A stretch of DNA of 39,184 bases from a virus. Its lineage: Duplodnaviria > Heunggongvirae > Uroviricota > Caudoviricetes. Location of the stretch: IMG/VR virus record IMGVR_UViG_2693429536_000016; one strand, written 5' to 3'. The position numbers were made by a program, and so were the translations under genes. The notes beneath the pieces were generated by a model. It was not told the DNA's origin. It made no database searches and was given only the letters and a program-made list of their open reading frames with translations. Shown piece by piece: positions 1 through 39,184 of the stretch. Positions within the stretch are counted from its first letter, which is position 1; each line of letters starts with the position of its first letter.

Positions 1-90
1 TTGCCTCCCCCCCGTTGATGGGTAAAATAGCCGCAATTTTTCGTTTTCAACAAGCGCGGCGCGATGCCGCTTACTCAAGAAGAAAGAATT

Positions 91-165
91 ATGACGTTGT
101 CTCCTTATTTGCAAGAGGTGGCGAAGCGCCGCACTTTTGCCATTATTTCTCACCCCAATAATTAA
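91..165 (+). pseudogene. prfC: 5' remnant of peptide chain release factor 3 gene (prfC), truncated after ~22 native codons at the prophage junction
   Basis: ATG at 91 encodes [22 protein letters not shown] then NN-stop; the first 22 residues match the RF3 N-terminus as I recall it (native continues DAGKTT P-loop). Divergence at ~nt 154-160 marks the likely att core/phage boundary. Confidence 0.5.
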
Positions 166-319
166 GCCTAAATTAAAGCTCTTTTACTTTTTCAAAGTCC
201 TTTCAGTTAATTGATGTTTGGTTTTATAAGTCATTTAAATACAGTTAGTTATGTGGCTTCTTTAATTGAAAATTCTTTCATGTAACTTTAAATCGATCAG
301 GTTGCTTTCATCAAAAATC

Positions 320-376
320 TGTACATATACTTGTACATAATGTACAAAGCAGCAGAGGTGTTTTGCGATTTGTACA
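320..376. promoter_or_regulatory. Cluster of four TGTACA hexamers including 17-bp palindrome TTGTACATAATGTACAA (331-347) immediately upstream of int
   Basis: TGTACA at 320-325, 332-337, 341-346, 371-376; int RBS AAGGTGAG and ATG follow at 375-388. Likely int promoter/operator or recombinase/accessory-factor binding sites. Confidence 0.35.
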
Positions 377-385
377 AGGTGAGTA

Positions 386-1624
386 ATGGCGCTGTCTGAT
401 GCGTGGTTGCGTTCAGTCGTTGGAAAGGAACGTGATAAGGTTTTGGTTAAATCCGATCGTGATGGTCTGTCTGTCAGAGTATCACCGAAAGGTCGCGTAG
501 TGTTCCAATATCGTTATCAATGGGCAGGGAAAGGTGAGCGCCTTGATATCGGAACTTACCCGGCAACTGGATTAAAAGAGGCCAGAGAAGAAGTTATCCG
601 TCTCCGTGGTGAACTCGAGTCAAACCGCAATCCACGATTAGTCAAGCAGGCTGAAAAACGAAAAGCTACTGAAGCCATGACGGTAGAGTCTGTGATCCGT
701 GCCTGGTATGAAGCATATTGTGTAAAAAATAAAAAAGGTTCTGAACAGATACTCCGCTCGTTTGAGCTGCACCTGTTCTCTAAAATCGGGAATATCCCTC
801 ACGATGCAGCTACATTGCATGATTGGTTAGAAGTCCTAGAGCCTCTTAGCACCAAGACTCCAGCAATAGTAGACCGATTGCTAATTAACGCAAAGCAGGC
901 TCATGTCTGGGCGTATAAGAGAAAGCTCATTGAAACTCGCCCACTGTCGGATATCACGGGTAAAGATATGGATATCCGTAAAGGTCAGAAAAAACGGTTT
1001 CTGACACATGATGAAATTAACATCCTTTATGCTGCGATCGATGGTTCTCGAATGGTTCCTAAATACCGAGCCTTCATTAAACTATTGCTGCATTTTGGTT
1101 GCCGTAGTTCAGAGCTAATTACTGCTAGGGTGGATGATTTTGATTTCATAAATAAGGTATGGACTGTACCACCAGAACGACATAAGATTGGGGACATAAC
1201 AGGCGAACCGCTAAAGCGGCCCATTATTGAACCGGTTGAAGAGCTTATAAAATACGTTATCTCTATGAACAACGGTTCCGATATGCTTTTTACTAAGGAA
1301 GGAAGCAGGGAGCCAGTTGGTCGGACATCATTGCAGTCGCTGCCTTACAATTTAATGCAGTTCGCATGGCGACGTTTGGGGTATCAATTTCCTCATTGGT
1401 CTCTTCATGATTTGAGACGAACAGCACGAACAAACTTTTCTGATCTTACTGCTCCTCATATTGCTGAAATAATGCTCGGTCATAAACTGCCAGGGGTATG
1501 GCAAGTTTATGATAAGAGCGATTATCTAGAAGAACAGCGTAAAGCCTATCAGGCATGGTGGGATAGGGTTGATTCGATTCTTACTTACACTAATTTAGGT
1601 TCCAACAGACAGCCTATTGAATAA
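386..1624 (+). CDS. int: Phage integrase, tyrosine recombinase family
   Basis: 412-aa ORF with RBS AAGGTGAG; C-terminal catalytic region has HDLRRT...GH...Y arrangement typical of tyrosine recombinases; positioned at prophage edge next to att-like junction. Confidence 0.9.
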   Translation: MALSDAWLRSVVGKERDKVLVKSDRDGLSVRVSPKGRVVFQYRYQWAGKGERLDIGTYPATGLKEAREEVIRLRGELESNRNPRLVKQAEKRKATEAMTVESVIRAWYEAYCVKNKKGSEQILRSFELHLFSKIGNIPHDAATLHDWLEVLEPLSTKTPAIVDRLLINAKQAHVWAYKRKLIETRPLSDITGKDMDIRKGQKKRFLTHDEINILYAAIDGSRMVPKYRAFIKLLLHFGCRSSELITARVDDFDFINKVWTVPPERHKIGDITGEPLKRPIIEPVEELIKYVISMNNGSDMLFTKEGSREPVGRTSLQSLPYNLMQFAWRRLGYQFPHWSLHDLRRTARTNFSDLTAPHIAEIMLGHKLPGVWQVYDKSDYLEEQRKAYQAWWDRVDSILTYTNLGSNRQPIE

Positions 1625-1738
1625 TGAATAGACATACAGAGTAAGAAAATAGTAATGATTCTTGGATTATAATTAACTGGTTGCTGATATTTCGATTTGC
1701 CGATTTATGAAGAGACGGTCATTATACTTATAAAAACA

Positions 1739-1770
1739 CCACTCCTTATCCTTACAGAAATAAGGAGTGG
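1739..1770. terminator. Perfect 10-bp inverted repeat hairpin between convergent int and deaminase genes (probable bidirectional terminator)
   Basis: CCACTCCTTA(1739-1748) ... TAAGGAGTGG(1761-1770), 12-nt loop; A/T-rich flanks give a U-run on the - strand after the stem. Confidence 0.45.
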
Positions 1771-1776
1771 AAACAG

Positions 1777-3372
1777 TTATGGCTGAGACTCTGGTTTAGC
1801 AATCTCGTTTATAAATTTCTTAGCTACAACAGTCTCATACTTTCTATAATCATCAAGATATTGAACATCTATATGATTTTTGTAGCGAGCATTAAATTTA
1901 TTTGCATCCCCTGTTTTATCATCTTTACGTTCATCCGTTGGTCTGAAAAATTTATGGTAGCGGCGGGGTGATACCCCCTCAAAATCACAAAATATTACTT
2001 TGGAAGATTCTTCGTTCTTTGTTATTGCATCATTATGCAGATCAAGAGCAAGGCTTTTATCAAATGGCTCTATATATACTACTTTTTTTATTCCAGATGC
2101 GACAATATGCCTTGCACAGTTGTGGCAGGGATAGGTTGTCGTAAAAAGAATTTTATCTTTAGTATCGCCGTTTTGTTTTCTAGCCATTGATGTAATGACG
2201 TCCATTTCAGCATGAATTGATCTGGAGTACTCCATTACACTTGATATTTTGCTGTCTTTGTAAATGCCTTCTGCAATATTATCTAATTTGTTTAGAAGTC
2301 GTGTTATATTAATATCGGCAACAGTTTGTCCTGCGGAAATACCTAATACACTTCTTACTTCGGTTGATAATATGCTTTTTATACGGTCTTTAATTTTTTG
2401 CTTGTTTGCATCATTATAACACTTACCACTTTTGTGAACGCATCGATGATCGTTATCAAAATCATCACTGCTATACAACCCGCCACCAGCTTTAGGTACG
2501 TCGTTCTTACCCACGGCAAGCAAATTCCCTTCATCATCAAACAGTGCAGCCCCTACTTGACGTGATAAACAAGCTGATTGTAATGATGTTGAAAAGGCAG
2601 CATACATACCTTTCTCGTTAAAAGTTGGTGTTAAACCATTTTTGCCATGAATAAGACCGAAAAACCGATCAATCTTCTTCTTTAATTCACTTTTTTGGCT
2701 GAAGTTATTTTTAATAAAAAAATCTGAATCAAGAATGGTTTCCCCGGTTCTTTGTCCATACGGATCAGAGGATTTATTATCAATATTAATAATTAAATGA
2801 AGGTCGTCCTTTGTCGATTCGTCAGCAATGAGATTCGTAATTCGGTAATCTAAATCGCGCAAAACTCCTAACAAATAGAAATTATGCTGATATATAACTC
2901 TGAATAACTCTATTTCTTCCGGCCTTTTGAATTGATCAATGATGAAGACAGTACCTTTATATTCATCATTATTATAATCAATATTCTTTTTCGCTGCTGC
3001 GATTGCTGCAATAGCAGCTTCTGCAAGCAACTCATTTTTTTCGTAATGTTTACGAAGTTTATTGGCAATATCCTGGAGTTTTAAATGTCTATTAACTTGT
3101 GTGCTTTCGGATACCTTCAGTGCTGCTGGCTCAAAATATAATGGGTCTTCCATAAGCGCACTTATGCGGATGTGTACAACATTATACCCCCATTCTTTGG
3201 ATATCTCTTCGATAATTTTGTTTATCGTTTTCATGCCACATCCAACATATCCACATAATCCAAGATAAATATCTTTTGATTGTCGTGAATTCACAATCTC
3301 AAGTGATGATGCCGATGTTGAGCCTTTTTTTTCATTCAGCTTTTGTGGAGTTTTTTTTGCTGCTTCAGCCAT
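1777..3372 (-). CDS. Two-domain protein: N-terminal P-loop-like nucleotide kinase-like domain fused to C-terminal cytidine/dCMP deaminase zinc-binding domain (AvcD / anti-phage dCTP-deaminase-like candidate)
   Basis: 531 aa; glycine-rich motif LGLCGYVGCGMKT near N-terminus; C-terminal HAEMDVI ... YPCHNCARHIVASGIKKVVYIEPF (HAE + PCxxC zinc-binding deaminase signature). Low-GC gene inserted between int and xis. Confidence 0.6.
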   Translation of the reverse strand: MAEAAKKTPQKLNEKKGSTSASSLEIVNSRQSKDIYLGLCGYVGCGMKTINKIIEEISKEWGYNVVHIRISALMEDPLYFEPAALKVSESTQVNRHLKLQDIANKLRKHYEKNELLAEAAIAAIAAAKKNIDYNNDEYKGTVFIIDQFKRPEEIELFRVIYQHNFYLLGVLRDLDYRITNLIADESTKDDLHLIINIDNKSSDPYGQRTGETILDSDFFIKNNFSQKSELKKKIDRFFGLIHGKNGLTPTFNEKGMYAAFSTSLQSACLSRQVGAALFDDEGNLLAVGKNDVPKAGGGLYSSDDFDNDHRCVHKSGKCYNDANKQKIKDRIKSILSTEVRSVLGISAGQTVADINITRLLNKLDNIAEGIYKDSKISSVMEYSRSIHAEMDVITSMARKQNGDTKDKILFTTTYPCHNCARHIVASGIKKVVYIEPFDKSLALDLHNDAITKNEESSKVIFCDFEGVSPRRYHKFFRPTDERKDDKTGDANKFNARYKNHIDVQYLDDYRKYETVVAKKFINEIAKPESQP

Positions 3373-3382
3373 TGCTAATTAC

Positions 3383-3568
3383 CTAGTCGAAAACTATATC
3401 AGTATTTATTATTTCAAAAAATGCATCAAGAATTTCTTTATTTTTCTTTTTACTTTCAAATGAAATGACATTATCTTGATTAAATGTTGTTAATTCAATG
3501 CAGATAGAATCAACCTGATCATTGGCGGCGATGCTCGATTCTATTTCATTAAATGCTATTACATTCAT
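3383..3568 (-). CDS. Small acidic hypothetical protein encoded immediately upstream of (and co-oriented with) the deaminase gene
   Basis: 61-aa ORF ending 10 nt before the deaminase start codon; D/E-rich, protein-like composition; weak RBS. Could instead be non-coding leader/sRNA region. Confidence 0.3.
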   Translation of the reverse strand: MNVIAFNEIESSIAANDQVDSICIELTTFNQDNVISFESKKKNKEILDAFFEIINTDIVFD

Positions 3569-3665
3569 TTATCTTATCCAAACATAATAAAAAACCATAT
3601 GGCCTTTAGTGTACAACAAAACCATACTCTTTCCCCTCATTTTAGAGGGGGAAGTGTGGTCCACA

Positions 3666-3932
3666 TCATGTTTTTTCCCACCCATGAAAATGTTCACCTA
3701 GGCTGGTGAGGCATTTTATGTACATCAACTCTTTGAGTTGAATCATTATTTTAGTATTTTTTCTATCATTGTGTAAATGTCTTCGTTTCAATACATCATG
3801 CTTGGGGAGCGGTCCCCGTTTCCTGATAATTAATGCTTGTGGATAGCAACGTCCGTGCCTATATCGCTCAGACAGACGCTTACCGTGCCATAGACGTGTC
3901 TGTTCACATACGTCATTCAATAACTCCTGCAA
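3666..3932 (-). CDS. Hypothetical small basic ORF downstream of xis (doubtful)
   Basis: 88-aa ORF, very R/K/H-rich, overlaps xis 3' end; composition is not convincingly protein-like. Confidence 0.2.
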   Translation of the reverse strand: MQELLNDVCEQTRLWHGKRLSERYRHGRCYPQALIIRKRGPLPKHDVLKRRHLHNDRKNTKIMIQLKELMYIKCLTSLGEHFHGWEKT

Positions 3933-4107
3933 ACCTGTAAATCTTGCGTGACGCCCATTTATTTGGGCATGATTTAATATCAGGATCTGGAAAATCAGGC
4001 CTGTACTTCTGGCCAGTTCTCCGGTTTACGCTGTTCCAGCGAAGAACTGTCGATACTGAAACGCCACAGAATTCGGCAACTTGTTTTGTTGTCATTAAGT
4101 TGTTCAT
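3913..4107 (-). CDS. xis: Excisionase / AlpA-like helix-turn-helix DNA-binding protein
   Basis: Start MNNLMTTKQVAEFCGVSVSTVLRW (HTH) at 4107 in TAATG overlap with upstream gene stop; small size and position near int. Confidence 0.6.
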   Translation of the reverse strand: MNNLMTTKQVAEFCGVSVSTVLRWNSVNRRTGQKYRPDFPDPDIKSCPNKWASRKIYRFAGVIE

Positions 4108-4502
4108 TAGTTCACCTTCTGCGGTTGTGCAGTTGAAAGACTCATTCCAGCGCGTTGCTGCCAGACAACCCAGCCGAGAGCCATATCCCATGCCATGTAC
4201 TCGTTATCGCCGTTTTTGGCTCTCCGACGATCTACTGAGTCACCGAAACGCTTTTCCATGAATAATTCATAAGATATTCGTTCATTTGTGATGGTCATTA
4301 CGGGAGGAGCTAGGTAGAGAGGCGTTCCACCATTTTTGTTGGTAAGTGCAACTACACTTTTACTCAGCATCCATGCCACCGGCTTTTTATCAAGAGAAGC
4401 CAAAGCTATTTGTGCTAGTTCCATTTGCTCGCCACGGGTAAGTCTGTTTTCAAGCGGATTTTTAATGAATAATTCGATACGTTCTTTGGTAATAGAATTC
4501 AT
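4107..4502 (-). CDS. Hypothetical phage early protein
   Basis: 131-aa ORF, translationally coupled (TAGcATG) to upstream gene in the leftward operon. Confidence 0.5.
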   Translation of the reverse strand: MNSITKERIELFIKNPLENRLTRGEQMELAQIALASLDKKPVAWMLSKSVVALTNKNGGTPLYLAPPVMTITNERISYELFMEKRFGDSVDRRRAKNGDNEYMAWDMALGWVVWQQRAGMSLSTAQPQKVN

Positions 4503-4503
4503 G

Positions 4504-4899
4504 CTATTTCACCTTGATCTCAACATTTCGCAGCCGTAGCTCCACTGGCAGGTCTGACTTTCCGGTTAAAGCTAATGCGAGATTTTCTAGAGTAATGAGA
4601 GCTGTTATTGTTTTCCCCATACAGGCGTTATCACCAACACGCTCAAGATGCGGAGGGTCGAATACAACCACCGAAAAAGATGCGTCTGCAAATGGTAATG
4701 CACGAGAATCAGCTATCAGGTCAGGACTGATAATCAGGCGTTGCCCATCGCACAATGTATGCTCTTCCTTTCTGATATCGCTGAATATCGCCCGTTCGTC
4801 ATTTGTATCGAACCAGAACATGCGACTGCCACAGCACATGTCGAGGATTGCTGCATGTCCAGTCACTGGTTGCCCCCTTTGCGAAGCCGTTCCGCCCAT
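4504..4899 (-). CDS. Hypothetical protein with methyltransferase-like motifs (DMCCGS and FDPPH); possible small or fragmentary DNA methyltransferase
   Basis: 131-aa ORF; SAM-binding-like D-x-C-C-G-S and DPPH catalytic-like motif ~60 aa apart; too short for a complete MTase. Confidence 0.4.
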   Translation of the reverse strand: MGGTASQRGQPVTGHAAILDMCCGSRMFWFDTNDERAIFSDIRKEEHTLCDGQRLIISPDLIADSRALPFADASFSVVVFDPPHLERVGDNACMGKTITALITLENLALALTGKSDLPVELRLRNVEIKVK

Positions 4900-5213
4900 T
4901 CTTCAAGGGATTTCTCCGCATATTCACCAGACAGGCCATCAATCGGATGCGATTCATTAGCTAACTCTTCTTTCGCTGACAGAATCATGCGTGTAACGTC
5001 GAAAACTTCAGTCAAAGGCTTATTGATAAATCCGTGATTGAAAGCAGAAGCAAGACGGCTTGCGGTATAGTTAATACCCTCGTTGCGAGCCTCAGCACGT
5101 ACTTCATCGAATTTACGCACCAGATACTCAGCATTTGTTTCATTCACTTTCAGATCTCGCGGTACACATTTCCCGCGAAGAAAACCTTCCATTTCGAAAA
5201 CATTTATGCGCAT
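4863..5213 (-). CDS. Hypothetical phage early protein
   Basis: 116-aa ORF in leftward operon, overlaps neighbours by a few codons. Confidence 0.5.
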   Translation of the reverse strand: MRINVFEMEGFLRGKCVPRDLKVNETNAEYLVRKFDEVRAEARNEGINYTASRLASAFNHGFINKPLTEVFDVTRMILSAKEELANESHPIDGLSGEYAEKSLEEWAERLRKGGNQ

Positions 5214-5821
5214 TTGCGTAACTCCGATAACTCGTTAAAACGTTCCATAAACATCCCGTAGGCATGGCCTGGTGACAGTGGAATAACTTTGAACATCTCT
5301 GTTGCCGGGATGCCTTCCAGTACAGGCCAGAAAGAGCCATCATCAAGCCCGAGATCACGGCGTTCGGTTGCCAGCATGATTAGATCGGCATATTTCACAG
5401 GCGTACTCATAACCGGGGGCAACTCGTATTTCTCACGGATTACTGCGTCTATTTTTTCTTCCATCCGTTTATAGTCAGGAAGAAGGCGTTTCAGTGGTGC
5501 GGGGATGTCCTGGCAATACGCTTCTGTTGCATCATGCATTAACGCTTCAAAAGCAAATTCCTGCGGCACCAGCTGGCTGCAAAGCACCGCATGTTGGGCG
5601 ACGCTGTAGAAGTGAGAAAGATGACCGGCAAAGCGGCAGATATTTGAAAGGGAAACCGCGATATCGTTAATCACGATGTCGTTTTTATTTATCTTGTCAT
5701 AATAAAAATGCTTCCCGGAAAAAGTTTTAATAAATGACATTTTGTTCTCCACGTATATGCGCTGCACCGCGCTGAATTCGGGTAAAAGGAAGCCCTCGCT
5801 ATCAGGCGATTGTTGAGTCAA
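5204..5821 (-). CDS. HD-domain phosphohydrolase (5'-deoxynucleotidase-like, YfdR-like)
   Basis: Motifs ...SVAQHAV... and ...LMHDATE... (H...HD) typical of the HD superfamily; true start may be internal Met (MSFIKTF, ~5740). Confidence 0.6.
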   Translation of the reverse strand: MTQQSPDSEGFLLPEFSAVQRIYVENKMSFIKTFSGKHFYYDKINKNDIVINDIAVSLSNICRFAGHLSHFYSVAQHAVLCSQLVPQEFAFEALMHDATEAYCQDIPAPLKRLLPDYKRMEEKIDAVIREKYELPPVMSTPVKYADLIMLATERRDLGLDDGSFWPVLEGIPATEMFKVIPLSPGHAYGMFMERFNELSELRKCA

Positions 5822-5867
5822 TTACGTTTCCATAAATGCCCCCGCAGGGGCATTTGCAGCAATGAAA

Positions 5868-6692
5868 TCAGGCGGTGAAAGTACCAATAAAGGTTTCTAC
5901 TTTGCTGTCTTTGAATTTCTCAACAAGCAGATCACGAAATTCGTTAGCCATTTCTTCCTGGACTGCTTCCAACTGAATAATGCGCAGAACCAGTACAGGA
6001 CGATCGCCAGTGATAATGCTGAGGCGTAATTTAAACGGACGTTCTTTCAGACTTTCAAACGGAACGCATTTAAATTCAAATGCCACTGGCATAATATCTT
6101 TGGTCTTCGCTTCGACAGACTCCATCAGGGAGCGTTTTCCGCTGAAGTCATTATCTTCAAAATCAGCGGTCTGGTTTGCTTCAATCGTGATTTTACGGAC
6201 AGCCGCAGCCGCTTTTGTTGCCTGAATAGCGTCACCATTAGCATCAAAGCCTACAAGGTAGTCGGCCCAGTCTTCAATCCATTCTGCCAGTGACTTCTGG
6301 GAGTTACGCTCGCCGTTAACAGACAACAGAGCAGAGAACGGTGCTGTCTTTTTCAGTTTGAGAATGGCGGTGTTATCTGCGTGACCTGGTTCATCAATAG
6401 TACCCAGGTTAAGCACACTGACGGCACGCATATTATCAGCATCGATAAAGCAGCGGGTGCCTTCATCTGCAAGATCTTTAGAATAACGGGTAAAGTCATC
6501 GATGCTGGCAGTGGAAAGCGCACCACGGAAACGGAAGCGATTTAAATTAAATTTTTCCAGATCATGAATGCGGAAATTCTCAGGCAATGCCACAGCATCG
6601 GCACCAATCTTACTGATAATTTCATTAACACCCTGAGCAGAAATAAGGGCATGGATTTGATTAATTGCGGTTGCGTCTAAGTTCTGAGACAT
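5868..6692 (-). CDS. Conserved prophage protein, YfdQ/DUF2303-like
   Basis: 274-aa ORF adjacent to HD-domain gene, an arrangement I recall from CPS-53-type prophage early regions; function unknown. Confidence 0.5.
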
Positions 6693-6757
6693 AATAAGTC
6701 CTCACTATATAAAGATATTCAGTGATGAGATAAATAATCAGTTAATTAAGAACGATA

Positions 6758-7120
6758 TTAATGACCTGCTGCGCGGAGTTTTCCGTCAGGTTCACCGGCA
6801 AGAGTCAGTAATTGTCCCTGGTCTTCCTGCAGAATAGTCAGGCGACCACCGCGATTGACATACATCGGCGTTTCGGTGGTGTCTTCTTCAGAAATTTTCC
6901 CGCGGTTAGTCGGGCGAACATATGAGAGTTTGTGTTTGATTTTCACACGGTTCTCATCAAATGGTTCGATTTCCAGGTTGAGTGAGACCTTACCTTTGGT
7001 CTTCGTGTTCATCACACCTGAAGCGACTTCACTGAGAACTGCGCCGATTTTGGTTTCAAATACGCCGCCGTCCAACTCCCCGATAAATGCCTGCACATCA
7101 GTACTGCGTTCGCTAGCCAT
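6758..7120 (-). CDS. First gene of leftward early operon, hypothetical protein
   Basis: Start ATG at 7120 (MASERSTD...) preceded by GAGGAG RBS; the ORF-track N-terminal extension (7121-7306) overlaps a structured leader and is unlikely to be coding. Confidence 0.5.
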   Translation of the reverse strand: MASERSTDVQAFIGELDGGVFETKIGAVLSEVASGVMNTKTKGKVSLNLEIEPFDENRVKIKHKLSYVRPTNRGKISEEDTTETPMYVNRGGRLTILQEDQGQLLTLAGEPDGKLRAAGH

Positions 7121-7168
7121 TTTGCTGCTCCTCATCATATCGACCCTGCAAGGTCGGTTGGTTTCTCC

Positions 7169-7303
7169 ACAAAACAGAGAAGAACACCTGCGGTGGCAGC
7201 CGCCCGGATGGATTGGGTTATGAGCCCGTCGTCCGGTGATGCTCTTCTCTGTTTTGTAAAAAGAGCGGTACCAGCCGGAAGCAAGTGTACAAACTGGTAC
7301 CGC
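7169..7303 (-). promoter_or_regulatory. Structured leader of the leftward early transcript: 18-bp inverted repeat (7169-7186 / 7240-7257) and 10-bp perfect inverted repeat GCGGTACCAG/CTGGTACCGC (7265-7274 / 7294-7303)
   Basis: Long stems read directly from the sequence between the putative pL/OL (7463-7515) and the first leftward gene; candidate nut/put-like antitermination or terminator elements. Confidence 0.3.
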
Positions 7304-7462
7304 CAAAGCAGTGGCTGTTGTGGTGACCGGTGCTGATCTCCGGCTTGCGGTTATTTCAGACTCTCACGGGCGTTTAATTGCCCCGCCGAACAGCTCTTTT
7401 CCGCAATAGCTGCAATGTCTTTCGCGCATCAGCCTGCGCATTCACCACAACTCTAAAAACAA

Positions 7463-7515
7463 ATGTAGGATATCCAACATGTAAGTGTCAAGAGTTTATG
7501 TTGGTTATCCTACAT
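7463..7515 (-). promoter_or_regulatory. OL-type operator pair with leftward promoter (pL candidate)
   Basis: Two 18-bp palindromic sites ATGTAGGATATCCAACAT (7463-7480) and ATGTTGGTTATCCTACAT (7498-7515); on the - strand TTGACA (7491-7486) -17 nt- CTACAT resembles -35/-10. Confidence 0.5.
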
Positions 7516-7531
7516 AAAAAGATAGGCTCAT

Positions 7532-7557
7532 AAAAAAACCGGGGATACCCCGGTTTT
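7532..7557 (-). terminator. Rho-independent terminator downstream of cI
   Basis: A7 - ACCGGGG ata CCCCGGT - TTTT: GC stem with U-run on the - strand after the cI stop. Confidence 0.5.
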
Positions 7558-7577
7558 GCGATAGTGAGGAAGATGTG

Positions 7578-8231
7578 TCAAAAATCCATTATTACTTGTT
7601 TGACAAGACCAACTATTCTGCAGTTCTCACCGCATTCAATAGTTTTATAGTTAGGATTTAGTGGGACGAGATACCTGTTCGGCCAGTCCTCAACAAATTT
7701 TTTGAGTGTCGCTTCTTGCCCACCATTGATATGGGCAACAACGATTTTTCCGTTAATACACTCTGTATCAATAATATCTGGCTCTACGATAACGATAGAA
7801 CCTTCTGGTATCGATGGTGAGCCGAGGGGATTGGTCATTGAATCACCACGGACCCGTAGTGCAAATGCCATTTCTGATACAAGGGCGGTAGTATAAACCC
7901 ACTCTTCAGCATCTTCTTTCCTGACACCAGGCTCCGTCATTGTCCATGAACCCGCCTGAACCCACGAGATGAGGGGGACTTTTTTAACTGCGAATATTTC
8001 AGGTTTTAGATTTATCTTTGGTTCAGGCGAGCCTTTTCCGCTAACAAGCCACAGAGGATCGCATTTAAGTGCGTTGGCTAGGGCTTGAAGGTTGGCTCCA
8101 TTTGGTTGGTAGTCGTCCTTTTCCCATCCAGTAACCGTGACACGGTTCACACCAGTCAAATCAGCCAGTGCTTGTTGTGTCAGGTTCAGTTCTTTTCGCC
8201 TTTGGCGAATACGATCACTCATGTTCATCAT
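7578..8231 (-). CDS. cI: CI-type prophage repressor (N-terminal XRE HTH + C-terminal LexA/S24-like autopeptidase domain)
   Basis: HTH ...LNLTQQALADLTGVNRVTVTGWE...; C-terminal ...VRGDSMTNP... and ...KIVVAHINGGQEATLKKF... consistent with S24 Ser/Lys dyad fold; divergent from cro and flanked by operators. Start is one of the Met codons at 8231/8228/8222. Confidence 0.85.
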   Translation of the reverse strand: MMNMSDRIRQRRKELNLTQQALADLTGVNRVTVTGWEKDDYQPNGANLQALANALKCDPLWLVSGKGSPEPKINLKPEIFAVKKVPLISWVQAGSWTMTEPGVRKEDAEEWVYTTALVSEMAFALRVRGDSMTNPLGSPSIPEGSIVIVEPDIIDTECINGKIVVAHINGGQEATLKKFVEDWPNRYLVPLNPNYKTIECGENCRIVGLVKQVIMDF

Positions 8232-8294
8232 GTAGGCAATCCTACCACATGCCAATGTAGGATTCTTGACATTGGTATGTTGGATATCCTACAT
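8230..8294 (+). promoter_or_regulatory. OR-type tripartite operator with rightward promoter (pR candidate)
   Basis: Three related 18-bp sites: 8230-8247 (ATGTAGGCAATCCTACCA), 8255-8272 (ATGTAGGATTCTTGACAT), 8277-8294 (ATGTTGGATATCCTACAT); TTGACA at 8266-8271 and CTACAT at 8289-8294 with 17-nt spacer; cro ATG at 8327. Confidence 0.55.
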
Positions 8295-8326
8295 TTCTGC
8301 TTAACGTAATTTAACGGGAGACAGAA

Positions 8327-8524
8327 ATGCGGAAATCCGACGTGATTAATTATTTCGGCGGAGTTTGTAAAACCGCCGAAGCCCTAGGTATTAAGCATCC
8401 GTCTGTTTCAGAGTGGCCTGAGATTATTCCTGAAGGCCGAGCGTACCAGTTAGAAAAAATTACTAACGGAAAACTGAAAGTTGACGTGTCTTTATATCAA
8501 AAGACTAACAGTGCTGCGGCATAA
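8327..8524 (+). CDS. cro: Cro-like small DNA-binding regulator
   Basis: 65-aa ORF divergent from cI, RBS GGGAG; size and position match Cro/YdaS-like proteins. Confidence 0.65.
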   Translation: MRKSDVINYFGGVCKTAEALGIKHPSVSEWPEIIPEGRAYQLEKITNGKLKVDVSLYQKTNSAAA

Positions 8525-8551
8525 AAACACCACAGAAATGAGGAATTAACC

Positions 8552-9130
8552 GTGGGTAAAGAACCTGAATGGAAAGTTGATAAACAACCAGCATGGCTGG
8601 TGGCAGCAATACGAAGAACGATTGCTGATTTACCTCATGGCTATGAGGAAGCAGCAGAAATTCTTGGTTTGTATAAATCTGATGATATCACCCCAGCAAA
8701 AGATCAATTGCATAACAGACTGCGTAGCGGTGGGGATCAAATTTTTCCACTTGAGTGGGCCATGGTTTTACAGGATGCCAGTGGTACCAGGCATATAACA
8801 GATGCAATAGCCCGTCGTAGTAATGGGGTGTTTGTGCCGCTGGTGGTCATTGATGACATTGACAATGGTGACATTAATCAGCGGCTGATGGAGTCAATAG
8901 AATGGATTGGCAAGCATTCCCAGTACTTACGCAAGGCAACTGCTGATGGAGTTATTGACCAGGCTGAGCGTGAGCAAATCGAAGAGAACAGCTACCAAGT
9001 AATGGCGAAGTGGCAGGAGCATTTAACACTGTTATTTCGTGTTTTTTGTGCGCCGGAAAAGAGTAACGCCCGCGAGTGTGCAGCTCCGGGCGTCGTGGCG
9101 TTTTGTGTCTGTGGAGAAACTAACGCATGA
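8552..9130 (+). CDS. Early regulatory protein, CII/YdaT-like (tentative)
   Basis: GTG start with AGGAA RBS; occupies the cII position after cro; assignment is by position and vague family resemblance only. Confidence 0.3.
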   Translation: MGKEPEWKVDKQPAWLVAAIRRTIADLPHGYEEAAEILGLYKSDDITPAKDQLHNRLRSGGDQIFPLEWAMVLQDASGTRHITDAIARRSNGVFVPLVVIDDIDNGDINQRLMESIEWIGKHSQYLRKATADGVIDQAEREQIEENSYQVMAKWQEHLTLLFRVFCAPEKSNARECAAPGVVAFCVCGETNA

Positions 9131-9732
9131 ACAGTTTAACGGCAAATAACCGTTTGTCGCAACAGCTGGTGGTCAGTGTCGCTGAACACCTGTTGTTACG
9201 GCATGAATGCAGATTACCAAATCACCTGGCTGTAAGTAACCACAGAGAACTTTACCTGACTGTGGGGGGCGAGTTGTGCAGGAACTTAACCGCTGGTTTC
9301 GTGATGGAAGAGGGCTTTATGTCCATGTTATTCGTTGGGAGCCAGAAACACAGCGCGTTATCTATCTTCGCAAAGACTACCCGCATGAGTGCTTTAGTCC
9401 TTTGTGGAAATTCAGGCGTGATTTTGTTGAGTGTGAAGGACCACCAGCACATTGATTCTGCCATTCCGGGACGTTACACTGTTCAGGCACCTTATAAAGC
9501 GGGTGCCGGGATTGGCGTCCTGAAATTGATTACTGAGCATAACCGCGCTCATGCGGTTTTTTCGTGTCATGAGCATTGCTACGCCCAAATTATGGTGGGG
9601 CGTACAGGGCCGACTTCGGTCGGGCCGGGTTCGGTAGTCTCCGGTAACGCCAACCCTGTACGTCTCACCACCTCTGTGATTGGCGTCCCATGTGGTGAGT
9701 TTTCTAAAAAACTGACTACCGGGGCTGTCACT

Positions 9733-10290
9733 ATGACTACTCTCCCAACCCTCTCTCAACCTGAAATTGCCATCGTTGATGGTCAGGCTGTTACATCTTC
9801 TTTGGCTGTTGCTGACTTCTTCTCTAAACGTCATGACGATGTTCTGAAAAAGATTCGCATTTTGGATTGTTCTCCAGAGTTTTGTGCCCGCAATTTTGCG
9901 GAGACATCAATTTTGGTACGCCAGCCCAACGGCGGTACTCGCAAACTACCTTGCTATCAAATAACCCGCGATGGCTTTGCGTTTCTTGCTATGGGTTTCA
10001 CGGGTAAACGTGCTGCCCAGTTCAAAGAGGCATACATCAATGCCTTTAACCAGATGGAGAAACAGCTTTCAAAGCCCGCTGTACCGAGCGACGTTGCACA
10101 TAACGCCAGTGTTCTCTATTCCTACATTTCATCAATTCATCAGGTCTGGTTGCAGCAGCTTTATCCCATGCTGGAAAAAGCTGAATCACCTCTGGCTGTA
10201 AGTCTGTATGACCGAATTAACGATGCGGCATTTCTTGCCCGTCTTATTCATTCGTCGCTGAACTCTTCAGAGGTAAGGGGGCGCAAATGA
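9733..10290 (+). CDS. Rha-family phage regulatory protein (antirepressor-like)
   Basis: Internal start MTTLPTLSQPEIAIVDGQAV... with conserved-looking ...PCYQITRDGFAFLAMGFTGKRAAQFKEAYINAF...; the ORF-track upstream extension (9127-9732) has poor protein-like composition. Confidence 0.5.
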   Translation: MTTLPTLSQPEIAIVDGQAVTSSLAVADFFSKRHDDVLKKIRILDCSPEFCARNFAETSILVRQPNGGTRKLPCYQITRDGFAFLAMGFTGKRAAQFKEAYINAFNQMEKQLSKPAVPSDVAHNASVLYSYISSIHQVWLQQLYPMLEKAESPLAVSLYDRINDAAFLARLIHSSLNSSEVRGRK

Positions 10291-10511
10291 TCCGGAATAT
10301 TTTCAAACGATTTACCAATCAGACTTTCCGTTGTCCTCGCCCCGGTCAGTGGTACACCACGCCTGCAGGGCATGTTCTACGTGTTAGCCTGGTGGACCGT
10401 GAATGTCAGAAGGTGATTTGTGAACCGCTGGGTCGTAATTACCGCGTCAGTATGCCGCTTATAGCCTTTCGCTCCGGAAAAAACATGAAGCATCTCGGAG
10501 GTGCGGCATGA
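10287..10511 (+). CDS. Hypothetical small protein
   Basis: 74-aa ORF coupled between Rha-like and replication genes. Confidence 0.4.
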   Translation: MIRNIFKRFTNQTFRCPRPGQWYTTPAGHVLRVSLVDRECQKVICEPLGRNYRVSMPLIAFRSGKNMKHLGGAA

Positions 10512-11500
10512 GTCTGTTAATGACATCCCAGCCCATTGTGATAAATCGTGATCTTGCATGCCGTATTGGTCTGAATGAGGCAATTGTGTTGCAGCAGCTT
10601 CATTACTGGCTGAATGAAACGAATTCAGGCACTGAGCATGGCGGAATTCGCTGGGTTTATAACACGACAGAACAGTGGCTGGAGCAGTTTCCGTTCTGGT
10701 CAGAGTCCACTCTGAAACGCACATTTGCAAGCCTGAAATCACTTGGGGTTTTGCGTCGCGAGCAACTCAATAAATCGAAGCGTGACATGACCAACTTCTA
10801 CACGATCAACTATGAAAGTGAGCTTTTAGAAGAGGTCAAAGTGAACGAATCCATCAGGTCAAAATGCACTTCTCCATCGGGTCAAAGTGACCTGATGGAT
10901 GGGCGCAAAATGACACGATCCATTGGTTCAAAACGACACGCTGTCATCGGGTCAAAATGGCCCAATGATCTTACAGAGAATACAACAGAGATTACTACAG
11001 AGAATAAAACCTCTTCTCGTCCGGACGCTTCGCAACCGGACACGCAAACGGCTGAACAGGAGTTTTTAACTCGCCATCCTGATGCGGTTGTATTCAGCCC
11101 TAAAAAGCGCCAGTGGGGAACGCAGGATGATTTGACCTGCGCACAGTGGCTCTGGAAAAAAATCATCGCCCTGTACGAGCAGGCCGCCGAATGTGACGGC
11201 GAGGTGGTTCGTCCCAAAGAACCGAACTGGACAGCATGGGCAAACGAAATTCGCCTGATGTGTGTGCAGGATGGTCGTACTCACAAACAAATCTGCGAGA
11301 TGTACAGCCGCGTCAGCCGTGATCCGTTCTGGTGCCGTAACGTGCTCAGCCCGTCGAAGTTGCGGGAAAAATGGGATGAGCTTTCCCTGCGCTTATCGCC
11401 GTCCGTCAGCACGCACACAGAAAAACGTGAAGACCCGTACTTCAAAGCCAGTTACGACAACGTGGACTACAGCCAGATCCCGGTAGGATTCAGGGGGTGA
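10508..11500 (+). CDS. Replication initiator, lambda O-like replisome organizer
   Basis: RBS GGAGG; N-terminal region typical of phage replisome-organizer proteins; contains an internal iteron array followed by an AT-rich stretch, as in lambda O/ori. Confidence 0.55.
   Translation: MSLLMTSQPIVINRDLACRIGLNEAIVLQQLHYWLNETNSGTEHGGIRWVYNTTEQWLEQFPFWSESTLKRTFASLKSLGVLRREQLNKSKRDMTNFYTINYESELLEEVKVNESIRSKCTSPSGQSDLMDGRKMTRSIGSKRHAVIGSKWPNDLTENTTEITTENKTSSRPDASQPDTQTAEQEFLTRHPDAVVFSPKKRQWGTQDDLTCAQWLWKKIIALYEQAAECDGEVVRPKEPNWTAWANEIRLMCVQDGRTHKQICEMYSRVSRDPFWCRNVLSPSKLREKWDELSLRLSPSVSTHTEKREDPYFKASYDNVDYSQIPVGFRG
10834..11010 (+). repeat. Putative origin of replication: six ~23-bp tandem iterons (GGTCAAAaTGaCAC...CATC) followed by AT-rich repeats
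   Basis: Direct repeats beginning ~10834, 10857, 10879, 10902, 10925, 10949; then ACAGAGAATA-type AT-rich repeats at 10973-11010, all inside the O-like gene. Confidence 0.5.
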
Positions 11501-11991
11501 TCATGAGTCTTTTGAATGAAGTTCAGAAATTCATTGAAGCCCATCCGGGGTGTACTTCCGGAGACATTGCGGATGCTTTTGCAGGTTACTCACGGCAGCG
11601 CGTTCTGCAGTCTGCAAGCAAGTTACGTCAGAGTGGGCGTGTGGCTCACCGTTGTGAAGGAGATACACGCAGACATTTCCCACGCCTGACTGAGAGAGCG
11701 CAGGAGCCGGAACCACAACCAGTTCGTGAAACCAGACCTGTGCGCAATTTCTATGTCGGCACTAACGATCCCCGGGTGATTTTGTGCCTGACCCGCCAGG
11801 CTGAAGAACTGGAGTCAAGGGGCTTATACCGTCGTGCTGCAACCGTGTGGATGGCGGCATTCCGTGAAAGCCACTCCCAGCCAGAACGAAACAATTTTCT
11901 GGCGCGTCGTGAGCGGTGCTTACGGAAAAGCAGCAAGCGCGCTGCATCAGGTGAAGAGTGGTATCTATCAGGGAATTACGTGGGGGCTTAA
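11497..11991 (+). CDS. Hypothetical protein (possibly PerC-like regulator; weak)
   Basis: 164-aa ORF (likely start ATG 11503); contains ...GLYRRAATVWMAAF... reminiscent of PerC-family activators; low certainty. Confidence 0.4.
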   Translation: MIMSLLNEVQKFIEAHPGCTSGDIADAFAGYSRQRVLQSASKLRQSGRVAHRCEGDTRRHFPRLTERAQEPEPQPVRETRPVRNFYVGTNDPRVILCLTRQAEELESRGLYRRAATVWMAAFRESHSQPERNNFLARRERCLRKSSKRAASGEEWYLSGNYVGA

Positions 11992-12644
11992 TGAGTAATA
12001 AATATTGCCAGGCGCTGGTGGAACTGCGGAACAAACCAGCCCATGAACTGAAGGAAGTGGGCGATCAGTGGCGCACGCCGGACAACATTTTCTGGGGAAT
12101 TAACACCCTGTTTGGCCCGTTTGTTCTGGATCTGTTCACTGATGGTGATAACGCCAAATGTGCCGCTTATTACACTGCGGAAGACAACGCGCTGGCGCAT
12201 GACTGGTCAGAACGTCTTGCGGAGCTTAAAGGTGCTGCCTTTGGTAATCCCCCGTACAGCCGCGCCAGTCAGCATGAGGGGCAATACATCACCGGCATGC
12301 GTTACATCATGAAACATGCCAGTGCTATGCGTGATAAAGGCGGGCGCTATGTTTTCCTGATCAAAGCTGCCACCAGCGAAGTGTGGTGGCCGGAAGATGC
12401 AGACCATATTGCTTTTATTCGCGGGCGTATTGGTTTTGAACTGCCAGCCTGGTTTATCCCGAAGGACGAGAAGCAGGTGCCGACAGGCGCTTTCTTCGCT
12501 GGTGCTATTGCTGTTTTCGACAAGACCTGGAAGGGACCGGCAATCAGCTACATCGGGCGCGATGAACTTGAGGCATGTGGTGAGGCGTTTCTGGCGCAGG
12601 TTCGCCAGCAGGCAGAAAAACTTGTCAGGGAGATGGCGGCATGA
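11991..12644 (+). CDS. Phage DNA N6-adenine methyltransferase (Dam-family, NPPY motif)
   Basis: Start in TAATG overlap with RBS TGGGGG; catalytic motif FGNPPYS; typical size for phage Dam-family enzymes. Confidence 0.75.
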   Translation: MSNKYCQALVELRNKPAHELKEVGDQWRTPDNIFWGINTLFGPFVLDLFTDGDNAKCAAYYTAEDNALAHDWSERLAELKGAAFGNPPYSRASQHEGQYITGMRYIMKHASAMRDKGGRYVFLIKAATSEVWWPEDADHIAFIRGRIGFELPAWFIPKDEKQVPTGAFFAGAIAVFDKTWKGPAISYIGRDELEACGEAFLAQVRQQAEKLVREMAA

Positions 12645-12967
12645 CGACGTTAACTCAATGCCAGCAGCAGGTGCTGGATATGCTGATTTCTTACCAGCAA
12701 GAGCGTGGCTTTCCGCCAACCAATCAGGAGGTGGCAACCATGCTGGGATACCGTTCAGTGAATGCAGCGGTGGAGCATCTTCGCGCACTGGAGAAAAAAG
12801 GCGTCATCACGATAAAGCGTGGCGTGGCCCGGGGGATCACGCTTCATACCGCAGTGAAGGACGACGACAGCGAAGCGGTCGGTATCATCCGCGCACTGCT
12901 TGCCGGTGAGGAGAGCGCCAGGTTGCGTGCAGCCCACTGGTTACATGAGAGGGGCCTGAAAGTATGA
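12641..12967 (+). CDS. LexA N-terminal DNA-binding-domain homolog lacking the peptidase domain
   Basis: 108 aa; QQQVLDMLISYQQERGFPPTNQEVATMLGYRSVNAAVEHLRALEKKGVITIKRGVARGITL aligns closely by eye with the E. coli LexA winged-helix domain (recalled sequence); no S24 domain follows. Confidence 0.6.
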   Translation: MTTLTQCQQQVLDMLISYQQERGFPPTNQEVATMLGYRSVNAAVEHLRALEKKGVITIKRGVARGITLHTAVKDDDSEAVGIIRALLAGEESARLRAAHWLHERGLKV

Positions 12968-13353
12968 AGTTGATCCTTCCTTTCCCGCCCAGTGTGAACA
13001 CGTACTGGCGACACCCCAACAAAGGGGCATTTGCTGGTAAGAGCCTGATAAGCGAGGCGGGGCGAAAATTTCAGAGCGCGGCGTGCGCAGCAATAGTTGA
13101 GCAGTTACGTCGTCTGCCGAAACCAACGTCGGCACCTGCTTCAGTGGAGATCGTGTTGTTTCCGCCGGATAACCGGATCCGTGATCTGGACAACTATAAC
13201 AAGGCGCTGTTTGACGCCCTGACCCACGCGGGTGTGTGGGAAGACGACAGACAGGTGAAAAGAATGCTGGTGGAGTGGGGACCGGTTATCCCGAAAGGGA
13301 AGGTCGAGATCACTATCAGTAAGTACGAGAAAACGGCGGGTGCAGCCGCCTGA
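12964..13353 (+). CDS. rusA: RusA Holliday junction resolvase
   Basis: 129 aa; conserved acidic motif ...RIRDLDNYNKALFDALT... and overall size typical of RusA. Confidence 0.85.
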   Translation: MKLILPFPPSVNTYWRHPNKGAFAGKSLISEAGRKFQSAACAAIVEQLRRLPKPTSAPASVEIVLFPPDNRIRDLDNYNKALFDALTHAGVWEDDRQVKRMLVEWGPVIPKGKVEITISKYEKTAGAAA

Positions 13354-13372
13354 TTAAGAGGAGAAACGAAGT

Positions 13373-14182
13373 ATGAATAATCTGATGGTCATTGATGGTA
13401 TTGAAGTTCGTCGTGATGCTTATGGGCGTTACAGCCTGAACGATCTGCATCGCGCAGCAGTAGCATCTGGTGCAAATGCCAGAACCAAGGAGCCAGGAAA
13501 GTTTCTTTCCAGCCAACAAACTGTTGAGCTTGTTCATGAATTGACCAACACCCAGAATTTGGGTGTTGACCCGGTGAGTGTGATTCATGGGGGAAATGAA
13601 CGGGGAACGTATGTCTGCAAGGAACTGGTGTATGCCTATGCAATGTGGATCAGCCCGTCATTCCATCTGAAGGTGATCCGTACTTTCGACATGGTAACCA
13701 GCGCACCGGAAAAATTATCCGGACAGGCTGCTGACAAGATGCAGGCTGGTGTGATTCTGCTGGACTTTATGCGCCGGGAATTAAACCTGTCTAACTCTTC
13801 AGTGCTTGGTGCCTGTCAGAAACTCCAGGAGGCTGTTGGCTTACCGAATCTGGCACCGCGCTATGCCATTGATGCTCCTGCTGACGCGCCTGATGGCTCA
13901 AGCCGCCCCACGCTGTCACTGAGTGCACTGCTGAAGCAGTATGGTATCCGCCTGACAGCTAATCAGGCATATCACCAGATGGCGAAGCTGGGGATCGTTG
14001 AACAACGTGAACGATACAGCCGCACTGCGATTAACAACATCAAAAAATTCTGGTCGCTGACAGCGAAAGGCTGCATGTTCGGCAAGAACATCACCAGTCC
14101 CGCAAATCCGCGCGAGACGCAGCCGCATTTCTTCGAATCCCGGTTCCCTGAGCTGTTAAAGCTGCTCGATACCGTTCATTGA
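13373..14182 (+). CDS. KilA-N domain protein (antirepressor-like)
   Basis: RBS AGAGGAGA; N-terminal ~100 aa resemble KilA-N DNA-binding domain (..YSLNDLHRAA..). Confidence 0.5.
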   Translation: MNNLMVIDGIEVRRDAYGRYSLNDLHRAAVASGANARTKEPGKFLSSQQTVELVHELTNTQNLGVDPVSVIHGGNERGTYVCKELVYAYAMWISPSFHLKVIRTFDMVTSAPEKLSGQAADKMQAGVILLDFMRRELNLSNSSVLGACQKLQEAVGLPNLAPRYAIDAPADAPDGSSRPTLSLSALLKQYGIRLTANQAYHQMAKLGIVEQRERYSRTAINNIKKFWSLTAKGCMFGKNITSPANPRETQPHFFESRFPELLKLLDTVH

Positions 14183-14183
14183 G

Positions 14184-15179
14184 GTGACCGTGAGAGCGCT
14201 ACTGACCCCTGAAATTGCCCCGCGTATGGGGATCGTATTGTTCAGGCCAGGTTCAGAGCTGATGCCCCTGTTTATGCAGGGGCGTGTCCTGCTGGAGCCT
14301 GAGCCGGAACGTTATTCATCTTTCGCCAGTGGTGCCGTTCCGGCGGCATCACAACCGCTGGCGGATGATCCTGCCGTTCGGGCCGTGTTCCGCAATGAGG
14401 CAGTGATCCGTCGTGCTGGTGGCGTGGAATGTCTTGAAAGCTGGTTACTTCGTGAAAAAGGCTGCCAGTGGCCTCATTCCGACTGGCACAGCGAGAACAT
14501 GACAACAATGCGACACGCGCCGGGCGCAATCCGTCTGTGCTGGCACTGCGATAACCAGCTGCGCGATCAGTTCACGGAACGACTGGAATCAATGGCAACG
14601 GATAACTGTACCCGCTGGGTGTTGTCTGTTGTGCGTCGGGATCTCGGTTTTGATGACAGTCACGTTGTGACAATGCCGGAACTGTGCTGGTGGCTGATTC
14701 GTAATGACCTGGCGGATGCCTTACCGGAAAGTGCAGCCCGTAAGGCACTGAGATTACCGAAGCCTGTTGTGCCGTCTGTCACCCGGGAAAGTGACCTTGT
14801 GCCTTCGGTTCCTGCCACCAGCATCATCCAGGATAAAGCGAAAAAGGTGCTGGCGCTGAAAGTGGATCCGGAGTCGCCGGAGTCTTTTATGTTACGCCCA
14901 AAACGTCGCCGCTGGGTTAATGAAAAGTACACGCGCTGGGTTAAGACACAGCCGTGTGCATGTTGTGGAAAGCCTGCTGATGATCCCCACCACCTGATAG
15001 GTCACGGTCAGGGTGGAATGGCTACAAAAGCGCATGACCTTTTTGTGTTGCCTTTGTGCAGAAAGCATCACGACGAGCTGCATGCGGATACCGTGGCATT
15101 TGAAGAGAAGTATGGCTCCCAGCTGGAGCTGATATTTCGTTTTATCGATCGTGCGCTGGCAATAGGCGTGCTGGCCTGA
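14184..15179 (+). CDS. DUF968-like phage protein with C-terminal Cys/His (HNH-like) motif
   Basis: GTG start; C-terminus PCACCGKPADDPHHLIGH...LCRKHHDELH has CxxC ... HH ... C ... HH spacing typical of HNH/zinc-finger nuclease folds. Confidence 0.5.
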   Translation: MTVRALLTPEIAPRMGIVLFRPGSELMPLFMQGRVLLEPEPERYSSFASGAVPAASQPLADDPAVRAVFRNEAVIRRAGGVECLESWLLREKGCQWPHSDWHSENMTTMRHAPGAIRLCWHCDNQLRDQFTERLESMATDNCTRWVLSVVRRDLGFDDSHVVTMPELCWWLIRNDLADALPESAARKALRLPKPVVPSVTRESDLVPSVPATSIIQDKAKKVLALKVDPESPESFMLRPKRRRWVNEKYTRWVKTQPCACCGKPADDPHHLIGHGQGGMATKAHDLFVLPLCRKHHDELHADTVAFEEKYGSQLELIFRFIDRALAIGVLA

Positions 15180-15196
15180 TTTTGTGGAGAAAGTTG

Positions 15197-15568
15197 ATGC
15201 GTGATATTCAAATGGTTCTTGAACGTTGGGGGGCATGGGTGGCAAATAATCACGAGGATGTGGAATGGTCATCTGTTGCTGCAGGTTTTAAGGGATTAAT
15301 TCCTTCGAAAGTAAAATCCCGCCCGCAATGTAGCGATGACGATGGCCTGATCATTAGCTCTGCGATGACAGTTCTTAAGAAAAAGGAACCGTATCAATAC
15401 GAATTACTGGAAATGTATTATGTGTATGGGGTTACATTACGGGCGTTGGGGGTAAAACTGGGGATATCACTTAATCAGGTTGTTATCAGACTGCAGAAAG
15501 CTGAAGGGTTTATTGACGGTTGTCTGGCAATGTTGGGGGTATCTTTAGAAATTGATTGTTACATATAG
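15197..15568 (+). CDS. Late-gene antiterminator Q-like protein
   Basis: RBS GGAG 8 nt upstream; located directly upstream of the late/lysis region; N-terminus MRDIQMVLERWGAW resembles Q proteins of 21/82-type lambdoids. Confidence 0.55.
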   Translation: MRDIQMVLERWGAWVANNHEDVEWSSVAAGFKGLIPSKVKSRPQCSDDDGLIISSAMTVLKKKEPYQYELLEMYYVYGVTLRALGVKLGISLNQVVIRLQKAEGFIDGCLAMLGVSLEIDCYI

Positions 15569-15643
15569 TAATAAATTCAATCAAAGTAAATAATCATATT
15601 TTATAATAACCTCCTGATGATACCTGTTCATTGGGAGGTTATT

Positions 15644-16261
15644 ATGGATAAAAATGTAGAGCATGTATTAGTTGATGCAATTGAAAATAAGCAATCTTTA
15701 ACAGTCGTTTACTTAGGAGGGAGCCAGCCCGGAACATTAAGGAATATTTCTCCGATTAGTATAAATGGGGATAAGTTGCGGGCAAGATGCCATAGTTCTG
15801 GAGCAGTAAAGGTTTTCAATCTTGGGAAAATACAGTTACCCAGTAACTCCTGCGCGGTATCTATGCACTATGGAGATTTAGAAGTTAAAGCTTATGAGAC
15901 GATGCAGAGCGTAAATGACAACTTTCATGCCCTTTATCCTGAAGGACGATGGGGTGTTGATTTTAATGAGCATCGCTTTGCTTTATTTGATTTTTTTAAA
16001 AACGGGAAACGAAAAAAAACGGCATTTATGGCAATTGAGTTCAGGGAAAGAGATGAAGAGAAAATAATAACAGGTGTAACAATTGATATTGGTATATCTG
16101 GAACAGTGATTTCTGAGAAATCCCGAATCCCAAAAAGACGACCATGGGTAGTGGTTGGTCCCGAACACGGAGAATACAGTACTTATTCAACTTTGGACAA
16201 GGCTGCTACAGCGTTTTTTGAGAGGCTTTCGTTGATAGCATCCGGCCTGGAAGATAATTGA
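15644..16261 (+). CDS. Low-GC moron gene of unknown function between Q and the lysis cassette
   Basis: 206-aa ORF with strong RBS GGGAGG; AT-rich relative to flanking phage genes; start codon and RBS lie within a 12-bp inverted repeat (15603-15614 / 15634-15645). Confidence 0.55.
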   Translation: MDKNVEHVLVDAIENKQSLTVVYLGGSQPGTLRNISPISINGDKLRARCHSSGAVKVFNLGKIQLPSNSCAVSMHYGDLEVKAYETMQSVNDNFHALYPEGRWGVDFNEHRFALFDFFKNGKRKKTAFMAIEFRERDEEKIITGVTIDIGISGTVISEKSRIPKRRPWVVVGPEHGEYSTYSTLDKAATAFFERLSLIASGLEDN

Positions 16262-16392
16262 TTTTATGTTTGGTATTCAGAGTTCGCCGTGCTTAAGAAA
16301 GTCAAGATTCTAAAAATACTGAATGAGCTACTTGTGTTATAACAAAAATGCTATTAGTGTGTTAAGAGTGGTTACTTCGCCACACAACTTAA

Positions 16393-16416
16393 ACCCGCCA
16401 CTGAGCGGGTTTTTTG
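16393..16416 (+). terminator. Rho-independent terminator (candidate tR' / moron terminator)
   Basis: ACCCGC cactga GCGGGT followed by TTTTTT. Confidence 0.6.
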
Positions 16417-16513
16417 TACCTGTAAACTTGGTGCAGTACAGTAAACACGCTGGTGGTCGTGAATACTGACTTTTTATCTTGCTGGCTTTTTAGACAAGAG
16501 TTATTGGTATGTC

Positions 16514-16741
16514 ATGTTAACCAGAAGGGAAAAAGACATGCTAAAACAGCAAGATATGACAGAAACCGCCGCCGCAGTCCTTCATTTCTTACCTGCTGAC
16601 AAGTGGGTAACGCCACGCATGATGACGAGAACTACCGGAGTAAGCGAAGCCCGGTGCCAGTTAATACTGACTCAGTTAGTTCTGGCGGGGCTGGCGAAGG
16701 ATAACGGCGGGTACGGGAATAAATTCAGACGCTGCCAGTAA
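16514..16741 (+). CDS. Small winged-helix-like DNA-binding protein (PapI/FaeA-like; tentative)
   Basis: 75-aa ORF (alternative start 16538 with AGGGA RBS); C-terminal ...TGVSEARCQLILTQLVLAGLAKDNGGYG... resembles small wHTH regulators. Confidence 0.35.
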   Translation: MLTRREKDMLKQQDMTETAAAVLHFLPADKWVTPRMMTRTTGVSEARCQLILTQLVLAGLAKDNGGYGNKFRRCQ

Positions 16742-16891
16742 TGGCGGTTTCCTGCTGTGAAAATGGGCGGCTGGTGGGTGTTGGTAGCACCTGCCAGCCA
16801 TTCGCTCATGCTTACTGGTCACAAGCGAACCACGGCCCACTGCTTTAGCGCAAAAGCAGAGTGAGCCTACCAGAGTTACGCTTACTGATCC

Positions 16892-17944
16892 ATGAAAAAT
16901 ACTGTAAAAATAAACAGTGTTGATTTAATCAACGCTGATTGCCTGCATTTTATTCAGTCCCTGCCTGATGATTCCATTGACCTGATTGTTACCGATCCGC
17001 CGTACTTCAAGGTGAAACCCAACGGTTGGGACAATCAGTGGAAAGGGGACGAAGATTACCTTAAGTGGCTGGACCACTGTCTGGCCCAGTTCTGGCGGGT
17101 GTTAAAACCTGCCGGAAGCCTTTATCTGTTCTGTGGGCATCGCCTGGCATCTGATATTGAGATCATGATGCGTGAACGTTTCAACGTGCTTAACCATATC
17201 ATCTGGGCGAAGCCGTCCGGACGTTGGAATGGGTGTAATAAAGAAAGTCTGCGCGCATATTTTCCTGCCACAGAGCGCGTTCTGTTTGCTGAACATTACC
17301 AGGGGCCATATCGCGGCAAAAGTGACGGCTATGCAGCAAAAGAAAGGGAACTCAAACAGCACATAATGGCACCGCTGATATCGTATTTCAGGGATGCTCG
17401 TGCCGAACTGGGTATAACGGCAAAACAAATTGCCGAAGCCACAGGTAAGAAAAATATGGTTTCCCACTGGTTTGGTGCCAGTCAGTGGCAGTTGCCGAAT
17501 GAGGCTGACTATCGGAAGTTACAGGCACTGTTTTCCCGTATAGCGGCAGAGAAGTTTCAGGAACAACAACTGGAACAACCACACCACCAGCTGGTGGCAT
17601 CTTATGATTCACTGAATCGCAAATATTCTGAATTGCTGGATGAGTTTAAATCTCTCCGGCGCTATTTCTCCGTATCAGTCTCCGTGCCTTATACCGATGT
17701 CTGGACGCATAAACCCGTTCAGTTCTACCCGGGTAAACATCCGTGCGAGAAACCGGCGGATATGCTCCGGCAAATAATCAATGCCAGTAGTCGCCCTGGT
17801 GATCTGGTTGCTGATTTCTTTATGGGATCCGGTTCCACAATAAAAGCAGCAATGGCGCTGGGGCGTCGGGCGTTAGGTGTTGAACTTGAGTCAGAGCGGT
17901 TTAATCAGACGGTGAAAGAGGTAAGTGAACTGGTGGGGAAATAA
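16892..17944 (+). CDS. Orphan DNA methyltransferase (N6-adenine/N4-cytosine, beta-class order: DPPY then FxGxG)
   Basis: Motif IV ...LIVTDPPYF... near N-terminus and SAM-binding motif ...FFMGSGSTIKAA... near C-terminus; no adjacent endonuclease gene evident. Confidence 0.85.
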   Translation: MKNTVKINSVDLINADCLHFIQSLPDDSIDLIVTDPPYFKVKPNGWDNQWKGDEDYLKWLDHCLAQFWRVLKPAGSLYLFCGHRLASDIEIMMRERFNVLNHIIWAKPSGRWNGCNKESLRAYFPATERVLFAEHYQGPYRGKSDGYAAKERELKQHIMAPLISYFRDARAELGITAKQIAEATGKKNMVSHWFGASQWQLPNEADYRKLQALFSRIAAEKFQEQQLEQPHHQLVASYDSLNRKYSELLDEFKSLRRYFSVSVSVPYTDVWTHKPVQFYPGKHPCEKPADMLRQIINASSRPGDLVADFFMGSGSTIKAAMALGRRALGVELESERFNQTVKEVSELVGK

Positions 17945-18020
17945 TTCTGGTGGCCACGTTGCGTGGCCTTTTTATTTCCAACACAGCACCCGCAAATATC
18001 GCGAGGTGAGAGATGACGAA

Positions 18021-18356
18021 ATGCCTCATAACCCAAATACCTGGCCGGACTGGCTGGAGTTGTTTCAGAGCTGGTGGCGTGGAGACACGCCGCTGGGTGC
18101 AGTGATTATGTCGATCGTTATGGCTGGTTTGCGCATCGCCTATTTTGGCGGTGGTGGTGGCTGGAAGCGAAAAACGCTCGAGATTTTGCTCTGTGGCGCT
18201 CTGACGCTGACCTTTGCATCCGCTCTTGAGTATGTCGGATGGCCTAAATCACTTTCTGTTGCCATTGGTGGCGGCGTGGGGCTGATCGGTGTCGATGCTA
18301 TTCGTGGGGCTGCAATGCGAGTAATCGGTAACAAGTTTGGTGGCTCTAAGGAGTAA
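18021..18356 (+). CDS. Holin
   Basis: RBS GAGGTGAG; hydrophobic segments (GAVIMSIVMAGLRIAYFGG..., ILLCGALTLTFASAL..., SVAIGGGVGLIGV...) and position immediately upstream of the endolysin. Confidence 0.65.
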   Translation: MPHNPNTWPDWLELFQSWWRGDTPLGAVIMSIVMAGLRIAYFGGGGGWKRKTLEILLCGALTLTFASALEYVGWPKSLSVAIGGGVGLIGVDAIRGAAMRVIGNKFGGSKE

Positions 18357-18359
18357 TTT

Positions 18360-18836
18360 ATGCAGGTACTAAATTCCCAGCGTAAAGCTTTCCTCGATAT
18401 GTTGGCGTGGTCAGAAGGAACGGATAACGGGCGACAGCCAACCCGCAATCACGGCTACGACGTTATTGTAGGTGGTGAGTTATTCACGGATTACTCCGAT
18501 CATCCTCGCAAACTTGTCACGCTAAACCCCAAACTCAAATCAACAGCCGCCGGACGTTACCAGCTTCTTTCACGCTGGTGGGATGCTTACCGTAAACAGC
18601 TTGGCCTGAAAGATTTTTCTCCAGAAAGCCAGGACGCTGTAGCTCTGCAGCAGATTAAAGAGCGTGGCGCTTTACCGATGATTGATCGCGGTGATATTCG
18701 TCAGGCTATCGACCGTTGCAGCAATATCTGGGCTTCACTACCGGGCGCTGGTTATGGTCAGTTCGAGCATAAAGTTGACAGCCTGATTGCAAAATTCAAA
18801 GAAGCAGGCGGAACGGTCAGAGAGATTGAGGTATGA
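18360..18836 (+). CDS. R: Endolysin, lambda R-type lytic transglycosylase
   Basis: 158 aa; near-identical over most of its length to lambda R as I recall it (..[57 protein letters not shown]...). Confidence 0.95.
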
Positions 18837-19300
18837 GCAGAGTAACCGCGATTATCTCCGCTCTGGTTATTTGTATCATCGCCTGCCTGTCATGGGCTGT
18901 TAATCATTACCGTGATAACGCCATCGCCTACAAAGAACAGCGTGATAAAAAAGTCAGTGAGCTGAAGCAGGCGACCGCCACCATCGCTGACATGCAGCAG
19001 CGTCAGCGTGATGTTGCTGCGATCGATGCAAAATACACGAAGGAGTTAGCCGATGCGAAAACTGAAAATGAAACTCTGCGCGCTGATGTTGCCGCTGGTC
19101 GTAAGCGCCTGCGGGTCAATGCCAGTTGCTCCGCAGCCGTGCGTGAAGCCACCGGACCCACCAGCATGGATAATGCAACCAGCCCCCGACTGGCAGACAC
19201 CGCTGAACGGGATTATTTCACCCTCAGAGAACGGTTGATGACGATGCAGAAGCAACTGGAAGGGGCGCAGGAATATATCCGCACCCAGCGCATTAAGTAG
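18833..19300 (+). CDS. Rz: Spanin inner-membrane subunit Rz
   Basis: N-terminal TM segment, coiled-coil body, closely matches lambda Rz from memory; overlaps R stop. Confidence 0.9.
19053..19238 (+). CDS. Rz1: Spanin outer-membrane lipoprotein subunit Rz1, embedded in +1 frame of Rz
   Basis: RBS AGGAG; lipobox-like LVVSAC, proline-rich ...[30 protein letters not shown]... matching lambda Rz1. Confidence 0.85.
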
Positions 19301-19684
19301 ATGGAGAAAAAACACGAATCTGTGGTTTTTACTGAGCGCGGTGTACACGGTGGAACATATGGCGGGAAGTTTGTTGCTTATGATTATGCAGCATGGCTAA
19401 ACCCCGGATTTAAATATGCAGCCTATAAAGTCCTGGATGACTACTTCACCGGAGAACTTCAGCATCGCAACAGCTTAAGTGCGCAGCTCAATATGAAGTG
19501 TCATGAGTTTGATCAGAAAAAAGATATGGCGAGCTTCTGTGGACAAGGGCTGGCGGCATGGCGCTATACGAAGCCAGTGTTGGTCGCTGAGATTAACTCC
19601 CTGGCTAACCAGCTGCAGATAACGATCCCCGGGCTGTCCGGTATTTGCCGGTATGAAATTACCGGAAGGCGCGGTCGTTACTGA
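19301..19684 (+). CDS. Hypothetical protein downstream of lysis genes
   Basis: 127-aa ORF starting right after Rz stop; no recognisable motif. Confidence 0.4.
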   Translation: MEKKHESVVFTERGVHGGTYGGKFVAYDYAAWLNPGFKYAAYKVLDDYFTGELQHRNSLSAQLNMKCHEFDQKKDMASFCGQGLAAWRYTKPVLVAEINSLANQLQITIPGLSGICRYEITGRRGRY

Positions 19685-19944
19685 GTAACAGCAGGCATTA
19701 CAGCAGCCCTTCACTGAGGGGCTGCGATAATGTGAGGAATAAAAAACCGGCAGGGGAAATCCATTGAAGATTTGCCGGTGGCAAAAGATGGCCATGCTTT
19801 TAACCTTAGTAGCAGAGTTACGGAGTTCAACAACGACCGTCGCCGTTATCTTGCTGAAAGGCGTTTCAATGATTTTCATCAATTTATTCATCAGCAATGG
19901 TGATAATCACTCTCATTTTGGCGGGTCCTTCCGGTGGGGTGGCC

Positions 19945-19975
19945 TGCCACGGGGCGGGAGCGTCGCGGAAAAAGG
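19945..19975. other. Candidate cohesive-end site (cosN-like) upstream of terminase genes
   Basis: GGGCGGGAGCGTCGCGG (19952-19968) resembles the lambda left end GGGCGGCGACCTCGCGG; lies ~170-185 bp upstream of the small terminase start, similar to lambda cos-Nu1 spacing. Confidence 0.35.
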
Positions 19976-20137
19976 CTAGTTTTTGAAATTTCATTCGTCA
20001 TCACCACTACTGTAATAGATTGATATTACAGTGGTTTTATTTTTGTAGTGTCGATTTTGATTGTTTTTTGTTCATCACTAACACCGTTTGCCTAAAGTTG
20101 TTCGCAAGATGCATGTTTAAAACATTCTGGAGCGGGT

Positions 20138-20632
20138 ATGGATCGAGAGTTAAAAAATCTGACGCTTAATATCAGTCAACTGGCGGCACTGTCAGGTGTA
20201 CATCGCCAGACTGCTGCGGCAAGGCTGCAAAATCTACCCGTTGCAGGGGGGCATGAAAGCAACCTCAAGCTTTATCGGGTGGTTGATATTGTGTCGGCAT
20301 TTCTGGCATTACCACCGCCGGTTGCAGAAGGCGAAATGGACGCGCATGAGCGCAAAGCCTGGTATCAGTCTGAACGTGAGCGTCTTAAGTTCGAACAGGA
20401 AACGGCACAACTCATTCCGGCCAGTGATGTCAGACGGGAGTTTGCCATCTGGGCAAAAGCGGTCGTGCAGGTGCTGGAGACATTACCGGATATTCTTGAA
20501 CGTGACTGCGGTCTGCAGCCTGCCGCTGTGAGCCGTGTTCAGTCCATTATTGATGATCTGCGCGATCAGATAGCCCTGCGGGTGACTGAAGCAGGTGCGG
20601 ATGATGAGGAGGAATTACAGCAGGAGGAGTAA
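20138..20632 (+). CDS. Terminase small subunit (Nu1-like, N-terminal HTH)
   Basis: N-terminal ...LTLNISQLAALSGVHRQTAAARLQN... HTH like lambda Nu1; acidic C-terminus; immediately precedes large terminase with overlapping stop/start. Confidence 0.75.
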   Translation: MDRELKNLTLNISQLAALSGVHRQTAAARLQNLPVAGGHESNLKLYRVVDIVSAFLALPPPVAEGEMDAHERKAWYQSERERLKFEQETAQLIPASDVRREFAIWAKAVVQVLETLPDILERDCGLQPAAVSRVQSIIDDLRDQIALRVTEAGADDEEELQQEE

Positions 20633-22734
20633 TGCTGAATCAGGAAACCGCAAAGGCAGCACGAACCGATTCAGGTTATATCCTTCGCGCACCGAGACGA
20701 ATGCGGGTTGCTGATGCCGTTGCTCAGTATATGCGGGTGCCCATGGGGGCCGGGAACTCAGTCCCGTGGGATCCGCTGGTGGCACCGTATGTTATTGAGC
20801 CGATGAACTGCCTGGCCTCGCGTGAATACGACGCAGTGATATTTGTTGGCCCGGCACGAACCGGCAAGACTATCGGCCTGATTGACGGCTGGGTGATTTA
20901 CAACGTGATTTGCGATCCTGCTGATATGCTGATCATTCAGATGACGGAGGAAAAAGCCCGCGAACACTCCAAAAAACGACTCGCCAGAACGTTTCGCGTC
21001 AGCCCGGAAGTGGTCAGTCGCCTGAGTCCGAACAAAAATGACAACAACGTTTATGACAGAACATTCCTTGCTGGCAACTACCTGAAAATCGGCTGGCCGT
21101 CAGTCAATATCATGTCCTCATCAGATTATAAATGCGTCGCGCTGACGGATTATGACCGTTTTCCGGAAGATATTGATGGCGAGGGGGATGCCTTCTCTCT
21201 TGCCTCAAAACGTACCACCACATTTATGTCCAGCGGTATGACGTTGGTGGAGAGTTCCCCCGGCAGGGATGTGAAGGATGTGAAATGGCGACGGACTTCA
21301 CCGCATGAGGCTCCACCAACCACGGGGATCCTGTCGCTCTATAACCGTGGTGATCGCCGTCGCTGGTACTGGCCCTGTCCACACTGTGGTGAGTATTTTC
21401 AGCCCTGCGGCGATGTGGTTGCTGGTTTCCGTGATATTGCCGATCCCGTGCTGGCAAGTGAGGCGGCTTATATTCAGTGTCCTTCCTGTTCAGGACGGAT
21501 TATGCCTGAACACAAACGTGAGCTGAACGGACGTGGGGTCTGGTTGCGGGATGGTGAATCCATCAATGCGGATGGCAGTCGTTATGGTGATCCCCGACGC
21601 TCACGTATTGCGTCATTCTGGATGGAGGGTCCGGCAGCTGCTTACCAGACACTCTCGCAACTCGTTTACAAACTGCTTACTGCAGAACAGGAATACGAGA
21701 CAACCGGAAGTGAAGAAACACTCAAGACGGTTATCAATACCGACTGGGGATTACCTTATCTTCCCCGCGCCAGCATGGAGCAACGAAAAAGTGAACTGCT
21801 TGAGCAGCGGGCAGAGCCAGTTCCTTCCCGCAGTGTGCCGGATGGCGTTAATTTCCTTGTGGCGACAGTGGATGTGCAGGCGGGACGTCATCGCCGTTTT
21901 GTGGTTCAGGTAACGGGCTATGGCAGCCGTGGCGAACGCTGGATTATTGATCGTTACAACATCACGCAGTCATTGCGCGGTGACAGCGACGGGGAGAGCC
22001 AGCGAATTGATCCGGCCAGCTATCCGGAAGACTGGGATGTCCTGCTGACGGATGTTTTTCATAAAAGCTGGCCGCTGGCCTCCGATCCTTCTCAACAAAT
22101 GCGACTGATGGCAATGGCGGTGGACTCCGGCGGTGAAGACGGGGTCACTGATAATGCCTATAAATTCTGGCGTCGTTGCCGTCGTGATGGCCTTGGTAAA
22201 CGTATTTACCTGTTTAAGGGCGACAGCATCCGGCGCGCAAAACTGATCACCCGTACATTCCCTGATAACACCGGACGAACGGGCCGACGGGCGCAGGCCG
22301 CAGGTGATGTGCCGCTCTGGCTTCTTCAGACGGATGCACTGAAAGACCGGGTGAATAACGCGTTATGGCGTGACTCGCCAGGTCCCGGCTATGTGCATTT
22401 CCCTGACTGGCTGGGGAGCTGGTTTTACGACGAACTGACGTATGAAGAGCGGAGCAGTGACGGGAAATGGAGTAAGCCGGGTCGCGGTGCCAACGAAGCT
22501 TTTGACCTGATGGTGTATGCCGAGGCTCTGGTCATTCTGCATGGATACGAAAAGATCCGCTGGCCGGATGCACCGGAGTGGGCGAGCCGGGAAACCTGGC
22601 TGGAGTGTGTCCAGGACAGTACCGAACCGTCATCCTCACCGGAACCGGTATCCACGCCTGTTAAAAAACAAAAACGGAAGAAAACAGTAACTGACGATGT
22701 TAACCCCTGGCTGACTTCCGGAGGATGGTTATGA
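20632..22734 (+). CDS. Terminase large subunit (GpA family)
   Basis: 700 aa; Walker A VGPARTGKT; CPHCGEYFQ zinc-ribbon-like motif analogous to lambda gpA. Confidence 0.9.
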   Translation: MLNQETAKAARTDSGYILRAPRRMRVADAVAQYMRVPMGAGNSVPWDPLVAPYVIEPMNCLASREYDAVIFVGPARTGKTIGLIDGWVIYNVICDPADMLIIQMTEEKAREHSKKRLARTFRVSPEVVSRLSPNKNDNNVYDRTFLAGNYLKIGWPSVNIMSSSDYKCVALTDYDRFPEDIDGEGDAFSLASKRTTTFMSSGMTLVESSPGRDVKDVKWRRTSPHEAPPTTGILSLYNRGDRRRWYWPCPHCGEYFQPCGDVVAGFRDIADPVLASEAAYIQCPSCSGRIMPEHKRELNGRGVWLRDGESINADGSRYGDPRRSRIASFWMEGPAAAYQTLSQLVYKLLTAEQEYETTGSEETLKTVINTDWGLPYLPRASMEQRKSELLEQRAEPVPSRSVPDGVNFLVATVDVQAGRHRRFVVQVTGYGSRGERWIIDRYNITQSLRGDSDGESQRIDPASYPEDWDVLLTDVFHKSWPLASDPSQQMRLMAMAVDSGGEDGVTDNAYKFWRRCRRDGLGKRIYLFKGDSIRRAKLITRTFPDNTGRTGRRAQAAGDVPLWLLQTDALKDRVNNALWRDSPGPGYVHFPDWLGSWFYDELTYEERSSDGKWSKPGRGANEAFDLMVYAEALVILHGYEKIRWPDAPEWASRETWLECVQDSTEPSSSPEPVSTPVKKQKRKKTVTDDVNPWLTSGGWL

Positions 22735-22943
22735 ACCAGAATGATATCGAAGCCATGATTCAGCGTTATATGGAAGCTGAAATGGCGGTGCTGGACGGAA
22801 AATCCGTCACCTTTAATGGTCAGCAGATGACCATGGAAAACTTATCTGAGATCCGGCAGGGACGGCAGGAGTGGGAGCGCCGCCTTGCGGCTCTGATTAC
22901 ACGACGACGGGGGCATCCCGGGTACCGGCTGGCGAGGTTCTGA
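22731..22943 (+). CDS. Head completion / head-tail joining protein, gpW-like
   Basis: Small ORF with GGAGG RBS between terminase and portal; C-terminal ...RRRGHPGY... resembles lambda gpW C-terminus. Confidence 0.6.
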   Translation: MNQNDIEAMIQRYMEAEMAVLDGKSVTFNGQQMTMENLSEIRQGRQEWERRLAALITRRRGHPGYRLARF

Positions 22944-24451
22944 TGGCAATTCTTGATGATGTGATTGGCGTTTTTTCACCTGGATGGAAAGCGGCAAGGC
23001 TGCGTTCCCGTGCGGTGATCCAGGCTTATGAAGCCGTAAAAACGACGCGGACACACAAAGCCCGACGGGAGAACCGAACTGCCGACCAGCTAAGCCAGTA
23101 CGGGGCCGTGTCGTTACGTGAGCAGGCCCGTTACCTTGATAACAACCACGATCTGGTTATTGGTGTATTTGACAAGCTGGAAGAACGGGTGGTGGGGAAA
23201 AACGGGATTATTGTCGAGCCACATCCGGTATTACGCAATGGGGCCATTGCCCGTGATCTGGCAGCGGAGATTCGCACCCGATGGAGTGAATGGTCTGTCA
23301 GCCCGGAAGTCACCGGGCAGTTTACCCGTCCGATGCTGGAACGTCTGATGCTGCGTACCTGGCTGCGCGATGGTGAGGTGTTTGCCCAGATGGTTTCCGG
23401 GCGCATAAACAGCCTGACGCCTTCTGCCGGTGTTCATTTCTGGCTGGAGGCGCTCGAGCCAGACTTTATTCCCATGACCAGTGATGAGAGCAACAGGCTG
23501 AATCAGGGCGTGTTTGTTGATGACTGGGGGCGTCCCGAAAAATATCTGGTGTATAAAAGCCGTCCCGTATCCGGACGGCAGATGGAAACCAAAGAAGTGG
23601 ATGCAGAGCGAATGCTGCATCTTAAATTTGTTCGCCGTCTGCACCAGATGCGCGGGACGTCTTTGTTGTCCGGTGTGCTGATCCGCCTCAGTGCCCTGAA
23701 AGATTATGAAGATTATGAGCTGACTGCAGCAAGGATCGCCGCTGCTCTGGGGATGTACATCCGCAAAGGCGACGGGCAGAGCTATGAACCGGATGGTAAT
23801 GGCAGCAAGGATAAGGAACGCGAGCTTACCATTCAGCCAGGCATTATTTACGACGATCTGAAACCCGGCGAAGAAATCGGAATGGTGAAGTCGGATCGCC
23901 CCAATCCTAATCTTGAAACTTTTCGTAATGGTCAGTTGCGTGCAGTGGCGGCTGGCAGTCGTCTGAGTTTTTCCAGTACAGCGCGCAACTATAACGGCAC
24001 TTACAGCGCCCAGCGTCAGGAGCTGGTTGAATCCACTGATGGCTACCTGATCCTGCAGGACTGGTTTATTGGTGCCGTCACCCGCCCGATGTACCGTGCC
24101 TGGCTGAAACAGGCTGTGGCATCCGGTGTTATCAGGCTACCCCGCGATCTTGACCGTTCTTCACTGTATACCGCGGTGTATTCCGGACCGGTGATGCCGT
24201 GGATTGACCCTGTTAAGGAGGCTGAGGCCTGGAAAATCCAGATTCGTGGTGGAGCGGCGACAGAATCAGACTGGGTACGTGCAGGTGGTCGTAATCCGGA
24301 TGATGTCAAACGTCGGCGCAAGGCCGAAATTGATGAAAACCGCAAGCTGGATCTGGTATTTGATACCGATCCGGCCAGTGATAAAGGAGGCAGCAGTGCC
24401 GCAACGAAACGACAGGAGCCGCAGCACACCGACGACCAGTCCGAAGAATAA
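22943..24451 (+). CDS. Portal protein
   Basis: ~500-aa ORF following terminase/W in canonical order; ATG in TGATG overlap with W stop. Confidence 0.85.
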   Translation: MAILDDVIGVFSPGWKAARLRSRAVIQAYEAVKTTRTHKARRENRTADQLSQYGAVSLREQARYLDNNHDLVIGVFDKLEERVVGKNGIIVEPHPVLRNGAIARDLAAEIRTRWSEWSVSPEVTGQFTRPMLERLMLRTWLRDGEVFAQMVSGRINSLTPSAGVHFWLEALEPDFIPMTSDESNRLNQGVFVDDWGRPEKYLVYKSRPVSGRQMETKEVDAERMLHLKFVRRLHQMRGTSLLSGVLIRLSALKDYEDYELTAARIAAALGMYIRKGDGQSYEPDGNGSKDKERELTIQPGIIYDDLKPGEEIGMVKSDRPNPNLETFRNGQLRAVAAGSRLSFSSTARNYNGTYSAQRQELVESTDGYLILQDWFIGAVTRPMYRAWLKQAVASGVIRLPRDLDRSSLYTAVYSGPVMPWIDPVKEAEAWKIQIRGGAATESDWVRAGGRNPDDVKRRRKAEIDENRKLDLVFDTDPASDKGGSSAATKRQEPQHTDDQSEE

Positions 24452-24464
24452 TTCCTGGTTCAGG

Positions 24465-26423
24465 ATGCAGGCTGGTCACCAGAGTGACGCGGATATTTAT
24501 ATTTATGACGAGATTGGTTTCTGGGGTGTTACAGCGAAGCAGTTTATCAGTGATCTGAATGCACTGGGCGATATCACCCACATTAATCTCCATATCAATT
24601 CACCGGGTGGCGATGTCTTTGAAGGCATCGCCATTTTTAATGCGCTGAAAACACATGGTGCGTCCATTACCGTTTATGTCGACGGTGTGGCGGCGTCAAT
24701 GGCGTCGGTCATTGCGATGGTGGGAAAACCGGTCATTATGCCGGAAAACACCTTCATGATGATTCATAAACCATTTGGCTTTACGGGCGGTGATGCGGAG
24801 GACATGCGCACCTATGCCGACCTGCTCGATAAGGTTGAGGCGGTTCTGTTACCCGCTTATGCACAGAAAACCGGGAAAACCACCGATGAAATTGCTGCCA
24901 TGCTGGCGGATGAGACCTGGATGTCCGGTGCCGAATGTCTGGCACATGGATTTGCTGATCAGGTGACGCCAGCCGTTAAGGCAATGGCATGTATTCAGTC
25001 AAAACGTACAGAGGAATTTAAAAAGATGCCGGAATCCATTCGAAACATGATTACTCCGCCACGCAACAGTGCTCCACGCGTACAGGATAATGAACCTGCA
25101 GCCTCCCGGACGCCAGTGCAGGCAGCAGCACCCGTGGTGGATGAAAACAGTATCCGTGCGCAGGTACTGGCAGAGCAAAAAGCGCGTGTAAACGGTATTA
25201 ATGATCTGTTTGCCATGTTTGGCGGGCGTTATCAGACGCTGCAGGCTCAGTGTCTTGCCGATCCTGAATGTTCGCTGGAGCAGGCCCGCGAAAAGCTGTT
25301 GAACGAGATGGGGCGCGAGTCCACGCCATCCAATAAAAATACCCCGGCTCATATTTATGCCGGTAACGGTAATTTTGTGGGGGACGGGATCCGCCAGGCG
25401 CTGATGGCGCGTGCCGGATTTGAAAAAACCGAACGTGATAATGTCTACAACGGGATGACCCTGCGTGAATATGCCCGTATGTCACTGACTGAACGGGGTA
25501 TTGGGGTTTCCGGTTATAACCCGATGCAGATGGTCGGTGCGGCGTTCACACACAGTACGTCTGACTTCGGTAATATTCTGCTGGATGTTGCGAACAAAGC
25601 CATTCTGCAGGGCTGGGAGGATGCCCCTGAAACCTATGAACAGTGGACGCGGAAAGGTCAGTTGTCTGATTTTAAAATTGCCCATCGCGTGGGTATGGGG
25701 GGCTTCAGTGCTCTGCGTCAGGTGCGTGAAGGGGCGGAATATAAATACGTCACCACCGGAGATAAACAGGCCACTATTGCACTGGCGACCTATGGCGAGC
25801 TGTTCAGTATCACCCGTCAGGCCATTATCAATGATGATCTGAATATGCTGACCGATGTCCCGATGAAGCTGGGCCGTGCGGCGAAATCCACTATTGCCGA
25901 TCTGGTTTATGCCATTCTGACGTCTAACCCGAAAATCTCCACAGATAATGTAAGTCTGTTCGATAAAGCGAAACATGCAAACGTACTGGAGGACGCTGCA
26001 ATGGACGTGGCATCGCTGGATAAAGCCCGCCAGTTGATGCGTGTTCAGAAAGAGGGGGAGCGTCATCTGAATATTCGTCCTGCGTTCGTACTGGTACCGA
26101 CGGCGATGGAGTCTGTTGCTAACCAGGTCATTCGCTCCTCAAGTGTCAAGGGGGCTGACATTAACGCCGGTATTATTAACCCGGTGAAAGATTTTGCGAC
26201 CGTTATTGCAGAGCCTCGTCTTGATGATAACAGCCAGACCACCTTCTACCTGGCTGCGTCAAAAGGCTCCGATACGATTGAAGTGGCTTATCTCAACGGT
26301 GTGGATACGCCATATATTGATCAGATGGAGGGCTTCAGTGTGGATGGCGTGACAACGAAAGTGCGTATTGACGCCGGTGTCGCGCCAGTTGATCACCGCG
26401 GTCTGGTGAAATGTACGGCGTAA
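24465..26423 (+). CDS. Prohead protease (ClpP/S49-like) fused to major capsid protein
   Basis: N-terminal ...IYIYDEIGFWGV...INSPGGDVFEGIAIFNAL...VDGVAASMASVIA... typical of ClpP-like prohead proteases; long C-terminal region consistent with major capsid; followed by a terminator. Confidence 0.75.
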   Translation: MQAGHQSDADIYIYDEIGFWGVTAKQFISDLNALGDITHINLHINSPGGDVFEGIAIFNALKTHGASITVYVDGVAASMASVIAMVGKPVIMPENTFMMIHKPFGFTGGDAEDMRTYADLLDKVEAVLLPAYAQKTGKTTDEIAAMLADETWMSGAECLAHGFADQVTPAVKAMACIQSKRTEEFKKMPESIRNMITPPRNSAPRVQDNEPAASRTPVQAAAPVVDENSIRAQVLAEQKARVNGINDLFAMFGGRYQTLQAQCLADPECSLEQAREKLLNEMGRESTPSNKNTPAHIYAGNGNFVGDGIRQALMARAGFEKTERDNVYNGMTLREYARMSLTERGIGVSGYNPMQMVGAAFTHSTSDFGNILLDVANKAILQGWEDAPETYEQWTRKGQLSDFKIAHRVGMGGFSALRQVREGAEYKYVTTGDKQATIALATYGELFSITRQAIINDDLNMLTDVPMKLGRAAKSTIADLVYAILTSNPKISTDNVSLFDKAKHANVLEDAAMDVASLDKARQLMRVQKEGERHLNIRPAFVLVPTAMESVANQVIRSSSVKGADINAGIINPVKDFATVIAEPRLDDNSQTTFYLAASKGSDTIEVAYLNGVDTPYIDQMEGFSVDGVTTKVRIDAGVAPVDHRGLVKCTA

Positions 26424-26446
26424 ACATCGCAGACAACAACTCTGAT

Positions 26447-26467
26447 GGCCCGTAAGGGCTTTTTTTG
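26447..26467 (+). terminator. Rho-independent terminator after capsid gene
   Basis: GGCCC gtaa GGGCT (G-U closing pair) followed by TTTTTTT. Confidence 0.5.
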
Positions 26468-26509
26468 TACCTGAAATCAGCCCCTGAACGGGGCTGTGTG
26501 GAGACAGTT

Positions 26510-26833
26510 ATGGCAAAGAATTTTGTAGAAGAAGGAAAAACGGTGGCGATTGTTGCCAGTGCAGCCATCAGCAGCGGAGATCTGGTGCAGGTGGGTGATG
26601 TTTTTGCGGTGGCGCTGACCGATATTCCACAAGGTGAAACAGGCGACGGTATGACCGAAGGTGTGTTTATGCTGCCTAAGCTGAAAACGGATGACATGAA
26701 AACGGGTAAGAAGGTTTATCTGAAGTCCGGAAAAGTTCAGCTGACTAACAGCGGCTCTGATCCGCTGGTCGGGGTTGTCTGGGCAGATGCCGGAACCAGT
26801 GCAGAAGAAGTGCCGGTAAAACTCAATGTCTGA
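26510..26833 (+). CDS. Small head protein (decoration/head-stabilising-like, tentative)
   Basis: 108-aa ORF (MAKNFVEEGK...) with GGAG RBS directly after capsid gene. Confidence 0.4.
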   Translation: MAKNFVEEGKTVAIVASAAISSGDLVQVGDVFAVALTDIPQGETGDGMTEGVFMLPKLKTDDMKTGKKVYLKSGKVQLTNSGSDPLVGVVWADAGTSAEEVPVKLNV

Positions 26834-27101
26834 TCCCTTTTCCCGGCTGGCAGCGCGTATGGATGCTATCACGGTCAGAAAGATGGGAAAGACAGCCTCG
26901 ATTAATGATGTCGATATGACCGTGATCCCGGGAGAAACACTGGCAGAGCTGAATGCTCTGTCCGGACCTGCGGTCTCTCTGGTGGTGTTTTCTTCGGGAT
27001 ACCGCCCACGGCGCGGGGATCGCGTTGTTTATGACGGACAACAATGGACGGTCACACGGCATGAACGCTTTAACGGTAAGCCAATGATCTTTATTGAGTA
27101 A
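26826..27101 (+). CDS. Head-tail attachment protein, FII-like
   Basis: 91 aa; ...RRGDRVVYDGQQWTV... resembles the lambda FII ...RRGDTLTIGEENFWV... region; position before Z/U. Confidence 0.55.
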   Translation: MSDPFSRLAARMDAITVRKMGKTASINDVDMTVIPGETLAELNALSGPAVSLVVFSSGYRPRRGDRVVYDGQQWTVTRHERFNGKPMIFIE

Positions 27102-27112
27102 AGAGGTGTGGG

Positions 27113-27691
27113 ATGAAGGGGCTTGAGAATGCCATCCGCAATCTGAACAGCCTTGATACCCGTATGGTGCCACAGGCCAGCGCATGGGCGATAAACCGTG
27201 TGGCACAGAAAGCGGTCTCGGTTGCCACCCGGCAGGTTGCCGGGAATACCGTTGCGGGAGATAACCAGGTGAAAGGGATCCCCCTGAAACTGGTACGTCA
27301 GCGTGTCCGGGTGTTTAAAGCCAGTCCGTCAGGAAAAATGACGGCCAGGATCCGCGTTAACCGGGGCAATCTGCCCGCCATTAAGCTGGGGACAGCCCGG
27401 GTCAGACTGGCCCGGCGTGGTGGAAAACTGCAGTACCGTGGCAGCGTGCTGAAGGTGGGTAAATATCTTTTCCGGGATGCGTTTATTCAGCAACTGGCGA
27501 ATGGTCGCTGGCATGTGATGCGGCGTATTGATGGCAAAAATCGTTACCCCATTGATGTGGTGAAAATCCCGCTGTCCGGACCGCTGACACAGGCATTTGA
27601 AGATGCCCGCGATCGCATCATTGCTGCGGAAATGCCGAAACAGCTGGGGTATGCACTGAAACAACAACTGAGGTTATGGCTGACCCGATGA
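27113..27691 (+). CDS. Z: Tail completion protein Z-like
   Basis: 192 aa, same length and position as lambda gpZ, directly upstream of U. Confidence 0.65.
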   Translation: MKGLENAIRNLNSLDTRMVPQASAWAINRVAQKAVSVATRQVAGNTVAGDNQVKGIPLKLVRQRVRVFKASPSGKMTARIRVNRGNLPAIKLGTARVRLARRGGKLQYRGSVLKVGKYLFRDAFIQQLANGRWHVMRRIDGKNRYPIDVVKIPLSGPLTQAFEDARDRIIAAEMPKQLGYALKQQLRLWLTR

Positions 27692-28089
27692 ACCGACATA
27701 CACAAATCCGCCAGGCCGTACTGGCACGCCTTCGGGAACAGTGTGGAGACAGCGCCACATTTTTTGACGGGCTTCCGGCATTTATTGATGCGCAGGAACT
27801 GCCTGCCGTGGCGGTGTGGCTGAGTGATGCTCAGTACACCGGAAAAATGACGGATGAAGATGACTGGCAGGCTGTTCTGCATATTGCCGTCTTCATCCGG
27901 GCACAGGCACCGGATTCAGAGCTGGATATGTGGATGGAGAGCACCATTTTCCCGGCCCTGAATGATGTACCGGCACTTTCCGGACTCATCGACACCCTGA
28001 TCCCACTCGGTTTTAACTATCAACGTGATAATGAGATGGCCACCTGGGCGATGGCGGAAATCACGTACCAGATCACGTACACGAATTAA
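27676..28089 (+). CDS. U: Tail terminator protein U
   Basis: Strong similarity to lambda gpU as recalled (..ATFFDG.PA..D...PAVAV.L...YTG...D...WQA.LHI.VF..AQ.PDSELD.WMES.I.P...D.PALS.LI...). Confidence 0.85.
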   Translation: MADPMNRHTQIRQAVLARLREQCGDSATFFDGLPAFIDAQELPAVAVWLSDAQYTGKMTDEDDWQAVLHIAVFIRAQAPDSELDMWMESTIFPALNDVPALSGLIDTLIPLGFNYQRDNEMATWAMAEITYQITYTN

Positions 28090-28099
28090 GGAGGTGGCA

Positions 28100-28843
28100 A
28101 TGACCACACCAAATCCACTGGCAAAAACGAAAGGTGCGGGAACGACGTTCTGGATGTACACCGGCAAGGGCGATGCGTTTGCGAACCCTTTATCGGACAC
28201 TGACTGGCTGCGTCTTGCGATGGTGAAGGATCTGCAGCCTGGCGAAATGACCGCTGATGCAGAAGATGACACTTATCTCGATGATGAAGATGCAGACTGG
28301 AAAACGACAACCCAGGGGCAGAAATCCGTCGGTGATACTTCGGCGACGCTGGCCTGGCGTCCGGGTGACAGCGGGCAGAAAAAACTGGTTCAGTTGTTCG
28401 ACTCCGGTGAAGTCTGCGCGTTTCGTATCAAATATCCCAACGGTACTGTTGATGTTTTCCGTGGCTGGCTGAGTTCACTGGGTAAAACCATTGCCTCAAA
28501 AGACGTGATGACCCGCACAGTGAAAATCAGCGGTGTGGGGCGTCCGTATCTGGCAGAAGAAGGCACTGAAACCGTGGGCGTTACCGGGCTGACGGTGGCA
28601 CCGGCATCTGCCAGTGTAAAAGTGGGAGCAACCACCACGCTGACCTTTACAGTAAAACCTGACGGAGCCAGTGACAAAGCGATCAGTGTGCATTCGACAG
28701 ATCCACAGACTGCCACGGTGACCCTGAACGGGCTTGTGGCCACGGTGAAAGGCGTGAAGCAGGGCAGTGTCAGCATTGTGGGCATGACTTCTGACGGCGA
28801 TTTTGTGGCAGTGGCTACGGTGGCCGTCAGCGCCGCAGGTTAA
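28100..28843 (+). CDS. V: Major tail protein V (with C-terminal Ig-like domain)
   Basis: RBS AAGGAGG; N-terminal ..KGAGTT.W.Y.G.GD..ANPLSD.DW.RLA.VKDL.PGE.TA...DD.YLDDEDADW... near-identical to lambda gpV as recalled. Confidence 0.9.
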   Translation: MTTPNPLAKTKGAGTTFWMYTGKGDAFANPLSDTDWLRLAMVKDLQPGEMTADAEDDTYLDDEDADWKTTTQGQKSVGDTSATLAWRPGDSGQKKLVQLFDSGEVCAFRIKYPNGTVDVFRGWLSSLGKTIASKDVMTRTVKISGVGRPYLAEEGTETVGVTGLTVAPASASVKVGATTTLTFTVKPDGASDKAISVHSTDPQTATVTLNGLVATVKGVKQGSVSIVGMTSDGDFVAVATVAVSAAG

Positions 28844-28863
28844 CAGGACGATACTCATCATTT

Positions 28864-28887
28864 GCCCCGATTATCCGGGGCTTTTTT
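28864..28887 (+). terminator. Stem-loop with U-run between V and G (possible attenuator)
   Basis: GCCCCG attatc CGGGGC followed by TTTTTT, 14 nt before the G start codon. Confidence 0.45.
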
Positions 28888-28900
28888 GCAGGTGGAGAAC

Positions 28901-29290
28901 ATGATGTTTCTGAAACAGGGCACGTTTAATTATGAAAAGCAGTCCGTGGTGCTCAGTGAGCTGTCCGGGCTGCAGAGAATTGAATATCTGGCGTTTGTTC
29001 AGCAGCGAACGGCAAAGTTTGATGCCGAAGAGGGAGAACTGCCGGAGGCTGAACGACAGATTGCTTTTCTGCGGATGGGGATGGATATCAATGCCTGGCT
29101 AGTTTCCCGCTCACTGTGGAATGCGGAACAGTCTCAGGATGTTGAGACGCTTTGCGCATCCGTTATTACAACATGGTCGTATGATGCCCTGGGAGCGGGG
29201 GCGGAGATGGTTCTGTCGCTGAGCGGTATGGGAGCCATTGAGAATGCCGGGGATTTGGAGCATGAGGTGCTGACGCCGGAAAAGTCCTGA
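28901..29290 (+). CDS. G: Tail assembly chaperone G
   Basis: Start MMFLKQG with GGAGA RBS; ...VVLSELSGLQRIEYLAF... matches lambda gpG pattern. Confidence 0.85.
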   Translation: MMFLKQGTFNYEKQSVVLSELSGLQRIEYLAFVQQRTAKFDAEEGELPEAERQIAFLRMGMDINAWLVSRSLWNAEQSQDVETLCASVITTWSYDALGAGAEMVLSLSGMGAIENAGDLEHEVLTPEKS

Positions 29291-29628
29291 CGCGGGAAAT
29301 GCAGTTTGTCATGCGGCTTGCCCGGGAGTTCCGGCGGGCAGACTGGCGGCGGATGCTGTCGGAAATGTCGGCCACTGAGCTTGGTGAGTGGGGCGATTAT
29401 TTCCGGATGCAGAGCTTCAGTGATGTGTGGATGGATGCGCAGTTTGCCTCGCTGAAGGCATTGATCGTGAGAATGGTGTCCGGCAGCAGTGATGCTGCGG
29501 TGGCTGATTTCAGCCTTTTACCGGAAGAGAACGGGATACCGGAGCGAACGGACGAAGAACTGATGCATCTTGGGGAAGGTATTTCCGGAGGTGTGCGTTA
29601 TGGACCAGATAGCCAACCTGGTCATTGA
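28901..29628 (+). CDS. Tail assembly chaperone G-T fusion produced by programmed -1 ribosomal frameshift near the end of G
   Basis: The -1 frame is open across the G stop and encodes ...MRLAREF.R.DWR.ML.EMS.TELGEW..., matching lambda gpT; candidate slip site CCGGAAAAG at 29276-29284 (non-canonical relative to lambda GGGAAAG). Confidence 0.6.
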
Positions 29629-32600
29629 TTTGGGGATTGATGCGGCAGAGTTTAAAAATGAAATTCCCCGTATCAAAAACCTTCTGAATGGTGCAGCCAG
29701 CGATGCAGAACGGTCTTCTGCCCGTATGCAGCGTTTTATGGAGCGTCAGACTCAGGCCGCCCGGCAGACAATGCAGGCGGCTTCTTCGGCTGCAACAGCC
29801 GCATCCGTCCATGCGCAGACGGTGGAGAAGAGCGCACAGGCTCATGAACGCATGGCCCGCGAGGTGGAGCAAACCCGCCAGCGTATGGAGGCACTGAGCC
29901 AGAAAATGCGCGAGGAACAGGCACAGGCCATGGCTCTGGCGGAGGCTCAGGATAAAGCGGCTGCCGCGTTTTATCGTCAGATTGACAGTGTGAAACAGGC
30001 CAGTGCGGGGTTGCAGGAGTTACAGCGTATTCAGCAGCAGATCCGACAGGCCAGAAACAGTGGCGGGATTGGTCAGCAGGATTATCTGGCGCTGATTTCT
30101 GAGGTTACGGCGAAAACCCGTGTTCTTACGCAGGCTGAGGCAGAGGCTACCCGACAGAAAGTGGCGTTTATCCGTCAGCTTAAAGAGCAGGCAACCCGCC
30201 AGAATCTTTCTTCTTCTGAGTTGCTTCGTGCCAGGGCTGCCCAGCTGGGGGTAAGCAGTGCTGCAGAAGTGTATATCCGCAAAATGGAGCGGGCAGGAAA
30301 AGCCACGCATTCGCTGGGTCTGAAAAGTGCAGCGGCCCGCCAGGAGATAGGCGTTCTGATAGGTGAACTGGCCCGCGGCAATTTAGGGGCGCTGAGGGGA
30401 TCCGGGATAACGCTGGCTAACCGTGCCGGATGGATAGACACACTGATGTCACCGAAAGGCATGATGCTGGGCGGGGTTATTGGCGGTATTACCGCGGCCG
30501 TCTATGGTCTGGGTAAAGCCTGGTATGACGGTCAGAAGGAGGGGGAAGACTTTAACCGCCAGCTGTCGCTGACGGGGCATTATGCCGGAGTCACTGCCGG
30601 GCAGCTGTGGACGCTCAGTCGTGCTATTTCCGGGAATGGTATCACGCAACATGCTGCAGCCGGTGCGCTGGCTCAGGTGGTGGGGAGTGGTGCATTTCGT
30701 GGAAACGATATCGGTATGGTGGCGAGAGCTGCCGCACAGATGGAGCGATCGGTTGGCCAGTCGATCAGCGATACCATAAATCAGTTTAAGCGGCTGAAGG
30801 ATGATCCTGTAAATGCCGCGAAGGCTCTGGACAATGAGCTGCATTTTCTTACTGCCACTCAGCTTGAGCAGATACGCGTCCTTGGAGAGCAGGGGCGCTC
30901 CAGTGATGCGGCACGGATAGCCATGTTTGCACTGGCAGAGGAAACCGGTCGGCGTACTGCGGATATTGATAATAACCTCAATGCGCTGGGTAGTACGCTG
31001 CAAACCTTGTCTGACTGGTGGAAGCAGTTCTGGGATGCGGCCATGAATATTGGTCGTGAAGATTCGCTGGATGCGCAGATTGCCACTTTGCAGGAGAAAG
31101 TATCGCGGGCGAAAAGACTCCCCTGGACGGCATCATCTTCTCAGGTTGAATACGATCAGCAGCGTCTTAACGAGCTTCAGGAGAAAAAACGCCAGAAGGA
31201 TTTGCAGGATGCAAAAGAGCAGGCAGAGCGGAATTATCAGGAGCAACAGAAACGCCGTAATGCTGAAAATGCTGCACTGAACCGGATGAATGAAACGGAA
31301 GCAGCACGACATCAGCGTGAAATTGCGCGTATTAATGCCATGCAGTACGCCGATCAGGCTGTCAGGGATGCGGCGATACAACGTGAAAATGAACGTTACG
31401 AGAAAGCCCTGGCATCCGGTAAGAAAAAAACACGCGAAACCCGTAATGATGAGGCCACCCGGTTATTGCTGCAGTACAGCCAGCAACAGGCACAGGTGGA
31501 AGGGCAGATTGCTGCTGCCAGACAGTCAGCAGGCATTGCCACTGACAGGATGACAGAAGCGCATAAACAGCTTCTGGCTCTGCAGCAGCGCATCAGCGAC
31601 CTGGACGGGAAAAAACTGACGGCAGATGAAAAGAGTGTGCTGGCCCGTAAAGATGAACTGATTCAGGCACTGACGCTGCTGGATGTAAAACAGCAGGAGC
31701 TTCAGAAACAGACGGCACTCAACGATCTGAAGAAAAAAACAATTCAGCTGACCAGTCAACTGGCTGAAGAAGAGCGCGCTCAGCGTCAGCAACATGACCT
31801 GGATATCGCCACGGTGGGTATGGGTGATCAGCAGCGGCAGCGATATCAGGTACAACTGAGCCTTCGCCAGAAATACCAGCAACAGCTGGAGCAGTTGAGG
31901 CGGGATAGTGAGCAGAAAGGGACATATAACACGGATGACTACAGAAAGGCCGAGCAGGCGCTGACGGAGAGCCTGAACAGGCAACTGAATGAGAATCGCC
32001 GTTACTGGCAACAGCTTGAAATTGCTCAGGGTAACTGGAAAAACGGTGCCATGCGGGCGTTTCAGAATTTCACGGCAGATGCGGATAATGCGGCAGGCAC
32101 TGCGGAGCAGATGCTTACAGCGGCATTTAATAGTGCAGGTAATGCACTGGCAACATTCTGTACCACCGGAAAACTGAACTTCAAATCTTTTACCGCCTCG
32201 CTCCTTTCTGATCTGGCAAAAATCATGGCTCAGATGTCCATGATGCAGGCAGTTAAGGGGATTGGTTCGGCGTTTGGCTGGGGGAGTGCAGCAACTGCCA
32301 GTGTGACGCCCAATGCTGATGGTGGTGTTTATCAGTCTGCTGATTTGAGTCGCTACAGTGGCACGGTGGTTAACCGTCCGACGTTTTTTGCTTTTGCAAA
32401 AGGTGCAGGTGTGATGGGGGAAGCTGGGCCTGAAGCCATTCTGCCTCTGCGTCGTGGTGCTGACGGTAAGCTGGGGGTTGTGGCGGATATTGGTGGTTCA
32501 GGTATGGCGATGTTTGCCCCGCAGTACAACATCGAGATCAATAACGATGGCACGAACGGGCAGATAGGTCCGGCTGCCCTGAAGGTGGTTTATGACCTCG

Positions 32601-32674
32601 GGAAAAAAGCGGCAGCGGACTTTATGCAACAGCAGGCCCGTGATGGTGGTCGGTTAAGTGGAGCATATCGGTAA
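29600..32674 (+). CDS. H: Tail tape measure protein H
   Basis: ~1025 aa, coiled-coil-rich; C-terminus ...NNDGTNGQIGPAALK.VYD... matches lambda gpH C-terminus as recalled. Confidence 0.9.
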   Translation: MDQIANLVIDLGIDAAEFKNEIPRIKNLLNGAASDAERSSARMQRFMERQTQAARQTMQAASSAATAASVHAQTVEKSAQAHERMAREVEQTRQRMEALSQKMREEQAQAMALAEAQDKAAAAFYRQIDSVKQASAGLQELQRIQQQIRQARNSGGIGQQDYLALISEVTAKTRVLTQAEAEATRQKVAFIRQLKEQATRQNLSSSELLRARAAQLGVSSAAEVYIRKMERAGKATHSLGLKSAAARQEIGVLIGELARGNLGALRGSGITLANRAGWIDTLMSPKGMMLGGVIGGITAAVYGLGKAWYDGQKEGEDFNRQLSLTGHYAGVTAGQLWTLSRAISGNGITQHAAAGALAQVVGSGAFRGNDIGMVARAAAQMERSVGQSISDTINQFKRLKDDPVNAAKALDNELHFLTATQLEQIRVLGEQGRSSDAARIAMFALAEETGRRTADIDNNLNALGSTLQTLSDWWKQFWDAAMNIGREDSLDAQIATLQEKVSRAKRLPWTASSSQVEYDQQRLNELQEKKRQKDLQDAKEQAERNYQEQQKRRNAENAALNRMNETEAARHQREIARINAMQYADQAVRDAAIQRENERYEKALASGKKKTRETRNDEATRLLLQYSQQQAQVEGQIAAARQSAGIATDRMTEAHKQLLALQQRISDLDGKKLTADEKSVLARKDELIQALTLLDVKQQELQKQTALNDLKKKTIQLTSQLAEEERAQRQQHDLDIATVGMGDQQRQRYQVQLSLRQKYQQQLEQLRRDSEQKGTYNTDDYRKAEQALTESLNRQLNENRRYWQQLEIAQGNWKNGAMRAFQNFTADADNAAGTAEQMLTAAFNSAGNALATFCTTGKLNFKSFTASLLSDLAKIMAQMSMMQAVKGIGSAFGWGSAATASVTPNADGGVYQSADLSRYSGTVVNRPTFFAFAKGAGVMGEAGPEAILPLRRGADGKLGVVADIGGSGMAMFAPQYNIEINNDGTNGQIGPAALKVVYDLGKKAAADFMQQQARDGGRLSGAYR

Positions 32675-33003
32675 TGGAGACGTTTCACTGGAAAGTGCGC
32701 CCGGATATGAATGTGGTATCAGAGCCGAAAGTGGTGACAGTGAAGCTGGGCGATGGTTATGAGCAGCGTCGTGCGGCGGGACTGAATAACCAGTTGTCGA
32801 CTTACAGCGTGACGATACGTGTTCGTAAATGTGAACACCCATCTTTGAAAGCCTTTCTGGAACGGCACGGTGGCGTCCGCGCATTTCAGTGGACGCCACC
32901 TTATGACTGGAAGCCGATCAGGGTGGTTTGTCGTAAATGGTCGGCAAGCGTGGGGGCGCTGTGGGTAACCATAACGGCAGATTTTGAACAGGTCGTGGCA
33001 TAG
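32674..33003 (+). CDS. M: Minor tail protein M
   Basis: 109 aa; ..TF.WKV.P.M.V.S.P.V....GDGY.QR...GLN..L.TYSVT... close to lambda gpM. Confidence 0.9.
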   Translation: METFHWKVRPDMNVVSEPKVVTVKLGDGYEQRRAAGLNNQLSTYSVTIRVRKCEHPSLKAFLERHGGVRAFQWTPPYDWKPIRVVCRKWSASVGALWVTITADFEQVVA

Positions 33004-33012
33004 GAGGCCCTG

Positions 33013-33711
33013 ATGCAGGATATTCCACAGGAAACACATCATGAGACGACACGCCTTACTCAGTCAGCCCAGGTGGTGCTCTGGGAAATCGATCTGACAG
33101 AGGTCGGTGGTGAACGTTATTTTTTCTGTAATGAGCAGAACGAAAAAGGTGAGCCGGTCACCTGGCAGGGGCGGCAGTATCAGGCATACCCCATTCAGGG
33201 GACGGGATTTGAACTGAACGGTAAGGGCAGTGCTGCCCGTCCGACACTGACGGTCTCTAACCTGCACGGCATGGTCACCGGGATGGCGGAAGACCTGCAG
33301 AGTCTGGTCGGCGGAACGGTGGTCAGGCGTAAGGTTTACGCCCGTTTTCTGGATGCGGTGAACTTCGTCAACGGAAACAGCGACGCCGATCCGGAGCAGG
33401 AGGTGATCAGCCGCTGGCGCATCGAGCAGTGTAGCGAACTGAGTGCGGTCAGTGCCTCCTTTGTGCTCTCCACACCGACGGAAACGGATGGTGCTGTTTT
33501 TCCGGGGCGCATCATGCTGGCCAACACCTGCACCTGGACCTATCGCGGTGATGAGTGCGGTTATAGCGGTCCGGCTGTCGCTGATGAATATGACCAGCCG
33601 ACGTCCGATATCACGAAGGATAAATGCAGCAAATGCCTGAGTGGTTGTAAGTTTCGCAATAACGTCGGCAACTTTGGCGGCTTCCTTTCCATTAACAAAC
33701 TTTCGCAGTAA
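33013..33711 (+). CDS. L: Minor tail protein L
   Basis: 232 aa, same length as lambda gpL, conserved Cys cluster near C-terminus (CSKCLSGCKF). Confidence 0.9.
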   Translation: MQDIPQETHHETTRLTQSAQVVLWEIDLTEVGGERYFFCNEQNEKGEPVTWQGRQYQAYPIQGTGFELNGKGSAARPTLTVSNLHGMVTGMAEDLQSLVGGTVVRRKVYARFLDAVNFVNGNSDADPEQEVISRWRIEQCSELSAVSASFVLSTPTETDGAVFPGRIMLANTCTWTYRGDECGYSGPAVADEYDQPTSDITKDKCSKCLSGCKFRNNVGNFGGFLSINKLSQ

Positions 33712-33715
33712 TCCC

Positions 33716-34459
33716 ATGACACAGACAGAATCAGCGATTCTGGCGCACGCCCGGCGATGTGCGCCAGCGGAATCGTGCGGCTTCGTGGTGAGAACGCCGG
33801 AGGGGGAAAGATATTTTCCCAGCGTGAATATCTCCGGTGAGCCGGAGGCGTATTTCCGGATGTCGCCGGAGGACTGGCTGCGGGCAGAGATGCAGGGTGA
33901 GATTGTGGCGCTGGTCCACAGCCACCCCGGTGGTCTGCCCTGGCTGAGTGAGGCTGACAGGCGGCTGCAGGTGCAGAGCGATTTGCCTTGGTGGCTGGTC
34001 TGCCGGGGTGAGATTCATAAATTCCGCAGTGTGCCGCATCTTACCGGGCGGCGCTTTGAGCACGGGGTGACGGACTGTTACACGCTGTTCCGGGATGCTT
34101 ATCATCTGGCGGGGATTGAGATGCAGGATTTTCATCGCGGGGATGACTGGTGGCGTCACGGTCAGAATCTCTATCTGGATAATCTGGAGGCCACAGGGCT
34201 GTATCAGGTGCCGTTGTCAGCGGCGCAGCCGGGCGATGTGCTGCTGTGCTGTTTTGGTTCATCGGTGCCGAATCATGCCGCCATTTACTGTGGTGACGGC
34301 GAGCTGCTGCACCATATTCCTGAACAACTGAGCAAACGAGAGAGGTATACCGACAAATGGCAGCGACGCACACACTCCCTCTGGCGTCACCGGGCATGGC
34401 ACGCATCTGCCTTTACGGGGATTTGCAACGATTTGGCCGCCGCATCGACCTTCGTGTGA
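33716..34459 (+). CDS. K: Tail assembly protein K (JAB/MPN + NlpC/P60-like)
   Basis: JAMM-like motif ...VALVHSHPGG...; start ATG 33716 after L stop. Confidence 0.85.
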   Translation: MTQTESAILAHARRCAPAESCGFVVRTPEGERYFPSVNISGEPEAYFRMSPEDWLRAEMQGEIVALVHSHPGGLPWLSEADRRLQVQSDLPWWLVCRGEIHKFRSVPHLTGRRFEHGVTDCYTLFRDAYHLAGIEMQDFHRGDDWWRHGQNLYLDNLEATGLYQVPLSAAQPGDVLLCCFGSSVPNHAAIYCGDGELLHHIPEQLSKRERYTDKWQRRTHSLWRHRAWHASAFTGICNDLAAASTFV

Positions 34460-35004
34460 AAACGGGGGCCGAAGCCATCCGGGCGCTGGCCACACAGCTC
34501 CCGGCGTTTCGTCAGAAACTGAATGACGGCTGGTATCAGGTGCGCATTGCCGGGCGTGATGCAGGTGAAACCGAATTATCTGCCCGTCTTAATGAGCCGC
34601 TGGCAAATGGTGCCGTGATCCATATCGTGCCGCGTCTGGCGGGAGCTAAAAGTGGCGGTGTATTTCAGGTGGTGCTGGGGGCGGCGTTGATTGCGGTGGC
34701 ATGGTGGAACCCTGTGGGCTGGCTGGGTGCCGCGGCTGTATCGGGCATGTATGCGGCAGGGGCCAGTATGATCCTGGGCGGTGTGGCGCAGATGCTGGCA
34801 CCGAAAGCCAGGACGTCCACGGCAGCCAGTACAGATAACGGCAAACAGAACACCTATTTTTCCTCACTGGATAACATGGTTGCTCAGGGCAATGTTTTGC
34901 CTGTTCTGTACGGTGAAATGCGTGTGGGGTCGCGGGTGGTTTCTCAGGAGATCAGCACGGCAGACGAAGGGGACGGTGGTCAGGTTGTGGTGATTGGTCG
35001 CTGA
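34357..35004 (+). CDS. I: Tail assembly protein I
   Basis: Overlaps K 3' end as in lambda; C-terminal ...TDNGKQNTYFSSLDNMVAQGNVLPVLYGEMRVGSRVVSQEISTADEGDGGQVVVIGR matches lambda gpI as recalled. Confidence 0.85.
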   Translation: MAATHTLPLASPGMARICLYGDLQRFGRRIDLRVKTGAEAIRALATQLPAFRQKLNDGWYQVRIAGRDAGETELSARLNEPLANGAVIHIVPRLAGAKSGGVFQVVLGAALIAVAWWNPVGWLGAAAVSGMYAAGASMILGGVAQMLAPKARTSTAASTDNGKQNTYFSSLDNMVAQGNVLPVLYGEMRVGSRVVSQEISTADEGDGGQVVVIGR

Positions 35005-35064
35005 TGCAAAATGTTTTATGTGAAACCGCCTCCGGGCGGTTTTGTCGTTTATGGAGCATGACGA

Positions 35065-38000
35065 ATGGGTAAAGGCAGCAGTAAGGGGCATACCCCGCGC
35101 GAAGCGAAGGACAACCTGAAATCCACGCAGTTGCTGAGTGTGATTGATGCCATCAGTGAAGGGCCGATTGAAGGTCCGGTGGATGGATTAAAAAGCGTGC
35201 TGCTGAACAGTACGCCGGTGCTGGACACTGAGGGGAATACCAACATCTCCGGTGTCACGGTGGTGTTCCGGGCAGGTGAGCAGGAGCAGACTCCGCCGGA
35301 GGGATTTGAATCCTCCGGCTCCGAGACGGTGCTGGGTACGGAAGTGAAATATGACACGCCGATCACCCGGACCATCACGTCTGCAAATATCGACCGTCTG
35401 CGCTTTACCTTCGGTGTGCAGGCACTGGTGGAAACCACCTCAAAGGGGGACAGGAATCCGTCGGAAGTCCGCCTGCTGGTTCAGATACAGCGTAATGGTG
35501 GCTGGGTGACAGAAAAAGACATCACCATTAAGGGCAAAACCACGTCGCAGTATCTGGCCTCAGTGGTGGTGGATAACCTGCCGCCGCGCCCGTTTAATAT
35601 CCGGATGTGCAGGATGACGCCGGACAGCACCACAGACCAGCTGCAGAACAAAACGCTCTGGTCGTCATACACCGAAATTATCGATGTGAAACAGTGCTAC
35701 CCGAACACGGCACTGGTCGGCGTGCAGGTGGACTCGGAGCAGTTCGGCAGTCAGCAGGTGAGCCGTAATTATCATCTTCGCGGGCGCATTCTGCAGGTGC
35801 CGTCGAACTATAACCCGCAGACGCGGCAATACAGCGGTATCTGGGACGGAACGTTTAAACCGGCATACAGCAACAACATGGCCTGGTGTCTGTGGGATAT
35901 GCTGACCCATCCGCGCTACGGCATGGGGAAACGTCTTGGTGCGGCGGATGTGGATAAATGGGCGCTGTATGTCATCGGCCAGTACTGCGACCAGTCAGTG
36001 CCGGACGGCTTTGGCGGCACGGAGCTGCGCATCACCTGTAATGCGTACCTGACCACACAGCGCAAGGCGTGGGATGTGCTCAGTGATTTCTGCTCGGCGA
36101 TGCGCTGTATGCCGGTATGGAACGGGCAGACGCTGACGTTCGTGCAGGACCGACCGTCGGATAAGGTGTGGACCTATAACCGCAGTAATGTGGTGATGCC
36201 GGATGATGGCGCGCCGTTCCGCTACAGCTTCAGCGCCCTGAAGGACCGCCATAATGCCGTTGAGGTGAACTGGATTGACCCGAATAACGGCTGGGAGACG
36301 GCGACAGAGCTTGTTGAAGATACGCAGGCCATTGCCCGTTACGGTCGTAATGTCACGAAGATGGATGCCTTTGGCTGTACCAGCCGGGGGCAGGCACACC
36401 GCGCCGGGCTGTGGCTGATTAAAACGGAACTGCTGGAGACGCAGACCGTGGATTTCAGCGTGGGTGCTGAAGGGCTTCGCCATGTACCGGGCGATGTCAT
36501 TGAAATCTGCGATGATGACTATGCCGGTATCAGCACCGGTGGTCGCGTGCTGGCGGTGAACAGCCAGACCCGGACGCTGACGCTCGACCGTGAAATCACG
36601 CTGCCATCCTCCGGTACCACGCTGATAAGCCTGGTTGACGGAAGTGGTAATCCGGTCAGCGTGGAGGTTCAGTCCGTCACCGACGGACTTAAGGTGAAAG
36701 TGAACCGGGTTCCTGACGGCGTTGCAGAATACAGTGTGTGGGGGCTGAAGCTGCCGACGTTGCGTCAGCGCCTGTTCCGCTGTGTGAGTATCCGTGAGAA
36801 CGATGACGGCACGTATGCCATCACTGCCGTGCAGCATGTACCGGAAAAAGAAGCCATCGTGGATAACGGGGCGCACTTTGACGGCGACCAGAGCGGCACG
36901 GTGAATGGTGTCACGCCGCCAGCGGTGCAGCACCTGACCGCCGAAGTCACCGCAGACAGCGGGGAATATCAGGTGCTGGCGCGCTGGGACACGCCGAAGG
37001 TGGTGAAGGGCGTGAGCTTTATGCTTCGCCTGACCGTGGCAGCGGATGACGGCAGTGAGCGGCTGGTCAGCACGGCCCGGACGACGGAAACCACATACCG
37101 CTTCACGCAACTGGCGCTGGGGCGGTACACGCTGACAGTCCGGGCGGTAAATGCGTGGGGACAGCAGGGCGATCCGGCGTCGGTATCGTTCCGGATTGCC
37201 GCACCGGTAGCACCGTCGCGGATTGAGCTGACGCCGGGGTATTTTCAGATAACCGCCACGCCGCATCTTGCCGTTTATGACCCGACGGTACAGTTTGAGT
37301 TCTGGTTCTCGGAAAAGCGGATTACCGATATCAGGCAGGTTGAAACCACAGCGCGCTACCTTGGCACGGGGCTGTACTGGATAGCCGCCAGTATCAATAT
37401 CAAACCGGGCCATGATTATTATTTTTACGTTCGCAGTGTGAACACCGTTGGCAAATCGGCATTCGTGGAGGCTGTTGGTCAGCCGAGTGATGATGCATCC
37501 GGCTATCTGGATTTTTTCAAAGGCGAGATAGGGAAAACCCATCTGGCTCAGGAGCTGTGGACGCAGATTGATAACGGTCAGCTTGCGCCTGACCTGGCTG
37601 AAATCAGGACGTCCATTACGGATGTCAGCAATGAAATCACGCAGACCGTCAATAAGAAACTGGAAGACCAGAGTGCAGCGATCCAGCAGATACAGAAGGT
37701 TCAGGTTGATACAAATAATAACCTGAACAGCATGTGGGCAGTGAAGCTGCAGCAGATGCAGGACGGACGCCTTTATATTGCGGGTATCGGTGCCGGTATT
37801 GAGAACACCCCCGACGGCATGCAGAGTCAGGTGCTGCTGGCGGCAGACAGGATTGCGATGATTAATCCTGCGAATGGCAACACAAAGCCGATGTTTGTTG
37901 GTCAGGGCGATCAGATATTCATGAATGAAGTGTTCCTGAAATATCTGACGGCTCCCACCATTACCAGCGGCGGTAATCCTCCGGCATTTTCCCTGACACC

Positions 38001-38562
38001 GGACGGGCGACTGACGGCGAAAAATGCGGATATCAGTGGCAGTGTGAATGCTAACTCCGGGACGCTAAACAACGTCACGATAAATGAGAACTGTACGATT
38101 AAGGGCATGCTGGAGGCGAATCAGGTCAGAGGCGATTTTGTTAAAACAGTATCCAAATCATTCCCGAAGAAGGCTGGTACGTGGGGTAACACGGAAACAC
38201 CTAACGGGACGGTTACAGTCACTATCAGCGATGATCATAACTTTGACCGTCAAATCATTATTCCGCCCATTATTTTTAACGGTGTGGCGTATGACGATCC
38301 GGGGAGCGGAAATAACCCCGGAGGCACGCGATACACAGGTTATGGTTTTGAAGTTCGCAAAAACGGCGTATTAATCGCATCCAGAGAAACTAAAGGGGCC
38401 ATTCCCGGTAGTTACAGTGCGGTTATTGATATGCCGAGTGGCAGAGGAAGCGTCACTCTGGAGTTTAAGATTTTCCAGAAAGGCAATCAGGGGGCAGGCA
38501 ATATCACCGACTGTACGGTGATTGTGACCAAAAAGGCTGCTTCCGGCATCAGTATTCGTTGA
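35065..38562 (+). CDS. J: Central tail fibre / host specificity protein J
   Basis: 1165 aa; N-terminal several hundred residues essentially identical to lambda J as recalled ([41 protein letters not shown]...); C-terminal region appears divergent. Confidence 0.95.
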
Positions 38563-38583
38563 AATATTTATAACCCCAATAAA

Positions 38584-38608
38584 GGGCGTCAGGAATGACG
38601 CCTTTTTT
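38584..38608 (+). terminator. Rho-independent terminator after J
   Basis: GGCGTCA ggaa TGACGCC followed by TTTTTT. Confidence 0.6.
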
Positions 38609-38632
38609 ATTGCAGAAAAGCGAGAGGTAATT

Positions 38633-39184
38633 ATGCGTAAAGTTTGTGCCGCCATTTTGTCCGCAGCCATCTGTCTGGCCGTATCCGGTGCGCCTTCATG
38701 GGCGTCTGAACATCAGTCCACACTGAGCGCGGGGTATCTTCATGCCCGGACCAACGTACCCGGCAGCGATGATCTGAACGGGATTAACGTGAAATACCGC
38801 TACGAGTTTACGGATACGCTGGGGCTGGTGACGTCATTCAGCTATGCAGGAGACAAGAATCGCCAGCTGACCCGTTACAGCGATACCCGCTGGCATGAAG
38901 ATTCAGTGCGTAACCGCTGGTTCAGCGTGATGGCGGGTATGGCTTACAGCCGTGTTTCGACTTTCTCCGGGGATTATCTCCGCGTAACTGACAACAAGGG
39001 GAAAACGCACGATGTGCTGACCGGAAGTGATGACGGTCGCCACAGCAACACGTCTCTGGCGTGGGGGGCTGGCGTGCAGTTTAACCCGACCGAATCCGTG
39101 GCCATTGATGTCGCTTATGAAGGCTCCGGCAGTGGTGACTGGCGCACTGACGGTTTCATCGTGGGTGTCGGTTATAAATTCTGA
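38633..39184 (+). CDS. lom: Lom outer-membrane protein (Ail/Lom family), lysogenic-conversion gene
   Basis: Signal peptide MRKVCAAILSAAICLAVSGAPSWA; beta-barrel-like pattern and C-terminal ...DGFIVGVGYKF; closely matches lambda Lom from memory; RBS GAGAGG. Confidence 0.9.
   Translation: MRKVCAAILSAAICLAVSGAPSWASEHQSTLSAGYLHARTNVPGSDDLNGINVKYRYEFTDTLGLVTSFSYAGDKNRQLTRYSDTRWHEDSVRNRWFSVMAGMAYSRVSTFSGDYLRVTDNKGKTHDVLTGSDDGRHSNTSLAWGAGVQFNPTESVAIDVAYEGSGSGDWRTDGFIVGVGYKF

Follow-up and report, generated by a model that had tools for sequence, protein, structure and literature searches.

A lambda-like prophage junction in the 5′ end of prfC and the probable rebuilding of the gene at its far end

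A 39,184-nt stretch of viral DNA (IMG/VR record IMGVR_UViG_2693429536_000016; 'the window' below means this whole stretch) opens with a reading frame that begins as release factor RF3, the product of prfC, and stops after 24 codons. The locus raises two questions: whether the prfC start at this end belongs to the host or was supplied by the phage, and whether the gene that was cut is lost or is put together again at the other end of the prophage. We find that the left end of the window is the attL of a lambda-like prophage in prfC, an identification that is correct, already known and ordinary; prfC is a standard site for Stx phages and the site of the Stx1a and Stx2c phages of E. coli clonal complex 119. 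As to the fate of the gene, we consider it very likely that the lambdoid prophage was inserted by recombination in the prfC core and that a surrogate start at attR rebuilds RF3.

Table 1. Coordinates of the features at the integration end of the window
Feature	Position	Strand	Remarks
yjjG-prfC spacer, host intergenic	1..90	+	K-12 reference locus (L004) 5325-5414; native prfC upstream region
Residual prfC′ ORF, 24-aa stub	91..165	+	native codons 1-22, 2 phage Asn codons, stop
att core (identity/overlap region) ATTATTTCTCACCC	142..155	.	sole copy in the window; insertion duplication in LC727876
P′ arm of attL	156..385	+	diverges from K-12 at nt 156; four TGTACA motifs
int, 412-aa tyrosine integrase, P4/IntSXT type	386..1624	+	Pfam PF13356, PF22022, PF00589; phrog_1 integrase
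Probable xis, 64 aa from internal Met	3913..4107	-	phrog_1553 'excisionase', E = 3.5e-35

The host side of the junction and the att core

In an alignment with prfC of E. coli K-12 MG1655 and its upstream region, a check that had been proposed in an earlier, sequence-only reading of this DNA, nt 1-155 of the window were identical to K-12 at 155 of 155 positions, with divergence beginning at nt 156. The first base of the window is the first base past the yjjG stop codon, and the identity ends at the second base of prfC codon 22 (in the K-12 reference locus yjjG ends at 5324 and prfC starts at 5415). That the phage integrated inside the first ~22 prfC codons, which the earlier reading had proposed, is thus borne out by K-12 identity up to nt 155 followed by phage DNA. 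The window starts at the equivalent of K-12 position 4609324 and was evidently trimmed to the end of a gene; the boundary of the prophage lies instead at nt 142-155. One sigma-70-like site is present in the spacer, at 1-28 (TTGCCT-16-TAAAAT), and is a consensus match only. Since the identity of 155/155 includes the 90-nt spacer and the segment abuts yjjG, this end, judged by its match to K-12, is the native prfC 5′ end, severed from the rest of the gene. The sequence-only reading had held that a single junction cannot tell a native 5′ end from a phage-supplied replacement; in this case the identity through the spacer, starting right after yjjG, does so in favor of the native one.

In the residual reading frame, nt 91-156 encode 22 RF3 residues; two Asn codons contributed by the phage (157-162) and a TAA stop (163-165) follow. 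The earlier assignment of nt 91-162 to the RF3 N-terminus was therefore right as to the protein but took in the two Asn codons. After the His-Pro codons, K-12 continues with GGACGCCGGTAAGACT, the P-loop codons, while the window has CAATAATTAAGCC; translation and comparison with K-12 agree with the previous statement that the frame reads Asn-Asn-stop in place of DAGKTT, and the P-loop is absent in the window. The same stub is labeled an incomplete pseudogene by PGAP in strains 13TMH22 and 1303. Using window 1-400 as a query, a match was found in 5425 of 5426 complete E. coli genomes, so the resemblance to prfC is real and not due to chance. Matches that spanned the junction, covering at least 80% of the 400-nt query and extending into the phage arm, were found in 701 of the 5426 genomes (12.9%).

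The att core covers prfC codons 18-21 and two bases of codon 22 and encodes the I-I-S-H-P region before the GTPase P-loop. It had been expected near nt 150-160, which is the right area, the exact core being 142-155. The same 14 bp are annotated as 'duplication due to insertion' in LC727876 and related GenBank records. A second copy was sought across the window and none was found, the only match being a chance one with 2 mismatches at 15237; attR therefore lies outside the window, beyond nt 39184.

The direct repeat at the two prophage ends, whose comparison had also been proposed, could be read in strains 1303 and 13TMH22 and in phage PV98-693, the window itself having one copy. In E. coli 1303 the core is present twice, in direct orientation and 47,100 bp apart, and flanks a full-length prophage whose attL is identical to window 1-400 at 396 of 400 positions; the order in this strain is yjjG, prfC stub, int and dCTP deaminase at one end and J, Lom, tail fibres, dinI-like gene and prfC at the other. 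Strain 13TMH22 has the same two junctions and the duplicated core around an ~18-kb remnant. In the GenBank record of Stx2c phage PV98-693, exactly these 14 bp were marked by the depositors at both ends as the insertion duplication.

The integration module and the remaining prophage genes

The int gene, which is apparently intact, starts 229 nt downstream of the prfC codons of the stub. Its product has an arm-binding domain at residues 3-90 (PF13356, Arm-DNA-bind_3, which we take to be the DUF4102 family of Smyshlyaev 2021), a central domain and a catalytic domain at residues 205-379 (PF00589). When Int was aligned with 16 homologues (17 sequences in all), the catalytic residues R240, K267, H341, R344, H366 and Y375 fell in invariant columns. 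No NCBIfam model specific for Int was found; the sole match, to PRK09692, was far below the cut-off. Compared with the Stx1a/Stx2c phages at prfC and with phages cdtI and 2H10, the int region shows 96-98% DNA identity.

The four TGTACA motifs of the P′ arm (at 320, 332, 341 and 371, together 320-376) lie just 5′ of int, and the P arm has four further copies within ~190 nt of the core; the total for the window is 13 in 39 kb. Most homologues of the same broad clade, across many genera and whether linked to prfC or stubless, have two GTACA sequences ~12 nt apart in the 100 nt 5′ of int, and often a third just before the int start codon, compared with a background of ~0.05 per 100 nt. The enterobacterial relatives linked to lepA have GTCCA/GGACA at those positions instead of GTACA. 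This variation of the motif with the integrase lineage fits arm-type Int-binding sites that overlap the int control region. By their sequence and placement, the TGTACA/GTACA repeats are candidates for arm-type Int-binding sites, for a part of the int promoter region, or for both.

The match of the excisionase family phrog_1553 covers only residues 29-92 of a 92-aa ORF at 3913-4191, and residue 29 is a Met. The true xis is probably the shorter frame given in Table 1, which overlaps the stop codon of the upstream ORF at 4107-4502. In contrast to lambda, int and xis are here 2.3 kb apart, on opposite strands and convergent.

The window also encodes a lambdoid gene set consisting of a CI-like repressor (7578-8255, minus strand), a CII-like regulator, a Rha/Ash-domain regulator, a DNA methyltransferase and a gpA-type large terminase. 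Tail genes follow up to gpJ-type and Lom-type genes, named from the relative in E. coli strain 219, and the window ends inside the Lom-like ORF. An anti-phage dCTP deaminase of 531 aa is encoded at 1777-3372 on the minus strand, opposite to int, and is an apparent insertion between int and xis; it scored 468 bits with NCBIfam NF041025 (cut-off 400) and E = 1e-164 with the PADLOC dCTPase model. Several related prfC prophages have a gene of the dGTP triphosphohydrolase family in the same slot, and the slot beside int seems to swap nucleotide-depletion defence genes. At 16892-17944 on the plus strand is a 350-aa N6/N4 DNA methyltransferase (PF01555) whose best PADLOC match is MTase_II (E = 1.6e-152). 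It is probably an orphan phage methylase, no restriction partner having been noticed for it.

The nearest relative of the late region is in E. coli strain 219 (L087, NZ_CP020514 4538000-4587900), with 93% coverage and 97.4% identity. The strain 219 prophage sits at dusA and not at prfC, with an intact dusA beside a different integrase and, at the far prophage end, a truncated 'tRNA-dihydrouridine synthase' stub; it is another case of gene-end replacement. The presence of this late-region relative at dusA with a different integrase shows that these lambdoid phages exchange their int/att modules.

The far junction and the fate of prfC

An identical mosaic prophage was sought in complete E. coli genomes and none was found; at best, 73% of nt 1-16000 and 93% of nt 15000-39184 were covered. 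For this reason attR was studied in relatives. In 13TMH22, 1303 and PV98-693, the phage supplies 21 codons at attR in frame with the host DAGKTT sequence. This surrogate start has ATGACAAGCCTTTTGGCC...-type codons, in frame and 5′ of the core (ATG ACA AGC CTT TTG GCC GCA GAG GTA GCG AAA AGA AGA ACC TTT GCA, then the core). The rebuilt prfC of the relatives is an intact ORF of 528 aa, compared with 529 aa for the native gene, and that of 13TMH22 scored 1088 bits with the TIGR00503 equivalog model (cut-off 467). Thus the relatives do have an intact prfC, and it lies at attR with a duplicated core; an intact prfC elsewhere with no duplicated core, which the sequence-only reading had named as evidence against integration, was not what was found.

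The surrogate and native starts can be aligned over 14 codons, 6 of which contain the 8 nucleotide differences between them, and all of the differences are synonymous. Exclusively synonymous differences indicate selection on the encoded peptide. From these alignments, the synonymous divergence would also lower homologous recombination between the two prfC starts. Junctions of the attR type were found in 684 of the 5426 genomes, near-equal to the number of attL-type junctions. Among plasmid records, there were 4 matches to window 1-400 and 5 to the attR query; in plasmid NZ_CP024617.1 (88.9 kb) the phage-derived end of the attR query (its first 90 nt) overlaps with a feature annotated as 'site-specific integrase'.

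A hypothetical attP was also assembled in silico by joining the core to the P arm of attR in 13TMH22 on one side and to window 156-700 on the other. The free phages 2H10 and cdtI each gave a single unbroken match to it with 100% coverage and 97-98% identity, and phage Ayreon matched 87% of it. In records taken from prophages, those of Stx phages among them, it fell into two places, as expected. The surrogate prfC start is retained in the free phage genomes.

The native upstream region of prfC is replaced by phage sequence at the attR of the relatives. A sigma-70 consensus site directed toward prfC was sought in the 219-nt phage spacer 5′ of the surrogate start, and none was convincing; the sole terminator-like match in the spacer is a palindrome read by eye as the LexA box of the divergent dinI-like gene. 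Two palindromes of this spacer, CACTGTGTTTGTATACAGTG and AACTGTATGAATAAACAGTG, were read by eye as LexA boxes (CTGT-N8-ACAG), and both overlie a promoter-like TTGACA-18-AAAAAT that points to the dinI-like gene (L001 28600-28680, on the attR side of 13TMH22). The palindrome sequence of the 13TMH22 attR spacer is also carried at L003 2340-2400. These putative LexA boxes would place SOS-regulated signals just upstream of the rebuilt prfC.

In the course of events that we favor, strand exchange occurred within the 14-bp core, the phage P′ arm begins at nt 156 with int following at 386, and the original start is left as a 24-codon stub on the native upstream region. The other phage arm would be at attR, beyond nt 39184, with the 21-codon surrogate start that is shown in the relatives, and the fusion of this surrogate in frame at the core would yield in the window prophage the same full-length 528-aa RF3 that the relatives encode. 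With such in-frame rebuilding at attR, integration need not destroy prfC. Excision would presumably need both Int and Xis. Since attR is beyond the window and no identical prophage was found, we infer the restoration of prfC in this prophage from relatives that share its att/int module.

The strongest competitor is the view that integration inactivates prfC here, the surrogate start being silent or absent and the lysogen living without the non-essential RF3. Bobay 2013 lists prfC among the genes 'disrupted' by prophages. For an O103 strain with an Stx1 phage in its prfC, Ogura 2007 (PMC2323221) described a changed RF3 N-terminus and the removal of the authentic promoter and RBS, and regarded expression of the rebuilt gene as unknown and prfC as not essential. 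The lack of a consensus promoter 5′ of the surrogate start and the location of attR outside the window also speak for inactivation. However, the in-frame ORF of the relatives scores as a full-length prfC equivalog, the restriction of all 8 differences to synonymous positions is difficult to account for unless a functional N-terminus was selected for, and the surrogate start has been preserved in free phage genomes. Inactivation is, in our judgment, unlikely, and the intact ORFs at attR in relatives argue against the label 'disrupted' of Bobay 2013.

Considerably less probable is a prophage that has been rearranged or partly deleted, with loss of the right junction and perhaps of the rest of prfC. 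Such remnants occur at prfC, as in 13TMH22, the right end of the prophage is outside the window, and its mosaic is not matched exactly in any complete genome. Nevertheless, its 39 kb read as a complete lambdoid layout with int, xis, CI-like, CII-like, terminase, gpJ-type and Lom-type genes, and the almost equal numbers of attL-type and attR-type junctions across genomes (701 versus 684) also speak against such a remnant. Phages of this group carry a prfC-like 5′ fragment, and one could ask whether nt 91-156 are this mimic and not host DNA; the chance is negligible, since the 155 nt including the spacer are 100% identical to K-12 and abut yjjG, whereas the phage version departs from the native start in codons 3-8, lacks one codon and carries the 8 synonymous changes. 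Equally negligible is an integrative conjugative element of the SXT/R391 type, which shares the prfC target and, according to PMC8138268, the integrase cluster, since the window has lambdoid functions with no conjugation genes seen and an att/int module 97-98% identical to that of cdtI and 2H10.

Rebuilding of RF3 at attR remains our preferred reading, and to it can be added the rather improbable proposal that the junction is more than a scar and acts as a promoter swap. Nt 1-90, the native upstream region, and the stub are directed straight at int in the lysogen, and in the circular phage the surrogate prfC start takes the same position upstream of int. No terminator was predicted between the stub and int, the RNA fold showing no GC-rich stem followed by a U-run, so transcription from the native upstream region and stub may read through into int. 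If the proposal is correct, int would at all times have prfC-type expression signals upstream of it, and the state of integration would decide whether these are the native or the surrogate ones. RF3 synthesis in ~13% of E. coli strains would then hang on phage-borne signals, which adjoin the candidate arm-type Int sites and the SOS-regulated dinI-like gene.

For annotation, the 24-codon stub should be labeled an attL remnant of prfC and the prophage boundary placed at the core, 142-155. Contrary to Bobay 2013, lysogens of this kind should not be counted as having a disrupted prfC. The prophage is one more target-gene-restoring element, with an arrangement that is found in ~13% of complete E. 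coli genomes.

The integrase family and comparison with known systems

A scan of int loci, with one genome per species, returned 80 loci. Nineteen of these, with integrases 47-97% identical to the window Int, have a truncated prfC stub with the same end point 196-234 nt 5′ of int. The 19 prfC loci are from Gamma- and Betaproteobacteria and include Pantoea, Serratia, Pseudomonas, Marinobacterium, Methylomonas, Methylobacter and Kangiella as well as Rheinheimera, Halomonas, Microbulbifer, Variovorax, Methylibium and a Burkholderiaceae MAG, among others. Nine further homologues (40-46% identity) lie ~205-223 nt downstream of a truncated start of lepA (EF4) that reads MKNIRNFSIIAH(I/M) up to the cut. 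Their hosts are Klebsiella, Enterobacter hormaechei, Kluyvera, Phytobacter, Edwardsiella, a Piscirickettsiaceae MAG and Acinetobacter johnsonii (loci L036-L039, L041, L042, L046, L048 and L059, with int at 3001, or at 248 in L038).

The position of the cut in lepA, a paralogous translational GTPase gene, is homologous to that in prfC (directly after TFAIISHP), and the geometry is the same. In a crude NJ tree the prfC-linked and lepA-linked integrases are in one clade. As far as these comparisons go, the integrase clade appears to have moved between homologous P-loop-proximal sites in the paralogous genes prfC and lepA; lepA is a known Salmonella prophage site in the literature. For integrase homologues with neither a prfC nor a lepA stub (40-51% identity), a tRNA gene upstream was sought and none was found. 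These stubless homologues are from Xenorhabdus, Photorhabdus, Morganella, Acinetobacter and others (L017, L021-L033, L040, L043-L045, L047 and L049-L055), and most retain the GTACA repeat arrangement.

IntSXT was not recognizable among the best 120 Int homologues or the 80 genome loci. We place the window Int in the SXT (prfC) cluster on the basis of Smyshlyaev 2021 (PMC8138268), where the integrases of cdtI, SXT and related ICEs form one cluster inserting at prfC, together with the 97% att/int identity of the window to cdtI. Features of the IntSXT subgroup are present, namely the arm-binding and catalytic domains and insertion at prfC. SXT/R391 ICEs are defined by a conjugative backbone and an Int ~99% identical to IntSXT (PMC2791158). 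The 17-bp attP consensus of these elements, ATcATcTCtCACCCtGA (taken from PMC9058013), has a single match in K-12, at ATTATTTCTCACCCGGA, where the phage core is followed by GGA. Since the 17-mer match is the phage core with three more bases, the phage and the SXT/R391 ICEs use the same nucleotides. Phages and SXT/R391 elements are thus competitors for one short stretch of a conserved GTPase gene. The SXT ICE, too, reportedly brings in a new 5′ end and promoter for prfC.

The closest known systems are the prfC phages cdtI (AB285204), 2H10, Ayreon, the Stx1a/Stx2c phages of clonal complex 119 (LC727876-LC727902) and the O103 Stx1 phage of Ogura 2007, which share the 14-bp core and attL with the window and have an int and P′ arm 96-98% identical to it. 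The surrogate prfC start is likewise present on the other arm of cdtI, 2H10 and Stx2c phage PV98-693, those whose arm was read. The cargo and the remaining mosaic differ: the window carries the dCTP deaminase beside int, and no stx or cdt genes were seen in the examined parts of the window. SXT/R391 ICEs have the same prfC target site as the window prophage and share its integrase cluster according to PMC8138268, but they are conjugative elements of ~100 kb and not phages, whereas the window has lambdoid genes and conjugation genes were not seen in it.

Target-restoring elements at other genes include the integrases specific for the dusA 5′ end, phage 21 and e14 at the icd 3′ end, and Gifsy-1, a prophage at the lepA 5′ end in Salmonella. 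The lepA, dusA and icd elements follow the same strategy as the prophage described here, in that recombination takes place in conserved coding sequence and a substitute gene end is carried by the element. They differ in their target genes, and the icd phages replace the 3′ end of the gene and not the 5′ end.

Follow-up and report, generated by a model that had tools for sequence, protein, structure and literature searches.

The closest described relatives of the locus studied here are the AvcID (DcdV/DifV) systems of V. cholerae VSP-1 and V. parahaemolyticus (Hsueh et al. 2022; 10.1101/2021.03.31.437871; PMC10511110), in which a two-domain deaminase, AvcD, is paired with an upstream locus, AvcI. 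This partner has been described in the literature as a non-coding RNA antitoxin (10.1101/2021.03.31.437871; PMC10511110), its active form and biogenesis having been left open by the AvcID authors (PMC10511110), and a 2025 review still calls it a non-coding RNA. Small hypothetical ORFs have been noted 5' of avcD homologues, one of them in ETEC (10.1101/2021.03.31.437871), and for the ETEC AvcID both the depletion of dC nucleotides and phage protection have been reported (PMC10511110; 10.1101/2021.03.31.437871). The dCTP deaminases of E. coli AW1.7 and U09 (Tal et al. 2022; 10.1101/2021.04.26.441389), which also join a kinase-like N-domain to a zinc deaminase, are described as single-gene systems without a partner; defence and dCTP depletion needed both domains, and the genes were cloned with their native upstream regions (10.1101/2021.04.26.441389). 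In type III (ToxIN-like) toxin-antitoxin systems, an upstream co-transcribed labile RNA is likewise proposed to neutralise the toxin, with activation on transcription shut-off (PMC10511110), but there the toxin is an endoribonuclease and the antitoxin is not protein-coding, whereas the AvcID toxin is a nucleotide deaminase.

The DNA analysed, hereafter the window, is a stretch of 39,184 nt from a virus of the Caudoviricetes (IMG/VR record IMGVR_UViG_2693429536_000016), whose relevant features are collected in Table 1. According to its profile matches, the 531-aa gene product is an already catalogued AvcD-family anti-phage dCTP deaminase, carried as prophage cargo. In fact, it matched the PADLOC dCTPase profile (PDLC02373) with an E value of 9.9e-165 and the NCBIfam equivalog NF041025, 'anti-phage dCTP deaminase', with 468.1 bits against a cutoff of 400 and over profile positions 2-437 of 437, that is, at full length and above the curated threshold. 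The identical RefSeq protein, WP_021529725.1, bears the same name; E. coli PCP06101, which like 13TMH22 is among the lysogens with this prophage, carries a copy which is 100% identical in DNA and protein and is named alike, and the exact protein is found on 336 contigs as 'MULTISPECIES: anti-phage dCTP deaminase [Escherichia]'. A dCTP deaminase system is present in 49 of 5426 complete E. coli genomes (~1%). As a defence gene, then, the deaminase brings nothing new, being one more prophage-borne copy of a known nucleotide-depletion system.

Table 1. Features of the deaminase cassette and of its surroundings, in positions of the window
Feature	Position	Strand	Basis or remark
Tyrosine integrase (context), convergent with the cassette	386..1624	+	Pfam Phage_integrase and Arm-DNA-bind_3
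Intrinsic-terminator-like hairpin with T-rich tail, 3' end of the cassette	1730..1770 (stem-loop 1770-1739)	-	
avcD-type anti-phage dCTP/dCMP deaminase gene, 531 aa	1777..3372	-	PADLOC, NCBIfam, RefSeq name
C-terminal zinc-dependent cytidine/dCMP deaminase domain, residues ~252-480	1933..2619	-	
P415-C-H-N-C419	2116-2130	-	In the C-terminal deaminase domain
H387-A-E389	2206-2214	-	In the C-terminal deaminase domain
N-terminal P-loop kinase-like (PLK) domain, residues ~35-245	2638..3270	-	
Walker-B-like D146-Q147, end of the hydrophobic strand VFIIDQ	2932..2937	-	38/38 homologues
Family-specific Walker-A-like loop C40-G-Y-V-G-C-G-M-K-T49	3226..3255	-	Homologue alignment
10-nt spacer, small ORF to deaminase	3373..3382	-	
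61-aa acidic small ORF at the published avcI (difV) position	3383..3568	-	Homologues, phrog_9966
Conserved RNA hairpin, ~16 bp, in the 5' half of the small ORF	3493..3554	-	RNAalifold, MFE
Putative conserved 5' leader/promoter region	3569..3700	-	Alignment conservation
-10-like TACACT, within the invariant TTTTGT(A/T)GTA.A.T	3613-3608	-	In the leader
CCCCTC/GAGGGG stem-loop	3651-3633	-	In the leader
Excisionase, xis (context)	3913..4191	-	PHROG phrog_1553, E 3.5e-35

Both domains which define AvcD were recognised. The N-terminal domain has the P-loop kinase-like fold, with Walker-A-like and Walker-B-like motifs, and the C-terminal one the CDA fold of zinc deaminases, with H-A-E and P-C-x-x-C; the AF2 model of the protein had a pLDDT of 82.6. 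The Walker-A-like segment lies within LGLCGYVGCGMKT, residues 37-49, while the deaminase signature, HAEMDV ... PCHNCARHIVASGIKKVVYIEPF, starts at residue 387. The Walker-A-like pattern, CGxxGxG-h-[KR]-[ST], is one residue longer than the canonical GxxxxGK[ST], and G46 in this loop is kept in 37 of 38 diverse homologues. Across those 38 homologues, down to 40% identity, C40/G41/G44, D146/Q147/K149, H387-A-E389 and P415-C-H-x-C419 were all invariant. Published mutations in these kinase-like and deaminase motifs abolish activity or defence: the Walker-B-like motif was the target in the D162A+Q163A mutant of V. cholerae DcdV/AvcD, and defence by the E. coli AW1.7 enzyme was abolished by G/C mutations in the Walker-A-like motif (10.1101/2021.04.26.441389). 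The initial annotation, made from the sequence, had called the ORF an AvcD/dCTP-deaminase-like candidate on account of its P-loop-like and deaminase motifs, both of which are present in the translation, and this call was upheld by family HMMs above curated cutoffs, by both domain folds, by the motif residues and by the contexts of the homologues in defence islands and mobile elements, the best homologues not being housekeeping dCMP deaminases. The novelty implied at that time did not survive, since the identical protein was already named in RefSeq and the non-canonical P-loop is the norm of the family.

The surroundings of the gene were also as first described: an AT-rich block, with GC of 0.34-0.36 over 1500-4000 where the greater part of the window has 0.45-0.58, situated between int and xis and convergent with int, the xis homologues in phages 2H10 and cdtI being annotated 'excisionase'. 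The flanking hairpin, previously given as a perfect 10-bp one, proved to be real and slightly longer, with perfect 11-nt arms (CCACTCCTTAT/ATAAGGAGTGG) followed by TGTTTTTAT, and it begins 7 nt after the deaminase stop codon. When cassettes in unrelated genomic contexts were compared, homology reached ~1729, and thus took in the hairpin; it ended with the terminator on one side and with the leader on the other, positions -120 to -1 of the leader being as strongly conserved as the coding sequence. The geometry of a 186-nt ORF, 10 nt and a 531-aa gene recurs in very different settings: in a P4-like satellite in Klebsiella, in Salmonella-type contigs where the cassette adjoins GmrSD or a BamHI R-M system, beside integrases, inside conjugative tra regions, and on plasmids of 4.6-5.9 kb. 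The region would therefore be a self-contained mobile cassette of ~2.1 kb, on the (-) strand from ~3700/3790 to ~1730 in the window, which sits as a moron between the int and xis genes of a lambda-like E. coli prophage adjoining yjjG; these two propositions are held, jointly with AvcID membership and the mechanism given below, with high confidence.

As regards transcription, a consensus promoter scan gave no enrichment over shuffled sequence (8 sites against 11.1 expected), and therefore the -35/-10 site at 3777-3748, rejected on these grounds, was left unassigned as a promoter. It is only a suggestion that the TACACT of the leader, better conserved than that site, may be a promoter element, with a transcription start predicted near 3600. 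A 42-aa ORF at 3569-3697, which runs across the conserved leader, was taken as spurious.

In comparison with the Vibrio AvcID systems, the window cassette has the same two-domain enzyme, with the Walker-B DQ, HAE and PCxxC in common, the same layout, with a co-oriented ORF of ~58-61 codons directly 5' of the deaminase (as in the V. parahaemolyticus-type locus, L028), and the same habitat of mobile elements and defence islands. Nevertheless, the Vibrio homologues share only 44-45% amino-acid identity with the window deaminase; the small ORF of the window, acidic, has the C-terminus ...DIVFD, whereas that of the V. parahaemolyticus type, basic, has ...ASKLGW; the spacer is of 10 nt instead of 76 nt; and the AvcID antitoxin has been published as an RNA. 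A nearer relative is found on plasmid p58 of ETEC H10407 (NC_017723.1: WP_000070788.1 and WP_000951932.1), with a 61-aa ORF, a 12-nt spacer and a 532-aa deaminase of the same RefSeq name as the window's. The p58 small ORF has a C-terminus of like type (...KEIILD) and a central NVVDF strand, but is only ~22-25% identical to that of the window, and it lies on a 5.8-kb mobilisable plasmid, not in a prophage. Presumably, p58 holds the 'E. coli ETEC AvcID' of Hsueh et al., with the difference that the preprint gives the accession WP_096882215.1 and RefSeq WP_000951932.1. Its deaminase, the closest homologue tied to a tested strain, is 62% identical to the window's, as measured on L023, a near-identical copy of the p58 locus (99.5% nt). 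Profiles of the kind that the window protein passes also detect the AW1.7/U09-type family; the AW1.7 protein, compared by its description, has 576 aa, and in contrast to those single-gene systems the window cassette includes an upstream small ORF.

By analogy with the characterised Vibrio and E. coli systems, the cassette very probably belongs to the AvcID family and would work in the following way. In the uninfected lysogen, the small ORF and the deaminase would be transcribed together from the cassette's own putative promoter, and a labile product of the avcI-equivalent locus, be it RNA, protein or both, would hold the 531-aa enzyme inactive post-translationally. On superinfection, a lytic phage would stop host transcription, the inhibitor would decay, and the freed enzyme would convert dCTP and dCMP into dUTP and dUMP, so that the dC pool would collapse and phage DNA replication would be starved. 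For this cassette, then, we infer by homology the defence phenotype, the nucleotide depletion and the trigger, while the protection spectrum is unpredictable, because published AvcD homologues stop different phages.

What could matter is the partner locus, AvcI being regarded at present as an antitoxin RNA that does not code. The remark in the initial annotation that the partner might be a protein instead of an sRNA proved to be its one point that repaid further study. The D/E-rich 61-aa ORF noted initially was borne out in position and composition (D+E 12, K+R 4): its stop codon, at 3385-3383, leaves a gap of exactly 10 nt before the deaminase ATG at 3372, and the two-component module then proposed fits the published AvcID organisation of small ORFs 5' of avcD homologues, co-oriented and transferred with the enzyme. 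All the homologous loci inspected have the pair, and in 72 of 76 metagenomic loci an ORF of 30 aa or more precedes the deaminase; homologues of the small ORF, 61 aa long and 75-98% identical, occur in at least 10 enterobacterial genera. On the evidence of its alignments, this ORF evolves as a protein-coding gene, the sole unexpected result of the analysis. In all of nine homologues, the annotated frame of the 186 nt is free of stop codons, while the other two sense frames have 3-14, and therefore a frame open for 61 codons in a stretch of 27% GC is not a matter of chance. An ORF of 45 aa or more, on the strand of the deaminase and ending shortly before it, was found in 53 of 61 diverse loci (6.4 expected after shuffling of the sequence), and it was kept through saturated synonymous divergence. 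In 40 of these 53 the ORF ends in Trp followed by the stop codon; among the 45 Trp-terminal tails tabulated, the stop may be TAA, TAG or TGA, the Leu at -3 is conserved with use of all six codons, and at -6, where Ala or Ser stands, the third codon position is almost free.

Signs of translation and of selection on the protein go in the same direction. The Shine-Dalgarno duplexes at the upstream-ORF start codons had a mean dG of -6.1 kcal/mol against -2.3 at random positions (p 1e-18), the window's own ORF having a weak element of -3.1 kcal/mol. Moreover, pN/pS in the window's clade was 0.37 for the ORF's own frame and 0.91/0.86 for the shifted ones, dN/dS in distant clades was 0.16-0.42, and parsimony changes at codon positions 1/2/3 amounted to 46/45/97 (p 7e-7). 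The small proteins have in common an amphipathic C-terminal helix of ~15 residues and a central xVVxF strand, with an invariant C-terminal Trp in most clades and (D/E)I(I/V)FD in the enterobacterial clade of the window; an hhalign comparison of the FD and Trp types (47% probability, E 2e-4, 27 columns) suggests, but does not prove, that they are homologous. The AlphaFold model of the 61-aa protein, with a pLDDT of 47.7, was left out of the fold search. A scan of genome contigs with the small-ORF alignment, which gave at least one locus, gave way to look-ups of exact proteins and to a scan of metagenomes in which the alignment of the deaminase was used. The enterobacterial small-ORF profile found only two 61-aa clusters among 1.84 billion representatives, and a word-indexed search with the Trp-type alignment gave only 16 matches. 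Sequence searches therefore cannot size such a fast-evolving family, for which synteny is needed.

The same locus also carries signals of RNA structure. In RNAalifold helices 3 and 4 of the window's clade, 94-100% of the cells were paired and 7 of 16 pairs had changed on both sides; in a comparison with shuffles, 11 pairs had so changed against 3.0 +/- 1.5. These counts are inflated by the structure having been derived from the same alignment. When diverged homologues were folded independently by MFE, the hairpin appeared again, at z values from -1.8 to -4.1. In the window itself, the small-ORF region with its flanks had an MFE z of +0.37, and therefore thermodynamic stability alone does not flag the RNA, whose hairpin appears only comparatively. 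These results support a structured RNA at the upstream locus in the window's clade, where, as read from the alignments, an ORF under purifying selection and a conserved RNA hairpin are present at once.

With about even confidence, we propose that the avcI locus, here and throughout the AvcD family, may not be purely non-coding and may encode a conserved protein of ~50-70 aa which helps to control the deaminase, alone or with the structured RNA that carries it. AvcID would then be a toxin-antitoxin defence of mixed type II/III, or one based on an RNA with two functions. Such an RNA, of the class to which SgrS/SgrT belongs, may plausibly act at this position and would reconcile the RNA and the coding signals.

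It appears unlikely that the translated ~60-aa protein, as in a type II system, is what truly, or mainly, inhibits or regulates the deaminase, in the window's clade or family-wide, with the RNA serving chiefly as its mRNA. The retention of the ORF, the Trp-terminal tails kept in amino acids while stops and codons vary, the ribosome-binding sites and the substitution patterns all speak in its favour, and a protein partner would also explain why the published cross-inhibition is cognate-specific (10.1101/2021.03.31.437871). Nevertheless, V. cholerae constructs with the start codon changed to a stop, or without the RBS, still neutralised the deaminase (10.1101/2021.03.31.437871), AvcD is activated by rifampicin and not by spectinomycin, which argues against a labile protein inhibitor (PMC10511110), and the hairpin with its compensatory changes has been kept in the window's clade.

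Improbable, too, is a locus acting purely as an AvcI sRNA antitoxin, with an ORF untranslated or whose product has no function. Such a locus would agree with the genetics and northern blots of V. cholerae and V. parahaemolyticus (10.1101/2021.03.31.437871; PMC10511110), with the review already mentioned, and with the two-sided pair changes and low z values of the hairpin. However, a three-base periodicity of substitutions, frame-specific pN/pS, ribosome-binding sites, an ORF retained past synonymous saturation and the conservation of an amino-acid motif whose codons vary freely are not expected of an untranslated RNA. In addition, excess folding stability was absent in most of the non-enterobacterial small-ORF RNAs (z ~0), and a Rfam scan of 1500-4300 at E<=1 gave no match, leaving the avcI position without a described RNA family. 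The tandem direct repeats of a type III antitoxin RNA, which the toxin processes, are absent from the locus: a search of 1550-4000 for tandem or direct repeats yielded one 9-nt pair and no repeat family, and none has been reported for AvcI (10.1101/2021.03.31.437871). Comparatively viewed, the label 'non-coding' given to AvcI is contradicted by the coding signatures.

The junction between the two genes bears on a further reading, in which the small ORF would be translated mainly in cis, either to set the translation of the deaminase by stop-start coupling or to control the processing and stability of the RNA, instead of yielding a trans-acting protein. The GATTAGG at this junction is invariant in 10 homologues, the TAG stop overlaps the TAGG(T/A) Shine-Dalgarno-like element of the deaminase, and the spacer is of 9-12 nt in the window's clade, so that translational coupling is plausible there; moreover, a conserved C-terminal residue right before the stop recalls regulatory nascent peptides of the TnaC type, a likeness to be taken as a lead only. 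As an account of the locus, this is nevertheless quite improbable: the gap ranges from 8 to 115 nt in other clades, which means that coupling is not universal, conservation spans the C-terminal helix and the central strand, and V. cholerae difV acts in trans from a second plasmid (10.1101/2021.03.31.437871).

Should the ORF be translated and functional, another player would have to be added to the activation model, in which a labile RNA decays once transcription is shut off, and defence-system catalogues where dCTP deaminase figures as a single gene would be one component short. Mutagenesis would then have a ready handle in the C-terminal Trp, which is invariant in most clades.

The enzyme itself has one metabolic rival reading, which is hardly credible: that of a phage dCMP deaminase like T4 cd, supplying dUMP/dTTP for the prophage's own replication and not defence, would account for the resemblance of the C-domain to the T4, S-TIM5 and PBCV-1 dCMP deaminases and for the weaker matches to PHROG 'dCMP deaminase' families, but the ComEB/dCMP deaminase equivalog (TIGR02571) reached only 39.9 bits against a cutoff of 219.45, over residues 384-448, the family-defining kinase-like N-domain is present, the gene, which has a leader and a terminator of its own and runs opposite to int, is not within the replication module, and the same cassette is found in non-phage contexts, by restriction systems and on small plasmids. 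The housekeeping and phage enzymes (T4 Cd 1vq2, S. mutans 2hvv, PBCV-1 bi-DCD 7fh4, ComEB) share the C-terminal fold and the zinc-site chemistry, but have neither the kinase-like N-domain nor an upstream inhibitor locus and follow a different genomic logic; a ComEB/Dcd-type enzyme would be a single-domain protein of ~150-190 aa scoring above its profile cutoff, whereas this one has 531 aa and an extra domain. A polymorphic-toxin deaminase was also considered and rejected, the Pfam matches to MafB19-deam and Bd3614-deam being weaker overlaps on the same zinc motif.

The 531-aa protein is a member of the AvcD family of anti-phage dCTP deaminases, with both folds and all the motif residues. It matched the PADLOC dCTPase model (E 9.9e-165) and, among NCBIfam equivalogs, the one named 'anti-phage dCTP deaminase' (NF041025), with 468 bits against a curated cutoff of 400; a housekeeping ComEB identity was rejected, as the score on that model, 39.9 bits, lies well below its cutoff of 219. 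The identical RefSeq protein, WP_021529725.1, is already titled 'anti-phage dCTP deaminase', a name under which the exact sequence stands on 336 contigs, and 49 of the 5426 complete genomes of E. coli carry the window allele (98.4-100% nucleotide identity). Residues C40, G41, G44, D146, Q147, K149, H387-A-E389 and P415-C-H-x-C419 are invariant in homologues down to 40% identity, and mutating these motifs in the published E. coli AW1.7 (10.1101/2021.04.26.441389) and V. cholerae enzymes abolishes activity or defence. Both motifs quoted in the initial annotation are present in the translation, and its AvcD reading agrees with the PADLOC, NF041025, RefSeq and motif evidence. Its suggestion of an undescribed variant was not borne out for the P-loop-like loop, CGxxGxG-h-[KR]-[ST], since the one residue by which this exceeds the canonical Walker A is the family norm. 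A search by sequence for a solved structure of a close relative found none, dCMP deaminases being the only matches.

Given these family matches and the relation to the characterised AvcID systems, the earlier reading was correct and its object known: the system in the window is already described and annotated. In V. cholerae, DcdV (AvcD) is inhibited post-translationally by DifV (AvcI), and since start-codon and RBS mutants of the latter remain inhibitory, it was considered an sRNA by its authors (Hsueh et al., 10.1101/2021.03.31.437871). A small hypothetical ORF also precedes the homologues of V. parahaemolyticus, P. mirabilis and ETEC H10407 at this place, and each upstream locus neutralises its cognate enzyme (10.1101/2021.03.31.437871). 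AvcI RNA decays upon transcription shut-off or infection, thereby activating AvcD (PMC10511110). Going by these homologues, the deaminase would be held off by what the upstream locus produces, phage-induced transcription shut-off would remove this inhibitor, and dCTP and dCMP would then be deaminated, starving phage replication. The H10407 locus was found on plasmid p58 (a 61-aa ORF, 12 nt and a 532-aa 'anti-phage dCTP deaminase'); the deaminase of L023, a near-identical copy of that locus (99.5% at nucleotide level), shares 62% identity with the window protein, and those of Vibrio 44-45%.

The window overall is a lambda-like prophage adjoining yjjG, and E. coli PCP06101 is 100% identical to it across 1500-4300. 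As had been noted, the cassette forms an AT-rich block between int and xis, with a GC content of 0.34-0.36 against 0.45-0.58 across most of the window. The small ORF is separated from the deaminase gene by exactly 10 nt, and the terminator-like stem-loop begins 7 nt past the deaminase stop; a hairpin had been reported there, correctly, although its perfect arms measure 11 nt and not 10 bp. Over the 120 nt 5' of the small ORF, conservation equals that in the coding sequence, and this stretch holds an invariant motif, TTTTGT(A/T)GTA.A.T, with a -10-like TACACT at 3613-3608. A leader stem-loop, CCCCTC-TAAAAT-GAGGGG (3633-3651, minus strand), is partly conserved 5' of the -10-like element, and a 42-aa GTG-ORF overlapping the leader (3569-3697, minus strand) appears spurious.

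Features of the cassette and its flanks in the window
Feature	Position	Strand	Basis
Tyrosine integrase, convergent with cassette	386-1624	+	Pfam Phage_integrase and Arm-DNA-bind_3
Intrinsic-terminator-like stem-loop	1770-1739	-	11-nt perfect arms and T-rich tail
Deaminase ORF, 531 aa	1777-3372	-	ORF listing
Small ORF, 61 aa	3383-3568	-	ORF listing
Predicted hairpin, ~16 bp, 5' half of small ORF	3554-3493	-	window-clade alignment
Excisionase	3913-4191	-	phrog_1553, E 3.5e-35

The interest of the locus is moderate and rests on the coding signature of a supposedly non-coding partner. Sequence comparisons show that the upstream locus codes for protein as well and is under purifying selection as such. 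In tree-aware parsimony, changes at codon positions 1/2/3 numbered 46/45/97 (p 7e-7), and pN/pS was 0.37 in frame; the two shifted frames gave 0.91 and 0.86, and hold 3-14 stop codons per sequence. Pairwise omega was mostly 0.1-0.35 within the window clade, while pairs from distant clades gave a dN/dS of 0.16-0.42, with synonymous sites saturated in several of them. In addition, Shine-Dalgarno sequences stand before the start codons: the anti-SD duplex averages -6.1 kcal/mol there and -2.3 kcal/mol at random positions (p 1e-18), that of the window itself being weak (-3.1 kcal/mol). In the literature searched, which included the two preprints and PMC10511110, no paper describing AvcI as coding was found.

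The 61-aa protein matches phrog_9966 and is 75-98% identical in Serratia, Budvicia, Yersinia, Klebsiella, Proteus, Salmonella, Morganella, Enterobacter and Cronobacter. In the window-clade loci retrieved, the small ORF always lies 9-10 nt 5' of the 531-aa deaminase gene (split in one Klebsiella genome), and an upstream ORF of 58-63 aa was called at every sampled deaminase homologue, from 98% down to 44% identity. Moreover, a qualifying ORF (ATG start, same strand, at least 45 aa, ending between 120 nt upstream of and 20 nt inside the deaminase start) was found in 53 of 61 metagenomic loci with deaminases 36-99% identical, against 6.4 from shuffled upstream sequence. Four metagenomic loci (L087, L100, L108 and L112) had no upstream ORF of at least 30 aa.

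In 40 of these 53 ORFs a Trp is followed immediately by the stop codon, as in the ...ASKLGW terminus of the V. parahaemolyticus-type locus. Among 45 tabulated Trp-terminal tails, all three stop codons (TAA, TAG and TGA) are in use, each of the six Leu codons occurs at the conserved -3 position, and in the Ala/Ser codon at -6 the second base never varies and the third is almost free to do so (1.74 bits), a C-terminus that by its codon usage is conserved at the amino-acid and not the nucleotide level. The enterobacterial clade, comprising the window and p58, has (D/E)I(I/V/N)(F/L)D in place of the terminal ...LxW, and its small ORF is acidic, not basic. Profile-profile comparison linked both types weakly (47% probability, E 2e-4) across an NV(I/V)xF strand and into the beginning of a helix. 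A third type, in five metagenomic loci (L099, L104, L113, L121 and L122), keeps an ALxRILxFAxxL helix and ends in ...TLPG(Q/K), ...SLPNK... or ...TLAL, not in Trp.

Signals at the RNA level are also present. The cells of the predicted hairpin are paired in 94-100% of cases, with both sides changed in 7 of 16 pairs, and the whole consensus structure has 11 such pairs, where shuffles gave 3.0 +/- 1.5 and slid controls 0-3; the counts are inflated because the structure came from the same alignment. Independent single-sequence folds of diverged members gave the same hairpin (z -1.8 to -4.1); the window sequence folded with z -0.98 (+0.37 with flanks), most non-enterobacterial small-ORF RNAs showed no excess stability, and no Rfam family matched at E<=1 across 1500-4300. 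Published genetics and biochemistry favour RNA as the inhibitor, and a dual-function RNA is the simplest reconciliation of those data with the coding signature. It is possible that a protein-only partner restrains the deaminase, a reading to be set against the inhibitory start-codon mutants, or that the small ORF is a cis-acting leader peptide, its TAG stop overlapping the SD-like TAGG of the deaminase gene. A mechanism of RNA only is likewise possible, and would leave the ORF unexplained.

The genomic distribution shows that the cassette is mobile between contexts. Homologous cassettes were found in a P4-like satellite of Klebsiella, beside integrases in Budvicia and Enterobacter, within conjugative transfer regions, on plasmids of 4.6-5.9 kb and, in contigs with the Salmonella-type small ORF, next to GmrSD or a BamHI-type restriction-modification system. 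Against cassettes in unrelated contexts, nucleotide homology to the window begins at ~3700-3857 and stops at ~1729; therefore, the mobile unit comprises leader, small ORF, deaminase and terminator, ~2.1 kb. Some tiny plasmids bear little beyond the pair of small ORF and deaminase gene (the 4753-bp contigs L025/L026 and E. coli plasmids H86-H89, 4615-4626 bp); on p58 (NC_017723.1, 5800 bp) there are genes for mobilisation and replication too, and on its close relative L023 a RelE/HTH pair in addition. The related lambdoid phages 2H10 (NC_049950.1) and cdtI and Stx-converting phages match the int end and xis of the window and lack the cassette, so that the int-xis junction is a variable cargo slot in this group.

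In several bovine and STEC-type strains (E. coli genomes H12-H15 / H68, H71-H73, e.g. NZ_CM169999.1, NZ_AP042480.1 and NZ_CP013662.1), insertions of IS421 and/or IS1A break the match to window 1500-4300 up into 2-3 pieces, so that these strains may have an inactive defence module. In Klebsiella CP098771.1 (locus L011, 3501-5290) the small ORF is intact and the deaminase is split into pieces of 407 and 73 aa, a natural instance in which the partner locus has outlived the enzyme.

The prophage also codes for YfdR, by annotation a 5'-deoxynucleotidase (5204-5821, minus strand), a second deoxynucleotide-pool enzyme ~2 kb from the dCTP deaminase. A 131-aa ORF (4504-4899, minus strand) matches type II/orphan DNA methyltransferase models over their N-terminal half only (PADLOC MTase_II, E 3e-30) and, given the RefSeq pseudogene fragments at this position, is probably a decayed methyltransferase. 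A second low-GC block at ~15000-16500 (GC 0.38-0.41, with an unusually high GC skew of 0.21-0.25) corresponds by coordinate mapping to a cold-shock gene cluster (cspB/cspF), cargo of the prophage lysis region.

Follow-up and report, generated by a model that had tools for sequence, protein, structure and literature searches.

A small open reading frame with a coding signal lies where avcI is expected in the AvcID module of an Escherichia coli prophage

The segment from approximately position 3705 to 3373 on the minus strand of the window (the whole stretch of 39,184 nucleotides analysed here, from the Caudoviricetes record IMGVR_UViG_2693429536_000016 of IMG/VR) appears, from sequence comparison, to make up the avcI part of an AvcID module carried by an E. 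coli prophage, and the 61-codon open reading frame (ORF) that it contains belongs to a family under selection on amino acids. Our preferred explanation, to which as a whole we assign a probability of roughly 0.55, is that avcI is translated, so that its transcript would neutralise AvcD as in experimentally studied homologues and its peptide would have a further, selected role. AvcID is a widespread nucleotide-depletion defence and a textbook case of an enzyme restrained by a labile RNA; the locus itself is a new member of it, and the coding signal is unexpected since the literature describes AvcI as a non-coding RNA.

The avcI-avcD module is located between an HTH/excisionase-like ORF (3913-4191) and the integrase gene (386-1624) of a lambdoid/CPS-53-like E. 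coli prophage. Its effector gene, avcD (1777-3372, minus strand), encodes a protein of 531 residues in which an N-terminal P-loop kinase-like domain is followed by a C-terminal dCMP/dCTP deaminase domain, the arrangement by which AvcID effectors are recognised. That the gene encodes a deaminase, as proposed in the initial annotation, is borne out by matches to Pfam dCMP_cyt_deam_1 (4.8e-15, residues 252-434) and PADLOC dCTPase (9.9e-165), as well as by the PGAP product name 'anti-phage dCTP deaminase'; the protein also carries the zinc motifs HAEMD and PCHNCARHI, and is 44-54% identical to homologues from Vibrio, plasmids and an integrative and conjugative element (ICE). The window allele, which bears the RefSeq name 'anti-phage dCTP deaminase', is carried by 49 E. 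coli genomes. The V. cholerae AvcD allele compared here is a different, IS66-truncated variant, whose residue numbers do not match those of the published DifV-insensitive mutants, which are altered at E123, A126, K201, K511 and Q514 of V. cholerae DcdV.

The segment directly 5' of avcD on the same strand, where an AvcI-type inhibitor had been expected, is indeed AT-rich (30.4% G+C at 3373-3665), with 3301-3600 (29% G+C) marking the minimum for 300-nt windows within the first 8 kb. Within it, the possible acidic ORF of 61 residues was recovered on the minus strand from 3568 to 3383, with an ATG start and a predicted product of 6.9 kDa, pI 4.06 and net charge -8 (MNVIAF...DNVISF...KEILDAFFEIINTDIVFD); its designation as avcI-like draws on the ORF listing, the family alignment, dN/dS and a profile match. 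At 186 nt, in the same orientation as avcD and 10 nt from it, the ORF has the size and position of an AvcID inhibitor locus (~170-220 nt, directly 5'). When the interval is shuffled at matched composition, a complete ORF this long appears in 1.2% of cases, and the frame is open in all relatives compared. The 10-nt spacer GTAATTAGCA (3373-3382), which separates the avcD ATG from the stop codon of the ORF (TAG, 3385-3383), is nearly invariant in Escherichia, Budvicia, Morganella, Proteus and metagenome relatives; the gap measures 8-10 nt across the window's clade and 12-106 nt in other clades. An AGG overlapping the ORF stop codon is the sole Shine-Dalgarno-like element for avcD, and a consensus scan found no terminator-like site between the two genes. 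Because the spacer is too short for a terminator and the ORF stops 10 nt before avcD, the genes are likely to be co-transcribed and probably translationally coupled. Across so short a gap, a discrete sRNA could be generated only through processing. In a Proteus mirabilis locus of the window's clade, the ORF is 79% identical to that of the window and the spacing is likewise 10 nt.

The window peptide has no match in Pfam, NCBIfam or the PDB and is matched solely by phrog_9966 (1.9e-43), to which no function is assigned. It is predicted to be largely disordered except for one helix: the AlphaFold2 monomer, of low confidence (pLDDT 48), is informative solely for a helix at residues 37-55. The Shine-Dalgarno element of the ORF is weak (GGA, 3 nt, 3579-3577), and a natural allele with a stop at E45, seen in IMG/VR UViG_2778261428_000003 and represented by 6 database members of 44 residues, coexists with an unchanged AvcD at one of the loci compared.

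Comparison of about 130 AvcD loci, in which the ORF family was analysed over ~40, places the window ORF in a family of small proteins (45-74 residues) encoded on the same strand just 5' of AvcD throughout Gammaproteobacteria, a family that takes in the very ORFs by which the published "non-coding" AvcI is defined in V. cholerae and V. parahaemolyticus. Every fetched AvcD homologue with at least ~38% identity has such an ORF, whether in a prophage, a 4.6-kb plasmid, an ICE or the VSP-1 island. The 520 nt that precede AvcD at 114 loci, translated in all six frames and scanned with the family profile (E < 1e-3), yielded 60 matches, every one of them on the strand of AvcD and not one on the other; the V. 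cholerae avcI/difV ORF (1253-1423 of its locus), left out of the profile, matched at 1.4e-8. The peptides have an N-terminal hydrophobic strand, a central (N/K)V(V/I)xF strand and a C-terminal amphipathic helix, with the strongest family-wide conservation over the last ~20 codons to the stop, the N-terminal and central segments being conserved as well.

The Vibrio-type members end in ...LxW and are mostly basic, whereas those of the window's clade end in ...IVFD and are acidic. Against a profile of the former built without the latter, the window ORF scores 11.9 bits (p = 1.4e-5), a value reached by 1 of 5000 shuffles, and HHalign relates the two clades with a probability of just 54%. Homology of the window ORF with V. 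cholerae avcI/difV is thus suggested by a weak profile match together with common position and size, and is best described as weak but consistent; it is detectable at the level of protein profiles, the window avcI DNA being unalignable with characterised avcI. A search of 1.84 billion cluster representatives gave 9 matches at E <= 1e-3, few because proteins so short score poorly, and a second scan of viral contigs for divergent members of the window's clade returned near-identical copies and nothing else.

Selection within the family acts on amino acids. In close pairs dN/dS is 0.15-0.4 (0.15 between V. cholerae and a V. parahaemolyticus-like locus; 0.18-0.36 for the window ORF against its clade relatives), and eight independent pairs pooled give pS 0.686 versus pN 0.294 (Fisher p = 8e-32); in one pair, 83% of synonymous sites have changed, yet amino-acid identity is 74%. 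Nucleotide identity across the family is 0.37, 0.49 and 0.33 at codon positions 1, 2 and 3, such contrasts being inflated for distant pairs by the protein-guided alignment and largely unbiased for close pairs with few or no gaps. Residues that are the same in two members share a codon no more often than codon usage predicts (0.380 versus 0.381 expected), and conserved columns mix codon families (Arg, AGA 6 and CGN 8; Leu, CTN 11 and TTR 7; Ser, TCA 4 and AGY 5), with all four Ala codons occurring in conserved Ala columns. Moreover, Shine-Dalgarno-like cores precede 30 of the 39 family ORFs, compared to 5.5 expected. Purifying selection on amino acids, combined with the usual ribosome-binding site, argues that the family ORF is translated.

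Since amino-acid selection, codon-family switching and Shine-Dalgarno sites extend to the V. cholerae and V. parahaemolyticus members, 'non-coding', the property by which the AvcID inhibitor is defined, is probably the wrong description of the locus, with which RNA-mediated inhibition is still compatible; by the same token, the coding signal calls into question whether AvcID should be labelled type III (RNA-only). The initial annotation had considered the choice between RNA and protein undecidable from sequence: as to coding, comparison among relatives settles it through the selection on amino acids, whereas for the product that inhibits AvcD the statement stands.

The ORF RNA carries a further signal. 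Compensatory substitutions within the window's clade, shown here by alignment, appear to maintain a stem-loop at ORF nt 15-76 (3493-3554, minus strand), whose inner (AUAGAAUC/GAUUCUAU) and outer (AUUUAAUG/CAUUGAAU) stems are found in both the minimum-free-energy and the centroid fold. RNAalifold gives z = -3.2 against column shuffles for the clade; 89.5% of alignment cells are paired, compared to 81.5 +/- 1.3 in shuffles, and nine pairs have changed on both sides, compared to 3.8 +/- 1.3 (reached by 0 of 500 shuffles), in an alignment of 9 sequences whose three clearest double changes all come from a single lineage. Slid controls pair at 30-44%, a comparison in which the structure, derived from the window sequence, is favoured. 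Synonymous divergence of the ORF is often below that of the adjacent avcD (0.12 versus 0.24, 0.54 versus 0.79 and 0.49 versus 0.80). The family-wide alignment yielded no RNA structure common to all AvcI ORFs, and individual ORF RNAs fold no better than shuffles (z = -0.4 for the window and -0.8 for V. cholerae). Tandem Repeats Finder reported nothing at 3300-3800, and an Rfam scan of 1-8000 at E <= 10 gave chance-level matches far under gathering scores, Rfam apparently having no AvcI model.

Upstream of the ORF, a conserved and strongly structured 5' leader of putative function was delineated by alignment and folding at 3569-3705 on the minus strand. The elements placed at 3373-3665 by the initial annotation lie where it put them, but the conserved unit is bigger, as relatives align to ~3705 and a promoter-like site is found at 3777-3748. 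RNA of 3569-3745 folds at -52.3 kcal/mol, compared to -39.1 +/- 4.0 for shuffles (z = -3.3), and the leader includes a conserved TAnnnT -10-like hexamer (TACACT, 3613-3608). The hairpin reported in this part of the segment was found as an inverted repeat at 3626-3657 (minus strand; CUUCCCCCUC - UAAAAU - GAGGGGAAAG), with 13-nt arms at 3626-3638 and 3645-3657 that are 85% complementary, a 6-nt loop and the core CTTCCCC/GGGGAAG. It is kept in 7 relatives, among them Budvicia, Morganella, Proteus, Salmonella-like and metagenome members, with substitutions that are mostly C to U in the 5' arm; these create G-U pairs, which only minus-strand (sense) RNA tolerates. As an intrinsic terminator the hairpin was rejected, given that no U-tract follows directly 3' and that it went uncalled in the consensus scan. 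Directly 5' of the hairpin, an 11-nt palindrome read from the sequence, TGTGGACCACA (3655-3665), is a candidate operator that is partly conserved as TGTGCACCACA and TGCGCACCACA in relatives. Farther upstream, the consensus scan identified a promoter-like TTTACA-18 nt-TAAAAT (10/12 matches; 3748-3777, minus strand), in a region where the number of such sites is not above chance; kept in Budvicia (TTTGCA...TAGAAT) and not in Morganella or Proteus, it is tentatively considered a possible promoter for the avcI-avcD transcript. Two other ORFs were discarded as genes: one of 42 codons (3569-3697), whose frame is not conserved and whose natural variants are non-synonymous, is probably spurious, and one of 88 codons (3666-3932) has no domain match.

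The statement in the initial annotation that AvcI is a small RNA encoded 5' of the deaminase gene on the same strand agrees with the literature (PMC10511110; bioRxiv 10.1101/2021.03.31.437871). The avcI transcript is ~280 nt long with a minimal unit of ~171 nt, is degraded after rifampicin treatment or phage infection, and is separated from avcD by an intergenic region lacking a terminator (PMC10511110). The family ORFs coincide with the published minimal functional AvcI of both V. cholerae and V. parahaemolyticus; counted from its second Met, the V. parahaemolyticus-type ORF comprises 56 codons plus the stop, that is 171 nt. V. cholerae constructs in which the ATG was changed to TAA or the ribosome-binding site was removed still neutralise AvcD (bioRxiv 10.1101/2021.03.31.437871), so under over-expression neutralisation can do without the peptide; the truncations that inactivate remove exactly the six conserved N-terminal codons, or the stop together with the final base of the terminal Trp codon (bioRxiv 10.1101/2021.03.31.437871). 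Supplied in trans on a second plasmid, the ORF regions of V. cholerae, V. parahaemolyticus, P. mirabilis and ETEC H10407 each neutralise the cognate AvcD, the P. mirabilis strain tested having a locus that may differ from the 79%-identical one described above (bioRxiv 10.1101/2021.03.31.437871). ETEC H10407 is neither one of the 49 E. coli genomes that carry the window allele nor one of the small-plasmid relatives. The original study described the four upstream ORFs as lacking amino-acid similarity, and AvcI is still called non-coding in reviews up to 2025.

Combining these experiments with the sequence comparisons, the module would work as follows. A structured leader with the CCCCCUC/GAGGGG hairpin precedes the 61-codon ORF, and then avcD. 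By analogy with the homologues, the labile avcI transcript would bind AvcD and block it post-translationally; an infecting phage would shut off host transcription, the transcript would decay, and freed AvcD would deaminate dCTP and dCMP, starving phage DNA synthesis. We infer that avcI would be dual-function, its RNA acting as a cognate-specific antitoxin and its conserved peptide having a selected role in the same module, most plausibly that of a second ligand, bound by AvcD or by its complex with the RNA. The more specific idea that the product of a translated avcI, conserved from Vibrio to Escherichia, is a functional partner of AvcD (co-inhibitor, infection sensor or physiological antitoxin) is put forward tentatively, at somewhat less than even odds.

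A protein-only, type II-like antitoxin, in which the peptide itself inhibits AvcD and the Vibrio RNA results reflect residual translation or a clade-specific property, would agree with the amino-acid-level selection, the Shine-Dalgarno sites, the antitoxin-first gene order and a 10-nt gap suggestive of translational coupling, as well as with the lack of a family-wide RNA structure, ORF RNAs that fold no better than shuffles, and inactivating truncations that hit the six conserved N-terminal codons or the stop and last Trp base. It is nevertheless unlikely, because start-less and RBS-less V. cholerae constructs inhibit even over-expressed AvcD, the E45stop allele accompanies an intact AvcD, a covarying stem lies inside the ORF RNA of the window's clade, and the peptide has no type II-like DNA-binding domain and no Pfam, NCBIfam or PDB match. 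That stem, together with the V. cholerae and V. parahaemolyticus literature, the weak Shine-Dalgarno element of the window ORF and the tolerated nonsense allele, would instead suit the published type III-like model of a purely non-coding RNA antitoxin with an incidental, untranslated ORF; we consider this improbable, as it leaves unexplained why pS far exceeds pN in every pair (p = 8e-32), why synonymous saturation accompanies conserved residues, why Arg, Leu and Ser codons switch families beside an enrichment in Shine-Dalgarno sites, and why the frame stays open in sequence of 27% G+C over lineages whose DNA is unalignable.

The region might alternatively act solely in cis, as a promoter and 5' untranslated region in which translation of the upstream ORF sets avcD expression by coupling, without a trans-acting antitoxin in this clade; in a variant of this proposal, the ORF possibly encodes a regulatory nascent peptide whose conserved C-terminus pauses at the stop codon. 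Although the 10-nt gap, the overlap between the avcD Shine-Dalgarno element and the ORF stop, the peak of family conservation in the last ~20 codons and the strongly structured leader speak for such a role, its chances seem slim, considering that homologous ORF regions of four species, when placed on a second plasmid, neutralise the cognate AvcD in trans, that N-terminal and central segments are conserved too, and that the 12-106-nt gaps of other clades are ill-suited to coupling. Least credible by far is the possibility that the ORF is unconnected with the deaminase, being either an independent moron gene of the prophage or an accident of AT-rich sequence: no domain is annotated in it and PGAP often passes it over, but it accompanies AvcD, invariably on the same strand, in prophages, plasmids, an ICE and VSP-1, and its length is seldom attained by shuffles (1.2%).

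In terms of known systems, the window locus is closest to AvcID (DcdV-DifV; V. cholerae VSP-1 and V. parahaemolyticus; Severin/Hsueh et al. 2021-2022, Hsueh et al. 2023), with which it shares the two-domain kinase-like and deaminase effector, an inhibitor locus directly 5' on the same strand in one operon without an intervening terminator, a small ORF of the same family and a location on a mobile element. It differs from the Vibrio systems in that the peptide is acidic (net -8) and ends in ...IVFD rather than being basic and ending in ...LGW, the gap to avcD is 10 nt instead of about 77-81 nt, and the ORF has a conserved structured leader of ~135-170 nt; moreover, the two clades have no common RNA structure. 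The same effector family underlies the single-gene 'dCTP deaminase' defence system (PADLOC dCTPase; RefSeq 'anti-phage dCTP deaminase'), whose definition ignores the upstream ORF that in the window is a conserved partner. This system was reportedly treated as a single gene by Tal et al. in 2022.

Like type III toxin-antitoxin systems (ToxIN, TenpIN, CptIN), AvcID as published has, 5' of the gene for a protein toxin, that for a labile RNA antitoxin, which inhibits the toxin post-translationally, and the system is activated upon transcription shut-off. Those systems are characterised by a tandem-repeat RNA processed by an endoribonuclease toxin, however, whereas the window has no tandem repeats and no terminator between the genes, its toxin is a deaminase rather than an antitoxin-processing endoribonuclease, and the 'RNA' is an ORF under protein-level selection. 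With type II systems it shares a small, fast-evolving protein that is encoded first, is tightly spaced or coupled to the toxin gene and, like many type II antitoxins, is predicted to be mostly disordered; unlike them, the peptide lacks a DNA-binding domain or known antitoxin fold, the published inhibition is RNA-mediated and a nonsense allele is tolerated. The reading that we favour, a translated avcI whose transcript also neutralises AvcD, resembles SgrS/SgrT, RNAIII/delta-haemolysin and SR1/SR1P, in which one transcript combines an RNA activity with a small protein, possibly in the same pathway; known dual-function RNAs base-pair with mRNAs, whereas avcI would instead bind and inhibit an enzyme. 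Neither antitoxins nor AvcI appear in a 2025 review of dual-function RNAs.

If the peptide is indeed a functional partner of AvcD, AvcID would be a hybrid, its single short transcript acting both as RNA and via a peptide; this would be the first such antitoxin and the first dual-function RNA to target an enzyme rather than an mRNA. Should the peptide inhibit or sense, the mechanism and classification of AvcID would change, and phages could evade it by means beyond transcription shut-off, for example via proteases or translation shut-off. Annotation would also be affected, because the gene is frequently unannotated and defence finders score AvcID as a single gene. PGAP often leaves the ORF unannotated, and the exact window peptide sequence is labelled 'hypothetical protein' on at least 1000 contigs.

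The window covers the integrase end of an Escherichia coli lambdoid/CPS-53-like prophage. Between its tyrosine integrase (386-1624, plus strand) and an HTH_17/excisionase-like ORF (3913-4191, minus strand) lies a 531-aa ORF (1777-3372, minus strand), whose product is identified as an AvcD/DcdV-type effector because the PADLOC dCTPase match (9.9e-165), the Pfam domain (dCMP_cyt_deam_1) and the RefSeq name ("anti-phage dCTP deaminase") agree; no AvcD structure was found in the PDB. Yfd-type genes (yfdP/Q/R-like) and an XRE repressor are located deeper in the prophage, and a YfdR-type 5'-deoxynucleotidase (5204-5821, minus strand) is encoded a few genes away from the dCTP deaminase. Among 5426 complete E. 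coli genomes, 49 contain near-identical DNA, chromosomal in all of them. IS421 and IS1A elements have inserted into the module or next to it in several E. coli strains (records H48, H51-H53 and H58-H65), and in a set of bovine isolates the queried leader is missing its first ~117 nt, which together suggests recurrent disruption of the E. coli locus. The extreme N-terminus of AvcD, M-(A/S)-(E/S/G)-(P/N/A)-A-(K/A)-K-K, is common to ~40 loci (window 3372-3350) and is followed by a variable Ser/Asn-rich linker.

The segment upstream of avcD (3373-3665) had been proposed in the initial annotation as a candidate antitoxin sRNA or small-protein inhibitor, and its reading as an antitoxin locus holds: the region is avcI, part of an AvcID module, and the window locus is a new member of this known system. 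The AT-richness (30.4% G+C, with 3301-3600 being the lowest-G+C window of the first 8 kb at 29%), the hairpin (arms 3626-3638 and 3645-3657) and the small acidic ORF (3568-3383, minus strand; 61 aa, pI 4.06, net charge −8) are all real, and an ORF of 61-codon length arises in 1.2% of composition-matched shuffles. The proposed boundaries were too narrow, in that alignment of the window with Budvicia, Morganella, Proteus and metagenome relatives extends the conserved unit from ~3705 down to the avcD start; among these relatives, the 10-nt spacer separating ORF and deaminase gene (TAG GTAATTAGCA ATG) is almost invariant. The leader (3569-3745) has a much more stable fold than its shuffles (z = −3.3), and its hairpin (3626-3657) is kept in relatives, where substitutions are G-U-compatible and show little true covariation. 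A reading of this hairpin as a canonical terminator was rejected, since no U-tract follows it. A promoter-like site lies at 3777-3748 (minus strand), the frequency of such sites in the region being not above chance. Adjoining the hairpin is a palindrome, TGTGGACCACA (3655-3665), and in the AvcD plasmid L003 TGTTATAAAGATAACA (~665-680) lies in the spacer that separates the −35 from the −10 hexamer; both may be operators of some regulator.

AvcD loci were fetched from three annotated E. coli settings (prophage, 4.6-kb plasmid and ICE), nine species genomes, 80 metagenome contigs, 36 viral contigs, Vibrio cholerae VSP-1 and Proteus mirabilis. Every AvcD homologue at least ~38% identical to that of the window is preceded on the same strand by an ORF that, once over-long starts are trimmed, has 45-74 codons and stops 8-106 nt ahead of the AvcD start. 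These ORFs have in common an N-terminal segment, M-(I/V)-(I/V)-x-(F/L/Y)-(K/R), a central one, (S/N)-(N/K)-V-(V/I)-x-(F/L), and a C-terminal helix directly followed by the stop, (K/R)-K-A-(I/L)-x-x-I-(L/I)-x-R-A-x-x-L-x-W; the acidic clade of the window has the versions MNVI(A/T)F, DNVISF and KE(I/V)LDAF(F/I)EI(I/M)NTDI(I/V)FD-stop. When the 520 nt in front of AvcD were translated in six frames and scanned at 114 loci (E < 1e-3), the family profile matched at 60, always on the AvcD strand and never on the opposite one, and it recovered the V. cholerae ORF, which had been left outside the profile, at 1.4e-8. That ORF (MVIDYNEKKSKNDVKHLIDKDQSNKTKVIQFTEVKKKSASVQATRALLEQAKQLGW) comprises 171 nt including the stop codon, as does the Vibrio harveyi-group ORF counted from its second Met (56 codons); because both are clear members of the family, the published AvcI is itself a family ORF. 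The similarity between the window's clade and the mostly basic, Trp-ending Vibrio-type clade (W-clade) is weak at the level of sequence and is backed by common position, strand and size: a W-clade-only profile gives the window ORF 11.9 bits (p = 1.4e-5), a value reached by 1 of 5000 shuffles and compared with 1.8 bits for the reversed sequence. More distant AvcD homologues, mostly from soil, lack the family, and ~50 further ones below 38% identity have no detectable partner ORF. In three metagenome loci (L042, L045 and L069), an upstream ORF stopping ~20-110 nt before AvcD ends in ...(D/S)ALKR(I/L/V)LDFA..., which resembles the family helix minus its terminal Trp. The family has no match in Pfam, NCBIfam or the PDB; the window's clade corresponds to phrog_9966, of unassigned function, and the exact window peptide occurs on at least 1000 contigs as "hypothetical protein". 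PGAP/RefSeq is inconsistent, giving the 61-aa ORF this name in some genomes (N7D allele, WP_040091656.1) and leaving it unannotated in others.

Evolutionary analysis shows that the encoded peptide is under amino-acid selection, as read from codon patterns throughout the family. For 32 non-redundant members aligned by codon, nucleotide identity at codon positions 1/2/3 is 0.37/0.49/0.33 and information 0.41/0.69/0.31 bits, a position-2 contrast that protein-guided alignment inflates in distant pairs. Two sequences with the same amino acid at a site also have the same codon 38.0% of the time, where codon usage predicts 38.1%; therefore, synonymous sites are saturated while residues are kept. Conserved Arg (AGA 6, CGA 4, CGT 2, CGC 2), Leu (CTA 5, TTA 4, CTC 4, TTG 3, CTG 2) and Ser (TCA 4, AGT 3, AGC 2) columns draw on both six-fold codon families, and all four codons occur in two conserved Ala columns. 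These codon-family switches do not depend on that inflation, and neither do the strand-specific profile matches or the pairs of close relatives aligned with at most a few gaps. pS exceeds pN in all pairs tested (pooled over eight independent pairs, 0.686 vs 0.294; Fisher p = 8e-32), omega being 0.18-0.36 between the window and its Budvicia, Morganella, Salmonella-like and L018 relatives and 0.15 between V. cholerae and a V. parahaemolyticus-like locus (differences by codon position 18/6/29); in one metagenome pair, 83% of synonymous sites are changed at 74% amino-acid identity. A Shine-Dalgarno-like core precedes the start by 5-17 nt in 30 of 39 loci, compared with 5.5 expected at random positions, the element of the window ORF being GGA only. 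The non-synonymous rate of the peptide is roughly double that of AvcD; small partner proteins usually evolve faster. By strong computational inference, then, the "non-coding" antitoxin would be a conserved coding sequence, which is unexpected across the whole family, type examples included. A 2025 review still calls AvcI a non-coding RNA, and no proposal of an AvcI peptide was found in the literature.

An RNA layer is also present, but it is specific to clades. The whole ORF RNA is not unusually stable (z = −0.4 in the window, −0.8 in V. cholerae), and RNAalifold on the codon alignment found no structure common to all members of the family, nor one common to ten W-clade members. Within the window's clade it returned a stem-loop (z = −3.2 against column shuffles), and for the V. 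cholerae/V. parahaemolyticus-like pair a common 3' stem (z = −4.5). The stem at 3493-3554 is 89.5% paired over nine sequences (81.5 ± 1.3 shuffled; 30-44% in slid controls), with both-side changes in 9 pairs against 3.8 ± 1.3 (0/500 shuffles), in a small sample whose clearest double changes are confined to one lineage. The synonymous codons chosen in the L018 lineage (GAC, GTC and CGT) are precisely those that preserve pairing. Synonymous divergence of the ORF is below that of adjacent avcD in several pairs (0.12 vs 0.24, 0.54 vs 0.79 and 0.49 vs 0.80) and equal to it in others. Such clade-specific RNA features fit the report that cross-inhibition is seen only between the two Vibrio AvcIs (bioRxiv 10.1101/2021.03.31.437871).

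In the same study, the V. cholerae DcdV/AvcD inhibitor was mapped to a co-oriented "174-nt ORF" directly 5' of the gene, co-expression of the upstream ORF neutralised the cognate enzyme, avcI and avcD were co-transcribed with avcI RNA in 20-60-fold excess, and an sRNA was concluded to be the inhibitor. The avcI transcript is ~280 nt, with a minimal length of ~171 nt, and the avcI-avcD junction lacks a terminator (PMC10511110). In the most likely mechanism for the window, a transcript starting upstream of ~3705 would span the structured leader, the 61-codon ORF and avcD; the ORF would be translated, and ribosomes ending at its TAG (3385-3383) could reinitiate at the avcD ATG 10 nt on. By analogy with homologues, avcI RNA would bind AvcD and keep it inactive until a phage halts host transcription; the labile RNA, which decays upon rifampicin or phage infection (PMC10511110), would then be lost, and freed AvcD would deaminate dCTP and dCMP.

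The preferred reading, with a probability of about 0.55, is that avcI is a dual-function gene, its peptide binding AvcD or the RNA-AvcD complex as a second ligand. That the antitoxin is either an RNA/peptide hybrid or a protein falls somewhat short of even odds. A protein-only antitoxin would agree with selection on the peptide but is unlikely: V. cholerae AvcI with its start codon changed to a stop, or without its RBS, still prevents AvcD-induced filamentation (bioRxiv 10.1101/2021.03.31.437871), the sRNA is reported to form a complex with AvcD and to inhibit it in vitro (PMC10511110), and a natural E45-to-stop allele in prophage L097 (IMG/VR UViG_2778261428_000003, 1005-1139) loses the conserved helix while the AvcD next to it matches, without any difference, that of sister loci whose ORF is intact. 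An antitoxin that is RNA alone, the ORF being incidental, accommodates these same observations and, set against the codon-level selection, is distinctly improbable; a leader/uORF acting only in cis, as the 10-nt spacer might suggest, is rated no higher, since homologous ORF regions of four species neutralise their cognate AvcD in trans (bioRxiv 10.1101/2021.03.31.437871). An unrelated gene is barely credible next to the strand-specific association with AvcD. Removal of 18 nt (5') or 4 nt (3') inactivates V. cholerae AvcI (bioRxiv 10.1101/2021.03.31.437871); these killing truncations correspond exactly to the six conserved N-terminal codons and to the stop codon together with the final base of the Trp codon before it, and are uninformative as to RNA versus peptide.

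The 44-aa product of the E45-to-stop allele has six database members, and natural alleles of the window ORF (proteins P0042 and P0028) encode 44 aa, owing to this premature stop (E45*), or 52 aa, with the C-terminus frameshifted. The P. mirabilis relative, from a species in which an AvcID system has been tested (bioRxiv 10.1101/2021.03.31.437871), has an ORF 79% identical to that of the window. In the VSP-1 locus (L130; V. cholerae GCA_032027525.2), AvcD (1501-3066, 521 aa) lacks the usual C-terminal ~30 residues and is followed by IS66-family genes (3132-4566), and published mutant residue numbers do not map. On the E. coli C11 chromosome (L004, 1637-3449), the two-gene module lies within an ICE directly after traD and DUF4400, its small ORF preceded by a near-consensus promoter and an AGGAGG site. 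L003 (NZ_CP148280.1) is an entire 4615-bp plasmid with a replication gene, a 60-aa family member, the AvcD gene and little else; with ~25 similar non-mobilizable plasmids of 4.6-9.3 kb in Klebsiella pneumoniae, plasmids of this type look like minimal defence plasmids.

Follow-up and report, generated by a model that had tools for sequence, protein, structure and literature searches.

A three-way-junction RNA downstream of a predicted sRNA-type terminator in the pL leader of an N-less lambdoid prophage

Structured phage leaders processed by RNase III and small RNAs of the DicF type are already known. RNase III sites such as those of the T7 R1.1 type and of the lambda N leader are plain helices, at most with an internal loop, and the put RNAs of HK022 and HK639 act through the beta-prime zinc-binding domain of RNA polymerase. 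In the dicBF operon of the K-12 prophage Qin, DicF is cut from the transcript of the pL-like promoter dicBp, with RNase III producing a 190-nt species and RNase E a 53-nt one (Ragunathan et al., doi 10.1101/2023.04.14.536235). For phage LLS, an RNA mechanism was suggested because no N homologue could be found (PMC12315714).

LLS belongs to a large clade of lambdoid phages without N and put, together with SfV, ST64B, mEp460 and some Stx2 phages. Here we describe the early leftward leader of a prophage of this kind. At the position of nutL or putL it has a unit of the sRNA type that includes a predicted terminator, and after it a conserved branched RNA without a name in databases. What is new in this RNA is a three-way junction with a hairpin that carries an initiator-like CAU loop; we found neither in Rfam 15 nor in the literature searched any RNA that combines the two.

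Setting and parts of the leader

The window, that is, the whole stretch of 39,184 nucleotides that was analysed (IMG/VR record IMGVR_UViG_2693429536_000016), is an N-less lambdoid prophage of the SfV/mEp460/ST64B/LLS type, and its gene order is shared with mEp460, SfV, ST64B, phiNP, LLS and one Stx2a phage. The cI-like and cro-like genes are flanked by pL and pR (Table 1), each of which is embedded in one shared operator palindrome, ATGTAGGATATCCAACAT. Judging from the position of pL, the leftward transcript is predicted to start near 7455, and transcription then crosses four parts: a multi-hairpin body (module 1), a GC hairpin with a U-tract, the three-way junction, and a small GC hairpin (P4). 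Such a modular, non-coding leader is typical of lambdoid prophages without N, of the kind represented by Qin-dicBF, SfV and ST64B.

Table 1. Features of the early region, with coordinates in the window
Feature	Coordinates	Strand	Details
Q-like protein	15182-15568		Protein family scan
cII-like gene	8552-9130		
cro-like gene	8327-8524	+	
pR promoter	8266-8295	+	Form identical to pL, TTGACA-18-TACATT
cI-like repressor	7578-8255	-	
Operator palindromes at pL	7463-7480 and 7498-7515		Same sequence type as those of pR, 8255-8300
pL promoter	7462..7491	-	TTGACA, 18-nt spacer, TACATT; 10/12 matches; -10 ends at 7462
Module 1, multi-hairpin body	7317..7451	-	10-bp closing stem, GUUGUGGUGA (7451-7442) with UCACCACAAC (7326-7317)
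sRNA-type intrinsic terminator (predicted)	7258..7303	-	Stem 7303-7292 with 7276-7265, 15-nt loop, UCUUUUU 7264-7258
Three-way-junction RNA	7169..7257	-	Covariance model R1, 108.6 bits; covariation; fold
P1	7257-7238 with 7188-7169	-	20-bp helix including G.U pairs; contains the 18-bp repeat of the preliminary description
Junction A	7237	-	
P2	7236-7204	-	CCGGA-C-GA-C-GGG-CUCAUAA-CCC-AA-UC-CA-UCCGG
P2 apical hairpin	7215..7227	-	GGGCUCAUAACCC, identical to the anticodon stem-loop of E. coli initiator tRNA
P3	7203-7190	-	GCGG-CUGCCA-CCGC
Junction A	7189	-	
Conserved GGAGAAAC motif	7161..7168	-	Directly 3' of P1; can pair with the terminator U-tract, lengthening P1
P4, small GC hairpin	7141..7156	-	CGACCU-UGCA-GGGUCG; -8.5 kcal/mol; between junction RNA and ribosome site
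Shine-Dalgarno and start codon of first leftward gene	7118..7133	-	GAGGAG 7133-7128, AUG 7120-7118; read from sequence
First leftward gene, yfdP-like	6758..7120	-	120 aa, PHROG 204, not arginine-rich
yfdQ-like gene	5868-6692		Second leftward; PHROG 210
yfdR-like phosphatase gene	5204-5821		Third leftward; PHROG 318

The preliminary description of this DNA had drawn attention to a long, highly structured leader of about 340 nt, and this is well borne out: the leader (7456-7100, minus strand) folds at -141.7 kcal/mol (z = -5.6), with none of 100 shuffled sequences folding as well, and it is conserved. A comparison with phages by BLAST places mosaic breakpoints at about 7454, 7325 and 7305, and the part from 7305 leftward accompanies many different immunity regions. 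Of 5426 complete E. coli genomes, 2611 carry the leader or part of it, in no case with an annotation as RNA. The product of the first leftward gene is YfdP-like, in agreement with the earlier remark that it is no arginine-rich protein of the N type.

Folded alone, module 1 reaches a z-score of only -1.6, and its architecture and ends match the STnc100-like leaders of relatives and the spacer between dicF and dicB of K-12. The hairpin that follows contains the perfect 10-bp inverted repeat noted before, which we find at 7265-7274 and 7294-7303 with ten of ten positions complementary, and which as RNA extends to a GC-rich stem of 12 to 13 bp (-22 kcal/mol). With the U-tract next to it, this is a hairpin of the intrinsic-terminator type, DicF-like in form (UUUGGCGGUACCAG...CUGGUACCGC-U5); a simple terminator scan missed it because its loop of 15 nt exceeds the 8-nt maximum of the scan. 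It lies about 190 nt past the start, so the attenuator-like arrangement proposed in the preliminary description is present; the kinship to put proposed as the other option finds no support beyond position. In nearly all of 72 distinct contexts, a GC hairpin with U5-7 ends 0 to 1 nt before P1, and the hairpin sequences vary.

The layout of this stretch is that of DicF, with a short single-stranded 5' part, a GC hairpin and a U-tail in a prophage leader of the pL type. Rfam requires at least 48 bits for DicF (RF00039; K-12 DicF itself scores 76.7) and at least 47 bits for STnc100 (RF02076). In the relatives L089 and L100, the hairpin and its 5' flank match DicF at 29 bits (E about 0.004), and in the relatives L026 and L042, the stretch of about 220 nt from promoter to hairpin scores 43.4 and 42.4 bits for STnc100; the window itself matches neither family at E up to 10. 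It aligns with the L026 and L042 leaders at both ends of module 1 and is near-identical to them over the hairpin, and the junction element that adjoins their STnc100-like stretch is identical or near-identical to that of the window. Because the scores of the relatives are below threshold and the window has no Rfam match, we describe 7455-7258 by architecture and not by family: judging from its sequence and predicted fold, it appears to be an sRNA unit of DicF/STnc100 architecture that is a member of neither. A crude duplexfold test, which is uninformative even for DicF itself, gave no DicF-like complementarity to ftsZ.

Structure and conservation of the three-way-junction RNA

The second repeat of the preliminary description, of 18 bp, is likewise where it was said to be, as the core of two arms at 7169-7193 and 7233-7257 (25 nt, 84% complementary). 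As RNA, it closes a three-way junction, and the 102-nt junction element folded alone gives exactly the P1-P2-P3 structure at -51 kcal/mol (z = -7.8, none of 200 shuffles as good, ensemble frequency 0.34). In the minimum free energy fold, the P1 helix reaches 25 pairs, 7262-7238 with 7188-7164. Covariance model R1 finds one copy of the element in the 39-kb window and none in the rightward or the late operon. Downstream of it, a hairpin of the P4 type is present in 53 of 56 distinct contexts, mostly with UGCA or GGCA loops.

The pairing is well supported by comparison. In an alignment of 12 sequences, pairing holds in 96% of the cells of the 34 pairs and falls to 36-49% once the 3' partners are shifted; five pairs show double changes. 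For a larger set, 80 distinct copies that represent 15 or more genera of Enterobacterales, the helices were anchored by script, because MAFFT alignments mixing both contexts in which the element occurs misaligned P1 and P3; a model-made alignment (A3) was left out, as it was contaminated by antisense matches of the long helix. Compensatory changes run through this set. Seven inner P1 pairs are 99-100% paired while swapping between CG, GC and UA, AU and CG, or AU and GC, the outer part of P1 swaps GC/CG (42/23) and CG/AU (40/17), and the outer stem of P2 swaps GC/UA/AU/UG and GC/AU. P3 takes the form of more than 40 different hairpins of 14-40 nt, with stems of at least 3 bp in 76 of the 80 copies and in about 32% of shuffles. 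That the minus strand is the transcript is evident from the frequent G.U pairs. The structure prediction and covariation analysis that had been proposed as a check find both stems conserved with compensatory substitutions in related prophages; the repeats exceed what chance would give.

The same data bear on the idea that the repeats are incidental, or that the region codes for a small protein, either a 47-aa ORF (7193-7336, plus strand) or a 49-aa ORF (7135-7284, minus strand). Hypothetical proteins are annotated here in some records, and the 47-aa ORF is annotated in mEp460 and by PGAP. We regard this idea as hardly credible, as the substitutions are compensatory for RNA pairing, the G.U pairs mark one strand as RNA, and the length of P3 changes by steps that are not multiples of three, which would break any reading frame and rules out the small annotated ORFs.

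The element is widespread. A 22-nt pattern for P2 matched at least 120 viral contigs and 24 species-representative genomes, from Escherichia, Shigella, Citrobacter, Enterobacter, Kosakonia, Mixta, Buttiauxella, Leclercia, Phytobacter, Pseudescherichia, Raoultella, Pseudocitrobacter, Erwinia, Pantoea and Klebsiella. Searches of Rfam with the leader and with the whole window gave no family on the junction element at E up to 10; matches to Guanidine-I, miRNA families, the hairpin ribozyme and rydB are attributable to chance (E 0.6-8). A hammerhead was considered on account of a CUGAUGA motif in the Klebsiella copies and rejected, since the window has CGGACGA instead, showing no conservation of the motif, and Rfam gives no match. 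As one strand of P1 is rich in CA and the other in GU, we also considered the anti-sRNAs AgvB and AsxR; these are unrelated and sit in the late moron region.

Antitermination and the resemblance to initiator tRNA

The leader is not a put-type antiterminator. A covariance model for put (R2), built from HK022 putL, HK022 putR and HK639 putL (the last with coordinates from its GenBank annotation), recovers its own sites at 95.8 bits (HK022 putL), 93.1 bits (HK639 putL) and 64.5 bits (HK022 putR), and neither the window leader nor any of nine related loci gives a match with it, the best score anywhere in the window being 7.7 bits at 9129. What the window shares with the put loci of HK022 and HK639 is that a lambdoid phage lacking N has an RNA element in its pL leader, and that this element has several stems and conserved internal loops. 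The element differs from put in sequence and in structure, being a three-way junction where put consists of two tandem stem-loops in an RNA of about 70 nt. It differs in position as well: put is located close to or at the beginning of early transcripts, ahead of the terminators that it suppresses, and the element here about 200 nt past the start site, immediately downstream of the terminator in the leader. Only one copy is present; HK022 has one put site per early operon, and HK639 has putL only.

Nor do we find the N system. No member of the N family is present among the ten proteins scanned, which were the seven leftward ORFs (3913-7120), cro, the cII-like protein and Q; the view that the prophage has no N-like gene therefore held for these ten. 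A search for boxA-like motifs, which had been suggested as a further check, gave no match in either early leader. The boxA-like CGCUCUUUUUACAA at 7270-7257 was discarded, as it is not conserved and relatives have GUCCUU or GCCCUU instead. Neither of the findings named beforehand as speaking against a regulatory RNA here, an N homologue elsewhere and stems without conservation in related phages, turned up, since no N was found among the ten proteins and the stems are conserved. The ops element (GGCGGTAGnnTG) has 35 matches with up to 2 mismatches in the window, where 30 are expected, and none in the leader.

The junction RNA could still be a new processive antiterminator, unrelated to put, that acts in cis by binding the elongating RNA polymerase and carrying it past terminators and Rho sites. 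The element is placed where a long operon begins (early-left in this prophage, late in phages of Klebsiella and Pantoea), its phage clade lacks N and put, and the extreme conservation of P2 would fit a conserved host target such as RNA polymerase; LLS, for which an RNA mechanism has been suggested (PMC12315714), carries the element. Against this, the element shows no similarity to put, occurs once and is missing from the rightward operon that must reach Q, and has the one strong terminator of the leader upstream of it, not downstream. The minus strand between 7120 and the operon-end terminator at 1770-1739 is predicted to contain no strong intrinsic terminator, and in late leaders antitermination is already provided by Q. 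We consider this reading very unlikely.

A second property of the element points elsewhere. The apical hairpin of P2 has three G-C pairs and the loop CUCAUAA, as is typical of the anticodon stem-loop of initiator tRNA. Its 13-mer, GGGCUCAUAACCC, occurs once in the window, where 0.04 occurrences would be expected even allowing one mismatch, and the corresponding segment of the initiator-tRNA gene is found in all 5426 E. coli genomes, in about four copies each, annotated as tRNA-Met. When the loop was left free in the search pattern, the variants of the P2 loop were CUCAUAA (151 copies), CUCAUUC (11), CUCAUUA (6), CCCAUAA (4), UUCAUAA (2) and CUCAUGA (1). CAU is thus invariant in all true copies, and loop positions 32, 33, 37 and 38 vary. 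As a separate observation, the P2 loop has 9 nt of complementarity to 7525-7533, within the variable immunity region.

The element is also found in a second context. Klebsiella phages (GZ7, Chronis, ST16-OXA48phi5.2 and others) have the same P2 with a different P3 in the late leader, between Q and the lysis genes and 6 nt past the last tRNA gene. There the element is closed by only GGCCUG / CAGGCC, followed by A/G-CCA, and a Pantoea phage has an intermediate form downstream of a terminator. In addition, the longer leaders of some relatives contain modules that Rfam scores as tRNA with a 68-nt insertion (40 bits, above threshold) and that ARAGORN, with introns allowed, reads as tRNA-Glu with an intron of 44 nt.

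The element itself is not a tRNA. ARAGORN calls no tRNA in the window and misses the late-leader copies in standard, mitochondrial and pseudogene modes, the Rfam tRNA model gives no match on the junction element, and there is neither a D arm nor a T-loop. The likeness to tRNA lies in the identical 13-nt anticodon stem-loop with its invariant CAU, and in the Klebsiella copies, which sit in a tRNA array and have a terminal stem of 6-7 bp and NCCA. The element differs from tRNA in its longer P2, with a conserved internal loop (YGAC / AAUCCA).

These likenesses suggest that the P2-P3 core could be functional in itself, as a trans-acting mimic of the initiator-tRNA anticodon arm, a decoy or a binder for some factor of the host or of a defence system by which tRNA-fMet or tRNAs with a CAU anticodon are recognised, with P1 or the neighbouring tRNAs serving only for its excision. 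Candidate targets would be an anticodon nuclease of the VapC type, MetRS, the P site of the 30S subunit with IF3, or a modifying enzyme. Such a mimic would account for the stem-loop identity, for a CAU that stays fixed as the loop positions around it change, for the near-invariance of P2 across at least 15 genera, and for the presence of the core in two excision contexts, a long helix in early leaders and a place after tRNA genes in late leaders, where the Klebsiella stem and its A/G-CCA look like a tRNA 3' end; the tRNA-scoring modules in related leaders fit as well. It has to be set against the lack of a tRNA call, D arm or T-loop, a G.U at the third stem pair of late-leader copies, the absence of a CCA end from the window copy and, in the literature searched, of any link between such an RNA and a defence system; furthermore, the resemblance was noticed after the fact. 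We take a mimic to be unlikely on balance. Decidedly unlikely is its fullest form, in which the core would be mass-produced from the most active phage promoters, excised by RNase III from the early-leader helix and by tRNA-processing enzymes from the late-leader arrays (with their NCCA end), and would target in trans a host factor by which tRNA-fMet is read, either luring away VapC-type nucleases that cut initiator tRNA or modulating translation initiation.

Proposed processing and comparison with known systems

The reading that we put first, tentatively and at slightly less than an even chance, is that the leader contains a terminator or attenuator and that RNase III then cuts P1, which would split an sRNA from the mRNA and free the core. 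Transcripts from pL would first make a structured RNA of about 195 nt, consisting of module 1, a short single strand and the GC hairpin with its U-tract, and so laid out like STnc100 and DicF, which are prophage sRNAs. The hairpin at 7303-7258 would terminate some part of this transcription, leaving an sRNA-like RNA, and the genes would be reached by read-through only. Read-through RNA would fold at once into the three-way junction, in which the 20-25 bp of P1 form a putative RNase III substrate. A cut there would separate the sRNA part from the mRNA and release a compact core of about 60-70 nt (P2 and P3), which may be stable, and the yfdP mRNA would keep a 5' end protected by the small P4 hairpin. 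The dense structure would moreover deny Rho a place to load on the long untranslated RNA.

This last effect could be all there is, in a purely cis role where the leader blocks Rho loading and 5' decay or sets the translation of the first gene, with no processing. The length of the untranslated RNA (340 nt), almost fully paired, would suit such a role, as would the conservation of P4 just before the ribosome site and the ability of the GGAGAAAC motif to pair with the U-tract. It seems quite unlikely to us, given that the element precedes different first genes, that late-leader copies are far from any start codon, and that a mere structural shield needs no invariance in the P2 loop sequence.

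The RNase III step of the first reading draws on the length of the helix and on a weak match in Qin. P1, with 20 bp extendable to 25, offers about two turns of uninterrupted helix, as RNase III sites do. A Qin stem at 2173-2258 of locus L134 matches R1 weakly (16.3 bits, E 0.012) and folds as a stem, and counting 190 nt back from the 3' end of DicF leads to about position 2246 of that locus, within the 3' strand of this stem, which is why we propose helices of the P1 type as RNase III sites. This step leaves something unexplained, since an RNase III site needs only a double helix, and the near-invariance of P2 across genera and its two contexts do not follow from it. In the late-leader copies of Klebsiella and Pantoea phages, P1 has only 6-12 bp; this is too short for RNase III, so the core must matter there for another reason. 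We therefore keep the mimicry of tRNA as the main rival or complement: it is compatible with cutting at P1 and adds a function to it.

If P1 is an RNase III site, the dicBF processing scheme would extend to many functional phages. Should the tRNA-like core act in trans, it would represent a new class of phage RNA, one directed at the machinery of initiator tRNA. Under either reading, the junction element deserves a curated family.

Among known systems, the leader can be compared with dicBF of Qin in many respects. Both have a pL-like promoter under a cI-like repressor, followed by a long non-coding stretch of structured modules, and an sRNA that ends (in the window by prediction) in a GC hairpin and U-tract of the form UUUGGCGGUAxCAG... 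The long stem of Qin, upstream of dicF, shares the sequence frame of P1 (AYAAC..GAAAGCGCA / UGCGCUUCC.GUUGUG), and the module opening GUGGUGAAUGCGG is found in the dicF-dicB spacer, as in the window at 7447-7435; this spacer scores 34.4 bits for STnc100, below the 47 required. The order of the parts differs, with the long stem of Qin upstream of DicF and module 1 downstream. Qin lacks a P2 hairpin with a CAU loop, and the window hairpin reaches no Rfam score for DicF. In comparison with STnc100, the L026 and L042 leaders have in common with the window (7451-7258) the stem that closes module 1, the final hairpin and the terminator, but the window gives no match to the family and the interior of module 1 has diverged. 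Finally, as in RNase III sites of the T7 R1.1 type and of the lambda N leader, a long helix lies in the leader of an early operon, between functional RNAs, and the predicted cleavage would leave ends protected by hairpins; unlike in those sites, the helix in the window carries a conserved branched cap with a tRNA-like hairpin.

Helix P1 and the hairpin 3' of it

Most lineages carry a C.C or A.C mismatch midway along P1, the basal helix of the three-way junction (38 of 65 distinct copies). The mismatch lies at position 10 counted from the junction (k=9; about 7228/7178 in the window), where the window lineage has a G-C pair, in contrast to most other lineages. By analogy with T7 sites, such a mismatch could make RNase III favour one of the two strands. 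About 13 nt 3' of P1 there is a recurrent GC hairpin whose tetraloop is UGCA or GGCA, at 7141-7156 in the window and at equivalent sites in 53 of 56 related contexts (for example, GGCGGU-GGCA-GCCGCC), and UGCAG-type loops recur inside the long variants of P3. This hairpin may bind a protein or stabilise a 5' end.

Surroundings of the leader in the window

The hairpin that separates pL from the cI end is flanked by A/T runs at both sides and looks like a bidirectional terminator that would shield pL from cI transcription. The P2 loop and the RNA immediately 3' of the cI terminator share 9 nt of perfect complementarity (7525-7533 versus 7218-7226, UUAUGAGCC / GGCUCAUAA), which is probably due to chance, as it is located in the variable immunity region. 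In the early-left operon, the ORF at 4504-4899 (- strand) aligns with phage DNA methyltransferase families over just a portion of their length, probably because the gene is truncated or fused. Within the rightward operon, the two RNAs at 9487-9675 are enclosed by a mechanically listed ORF (9127-10290). They appear to belong to an immunity module of the P1/P7 c4-ant (antirepressor) type, so the true start of the ant/Rha gene must be 3' of both.

Features located in the window and in related loci
Feature	Location	Strand	Context or match
Perfect 10-bp hairpin, AAAACCGGGG-ATA-CCCCGGTTTT	window 7535-7557		between cI end and pL
isrK	window 9487-9563	+	Rfam, 59 bits, above threshold
C4 antisense RNA	window 9588-9675	+	Rfam, 82 bits, above threshold
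tRNA-like module	L089 (related prophage) 1800-1925	+	Rfam tRNA, 40 bits
tRNA-like module	L100 (related prophage) 4364-4488	-	Rfam tRNA, 29.5 bits
P2 core copy	L003 2503-2580; also L004, L010, L011 (Klebsiella phages)		late-operon leader
P2 core copy	L008 (Pantoea phage PA-1) 1480-1610		late-operon leader
dicF-dicB spacer	L134 (K-12 Qin) 2433-2642		STnc100, 34 bits

tRNA-like and DicF/STnc100 modules

The pL leaders of two related prophages (L089 and L100) are about 1 kb long, and each holds a tRNA-like module in which D and T arms accompany an acceptor stem of 7 bp (GUUGUGG / CCACAAC) and the anticodon region is interrupted by 68 inserted nt. These leaders also contain additional modules with framing stems (ACACAAC..GAAAGAGCA / UGCUCUU..GUUGUG) and several T-arm-like hairpins. 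In late-operon leaders, the P2 core lies 6 nt 3' of the last tRNA gene. Its closing stem there is GGCCUG / CAGGCC, and the A/G-CCA that comes next resembles a tRNA 3' end; the core carries no annotation in any record examined. Last, the dicF-dicB spacer of K-12 Qin is predicted to fold into a stem that pairs distant segments (z = -4.1), and it shares its opening sequence, GUGGUGAAUGCGG, with module 1 of the window. Together with its STnc100 score, these features suggest a single leader system in which DicF and STnc100 units have been shuffled as modules.

Follow-up and report, generated by a model that had tools for sequence, protein, structure and literature searches.

In a lambdoid prophage of E. 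coli, a short early gene encodes the DNA-reading head of LexA joined to a conserved two-helix tail, with no autopeptidase domain, and we tentatively favor reading its product as a protein of lytic growth that binds CTGT-type (SOS-box-like) operators and is insensitive to RecA. The protein is very common, is already annotated in RefSeq, PHROGs and phage records, and is not new as an object. What appears to be new here, judging from sequence comparison, is an enterobacterial prophage family that carries a conserved two-helix C-terminal tail, retains LexA's main base-reading residues and wing but never R28 or E44, is under purifying selection, and seems to occupy a slot in which a DNA methyltransferase (usual, not universal), the LexA-like gene and RusA follow one another and lead on to Q. 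Within the window, the whole 39,184-nt stretch of DNA that was analyzed, the gene and the parts of its product lie as follows:

12628..12633, + strand: Shine-Dalgarno GGGAGA, 7 nt 5' of the LexA-like ATG and within the end of the methyltransferase gene; read from sequence
12641..12967, + strand: LexA-NTD-like gene, 108 aa, ATG to TGA; RefSeq WP_000210189.1-type, PHROG 362
12641..12850, + strand: winged helix-turn-helix domain, residues 1-70, homologous to LexA 1-70 (Pfam, HMMER, AF2, Foldseek)
12755..12796, + strand: recognition helix region, residues 39-52 (SVNAAVEHLRALEK), in which S39, N41, A42 and E45 are kept and E44 is replaced by V
12860..12946, + strand: conserved two-helix tail, residues 74-102 (AF2; family conservation)

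The LexA-like head and its tail

The 108-aa open reading frame, which lies on the + strand at exactly the 12641-12967 given in the first-pass annotation, is confirmed as a real, constrained gene: it shares a 4-nt ATGA overlap both with the stop of the Dam methyltransferase gene on its 5' side and with the start of rusA on its 3' side, and comparison with homologues gives a dN/dS of 0.09-0.24, indicating purifying selection. RefSeq labels the protein "LexA family transcriptional regulator"; PHROG 362, which matches it over its full length with the tail included (E=9.4e-59, 1-108 vs 1-106/106), is labeled "transcriptional repressor"; and another phage-record label is "SOS-response repressor and protease LexA". 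The WP_000210189.1 type, PHROG 362, SfV orf42 and pham 237 are all the same family, under names without a tested function.

The likeness of the N-terminal ~70 residues to the LexA winged helix, first noticed by eye, proved correct. Pfam PF01726 (LexA_DNA_bind) is matched end to end (1-65/65, E=2.6e-19, 69.2 bits vs a cut-off of 23.7), and HMMER aligns residues 2-70 without a gap to residues 2-70 of E. coli LexA (PDB 1lea, E=5.8e-16). In the AlphaFold model the head has helices at 6-22, 28-35 and 40-52 and strands at 56-58 and 66-68, and Foldseek superposes it on the LexA N-terminal domain (NTD; 1lea/3jso), its best PDB match, with an rmsd of 1.0-1.3 Å over 67-68 residues at ~51% identity. LexA makes its main base contacts through S39, N41, A42 and E45 (PMC11442139; contact residues are also named in bioRxiv 10.1101/2020.07.14.201889). 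All four of these residues, together with the wing R64-G65-I66, are identical in the phage protein and E. coli LexA. S39, N41, R64, G65 and I66 moreover never vary among 37 family members whose overall identity is only 40-58%, and 25 of 31 family sequence types have E or D at position 45. Such conservation among otherwise diverged members suggests that the reading head is under more constraint than the remaining protein in Escherichia, Salmonella, Cronobacter and Kosakonia prophages, a pattern that would fit a target common to their hosts.

R28, a backbone contact in LexA, is present in 13 of 14 full-length LexAs vs none of the 31 family sequence types, and E44 in 12 of the 14 vs again none; the 108-aa protein has N and V at these positions. 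The DNA interface is therefore systematically altered in the family. Some clades also have a changed reading helix (SSSNAVLLH in Klebsiella, RSVNTIAGH in Citrobacter, RSQNTVFIH in Salmonella Choleraesuis) and lack E45 or A42, although their hosts have the common LexA box.

The protein stops at residue 108, with RusA as the next gene, and the first-pass annotation rightly saw no S24 domain: there is no Pfam match to Peptidase_S24 at E<=1, and the lexA equivalog model TIGR00498 is matched at positions 1-91 of 203 only (70.3 bits vs a cut-off of 110.95). Because the autopeptidase domain is absent, self-cleavage in the LexA manner is impossible, again as proposed. The accompanying suggestion of a dominant-negative LexA did not survive, since it needs heterodimers with LexA; heterodimerization is a function of the LexA C-terminal domain (CTD; PMC3159453), and the dimer interface lies in this domain, which the phage protein lacks.

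What had been passed over is the tail, whose residues 74-102 are ordered, family-conserved helices and not a loose end. AF2 places helices at 74-87 and 93-102 (block pLDDT 86-87, pTM 0.59), with a hydrophobic face formed by I82, I83, L86, L87, A93, A97, W100 and L101; across the family A97 and L101 are invariant and position 100 is aromatic. Foldseek found no structure resembling the tail in the PDB or BFVD. We infer that it is a dimerization element.

The phage protein thus resembles the E. coli LexA NTD in fold, identity over residues 2-70, base-contact residues and wing, and differs from E. coli LexA in having no S24 domain and no catalytic Ser119/Lys156, in the replacements R28 to N and E44 to V, in an added 35-residue two-helix tail, and in being encoded in an early lytic operon. 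It is also comparable, as an isolated LexA DNA-binding domain, to the NTD fragment left by RecA*-stimulated autocleavage, a fragment that can still bind SOS boxes and repress to some degree and that ClpXP must remove before induction is full (PMC10584840, PMC3159453). That fragment, however, exists only briefly, as an intermediate of degradation whose end is a ClpX signal, whereas the phage protein has a gene to itself and a conserved C-terminal module of its own.

Probable early-operon setting and distribution

The neighborhood relevant to transcription and prophage control comprises the following features:

7578..8255, - strand: CI-type repressor (HTH_3 + Peptidase_S24, Pfam), the prophage's actual repressor
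8266..8295, + strand: pR-like promoter, TTGACA-18-TACATT, 5' of cro; likely source of the early transcript with the LexA-like gene
8327-8524: P22_Cro (Pfam), adjoining the CI-type repressor
11958..12644, + strand: phage Dam-type N6-adenine methyltransferase (Pfam PF05869, E=1.1e-45); the RefSeq start is 33 nt further in
12964..13353, + strand: RusA Holliday-junction resolvase (Pfam PF05866), its start overlapping the LexA-like stop (ATGA)

Gene order and the pR-like promoter indicate that the LexA-like gene probably lies in the rightward early (pR) operon; genes are packed or overlapping from 10287 to 15568, and no promoter-like site was found on the + strand between 9760 and 13350. Cleavable repressors of the CI/LexA type combine a DNA-binding domain with an S24 domain and stand divergent from cro, which the LexA-like gene does not. 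It is not the immunity repressor, because a separate CI-type gene with HTH_3 and S24 domains occupies 7578..8255. PADLOC returned only a sub-threshold CARF match.

The family is present in phages SfV (as orf42), SfII, cdtI and mEp460 and in Stx2 phages (Stx-phage pham 237), and 2233 of 5426 complete E. coli genomes are carriers; phage and E. coli records of the protein are 94-100% identical. Stand-alone LexA_DNA_bind proteins are frequent in phages of many groups. A survey of Stx phages catalogues this PF01726-only family among lysis-lysogeny regulators (PMC8136144), and a full-text literature search returned no functional study and no DNA-binding data for any family member.

At >=94% protein identity, the gene is shared by phages that have different Q genes and different late or cargo regions (SfV, Stx2a_1447 and this prophage); SfII, cdtI and mEp460 are, by name, also mosaic carriers. 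Its lasting neighbors in these mosaics are RusA and usually a methyltransferase. The 5' neighbor is a methyltransferase in the examined loci of the E. coli window, SfV, Stx2a_1447, Cronobacter, Salmonella and Kosakonia, drawn from three unrelated families (Dam PF05869, D12 PF02086 and C5 PF00145), and in the non-Klebsiella loci examined the start and stop codons of the two genes overlap or lie near each other. In SfIV, H111 and H113 the LexA-like gene adjoins PerC, and the records list no methyltransferase under the match. In Klebsiella prophages dinI and an ORF of no known function take the place of the methyltransferase, and the Klebsiella homologue lies 3' of dinI behind a perfect LexA box, an arrangement that we count as a probable link to the SOS response. 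In every locus examined, Q and the late region lie a few genes 3' of the LexA-like gene.

SOS boxes and the proposed role

The first-pass annotation had proposed scanning the prophage for CTGT-N8-ACAG boxes, and the scan yielded one strong box:

16900..16919, no strand assigned: SOS box TACTGTAAAAATAAACAGTG, spanning codons 3-9 of a late-region N6_N4 DNA methyltransferase gene; the only strong one in the window

This box scores 22.6 bits by PWM, a score reached by 0 of 200 shuffles, and is conserved across genera. Neither CTGT-Nx-ACAG nor ACAG-Nx-CTGT is enriched in the window at any spacing (x=0-24), and one-mismatch SOS cores number 16 vs 12.7 expected. The box may be an in-phage site for an SOS-box binder, but is more simply read as a host-LexA site. 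Among 32 phage records with the late methyltransferase region, all but about five also list the LexA-like gene (by record name). The 61 tblastn matches for the gene, however, contain no Citrobacter, Providencia or Morganella record, and Citrobacter phiNP, a Providencia phage and a Morganella phage therefore have the box without the gene; conversely, many carriers of the gene lack the late methyltransferase. The co-occurrence is thus explained by linkage, and we rejected the box as a pointer to the target of the LexA-like protein. Rfam has no match at gathering score in 15500-17000 (best STnc130, 16383-16519, minus strand, 30 bits vs 55) and none to the conserved leader 5' of the late methyltransferase.

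An inverted-repeat scan of the packed module (10200-15700) found no CTGT-type palindrome and no other operator candidate. A palindrome at 11512-11538, 5' of the Dam methyltransferase, is unrelated to CTGT, as are the cro/cI immunity operators, which are of the ATGTAGGA type. In Cronobacter prophages that carry the LexA-like gene, the 8 kb to each side of the locus are free of SOS boxes.

The mobility of the gene among mosaic phages and the empty operator scan of 10200-15700 argue for a target that is reached in trans and is not phage-specific. Prophage induction and LexA cleavage coincide, since the repressor of this prophage has an S24 domain. We envisage that the LexA-derived protein would be expressed within the pR operon on prophage induction or infection and, because the base-reading residues of LexA are kept, its winged helix would be expected to recognize a CTGT-type half-site. 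The amphipathic tail would replace the S24 domain and most likely give the self-association that the CTD gives LexA. The resulting dimer would then act in trans by sitting on SOS-box-like palindromes of the host chromosome and of LexA-gated mobile elements just when host LexA has been cleaved, such that repression of LexA-controlled genes would be held or restored independently of RecA*. In this scheme we infer how the half-sites are spaced, that the outcome is repression, and what benefit follows; dimerization through the tail is likewise presumed, and the spacing could differ from N8. Zhang, Pigli and Rice reportedly found in 2010 that the two LexA wings touch each other in one minor groove, and if so the NTD itself may contribute to half-site spacing.

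We regard as rather unlikely a bolder reading, in which the protein is a RecA-proof SOS repressor that replaces cleaved LexA at SOS boxes on induction and shuts the regulon again. If it were true, host mutagenesis and repair functions would be curbed by a phage-imposed SOS off-switch, and LexA-gated rivals would be silenced: colicins, co-resident prophages under antirepressor control, and the LexA-boxed methyltransferase found 5' of stx2 in at least one Stx2a phage. A bolder variant still would have the AGE-containing tail cleaved in trans by S24 peptidases, creating a reversible switch.

Competing readings and significance

The main rival, possible if doubtful, is that of a phage regulator that recognizes an operator of its own other than the SOS box and activates or represses phage or host promoters in the way of gp6 of the betatectivirus GIL01. 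A truncated LexA homologue made early, gp6 activates the late promoter P3, at whose -35 it binds GaCACAnnTGTGaC, a non-LexA site; gp6 is the only characterized phage LexA-NTD-only protein, has the reading residues SHKTAHRY with K38 essential, and shows that such proteins can gain new specificity and activate transcription (PMC6182141). Both are early-gene phage LexA winged helices without an autopeptidase (HHalign probability 97% over the domain), but BLASTP gives no alignment between them, and their identity is 33% by profile alignment over the domain only. At 66 aa, gp6 has no tail and carries K at the position equivalent to N41, whereas our protein has both the tail and N41; gp6 derives from a Gram-positive LexA, resides in a tectivirus and has a function established by experiment, whereas the lambdoid family is known from sequence. 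An operator of its own would agree with the loss of R28 and E44 in every family sequence type, with a reading helix that differs between clades, with the constant place of the gene, a few genes ahead of Q and of the late region, and with the commonness of stand-alone LexA_DNA_bind proteins across phage groups. Against this, all four main base-contact residues are kept, unlike in gp6; the DNA that travels with the gene holds no candidate operator, including no candidate gp6-type site in the scan of 10200-15700; the cro/cI operators bear no relation to CTGT; and Q is present and already handles lambdoid late transcription.

Coupling to the upstream DNA methyltransferase, either as a controller-type regulator or as a buffer of the damage signal from foreign methylation, is very improbable. 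It would account for the 5' methyltransferase of the non-Klebsiella loci, with its three unrelated families and its overlapping or close codons, but not for SfIV, H111 and H113 with their PerC or for Klebsiella with its dinI; a variable gene within a fixed slot is also ordinary phage mosaicism, and the sole palindrome 5' of the methyltransferase is the CTGT-unrelated one at 11512-11538.

Very improbable, too, is an action on proteins, by which the tail segment GIIRALLAGEE would mimic the LexA hinge and cleavage region VGRVAAGEP and make the protein a pseudo-substrate or trans-cleavable substrate of S24 peptidases (LexA, UmuD, phage CI), or a RecA*/ClpXP decoy. The HMMER alignment to LexA does extend to residue 90 and sets A88-G89, in a protein with no catalytic domain in cis, opposite LexA A84-G85, and AGE is the majority motif among family tails. 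However, A88-G89 is replaced in divergent clades (by ER, TR, DD, CS, AE, AN or VG), the segment is predicted with good confidence to be helical and not an extended strand or loop, and the family-invariant positions sit in the DNA-binding head.

The remaining notion, of a prophage lysogeny or SOS-sensing repressor, as annotated in several phage records and listed in the Stx-phage survey (PMC8136144), or of a decaying relic of a captured lexA, is refuted by domain content (no S24), by position (in the rightward early operon, outside the immunity region, where a separate HTH_3+S24 repressor and Cro fill 7578-8524), and by selection, as a relic would show neither a dN/dS of 0.09-0.24 nor conservation across genera.

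The gene is abundant, and the literature search found no functional study of it. If the protein has its own operator, a captured LexA head would have become a phage regulator a second time, by independent evolution, and the case would be informative on how winged-helix specificity drifts. If, as our preferred reading of a RecA-insensitive binder holds, SOS boxes are bound, many E. coli strains, Shiga-toxin strains included, would harbor an uncleavable stand-in for LexA, in one to four copies, that is turned on as the prophage is induced. This would constitute a third phage strategy acting on LexA, beside direct use of host LexA and gp7-type modulation, and SOS phenomena in lysogens, including mutagenesis, persistence, colicin and Shiga toxin release, and prophage cross-induction, would have to be reinterpreted.

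Genomic setting and expression

The window is a lambdoid E. coli prophage, and Pfam scans of its own ORFs place the LexA-like gene in the following order.

Features around the LexA-like gene
7578-8255, - strand: CI-type repressor (HTH_3 + S24)
8266-8295: good pR-like promoter, upstream of cro
8327-8524: Cro
11497-11991: PerC homologue (PF06069)
ending at 12644, directly 5' of the LexA-like gene: Dam-type methyltransferase
7 nt 5' of the LexA-like ATG, + strand: ribosome-binding site GGGAGA
12641-12967, + strand: LexA-like gene, encoding 108 residues
12964-13353, directly 3' of the LexA-like gene: RusA
between RusA and Q: KilA-N protein, then DUF968/HNH protein
15182-15568: antiterminator Q
16892-17944, 5' of the lysis genes: N6_N4 methyltransferase

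ATGA overlaps tie the LexA-like gene to its neighbours at both ends (ATG with the upstream TGA, TGA with the downstream ATG), and genes abut or overlap throughout 10287-15568. As a scan of the + strand from 9760 to 13350 found no promoter-like site, the pR-like promoter and this packing suggest that the gene belongs to the rightward early transcript and is expressed during lytic growth. The LexA-like protein is not the immunity repressor.

Two other elements of this region were observed. About 800 bp 3' of Q, a strong intrinsic-terminator-like hairpin (16394-16417, CCCGCCACTGAGCGGG then a T run) lies where phage SfV has an annotated terminator, with an extra 214-aa ORF (15617-16261) between Q and the hairpin. 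Rfam gathering-score matches on the + strand to isrK (9487-9563) and C4 antisense RNA (9588-9675), a P1/P7-type antirepressor control RNA, both fall within an ORF annotated by RefSeq as a 387-aa 'Rha family phage regulatory protein', suggesting either an RNA-controlled antirepressor module or a CDS call that is too long.

A LexA head with a C-terminal tail

The first-pass annotation had described a LexA winged-helix paralog without the autopeptidase domain, and this was borne out far beyond chance. The Pfam LexA_DNA_bind model is covered over its whole length (1-65/65, E=2.6e-19; 69 bits, cut-off 23.7), Peptidase_S24 gave no Pfam match in the 108-aa protein even at E<=1, and the NCBIfam lexA equivalog is covered only at model positions 1-91 of 203, its 70 bits falling below the cut-off of 111. 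Alignment with LexA itself, which that annotation had proposed, was gapless: the best PDB-sequence match is the E. coli LexA N-terminal domain, residues 2-70 against 2-70 (E=5.8e-16). An AlphaFold2 model built from a 37-sequence family alignment (mean pLDDT 84) fits 1lea/3jso with an rmsd of 1.0-1.3 Å across 67-68 residues (~51% identity). [quoted passage not shown]

In E. coli LexA the bases are contacted mainly by S39, N41, A42 and E45 (PMC11442139); a second source also gives N41 and E45 as base contacts and has R28 touching the backbone (bioRxiv 10.1101/2020.07.14.201889), and E44 is added in an older summary (PMC3091678). In the window protein, S39, N41, A42, E45 and the wing R64-G65-I66 are all retained, with N28 and V44 instead of R28 and E44. 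We counted residues in 115 tail-bearing members, representing 31 sequence types, and in 14 full-length LexAs from the same searches. No sequence in the curated alignment of 37 departs from S39 or N41; at position 42, 23 of the 31 types have A and five have S, and position 45 is E or D in 25/31. Neither R28 nor E44 occurs in any family type (0/31), as against 13/14 and 12/14 full-length LexAs, respectively. Positions 28 and 44 (window 12722-12724 and 12770-12772) co-vary as N/V, Y/F, L/L, V/A and Q/T, replacement pairs that are all uncharged, in every family clade; this joint change suggests that the two residues touch and that the contact pair may have been remodelled as a unit. Clades further from LexA carry SSSNAVLLH (Klebsiella), RSVNTIAGH (Citrobacter) and, in one Salmonella Choleraesuis sequence, RSQNTVFIH.

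The first-pass annotation missed a tail of two amphipathic helices, predicted by AlphaFold2 at 74-87 and 93-102 (pLDDT ~86-87). A97 and L101 never vary in this tail, an aromatic residue occupies position 100, and positions 82, 83, 86 and 87 carry hydrophobic residues. With a linker of low confidence and a pTM of 0.59, the model does not dock the hairpin on the head with confidence, and no resembling structure was found in the PDB or BFVD. Since a 30-residue hairpin with a single hydrophobic face would not be stable alone, the tail probably self-associates, for example as a four-helix bundle, substituting for the lost S24 dimerisation function.

Searches of 1.8 and 5.8 billion proteins defined a family of roughly 105-135 aa, all with LexA head and tail, from Escherichia, Shigella, Salmonella, Citrobacter, Cronobacter, Klebsiella, Enterobacter, Kosakonia, Atlantibacter and Hafnia. 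E. coli, Cronobacter, Salmonella and Kosakonia share the order PerC, DNA methyltransferase, LexA-like, RusA, KilA-N or Rha/ANT, DUF968, Q-like, the methyltransferase being Dam (PF05869), D12 (PF02086) or an added C5 (PF00145). Klebsiella prophages instead have dinI, a small ORF, then a 130-aa homologue, with a perfect LexA box, TACTGTTTATTTATACAGTA, 40 bp upstream of the phage dinI (L006-L008; 7385-8393, 1574-3542). The same region holds an AAA_15 and DUF4435 gene pair, a combination of domains known from the PARIS defence system. Four further search proteins (P0128, P0135, P0155, P0158) carry two tandem LexA_DNA_bind domains per chain without S24 and could be single-chain pseudo-dimers of the head.

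By tblastn, 61 phage records carry the gene, including SfV (orf42), SfII, SfIV, cdtI, mEp460 and Stx2a and Stx2c phages; by megablast, so do 2233 of 5426 complete E. coli genomes, at <=4 copies each. The protein is already annotated and not new as an object: its RefSeq name is "LexA family transcriptional regulator", its whole length is matched by PHROG 362 ("transcriptional repressor", E=9.4e-59), and an Stx-phage survey catalogues a PF01726-only family, pham 237, among regulators (PMC8136144). Full-text literature searches found no functional work on the family.

Candidate target sites

A position weight matrix from 19 known E. coli LexA boxes, rather than a curated matrix, picks out a single strong box in the window, TACTGTAAAAATAAACAGTG (16900-16919; 22.6 bits, within the training-box range and reached by 0/200 shuffles). 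It lies within codons 3-9 of the late-region N6_N4 methyltransferase gene. SfV, Salmonella prophages, Klebsiella Kp4866-6, Citrobacter phiNP and Stx2a_1447 share the box (at 10907 in L017, 14310 in L012 and 14072 in L018, Stx2a_1447), as do Providencia and Morganella phages despite flanking identity of only 72-77%. In Stx2a_1447, ileZ-argN-argO and stx2AB follow immediately after the boxed methyltransferase. The tblastn carriers of the LexA-like gene include no Citrobacter, Providencia or Morganella record, and many carriers are without the late-region methyltransferase; a host-LexA site is therefore the best explanation of the box. Any SOS-box mimic would bind it too, but the box is no evidence for such a mimic.

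In the scan for CTGT-N8-ACAG boxes that the first-pass annotation had proposed, one-mismatch cores were at chance (16 against 12.7 expected), and other CTGT/ACAG spacings were not enriched in the window. No operator-like palindrome was found in the module that travels with the LexA-like gene. The immunity operators, of the ATGTAGGA type, are unrelated to CTGT.

The non-coding leader upstream of the late-region methyltransferase (16756-16890) exceeds the coding sequence in cross-genus conservation and has two long predicted hairpins, with variation too low for covariation and no Rfam family. In SfV the methyltransferase sits between annotated terminators, like a self-contained inserted cassette (moron). 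Stx2a_1447 also has a perfect LexA box, TACTGTTTTTATATACAGTA (4546-4565, 27 bits), inside its annotated cI.

Possible action and alternatives

The initial interpretation is partly supported. It is possible, and we tentatively favour, that the protein is a RecA-insensitive, trans-acting binder of CTGT-type, SOS-box-like operators, because its reading head has been retained and, across host genera, is under tighter constraint than other parts of the protein. The gene moves among mosaic phages differing in Q genes and late/cargo regions, which, with no linked operator, points to a generic target. The adjacent PerC homologue is of a family (PF06069) that takes its name from a transcriptional activator; as prophage PerC/Pch proteins regulate host genes, it would set a precedent for a host-acting regulator from the same region. 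In a LexA-DNA structure both wings reportedly meet in one minor groove, so the head itself would help measure half-site spacing. The protein would be made just when host LexA is destroyed, because the prophage's own repressor is of the S24 type. Residual repression by the free LexA N-terminal domain, which is cleared by ClpXP, also favours such a binder (PMC10584840).

The main rival, which we consider somewhat less likely, is a regulator with its own operator, as is gp6, the truncated LexA homologue of phage GIL01; the family-wide loss of R28 and E44 and the divergent clades speak for it. However, gp6 binds elsewhere and has changed the residues equivalent to the LexA reading residues (PMC6182141), whereas the window protein retains them and has an extra tail, which favours the RecA-insensitive binder. 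BLASTP found no similarity between the two, and a profile alignment spans the domain only (33% identity); ours is a phage-encoded truncated LexA homologue that evolved independently, not a gp6 orthologue. A regulator coupled to the upstream methyltransferase is improbable, and a protein-level mimic of the cleavage-site region about equally so. An immunity repressor or relic is effectively refuted; dN/dS against homologues is 0.09-0.24.

We saw no earlier description of the enterobacterial family marked by the tail, of its fixed genomic slot, of the R28/E44 signature or of the contrast with gp6. Tests of this abundant protein would be cheap, and if it does mimic LexA at SOS boxes, it would matter for SOS biology in lysogens.

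Follow-up and report, generated by a model that had tools for sequence, protein, structure and literature searches.

WYL domains are now understood as ssDNA-sensing switches in transcription factors for DNA-damage and anti-phage responses. The regulators described, among them DriD, CapW, BrxR and PafBC, combine a winged helix-turn-helix (wHTH), the WYL domain and a WCX domain. In DriD, phosphate-contacting interactions with ssDNA involve Tyr168, Ser172 and Arg178 (PMC9186387). In lambdoid prophages, the late morons stx1 and stx2 (in 933W or Sp5) lie downstream of PR'-tR', and for Sakai Sp5 the late start site and a 258-nt PR'-tR' RNA have been mapped by dRNA-seq/Term-seq (PMC7547250). The lambda accessory genes bor and lom are located elsewhere in lambda, and the exclusion genes of rexAB type, which are expressed in lysogeny, lie beside cI. 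Fold-back inhibition in IS10 follows the principle of hairpin-gated translation. Precedents for such gating in phage T4 are genes e, soc, 49 and I-TevI (PMC3014915).

Here, we analyse an ORF that can be compared with these systems. It is located in a 39,184-nt stretch of Caudoviricetes DNA (IMG/VR record IMGVR_UViG_2693429536_000016, referred to as the window). Our best overall explanation, in which we have about even confidence, is that the ORF is a hairpin-gated accessory gene of a prophage, positioned between Q, which encodes the antiterminator, and the late promoter PR', and that its product is a sensor-type protein. Coordinates of the features discussed are collected in Table 1.

Table 1. 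Features of the Q to late-leader region, in window positions.
Feature	Position	Strand	Evidence or content
Antiterminator Q gene, Q21/PF06530 family	15197..15568	+	Pfam PF06530 E 5e-48; PDB Q21 E 2.6e-10
Hairpin 5' arm (predicted)	15600..15620	+	carries anti-SD CCTCC and the -10-like hexamer TATAAT (15602-15607)
Hairpin 3' arm (predicted)	15628..15648	+	carries SD GGGAGG (15633-15638) and ATG (15644-15646)
205-aa ORF, PHROG 8498 family	15644..16261	+	full-length phrog_8498 match, E 5.3e-126
N-terminal WYL (Sm/SH3-like) domain, residues 1-66 (predicted)	15644..15841	+	
C-terminal alpha/beta domain, residues ~85-203 (predicted)	15896..16252	+	helix, antiparallel sheet, long C-terminal helix
Late promoter PR' (putative)	16332..16367	+	homology to mapped Sakai Sp5 PR'
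PR'-leader intrinsic-terminator hairpin, ~+25 to +49	16391..16415	+	

A rare, AT-rich gene linked to one Q allele

The ORF runs from the ATG at 15644 to the TGA at 16259-16261 and comprises 618 nt, giving a protein of 205 aa and not 206 aa as stated in the earlier note. The strong RBS reported for it is indeed found, GGGAGG being separated from the ATG by 5 nt. This start matches the N-termini of distant homologues. An N-terminal extension from the upstream in-frame ATG at 15617 was rejected, since that codon is out of frame with the ORF in a second E. coli allele.

The two E. coli alleles are distinguished by their identity to the window, which is at least 99% for one and ~78% (DNA) or 70-72% (protein) for the other. 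Comparison of the window with the ~78% allele gave a dN/dS of 0.23 at a dS of 0.83, and the ORF is hence a real gene under purifying selection. Its GC content is 39.5% compared to 50.5% for the window, with a GC3 of 32% versus 47-56% for the adjoining genes, in agreement with the earlier note's description of a gene that is AT-rich relative to its phage neighbours. The AT-rich tract is larger than the ORF, extending from ~15360 (within Q) to ~16390.

The ORF was detected in 74 of 5,426 complete E. coli genomes (1.4%), with 52 at ≥99% and 22 at ~78% identity. The corresponding Q allele is present in 75 of the same genomes, and the two are essentially always found together. We attribute this 1:1 linkage to the ORF being trapped between Q and the promoter on which Q acts: Q and its promoter must travel together, and the ORF is therefore passed on as an inseparable component of a single Q allele. 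These data support an AT-rich accessory gene adjoining Q that was acquired horizontally and is rare in E. coli.

Position of the ORF relative to Q and the late promoter

The late region of the window was interpreted by comparison with Sakai Sp5. The published Sp5 start coordinate was converted between NC_002695.1 and NC_002695.2 by an inferred +142 offset, checked by internal consistency only, and then corresponds to position 1046 of the Sp5 locus (L070). A TTTACG-16-TATCAT promoter lies 7 nt before this position, counted from its TATCAT, and a terminator T-run ends exactly 258 nt after it. Window positions 16322-16422 align with the Sp5 PR' region, and homology across 16332-16415 includes the -10 signature, the start context and the first GC-rich hairpin with its T-run. 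The PR' assigned in this way has TTGTGT as -35 (16332-16337) and TAGTGT as -10 (16355-16360), with an inferred start at approximately A16367. Across the four aligned PR' sequences, the T, A and T of the -10 and a TAAGAnTGGT motif are invariant, and the start context is AAGAGTGGTTAC in three, including the window and Sp5, and AAGATTGGTCAC in the remaining one (L060).

A 17-mer at the promoter, TTGTGTTATAACAAAAA (16332-16348), is 100% identical in the ~78% allele, with visibly more diverged flanks. The spacer contains an allele-specific palindrome: the window and L060 have TGTTATAACA (window positions 16335-16344), and Sp5 and PhiR40_1 have TTACGATCGTAA. Its sequence varies in step with the helix-turn-helix region of the Q protein, and TGTTATAACA is a candidate Q-binding element.

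Similarity to other phages delimits the allele-specific segment on both sides. Q itself is a mosaic, the 5' ~177 nt being common to many lambdoid Q genes and the AT-rich 3' half being allele-specific, so that likeness to other Q genes ends after these first ~177 nt. On the right, SfV, vB_EcoM-720R4, mEp460, cdtI, Stx2c phages and PhiR40_1 match the window only from 16343-16392 onwards, their matches beginning at or just 5' of the terminator hairpin. The two boundaries therefore define a unit that starts with the 3' half of Q, includes the ORF and extends to ~16350. In PhiR40_1, an unrelated 148-aa ORF on the opposite strand occupies the same Q-PR' junction.

The alignments make it very likely that the ORF sits between Q and PR', upstream of the late promoter and not within the late operon. 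It would then close the early (PR/Q) transcription unit instead of being cargo antiterminated by Q. The arrangement differs from the PR'/StxS leader of Sp5, whose promoter lies partly within the 3' end of Q and whose RNA continues for 258 nt to a second terminator; in the window, ~690 nt including the ORF separate Q from PR'. A placement of PR' in the 75-nt gap between Q and the ORF, with the ORF inside the late leader, was considered and rejected after the Sp5 comparison. Cargo can thus apparently be accommodated not only past tR' but also in the short Q-PR' junction, where it becomes locked to a Q allele.

The earlier note had assigned the ORF to the stx (moron) site, possibly as abortive-infection/defence or virulence cargo. 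In this model, the ORF would be Q-dependent cargo of the late operon, expressed from PR' after antitermination and encoding a toxin, virulence factor or abortive-infection effector. The ORF does share with stx1 and stx2 its AT-richness, common to many morons, and its location in the Q-to-lysis part of a lambdoid prophage. However, PR' maps downstream of the ORF, which places it outside Q antitermination, and stx2 fills a different, downstream slot in the same type of prophage. In an Stx2 prophage carrying the ~78% allele (L062), the order is Q, ORF, PR'/hairpin, a small ORF, a methylase and stx2A, the toxin gene being separated from the ORF by PR' and the methylase. Furthermore, neither a signal peptide nor an enzyme or toxin domain was found in the ORF protein, and its matches in PADLOC-DB v2 are limited to weak CRISPR-associated WYL models (E 0.0015-0.0085). 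The late-cargo model is therefore largely refuted, and we regard it as scarcely tenable. One allele does lie upstream of stx2 in O104:H21- and O113:H21-type STEC prophages, in which Q alleles serve as markers of toxin expression.

A clean terminator had also been described after the ORF, at 16393-16416. The hairpin is present at 16391-16415, with the stem AAACCCGC / GCGGGTTT at 16391-16412, the loop CACTGA and a T-run to 16415, but it is an element of the PR' leader and is common to the ORF-less SfV, PhiR40_1, mEp460, cdtI and Stx2c phages. It is the first terminator that any ORF transcript would meet. The consensus terminator scan did not list this hairpin, and reading 16417-16513 by eye revealed no obvious GC-rich terminator before the next ORF.

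A predicted RNA helix over the RBS and start codon

The perfect 12-bp inverted repeat reported to hold the RBS and ATG is exact, with ATAATAACCTCC at 15603-15614 and GGAGGTTATTAT at 15634-15645, and no such repeat occurred in 100 shuffles of the window. As RNA, pairing extends to a 21-bp helix including G-U pairs, in which 15600-15620 pairs with 15628-15648 across a 7-nt loop. The predicted MFE is -27.3 kcal/mol (z = -5.66), and none of 200 shuffled sequences folded equally well. The 21-bp helix still forms when folded within a 146-nt context.

The hairpin is conserved in the ~78%-identical allele. Across seven distinct alleles, 93.9% of cells are paired; 13 pairs are invariant, five show one-sided changes that keep pairing and one is compensatory, although with only two deep allele groups these covariation statistics carry no weight and shuffle controls do not discriminate. 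The compensatory change converts U-A to C-G and makes the start codon GTG in the Stx2 prophage L062. In the non-coding 5' arm, 3 of 21 positions differ between the two allele groups, compared to a dS of 0.83 at adjoining synonymous sites. One locus (L040) has a natural insertion of IS1 within the hairpin loop. Searches of Rfam returned nothing meaningful, the 'miRNA precursor' matches merely reflecting the hairpin.

Could the repeat act at the level of DNA, either by binding a dimeric regulator as its operator or by serving as a promoter element in both directions? A consensus scan does find hexamer pairs resembling promoters in the repeat, on both strands, and one such pair (TGAACA-16-TATTAT) points antisense into Q. 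However, G-U accounts for 4 of the 21 pairs formed by the window sequence; these pair only in the plus-strand RNA and become A-C mismatches on the other strand, and the differences between alleles are mostly wobble-compatible on the plus strand. These two observations point to a plus-strand RNA and not a DNA operator. In addition, arms of 18-21 bp are far longer than typical operator half-sites, and a DNA-level function is very improbable.

We consider it likely, on the basis of the predicted fold, that the hairpin blocks translation of the ORF by burying both SD and AUG. The translational control put forward in the earlier note thus remains plausible in silico. Folding of distant homologues from other genomic settings gave no comparable structure (z from -1.7 to +1.6), and the hairpin therefore tracks the position behind Q, not the protein family.

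Possible routes to expression

The arrangement resembles that of T4 genes e, soc, 49 and I-TevI: a stable helix is predicted to contain the SD and AUG in its 3' arm, strong read-through from upstream is expected, and a -10-like element in the 5' arm could yield a translatable transcript devoid of this arm. In the model we propose, strong transcription from upstream would come only from the PR early operon, by read-through of Q in the lytic cycle. Transcripts derived from upstream would carry both arms, leaving SD and AUG buried and the ORF untranslated. Protein would instead be made from a transcript without the 5' arm, for which the likeliest source may be a weak promoter with its -10, TATAAT, inside that arm. 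Expression would be confined to the lysogen, with the transcript ending at the PR'-leader terminator. The proposed system differs from the T4 genes in that the internal promoter is putative and of a weak sigma-70 type, not a T4 late promoter, and in that the logic would be lysogen versus lytic, not early versus late.

A TAnnnT hexamer is present at 15602-15607 in every allele, the window having TATAAT, the most frequent allele TATTAT and the ~78% allele TACAGT. No significant structure is predicted for an RNA that begins at 15614 (-9.5 kcal/mol, z +0.3), whereas transcripts initiated from the alternative -10 CATATT (15595-15600) would retain a 13-bp anti-SD helix of -21.4 kcal/mol. The internal promoter scores 4.5-6.5 in a sigma-70 position-weight scan, compared to a median best of 6.7 in shuffles, with no good -35; the scan did not separate candidates from shuffles. 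The 'TA...T' signature could equally result from the requirement to pair with the AUG and the 3' arm. An internal promoter with lysogen-only expression is therefore a tentative proposal, with the odds somewhat against it. For this step, an RNase III-type processing site or a plain brake is about as likely as a transcript lacking the 5' arm.

These last options are at the core of a different reading, in which the ORF is a delayed-early lytic gene co-transcribed with Q from PR. The helix would serve as a brake or processing site, with RNase III cleavage or binding opening the RBS, and the low or timed amount of protein would bind ssDNA intermediates of replication or recombination. The ORF does follow Q by only 75 nt on the same strand with no terminator between them, and no convincing independent promoter was found. 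The helix provides around two turns of near-perfect dsRNA, which is the size class of RNase III substrates, and the lambda N leader and cIII are precedents for an RBS opened by RNase III cleavage or binding. However, relatives in other phages adjoin the lysogeny repressor and not lytic operons, and they lack the hairpin, consistent with insulation being required only behind Q. We judge a delayed-early role rather unlikely. If our preferred model of a hairpin-silenced lysogenic gene is true, the hairpin is a simple example of a prophage accessory gene insulated translationally from lytic read-through.

A PHROG 8498 protein with a predicted WYL fold

The protein had been described as matching no family. 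It does belong to one: the PHROG 8498 match spans residues 1-205 of 205, the family being annotated 'unknown function', and RefSeq names are either 'hypothetical' or 'WYL domain-containing protein'. An exhaustive profile search identified 951 clusters (50% identity) at E ≤ 1e-3, of which 606 at E ≤ 1e-10, with lengths nearly all in the range of 190-205 aa. Among isolated phages, tblastn revealed only relatives of 27-29% identity, in a Pseudoalteromonas phage and a Dolichospermum phage. No match was obtained in NCBIfam, and a BFVD structure search returned no informative match. No paper mentioning WP_000360285 or phrog_8498 and no publication on the family was found in the literature searched; the Gifsy-1 STM14_3218-3220 region, Tai systems and GiPD474 were followed up as literature leads and rejected as unrelated proteins.

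An AlphaFold (AF2) model based on a 112-sequence alignment displays two confident domains, with a mean pLDDT of 84. The N-terminal domain has the hallmark of WYL, a helix followed by a five-stranded Sm/SH3-like barrel. Against PF13280 (WYL), this protein scores 16.5 bits (E 0.0085) compared to a gathering score of 21.8, while 59 of the 112 family members match at E ≤ 0.05 (best 4.8e-8). That the N-terminal domain adopts the WYL fold is highly probable.

In the family profile, a YxGGSxPGxxR motif aligns with the ssDNA-contact segment of DriD, such that Y168, S172 and R178 correspond to Y23, S27 and R33. These three residues are invariant or near-invariant in the 112 sequences. DriD R176 is not conserved, the residue being T31 in this protein. 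From strand spacing rather than alignment, K56 and F58 may be the counterparts of DriD Arg204 and Trp206. The fold and the conserved residues suggest a domain of the DriD/CapW/BrxR kind that probably binds single-stranded nucleic acid; we consider nucleic-acid binding somewhat more likely than not.

The C-terminal domain is conserved, basic and apparently non-catalytic. Its conserved positions are W103, an FKNGK and an RxRPW motif (both basic), A187 and F191, and no Pfam family was matched by this domain in any of the 112 members. Compared to the wHTH-WYL-WCX regulators, the protein has no N-terminal winged HTH and begins at the first WYL helix, which starts at residue 3; neither Pfam nor NCBIfam identified a helix-turn-helix. 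In the C-terminal domain, strands and helices follow an order other than that published for the WCX domain, which mediates dimerisation, and no WCX family is listed when the 112 members are scanned with Pfam; structural alignments to DriD, BrxR and CapW nevertheless extend into this part of the protein, and we assign the domain to no fold. Nor is the ORF adjacent to any operon it could regulate. We thus describe the product as a stand-alone, sensor-type WYL protein without a recognisable output domain.

A WYL sensor without a DNA-binding output could act as an anti-defence decoy, soaking up the ssDNA signal or forming heterodimers with host WYL regulators (CapW, BrxR, DdmDE-type) and so blunting immune induction. 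The fold and ligand-contact residues match those of the ssDNA-sensing regulators, the protein has neither an HTH nor catalytic-type invariant residues, and Foldseek alignments to the DriD C-domain, BrxR and most CapW chains cover 111-131 columns, extending past the WYL barrel. However, the C-terminal topology is unlike WCX. Early anti-defence genes, moreover, do not typically adjoin cI or Q with their translation silenced on early transcripts, and the literature searched contained no decoy of this type. We consider this function improbable.

Genomic context of relatives and possible roles

Relatives occur singly, in variable parts of temperate elements. Several lie directly after a cI-like repressor in the same orientation (L067/L068, L072-L074), one adjoins an S24 repressor (L075) and others precede Rha genes (L006, L069, L076). 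Among ~35 distant loci, Peptidase_S24, HTH_3, Phage_CI_C and Phage_CI_repr each occur once as upstream neighbours, some of these matches possibly stemming from the same protein, and the downstream neighbours include three S24 repressors, three Rha genes and two integrases. One relative is located in a defence island with AAA_15, FRG, GmrSD_N and HEPN genes. The neighbourhoods are heterogeneous, with no conserved partner gene among the ~35 distant homologues. Placement of distant family members immediately downstream of cI-like repressors in the same orientation recalls the lambda rexAB-type genes, which have no sequence or fold relationship with the family.

The role of the protein is the least certain part of our model. 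It may act by stoichiometric binding or sensing of ssDNA or RNA in phage-phage or phage-host conflict. A conflict or exclusion role fits the relatives that adjoin the lysogeny repressor in other temperate phages, and we propose it tentatively, as a possibility that falls short of an even chance. A broader proposal, speculative and taken as a whole unlikely, is that the family (at least 950 clusters at 50% identity) forms a new class of stand-alone WYL effectors. These would be lysogen-expressed ssDNA/RNA sensors acting either as single-gene superinfection/entry-exclusion factors or as decoys that silence immunity under host WYL control. Capture of the gene between Q and PR' would have taken place in E. 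coli lambdoid prophages, with a T4 gene e-style hairpin insulating it from lytic transcription. A large phage-borne family that keeps the sensor without a recognisable output would reveal a new mode of sensor action or of phage interference.

As a minor observation, which we mention alongside the entry-exclusion idea, a membrane anchor is present in some family members. A few relatives have an N-terminal transmembrane helix and, as judged by eye, a predicted helical and possibly coiled-coil linker, or else C-terminal zinc ribbons together with a membrane segment.

The Q-PR' junction and the Q gene

The Q gene was found to be a mosaic. Its first ~177 nt share 84–89% identity with Q from many lambdoid phages, and the AT-rich remainder occurs only alongside the 205-aa WYL-domain gene that lies between Q and the late promoter PR'. 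An unrelated 148-aa ORF occupies the same Q-PR' junction on the opposite strand in phage PhiR40_1 (L002 2048–2494), suggesting that this junction is a cargo site used recurrently. The PhiR40_1 ORF had no match in Pfam.

Coordinates of sequence features in the window and, where noted, in the Sakai Sp5 PR' region (L070)
Feature	Window	Strand	L070	Sequence or remark
Q gene	15197-15568			mosaic
Predicted stem-loop across Q stop codon	15551-15582			AUUGAUUGUUAC...GUAAUAAAUUCAAU
Putative promoter-like pair inside the inverted repeat	15630-15603	-		TGAACA-16-TATTAT
PR' spacer palindrome, allele-specific	16335-16344		1014-1025	TGTTATAACA in window; TTACGATCGTAA in Sakai Sp5 and PhiR40_1
DNA methylase ORF	16892-17944
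S holin, longest reading frame	17925-18356

Natural variants of the RBS hairpin

The hairpin that holds the RBS and ATG of the WYL-domain gene in its 3' arm varies among the loci carrying this gene. A viral locus (IMGVR_UViG_2563366940_000006, L040) contains a 768-bp IS1 at 5212–5979 within the hairpin loop, flanked by a 9–10-bp target duplication, CCTGTTCATT. Since the insertion parts the 5' arm from the RBS, this locus is a hairpin-disrupted variant found in nature. Stx2-prophage copies of the second E. coli allele, ~78% identical, carry a GTG start codon (L062 and L063, at about 6001); this change restores a C-G pair at a hairpin position that is a C-A mismatch in the sister alleles.

The promoter-like pair within the inverted repeat would drive antisense transcription into the Q 3' end, an arrangement that recalls lambda PaQ, and it may be a mere by-product of the symmetry of the repeat. 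The small stem-loop predicted across the Q stop codon appeared in the 146-nt fold only.

The late promoter and its leader

The palindrome in the PR' spacer changes in step with the helix-turn-helix of the Q protein and its surrounding region, and is hence a candidate Q-binding element. As an inverted repeat, it would differ from the element described for Q21, which is a direct repeat. In Sakai Sp5, a GC-rich hairpin followed by a T-run (L070 1069–1095, about +24 to +50 relative to PR') is homologous to window 16391–16415. The Sp5 PR' RNA as published (PMC7547250) extends over 258 nt and ends at a second terminator, thus the first hairpin may not terminate transcription efficiently. Reading by eye revealed no obvious second terminator ahead of the next ORF in window 16417–16513.

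Family members and neighbouring genes

Some members of the WYL-domain family are membrane-anchored (P0127, P0142, P0145 and P0092), either through an N-terminal transmembrane helix together with a linker predicted by eye to be helical, possibly a coiled-coil, or through double zinc ribbons at the C-terminus together with a membrane segment. In two E. coli genomes (NZ_CP144926.1, H201, and NZ_CP026723.1, H202) the match to the gene is broken into two separate places, which suggests that it is interrupted in both.

The last 20 nt of the DNA methylase ORF also belong to the longest S holin frame. The true holin start is probably internal to this frame, as the holin Pfam match starts only from residue 35.

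Follow-up and report, generated by a model that had tools for sequence, protein, structure and literature searches.

A structured, covarying element of ~165 nt covers the region from about -135 to +30 relative to the start of an adenine DNA methyltransferase (MTase) gene in the window, by which we mean the whole 39,184-nucleotide stretch of the phage record IMGVR_UViG_2693429536_000016 of IMG/VR. Its existence, its structure and its linkage to the M.EcoGII family of MTases are demonstrated below. The element is previously undescribed: no prior description of it, or of the small ORF that precedes it, was found in a literature search of incomplete coverage. It probably keeps the toxic MTase gene silent until late lytic growth, and a structured cis-antisense RNA is its most likely mechanism. 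On balance, the locus as a whole is probably a late-operon, late-expressed anti-restriction hypermethylation cassette of a lambdoid prophage, with several silencing layers. The features of the locus are collected in Table 1.

Table 1. Features of the MTase cassette, with positions in the window.
Feature	Position	Strand	Basis
Intrinsic terminator, tR'-like, left boundary of the cassette	16392..16418	+	AAACCCGC-loop-GCGGGTTT, then T run
Conserved element upstream of the small ORF	16478..16516	+	CTTGCTGG-N9-CAAGAGTTATTGGTATGTCA
Small winged-helix protein gene, 67 aa	16538..16741	+	PHROG 331, homologues, dN/dS, AF2 model
Hairpin over the stop codon of the small ORF, weakly terminator-like	16731..16748	+	Fold -11.9 kcal/mol
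Conserved structured element, ~120 nt, candidate cis-antisense RNA	16759..16879	-	Covariance model, covariation
MTase translation-initiation region and codons 1-10	16880..16921	.	Codon constraint, fixed spacing
M.EcoGII-family beta-class N6-adenine DNA methyltransferase, 350 aa	16892..17944	+	Pfam and M.EcoGII alignment
Intrinsic terminator 3' of the MTase gene, right boundary of the cassette; the holin gene follows	17952..17968	+	Terminator scan match

The MTase matches Pfam N6_N4_Mtase (PF01555) over residues 29-341 (E=1.3e-42) and carries TDPPYF at residues 34-39 and FMGSGST at residues 310-316. Because motif IV precedes motif I, the enzyme is assigned by its motif order to the beta class. 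The target-recognition region of this class lies between the two motifs. When the enzyme was aligned end to end with M.EcoGII (sequence from the supplement of PMC11551740), its central four-helix target-recognition region included, 283 of 349 positions were identical (81%), with 91% positives and 2 gaps, which places it in the M.EcoGII family as a close relative of a known phage enzyme. M.EcoGI and M.EcoGII are non-specific adenine MTases of prophages of E. coli O104:H4 C227-11, and M.EcoGII, which methylates adenine in any context, is reported to be unexpressed in lysogens (PMC5778455). In two O111 STEC strains that carry homologues of the MTase, SMRT sequencing detected no additional methylation motif attributable to them (PMC6602927). 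The present enzyme is predicted to have non-specific N6-adenine activity by comparison with the characterised homologue M.EcoGII, from which this allele is 19% diverged. According to the ORFs and the Pfam and PHROG annotation of the window, no nuclease gene adjoins the MTase gene or lies inside the cassette. Coordinates, motif order and neighbouring genes thus agree with the first-pass annotation of this DNA, which had described an orphan beta-class MTase of 350 aa without adjacent nuclease.

The MTase gene lies 150 nt downstream of the 67-aa ORF, on the same strand. Further upstream is a 214-aa ORF without assigned function, and the holin and lysozyme genes follow downstream. The cassette belongs to the late operon, with Q on one side of it and the lysis genes on the other. 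It is encoded on the late strand and flanked by two intrinsic terminators. The hairpin of the left one (-12 kcal/mol) is followed by U6 and that of the right one (-12.5 kcal/mol) by U5; in SfV and Ayreon, both the site homologous to the left terminator and the right terminator are annotated as such. The similarity of the window to other phages begins near the left terminator. At the position of the hairpin over the stop codon of the small ORF, the related locus L012 and the N15-like loci have a hairpin with a T run, that is, clear terminators. No tRNA or tmRNA gene was found in the spacer or in the rest of the window; in Stx phages the tRNA and stx2 genes follow the cassette directly. Its place in the late operon and the terminators on either side lead us to expect that the MTase is silent in the lysogen.

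The order small ORF, ~150-nt spacer and MTase gene recurs in SfV, Ayreon, mEp460, cdtI, Stx2 phages and Salmonella, and the cassette is present in 1467 of 5426 complete E. coli genomes (~27%). Since the same arrangement is found across all of these, the pairing of the small ORF with the MTase gene is not due to chance.

The most conserved non-coding feature of the locus is the structured element in the 150-nt spacer, which the first-pass annotation had overlooked. When 26 divergent leaders were analysed with MAFFT and RNAalifold, only helix P1 was recovered and the hairpins were misaligned; a covariance model seeded from five co-linear sequences solved this misalignment. The element consists of a three-way junction (P1, TGGGC/GCCCA; P1a; P2), a hairpin (P3) and a tail, GAGCCTAYCA. 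In the window the model gives one strong full-length match, the element itself (E=7e-22), and a search with the mirrored model adds a 31-nt partial match inside it (E=0.15). In the alignment, 89% of the cells of the element are paired, against 30-42% in slid controls, and double changes are observed at 28 of the 34 base pairs. P1 and a competing helix, GGCUC/GGGCC, consist of invariant bases, so that essentially no covariation evidence comes from either of them.

The covariance model returned 70 matches in 96 sources, one per locus, and every one of them immediately precedes the first gene of the operon that contains the MTase. The M.EcoGII-family operons concerned belong to lambdoid, N15-like, VHML-like and Mu-like phages. 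A scan of IMG/VR with the MTase alignment gave near-identical loci only; it was a Vibrio-phage homologue used as query that gave diversity. In a motif-first genome scan, 103 of the 120 matches to a degenerate DNA pattern were due to chance and served as the specificity control for the covariance model, which separated the 17 true matches from them. An M.EcoGII-family ORF begins exactly 12 nt downstream of the element in 15 of these 17 loci. Neither strand of 16759-16879, nor of its homologues in 13 loci, matched an Rfam 15 family at E<=1. A weak match to STnc130 at 16383-16519 on the minus strand (E=0.09) was not reproduced in five related loci and was treated as chance. Other homologues of the MTase have Com-like zinc-finger ORFs or a second, unrelated structured leader.

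Conservation does not stop at the start codon. For codons 2-10 of the MTase gene a single codon is used in 88-100% of lineages (59% for codon 3, AAT), compared with about 33-77% of lineages sharing one codon at most later positions. This synonymous-site constraint shows that the element extends into the MTase ORF. An inverted repeat, ACTGT (16901-16905)/ACAGT (16914-16918), lies within codons 1-10.

The statistics of the base pairs favour the strand opposite to the MTase gene and suggest a cis-antisense RNA. In the helices of the element, A.C mismatches outnumber G.U pairs (102 versus 32). The consensus fold has a mean MFE of -47.9 kcal/mol on the minus strand versus -40.8 kcal/mol on the plus strand, and the minus strand is the more stable one in 36 of 43 sequences. 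Every non-seed sequence also scores better with the minus-strand (mirrored) covariance model, the gain being 0.1 to 10.9 bits. Neither scanning nor inspection revealed a convincing sigma-70 promoter or a canonical terminator for a minus-strand RNA, so that it is the base-pair asymmetry that carries the antisense model. A reading of the element as a single-stranded DNA promoter (Frpo-like) was set aside, the stems being devoid of -35/-10 boxes and entry into cells as single-stranded DNA not being known for these phages.

The main alternative, which we regard as somewhat unlikely, is that the MTase mRNA carries the element as its 5' untranslated leader. The initiation region would be sequestered and released in turn by this leader, which would work as a gate, either riboswitch-like or protein-binding. 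Its ligand could be SAM/SAH, the winged-helix protein acting like Mu Com, or the MTase itself by autogenous repression, since M.EcoGII binds and methylates RNA. Such a leader would account for the fixed distance of 12 nt between element and start codon and for an initiation region with no clear Shine-Dalgarno sequence, and the invariant segments can indeed pair in alternative ways. The 3' half of P2 can pair with the stretch that immediately precedes the MTase AUG, and the cognate duplexes are stronger than the non-cognate ones (-9.1 versus -7.2 kcal/mol, Wilcoxon p=7e-5). Moreover, the plus strand of the window's own element folds slightly better than its minus strand (-56.9 versus -53.6 kcal/mol), and other homologues have a structured leader that clearly belongs to the sense strand, or else a Com-like activator. 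However, the complementarity between P2 and the initiation region is equally valid on the other strand. The three-to-one excess of A.C over G.U and the better stability and model scores of the minus strand run counter to what would be predicted had selection acted on a plus-strand RNA.

The first-pass annotation had also pointed to an ORF of 67-75 aa directly upstream of the MTase gene, and both of its possible starts were confirmed. The ATG at 16538 is the likely one because a GAAGGG Shine-Dalgarno sequence precedes it by 8 nt, because RefSeq gives this start and because it opens the N-terminus shared by the homologues, MLKQQDMTETA; the alternative ATG at 16514 would give a 75-aa product. The ORF matches PHROG 331, whose function is unassigned (E=4.6e-26), 150 homologues were found, and dN/dS values of 0.04-0.17 in six pairs indicate purifying selection. 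It is a real gene. The AlphaFold (AF2) model of the product (pLDDT 87) is a minimal winged helix, H1-H2-H3-beta-beta, with helices at residues 4-17, 26-33 and 37-49 and strands at 53-55 and 63-65. In the fold search this model reached TM scores of 0.82-0.84 with Zalpha domains, and the 50 matches listed consist of Zalpha, TrmBL2, IclR, MarR and SelB winged helices. Searches of Pfam with the family gave weak, generic winged-helix matches (TrmB, MarR_2, DprA_WH). On the strength of the model, we are confident that the protein has a winged-helix (wHTH) fold, as had been proposed from the sequence.

The link between this protein and the MTase could be positional. Linkage of the two genes is kept even where the small protein has diverged to ~50% identity, and in N15-like phages the protein preceding the MTase is homologous to it (hhalign 94%); its homologues accompany the structured element in both lambdoid and N15-like phages. 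Possibly related small proteins occur in Mu-like phages. The protein is present in 11 of the 17 motif-first loci and absent from the other 6, and most of the diverse viral loci also lack it; many of the loci without it retain the element and the MTase. Helix 3 (RCQLILTQL) is invariant and surrounded by mosaic alleles, the variable parts being exchanged among cassettes whose MTase is 99% identical. Because it is missing from many loci and its variable parts are swapped beside nearly identical MTases, the small protein cannot be essential to control. The pI of its homologues ranges from 5.1 to 9.6; charge is therefore not conserved, which weakens the assumption that the protein is a DNA-binding regulator.

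These observations bear on what the protein does. It most likely modulates the control of the MTase or the enzyme itself. It might instead be independent of the methylase, a separate late-region cargo with, for example, an anti-defence or host-modulating role, co-inherited only through an insertion hot spot that both genes share, in the interval from Q to the lysis genes. The exchange of its variable modules, a hypervariable surface around an invariant helix that resembles arms-race proteins, its absence from many loci and the terminators that separate it from the MTase gene in some relatives would all fit such cargo. We nevertheless consider this reading unlikely, since lambdoid and N15-like phages with different surrounding genes have homologous proteins in the same place, immediately ahead of the element and the MTase gene, with possibly related proteins in Mu-like phages, and since the protein was never seen away from an M.EcoGII-type MTase among the loci whose context was read.

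A transcriptional controller in the style of C proteins, binding the block at 16478-16516 and setting the timing or level of MTase transcription, appears more doubtful still. Its attraction lies in the presence of a small gene, regulator-like in character, just ahead of a methylase gene, in the invariant helix 3 and in the block itself, which precedes the start of the small ORF and is kept in all 12 divergent cassettes (family consensus CTTGCTG-N9-11-CAGAGTTAY-N-TGTRTGTCAC). Yet the variable positions of the block (CTNN...NNAG) change in a paired, RNA-like way and not as fixed half-sites would, and the promoter scan found no sigma-70 consensus match there. The charge of the small protein is uneven, helix 3 being acidic in the N15-like homologues. 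The C proteins of restriction-modification systems are of the Xre type and control a nuclease gene; the small protein is a winged helix rather than an HTH_3 protein, and no endonuclease gene lies in or beside the cassette.

The first-pass annotation had favoured a PapI/FaeA-type factor acting with the methylase in a heritable, methylation-dependent (Dam-style) phase-variable switch in the lysogen, and this attractive epigenetic reading, to which the winged-helix fold and the conserved linkage with an adenine methylase lend some appeal, is hardly credible in view of the varying charge of the protein, the terminators that insulate the cassette inside the late operon, a partner of a non-specific family reported silent in lysogens, and similarity searches that gave no sign of PapI or FaeA: Pfam FaeA (PF04703) had no match at E<=1 for any of 30 members of the small-protein family, PapI was not returned at E<=10 by a profile search of all PDB sequences, and it is not among the 50 fold matches listed. 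A Pap-type switch requires a methylase that recognises a specific sequence and is active during growth. Site-specific methylation patterns of this kind cannot come from an enzyme that lacks sequence specificity, and, judging from its family membership, the partner enzyme would be neither sequence-specific nor active in growing cells. The epigenetic-switch interpretation is thus corrected as unsupported.

The cassette can be accommodated in the following scheme. Because the MTase gene is encoded on the late strand, in the interval from Q to the lysis genes, and has a terminator on either side, it would be transcribed only late in lytic growth, by Q-modified, terminator-resistant RNA polymerase; for this late-only expression we draw on the lambda paradigm and on the reported silence of M.EcoGI and M.EcoGII in lysogens. 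The late enzyme would then methylate the progeny DNA broadly, and restriction would be blunted in the next host. M.EcoGII, which is widely used for chromatin and RNA footprinting, is harmful under constitutive expression, and since the enzyme is harmful to a growing cell the cassette would carry a further layer of control. A structured cis-antisense RNA would pair with the leader and initiation region of the MTase mRNA and block its translation, and this block would be lifted once late transcripts outnumber the antisense RNA. In this scheme the small winged-helix protein serves as an accessory component.

The M.EcoGII-type MTase family attracts post-transcriptional control. More tentatively, the element may represent a new and widespread family of cis-antisense RNAs, reaching to about +30, that gates non-specific m6A MTases and, together with a winged-helix protein serving as a FinO/Rop-like cofactor or as a sensor of hypermethylated nucleic acid, makes up a three-part silencing module of lambdoid, N15-like and Mu-like phages and of about a quarter of E. 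coli genomes; we hold this extended proposal to be possible rather than probable. If the element acts as an antisense or a leader gate, it would define a new RNA family. How prophages silence M.EcoGII was left open when the enzyme was described, and the element and the small protein now provide concrete, testable parts.

The closest known systems are M.EcoGII and M.EcoGI, with which the window's MTase shares its prophage location, beta-class layout and length (350 versus 349 aa), differing from M.EcoGII by the 19% divergence given above. Stx2a phages with MTases 93% identical to M.EcoGII carry the same arrangement of small ORF, 150-nt spacer and MTase gene. The M.EcoGII paper covers the enzyme, and the upstream winged-helix gene and the structured element are undescribed there (PMC5778455).

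The resemblance to PapI/FaeA acting with Dam and Lrp is limited to a small winged-helix protein near an adenine methylase: there is no detectable family similarity, and Dam is a housekeeping GATC methylase whereas the window's MTase belongs to a non-specific, lysogen-silent family. Another comparison is offered by the cis-antisense systems FinP/FinO on traJ, hok/Sok, RNA-OUT of IS10, sar of P22 and OOP of lambda. As in these, the 5' leader and initiation region of a gene whose expression has to be prevented are faced, on the other strand, by a candidate structured RNA, its stem-loops are conserved by covariation, and a small accessory protein gene is nearby. In contrast to them, the window's candidate RNA had no promoter or terminator identified by scanning, the element has no sequence or Rfam similarity to those RNAs, and FinO/ProQ and Rop are unrelated to the winged-helix protein.

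The com-mom operon of Mu and the com-MTase operons of Mu-like prophages (Hia5, Hin1523, Nma1821) form the last comparison (PMC3299994). Several differences separate Mu com-mom from the cassette. The Mom enzyme is unrelated to the window's MTase. The small protein of the window has two cysteines and a winged-helix fold instead of the Cys4 zinc finger of Com, and its gene lies upstream of the element, not downstream. The hairpin bound by Com is also much smaller than the element, which fits the opposite strand better. In both systems, however, a toxic gene for broad DNA-adenine modification stands at the end of the late genes and is preceded closely by the gene of a small protein; the dedicated post-transcriptional control that keeps the gene off until late in Mu, and that involves this small protein, is proposed for the window as well. 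Among the relatives of the window's MTase in IMG/VR, the Mu-like ones combine a Com-like Cys4 ORF with the same structured element. If the proposed gate is true, post-transcriptional control of broad DNA-modification enzymes, as seen in Mu com-mom, has been reached by convergence in several phage lineages.

In the late operon of a lambdoid prophage, insulated by terminators, the window carries a gene of the M.EcoGII methyltransferase family that is preceded by a conserved small winged-helix gene and by a covarying element, likewise conserved, which adjoins the methyltransferase start codon. The prophage also contains a nin region. Intrinsic terminators flank this cassette on both sides, and terminators are annotated at sites homologous to both in SfV and Ayreon; the first marks the point where similarity to other phages starts. 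Of 5426 complete E. coli genomes, 1467 carry the cassette. It is found behind differing Q types and beside varied cargo genes; its place in Stx2 phages is immediately 5' of the tRNA genes and stx2AB. In agreement with the first-pass annotation, no nuclease gene adjoins the methyltransferase gene, the neighbours of the cassette being a 214-aa ORF upstream and a holin gene downstream.

Features of the prophage and of the methyltransferase cassette
Feature	Position	Strand	Remarks
Integrase	386-1624		
531-aa deaminase-domain protein	1777-3372	-	beside integrase; PADLOC dCTP deaminase defence model, E=1e-164
CI-like repressor	7578-8255	-	
Second adenine methyltransferase	11958-12644	+	nin region; Dam family, PF05869, E=1e-45
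Q	15182-15568		
214-aa ORF	15617-16261	+	function unknown; PHROG 8498; weak WYL-like N-terminus, E~0.01
Left intrinsic terminator	16392-16418		hairpin -12 kcal/mol, then U6
Conserved block	16478-16516		upstream of small ORF
Small winged-helix protein gene	16538-16741	+	67-aa form
Structured element	16759-16879		helices P1, P1a, P2, P3
M.EcoGII-family methyltransferase	16892-17944	+	350 aa
Inverted repeat ACTGT / ACAGT	16901-16905 / 16914-16918		methyltransferase codons 2-10
Lysis genes	from 17925		
Right intrinsic terminator	17952-17968		hairpin -12.5 kcal/mol, then U5
Terminase	20632-22734		

The 214-aa ORF lies between Q and the first cassette terminator, and in related prophages this slot holds other cargo, e.g. 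an AAA ATPase gene or a pair of unknown ORFs, in either case on the reverse strand. Should the late promoter sit just after Q, the ORF would fall between promoter and terminator and could therefore be made in lysogens. Under the lambda paradigm, genes at the position of the cassette are not transcribed until a late stage of lytic growth, and then by Q-modified polymerase alone. By analogy, the methyltransferase gene would be read only late and by such a polymerase, which would fit the silence reported for M.EcoGII in its lysogen.

The methyltransferase matches Pfam N6_N4_Mtase (1.3e-42), and the beta-class motif order of the first-pass annotation was confirmed (TDPPYF at residues 34-39, FMGSGST at 310-316). 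It is 81% identical to M.EcoGII from end to end, with 91% positives (M.EcoGII sequence from the supplement of PMC11551740), which demonstrates that it belongs to the M.EcoGII family. M.EcoGII methylates adenine in any context; its constitutive expression proved harmful, and its lysogen does not express it (PMC5778455). SMRT methylomes of two O111 STEC strains with homologues revealed no additional methylation motif (PMC6602927). Judging from its sequence, the allele in the window is presumably non-specific as well. Many Stx2a phages (e.g. Stx2-converting phage 86, PA30 and P14437) keep only the last ~34 methyltransferase codons (residues 315-348, 82-85% identical), apparently the remnant of a cassette deletion upstream of stx2. 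At the methyltransferase start of one IMG/VR relative, locus L134 (about 1184), one base is lost from an A run in codons 2-3 (ATGAAAATACTG) and the gene is out of frame, possibly a pseudogene or a slippery homopolymer.

When the window is aligned with cassettes from Salmonella and E. coli, the 150-nt spacer between the two genes proves better conserved than the small ORF. The spacer pattern recurs upstream of methyltransferase homologues with only 48-64% protein identity, in Serratia phage OS31, an N15-like phage and a VHML-like Vibrio phage, with hairpins altered in a compensatory way. A covariance model seeded from five co-linear sequences matched 70 of 96 sources, with one copy per locus, every copy lying in the coordinates of the methyltransferase strand and immediately preceding the first cistron of the methyltransferase operon, which in Mu-like loci is a Com-like zinc-finger ORF. 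The element is the sole strong, full-length match in the window (E=7e-22). Across 44 distinct sequences, standard pairs fill 89% of cells versus 30-42% with partners slid, both-sided changes occur in 28 of 34 pairs and the covariation score is 0.46 versus 0.02-0.08 in slid controls, statistics that are somewhat inflated because the alignment was fitted to the model, with a margin that is nevertheless large. Helices P1a, P2 and P3 are well supported, while P1 (TGGGC/GCCCA) is essentially invariant, so that covariation can neither support nor oppose it. As an unbiased check, a loose DNA pattern was run against species-representative genomes. Of its 120 matches, 17 passed the model, all at E<=2e-13, and no other did so at E<=0.01; in 15 of these 17 loci an M.EcoGII-family ORF (58-83% identical to that of the window) starts exactly 12 nt past the model end. 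The element had no match in Rfam 15 on either strand.

The element extends to the methyltransferase start codon and beyond. The gap from the model end to the ATG is fixed at 12 nt, no clear Shine-Dalgarno sequence was found at this start, and codons 2-10 contain an inverted repeat. In these codons a single codon is used in 88-100% of 27 de-replicated lineages, versus about 33-77% for most later codons, the exception being codon 3 (AAT in 59% of lineages). One half of P2 shows complementarity to the stretch that immediately precedes the ATG, and cognate pairs of this half with the initiation region are more stable than non-cognate ones (-9.1 versus -7.2 kcal/mol, p=7e-5), a result valid for either strand. 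Several invariant segments of the element are capable of mutually exclusive pairings.

Which strand is selected was evaluated from the paired columns, where 102 A.C/C.A mismatches were counted versus 32 G.U/U.G pairs, the excess lying mostly in P1a and P2. Since A.C mismatches on the methyltransferase strand are G.U pairs on the opposite one, this asymmetry is what selection on an RNA transcribed opposite the methylase gene would be expected to leave. In 36 of 43 sequences the minus strand gives the stabler consensus structure, and in 37 of 43 it has the lower minimum free energy (mean -47.9 versus -40.8 kcal/mol). For each of the non-seed sequences, a mirrored covariance model from the same five seeds outscores the plus-strand model, the margin being 0.1 to 10.9 bits. 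In the competing reading, a sense leader would sequester the initiation region. The window's own element folds slightly better on the plus strand, and a search for signals that could start or end a minus-strand RNA gave neither a convincing promoter nor a canonical terminator. Weighing these points against the base-pair asymmetry, we place the antisense reading ahead of the sense leader, not by a wide margin.

The small ORF encodes 75 aa from the ATG at 16514 or 67 aa from that at 16538. The shorter form is the likely product because of its GAAGGG Shine-Dalgarno sequence, the RefSeq start annotation and the MLKQQDMTETA N-terminus shared by homologues. With 150 database homologues (Escherichia, Salmonella, Pantoea, Kosakonia, Klebsiella) and a low dN/dS (0.04-0.17, six pairs), it is a real gene. 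AlphaFold confidently predicts a minimal winged helix (pLDDT 87), in line with the fold first proposed. Of the 50 fold matches listed, Zalpha domains are the nearest solved structures (TM 0.82-0.84), with TrmBL2, IclR, MarR and the SelB RNA-binding winged helix coming next. The proposed likeness to PapI/FaeA was not detectable: none of 30 family members matches PF04703 at E<=1, and PapI is neither returned by a PDB profile search at E<=10 nor among those 50 fold matches.

The protein family is a mosaic, in which helices 1-2 and the wing occur as exchangeable alleles next to an invariant N-terminus and an invariant helix 3 (RCQLILTQL). Between the window and a related cassette, locus L003, the methyltransferases are 99% identical (protein) and the flanks 94% (DNA), versus only 45-49% (DNA) for two variable patches of the small gene. 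These patches (16568-16650 and 16696-16741) are replaced by unrelated-looking sequence within a frame 87-98% identical, and recombinants between allele types exist (P0052-P0057), suggesting cassette-like exchange or diversifying selection on the protein surface. Net charge is not conserved (pI 5.1 to 9.6), and therefore DNA binding cannot be assumed. N15-like phages encode a homologous 75-78-aa protein at the corresponding position (hhalign probability 94%, E=1e-7). A less well supported candidate relative is an 82-98-aa ORF of Mu-like phages, which reaches 67% against the N15-like profile and has no significant match to the lambdoid one. The small protein is missing from many loci that retain the methyltransferase. 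The lambdoid-type profile finds it in only 4 of 80 diverse IMG/VR loci, inspection of which revealed ORFs of winged-helix type, N15-like or Mu-like, ahead of the element in ~16 more; among the 17 loci found by the genome scan, a winged-helix gene is upstream in 11 and absent from 6. Upstream of the small ORF, a block (CTTGCTG-N9-11-CAGAGTTAY-N-TGTRTGTCAC) has homologous sites in 11 other loci and positions that vary in paired fashion (CTTG/CAAG, CTGG/CCAG, CTGT/ACAG); it matched no sigma-70 consensus and no Rfam family.

We propose that the methyltransferase is made only late, from Q-antiterminated transcripts, and that broad methylation of progeny DNA then serves against restriction. The element would add a silencing layer, most likely as a cis-antisense RNA that keeps the initiation region blocked for as long as late mRNA does not outnumber it. 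The winged-helix protein may be an accessory modulator. As the nin region encodes a Dam-family enzyme, the prophage therefore holds an early or middle methylase of site-specific type and a late one of M.EcoGII type. The deaminase-domain protein is probably a prophage-borne anti-phage gene. The M.EcoGII enzyme family is already known; the literature searched, of incomplete coverage, contained no description of the element or the small protein. How M.EcoGII-type genes are silenced can now be reduced to specific experiments.

Upstream regions of other homologues were compared. In Mu-like loci (L099-L107, L109, L114, L142), a Com-like Cys4 zinc-finger ORF (MTKLIELRCPKCGAKLCEF...) lies between element and methyltransferase, followed by a hairpin over a GGAGG ribosome-binding site; in most of them the 82-98-aa winged-helix-like ORF is also present, 150-230 nt ahead of the element. 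Another clade (L108, L110-L113, L118, L119, L122, L123, L125, L126, L129-L131, L135) has a different conserved leader ~150 nt upstream of the methyltransferase homologue, consisting of GCCUUGAGUACCUGAGACCCA-hairpin-UGGAGAGGAAGCA, a second hairpin, and AUUCAAGGC, which pairs back to the 5' end and stands just before a GGAG ribosome-binding site. With 30 G.U versus 2 A.C and a better plus-strand fold, it looks like a sense-strand, riboswitch-like element; the L110 and L118 leaders had no Rfam match. A fourth pattern, a terminator then CCTGCAATAxGCCCGCCGGGCG..., precedes more distant homologues (L141, L144, L151, L167, L170), and L141 has two tRNA genes just downstream of the methyltransferase. 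Given the Com-like ORFs of the Mu-like relatives and the unrelated sense-strand leader, this methyltransferase family attracts post-transcriptional control generally. The logic is that of com-mom, where a harmful DNA-modification gene is controlled (PMC3299994). The window's cassette resembles com-mom and FinOP in logic but belongs to neither, as it lacks both a zinc finger and a FinO/ProQ-like protein, and its element matches no RNA family.
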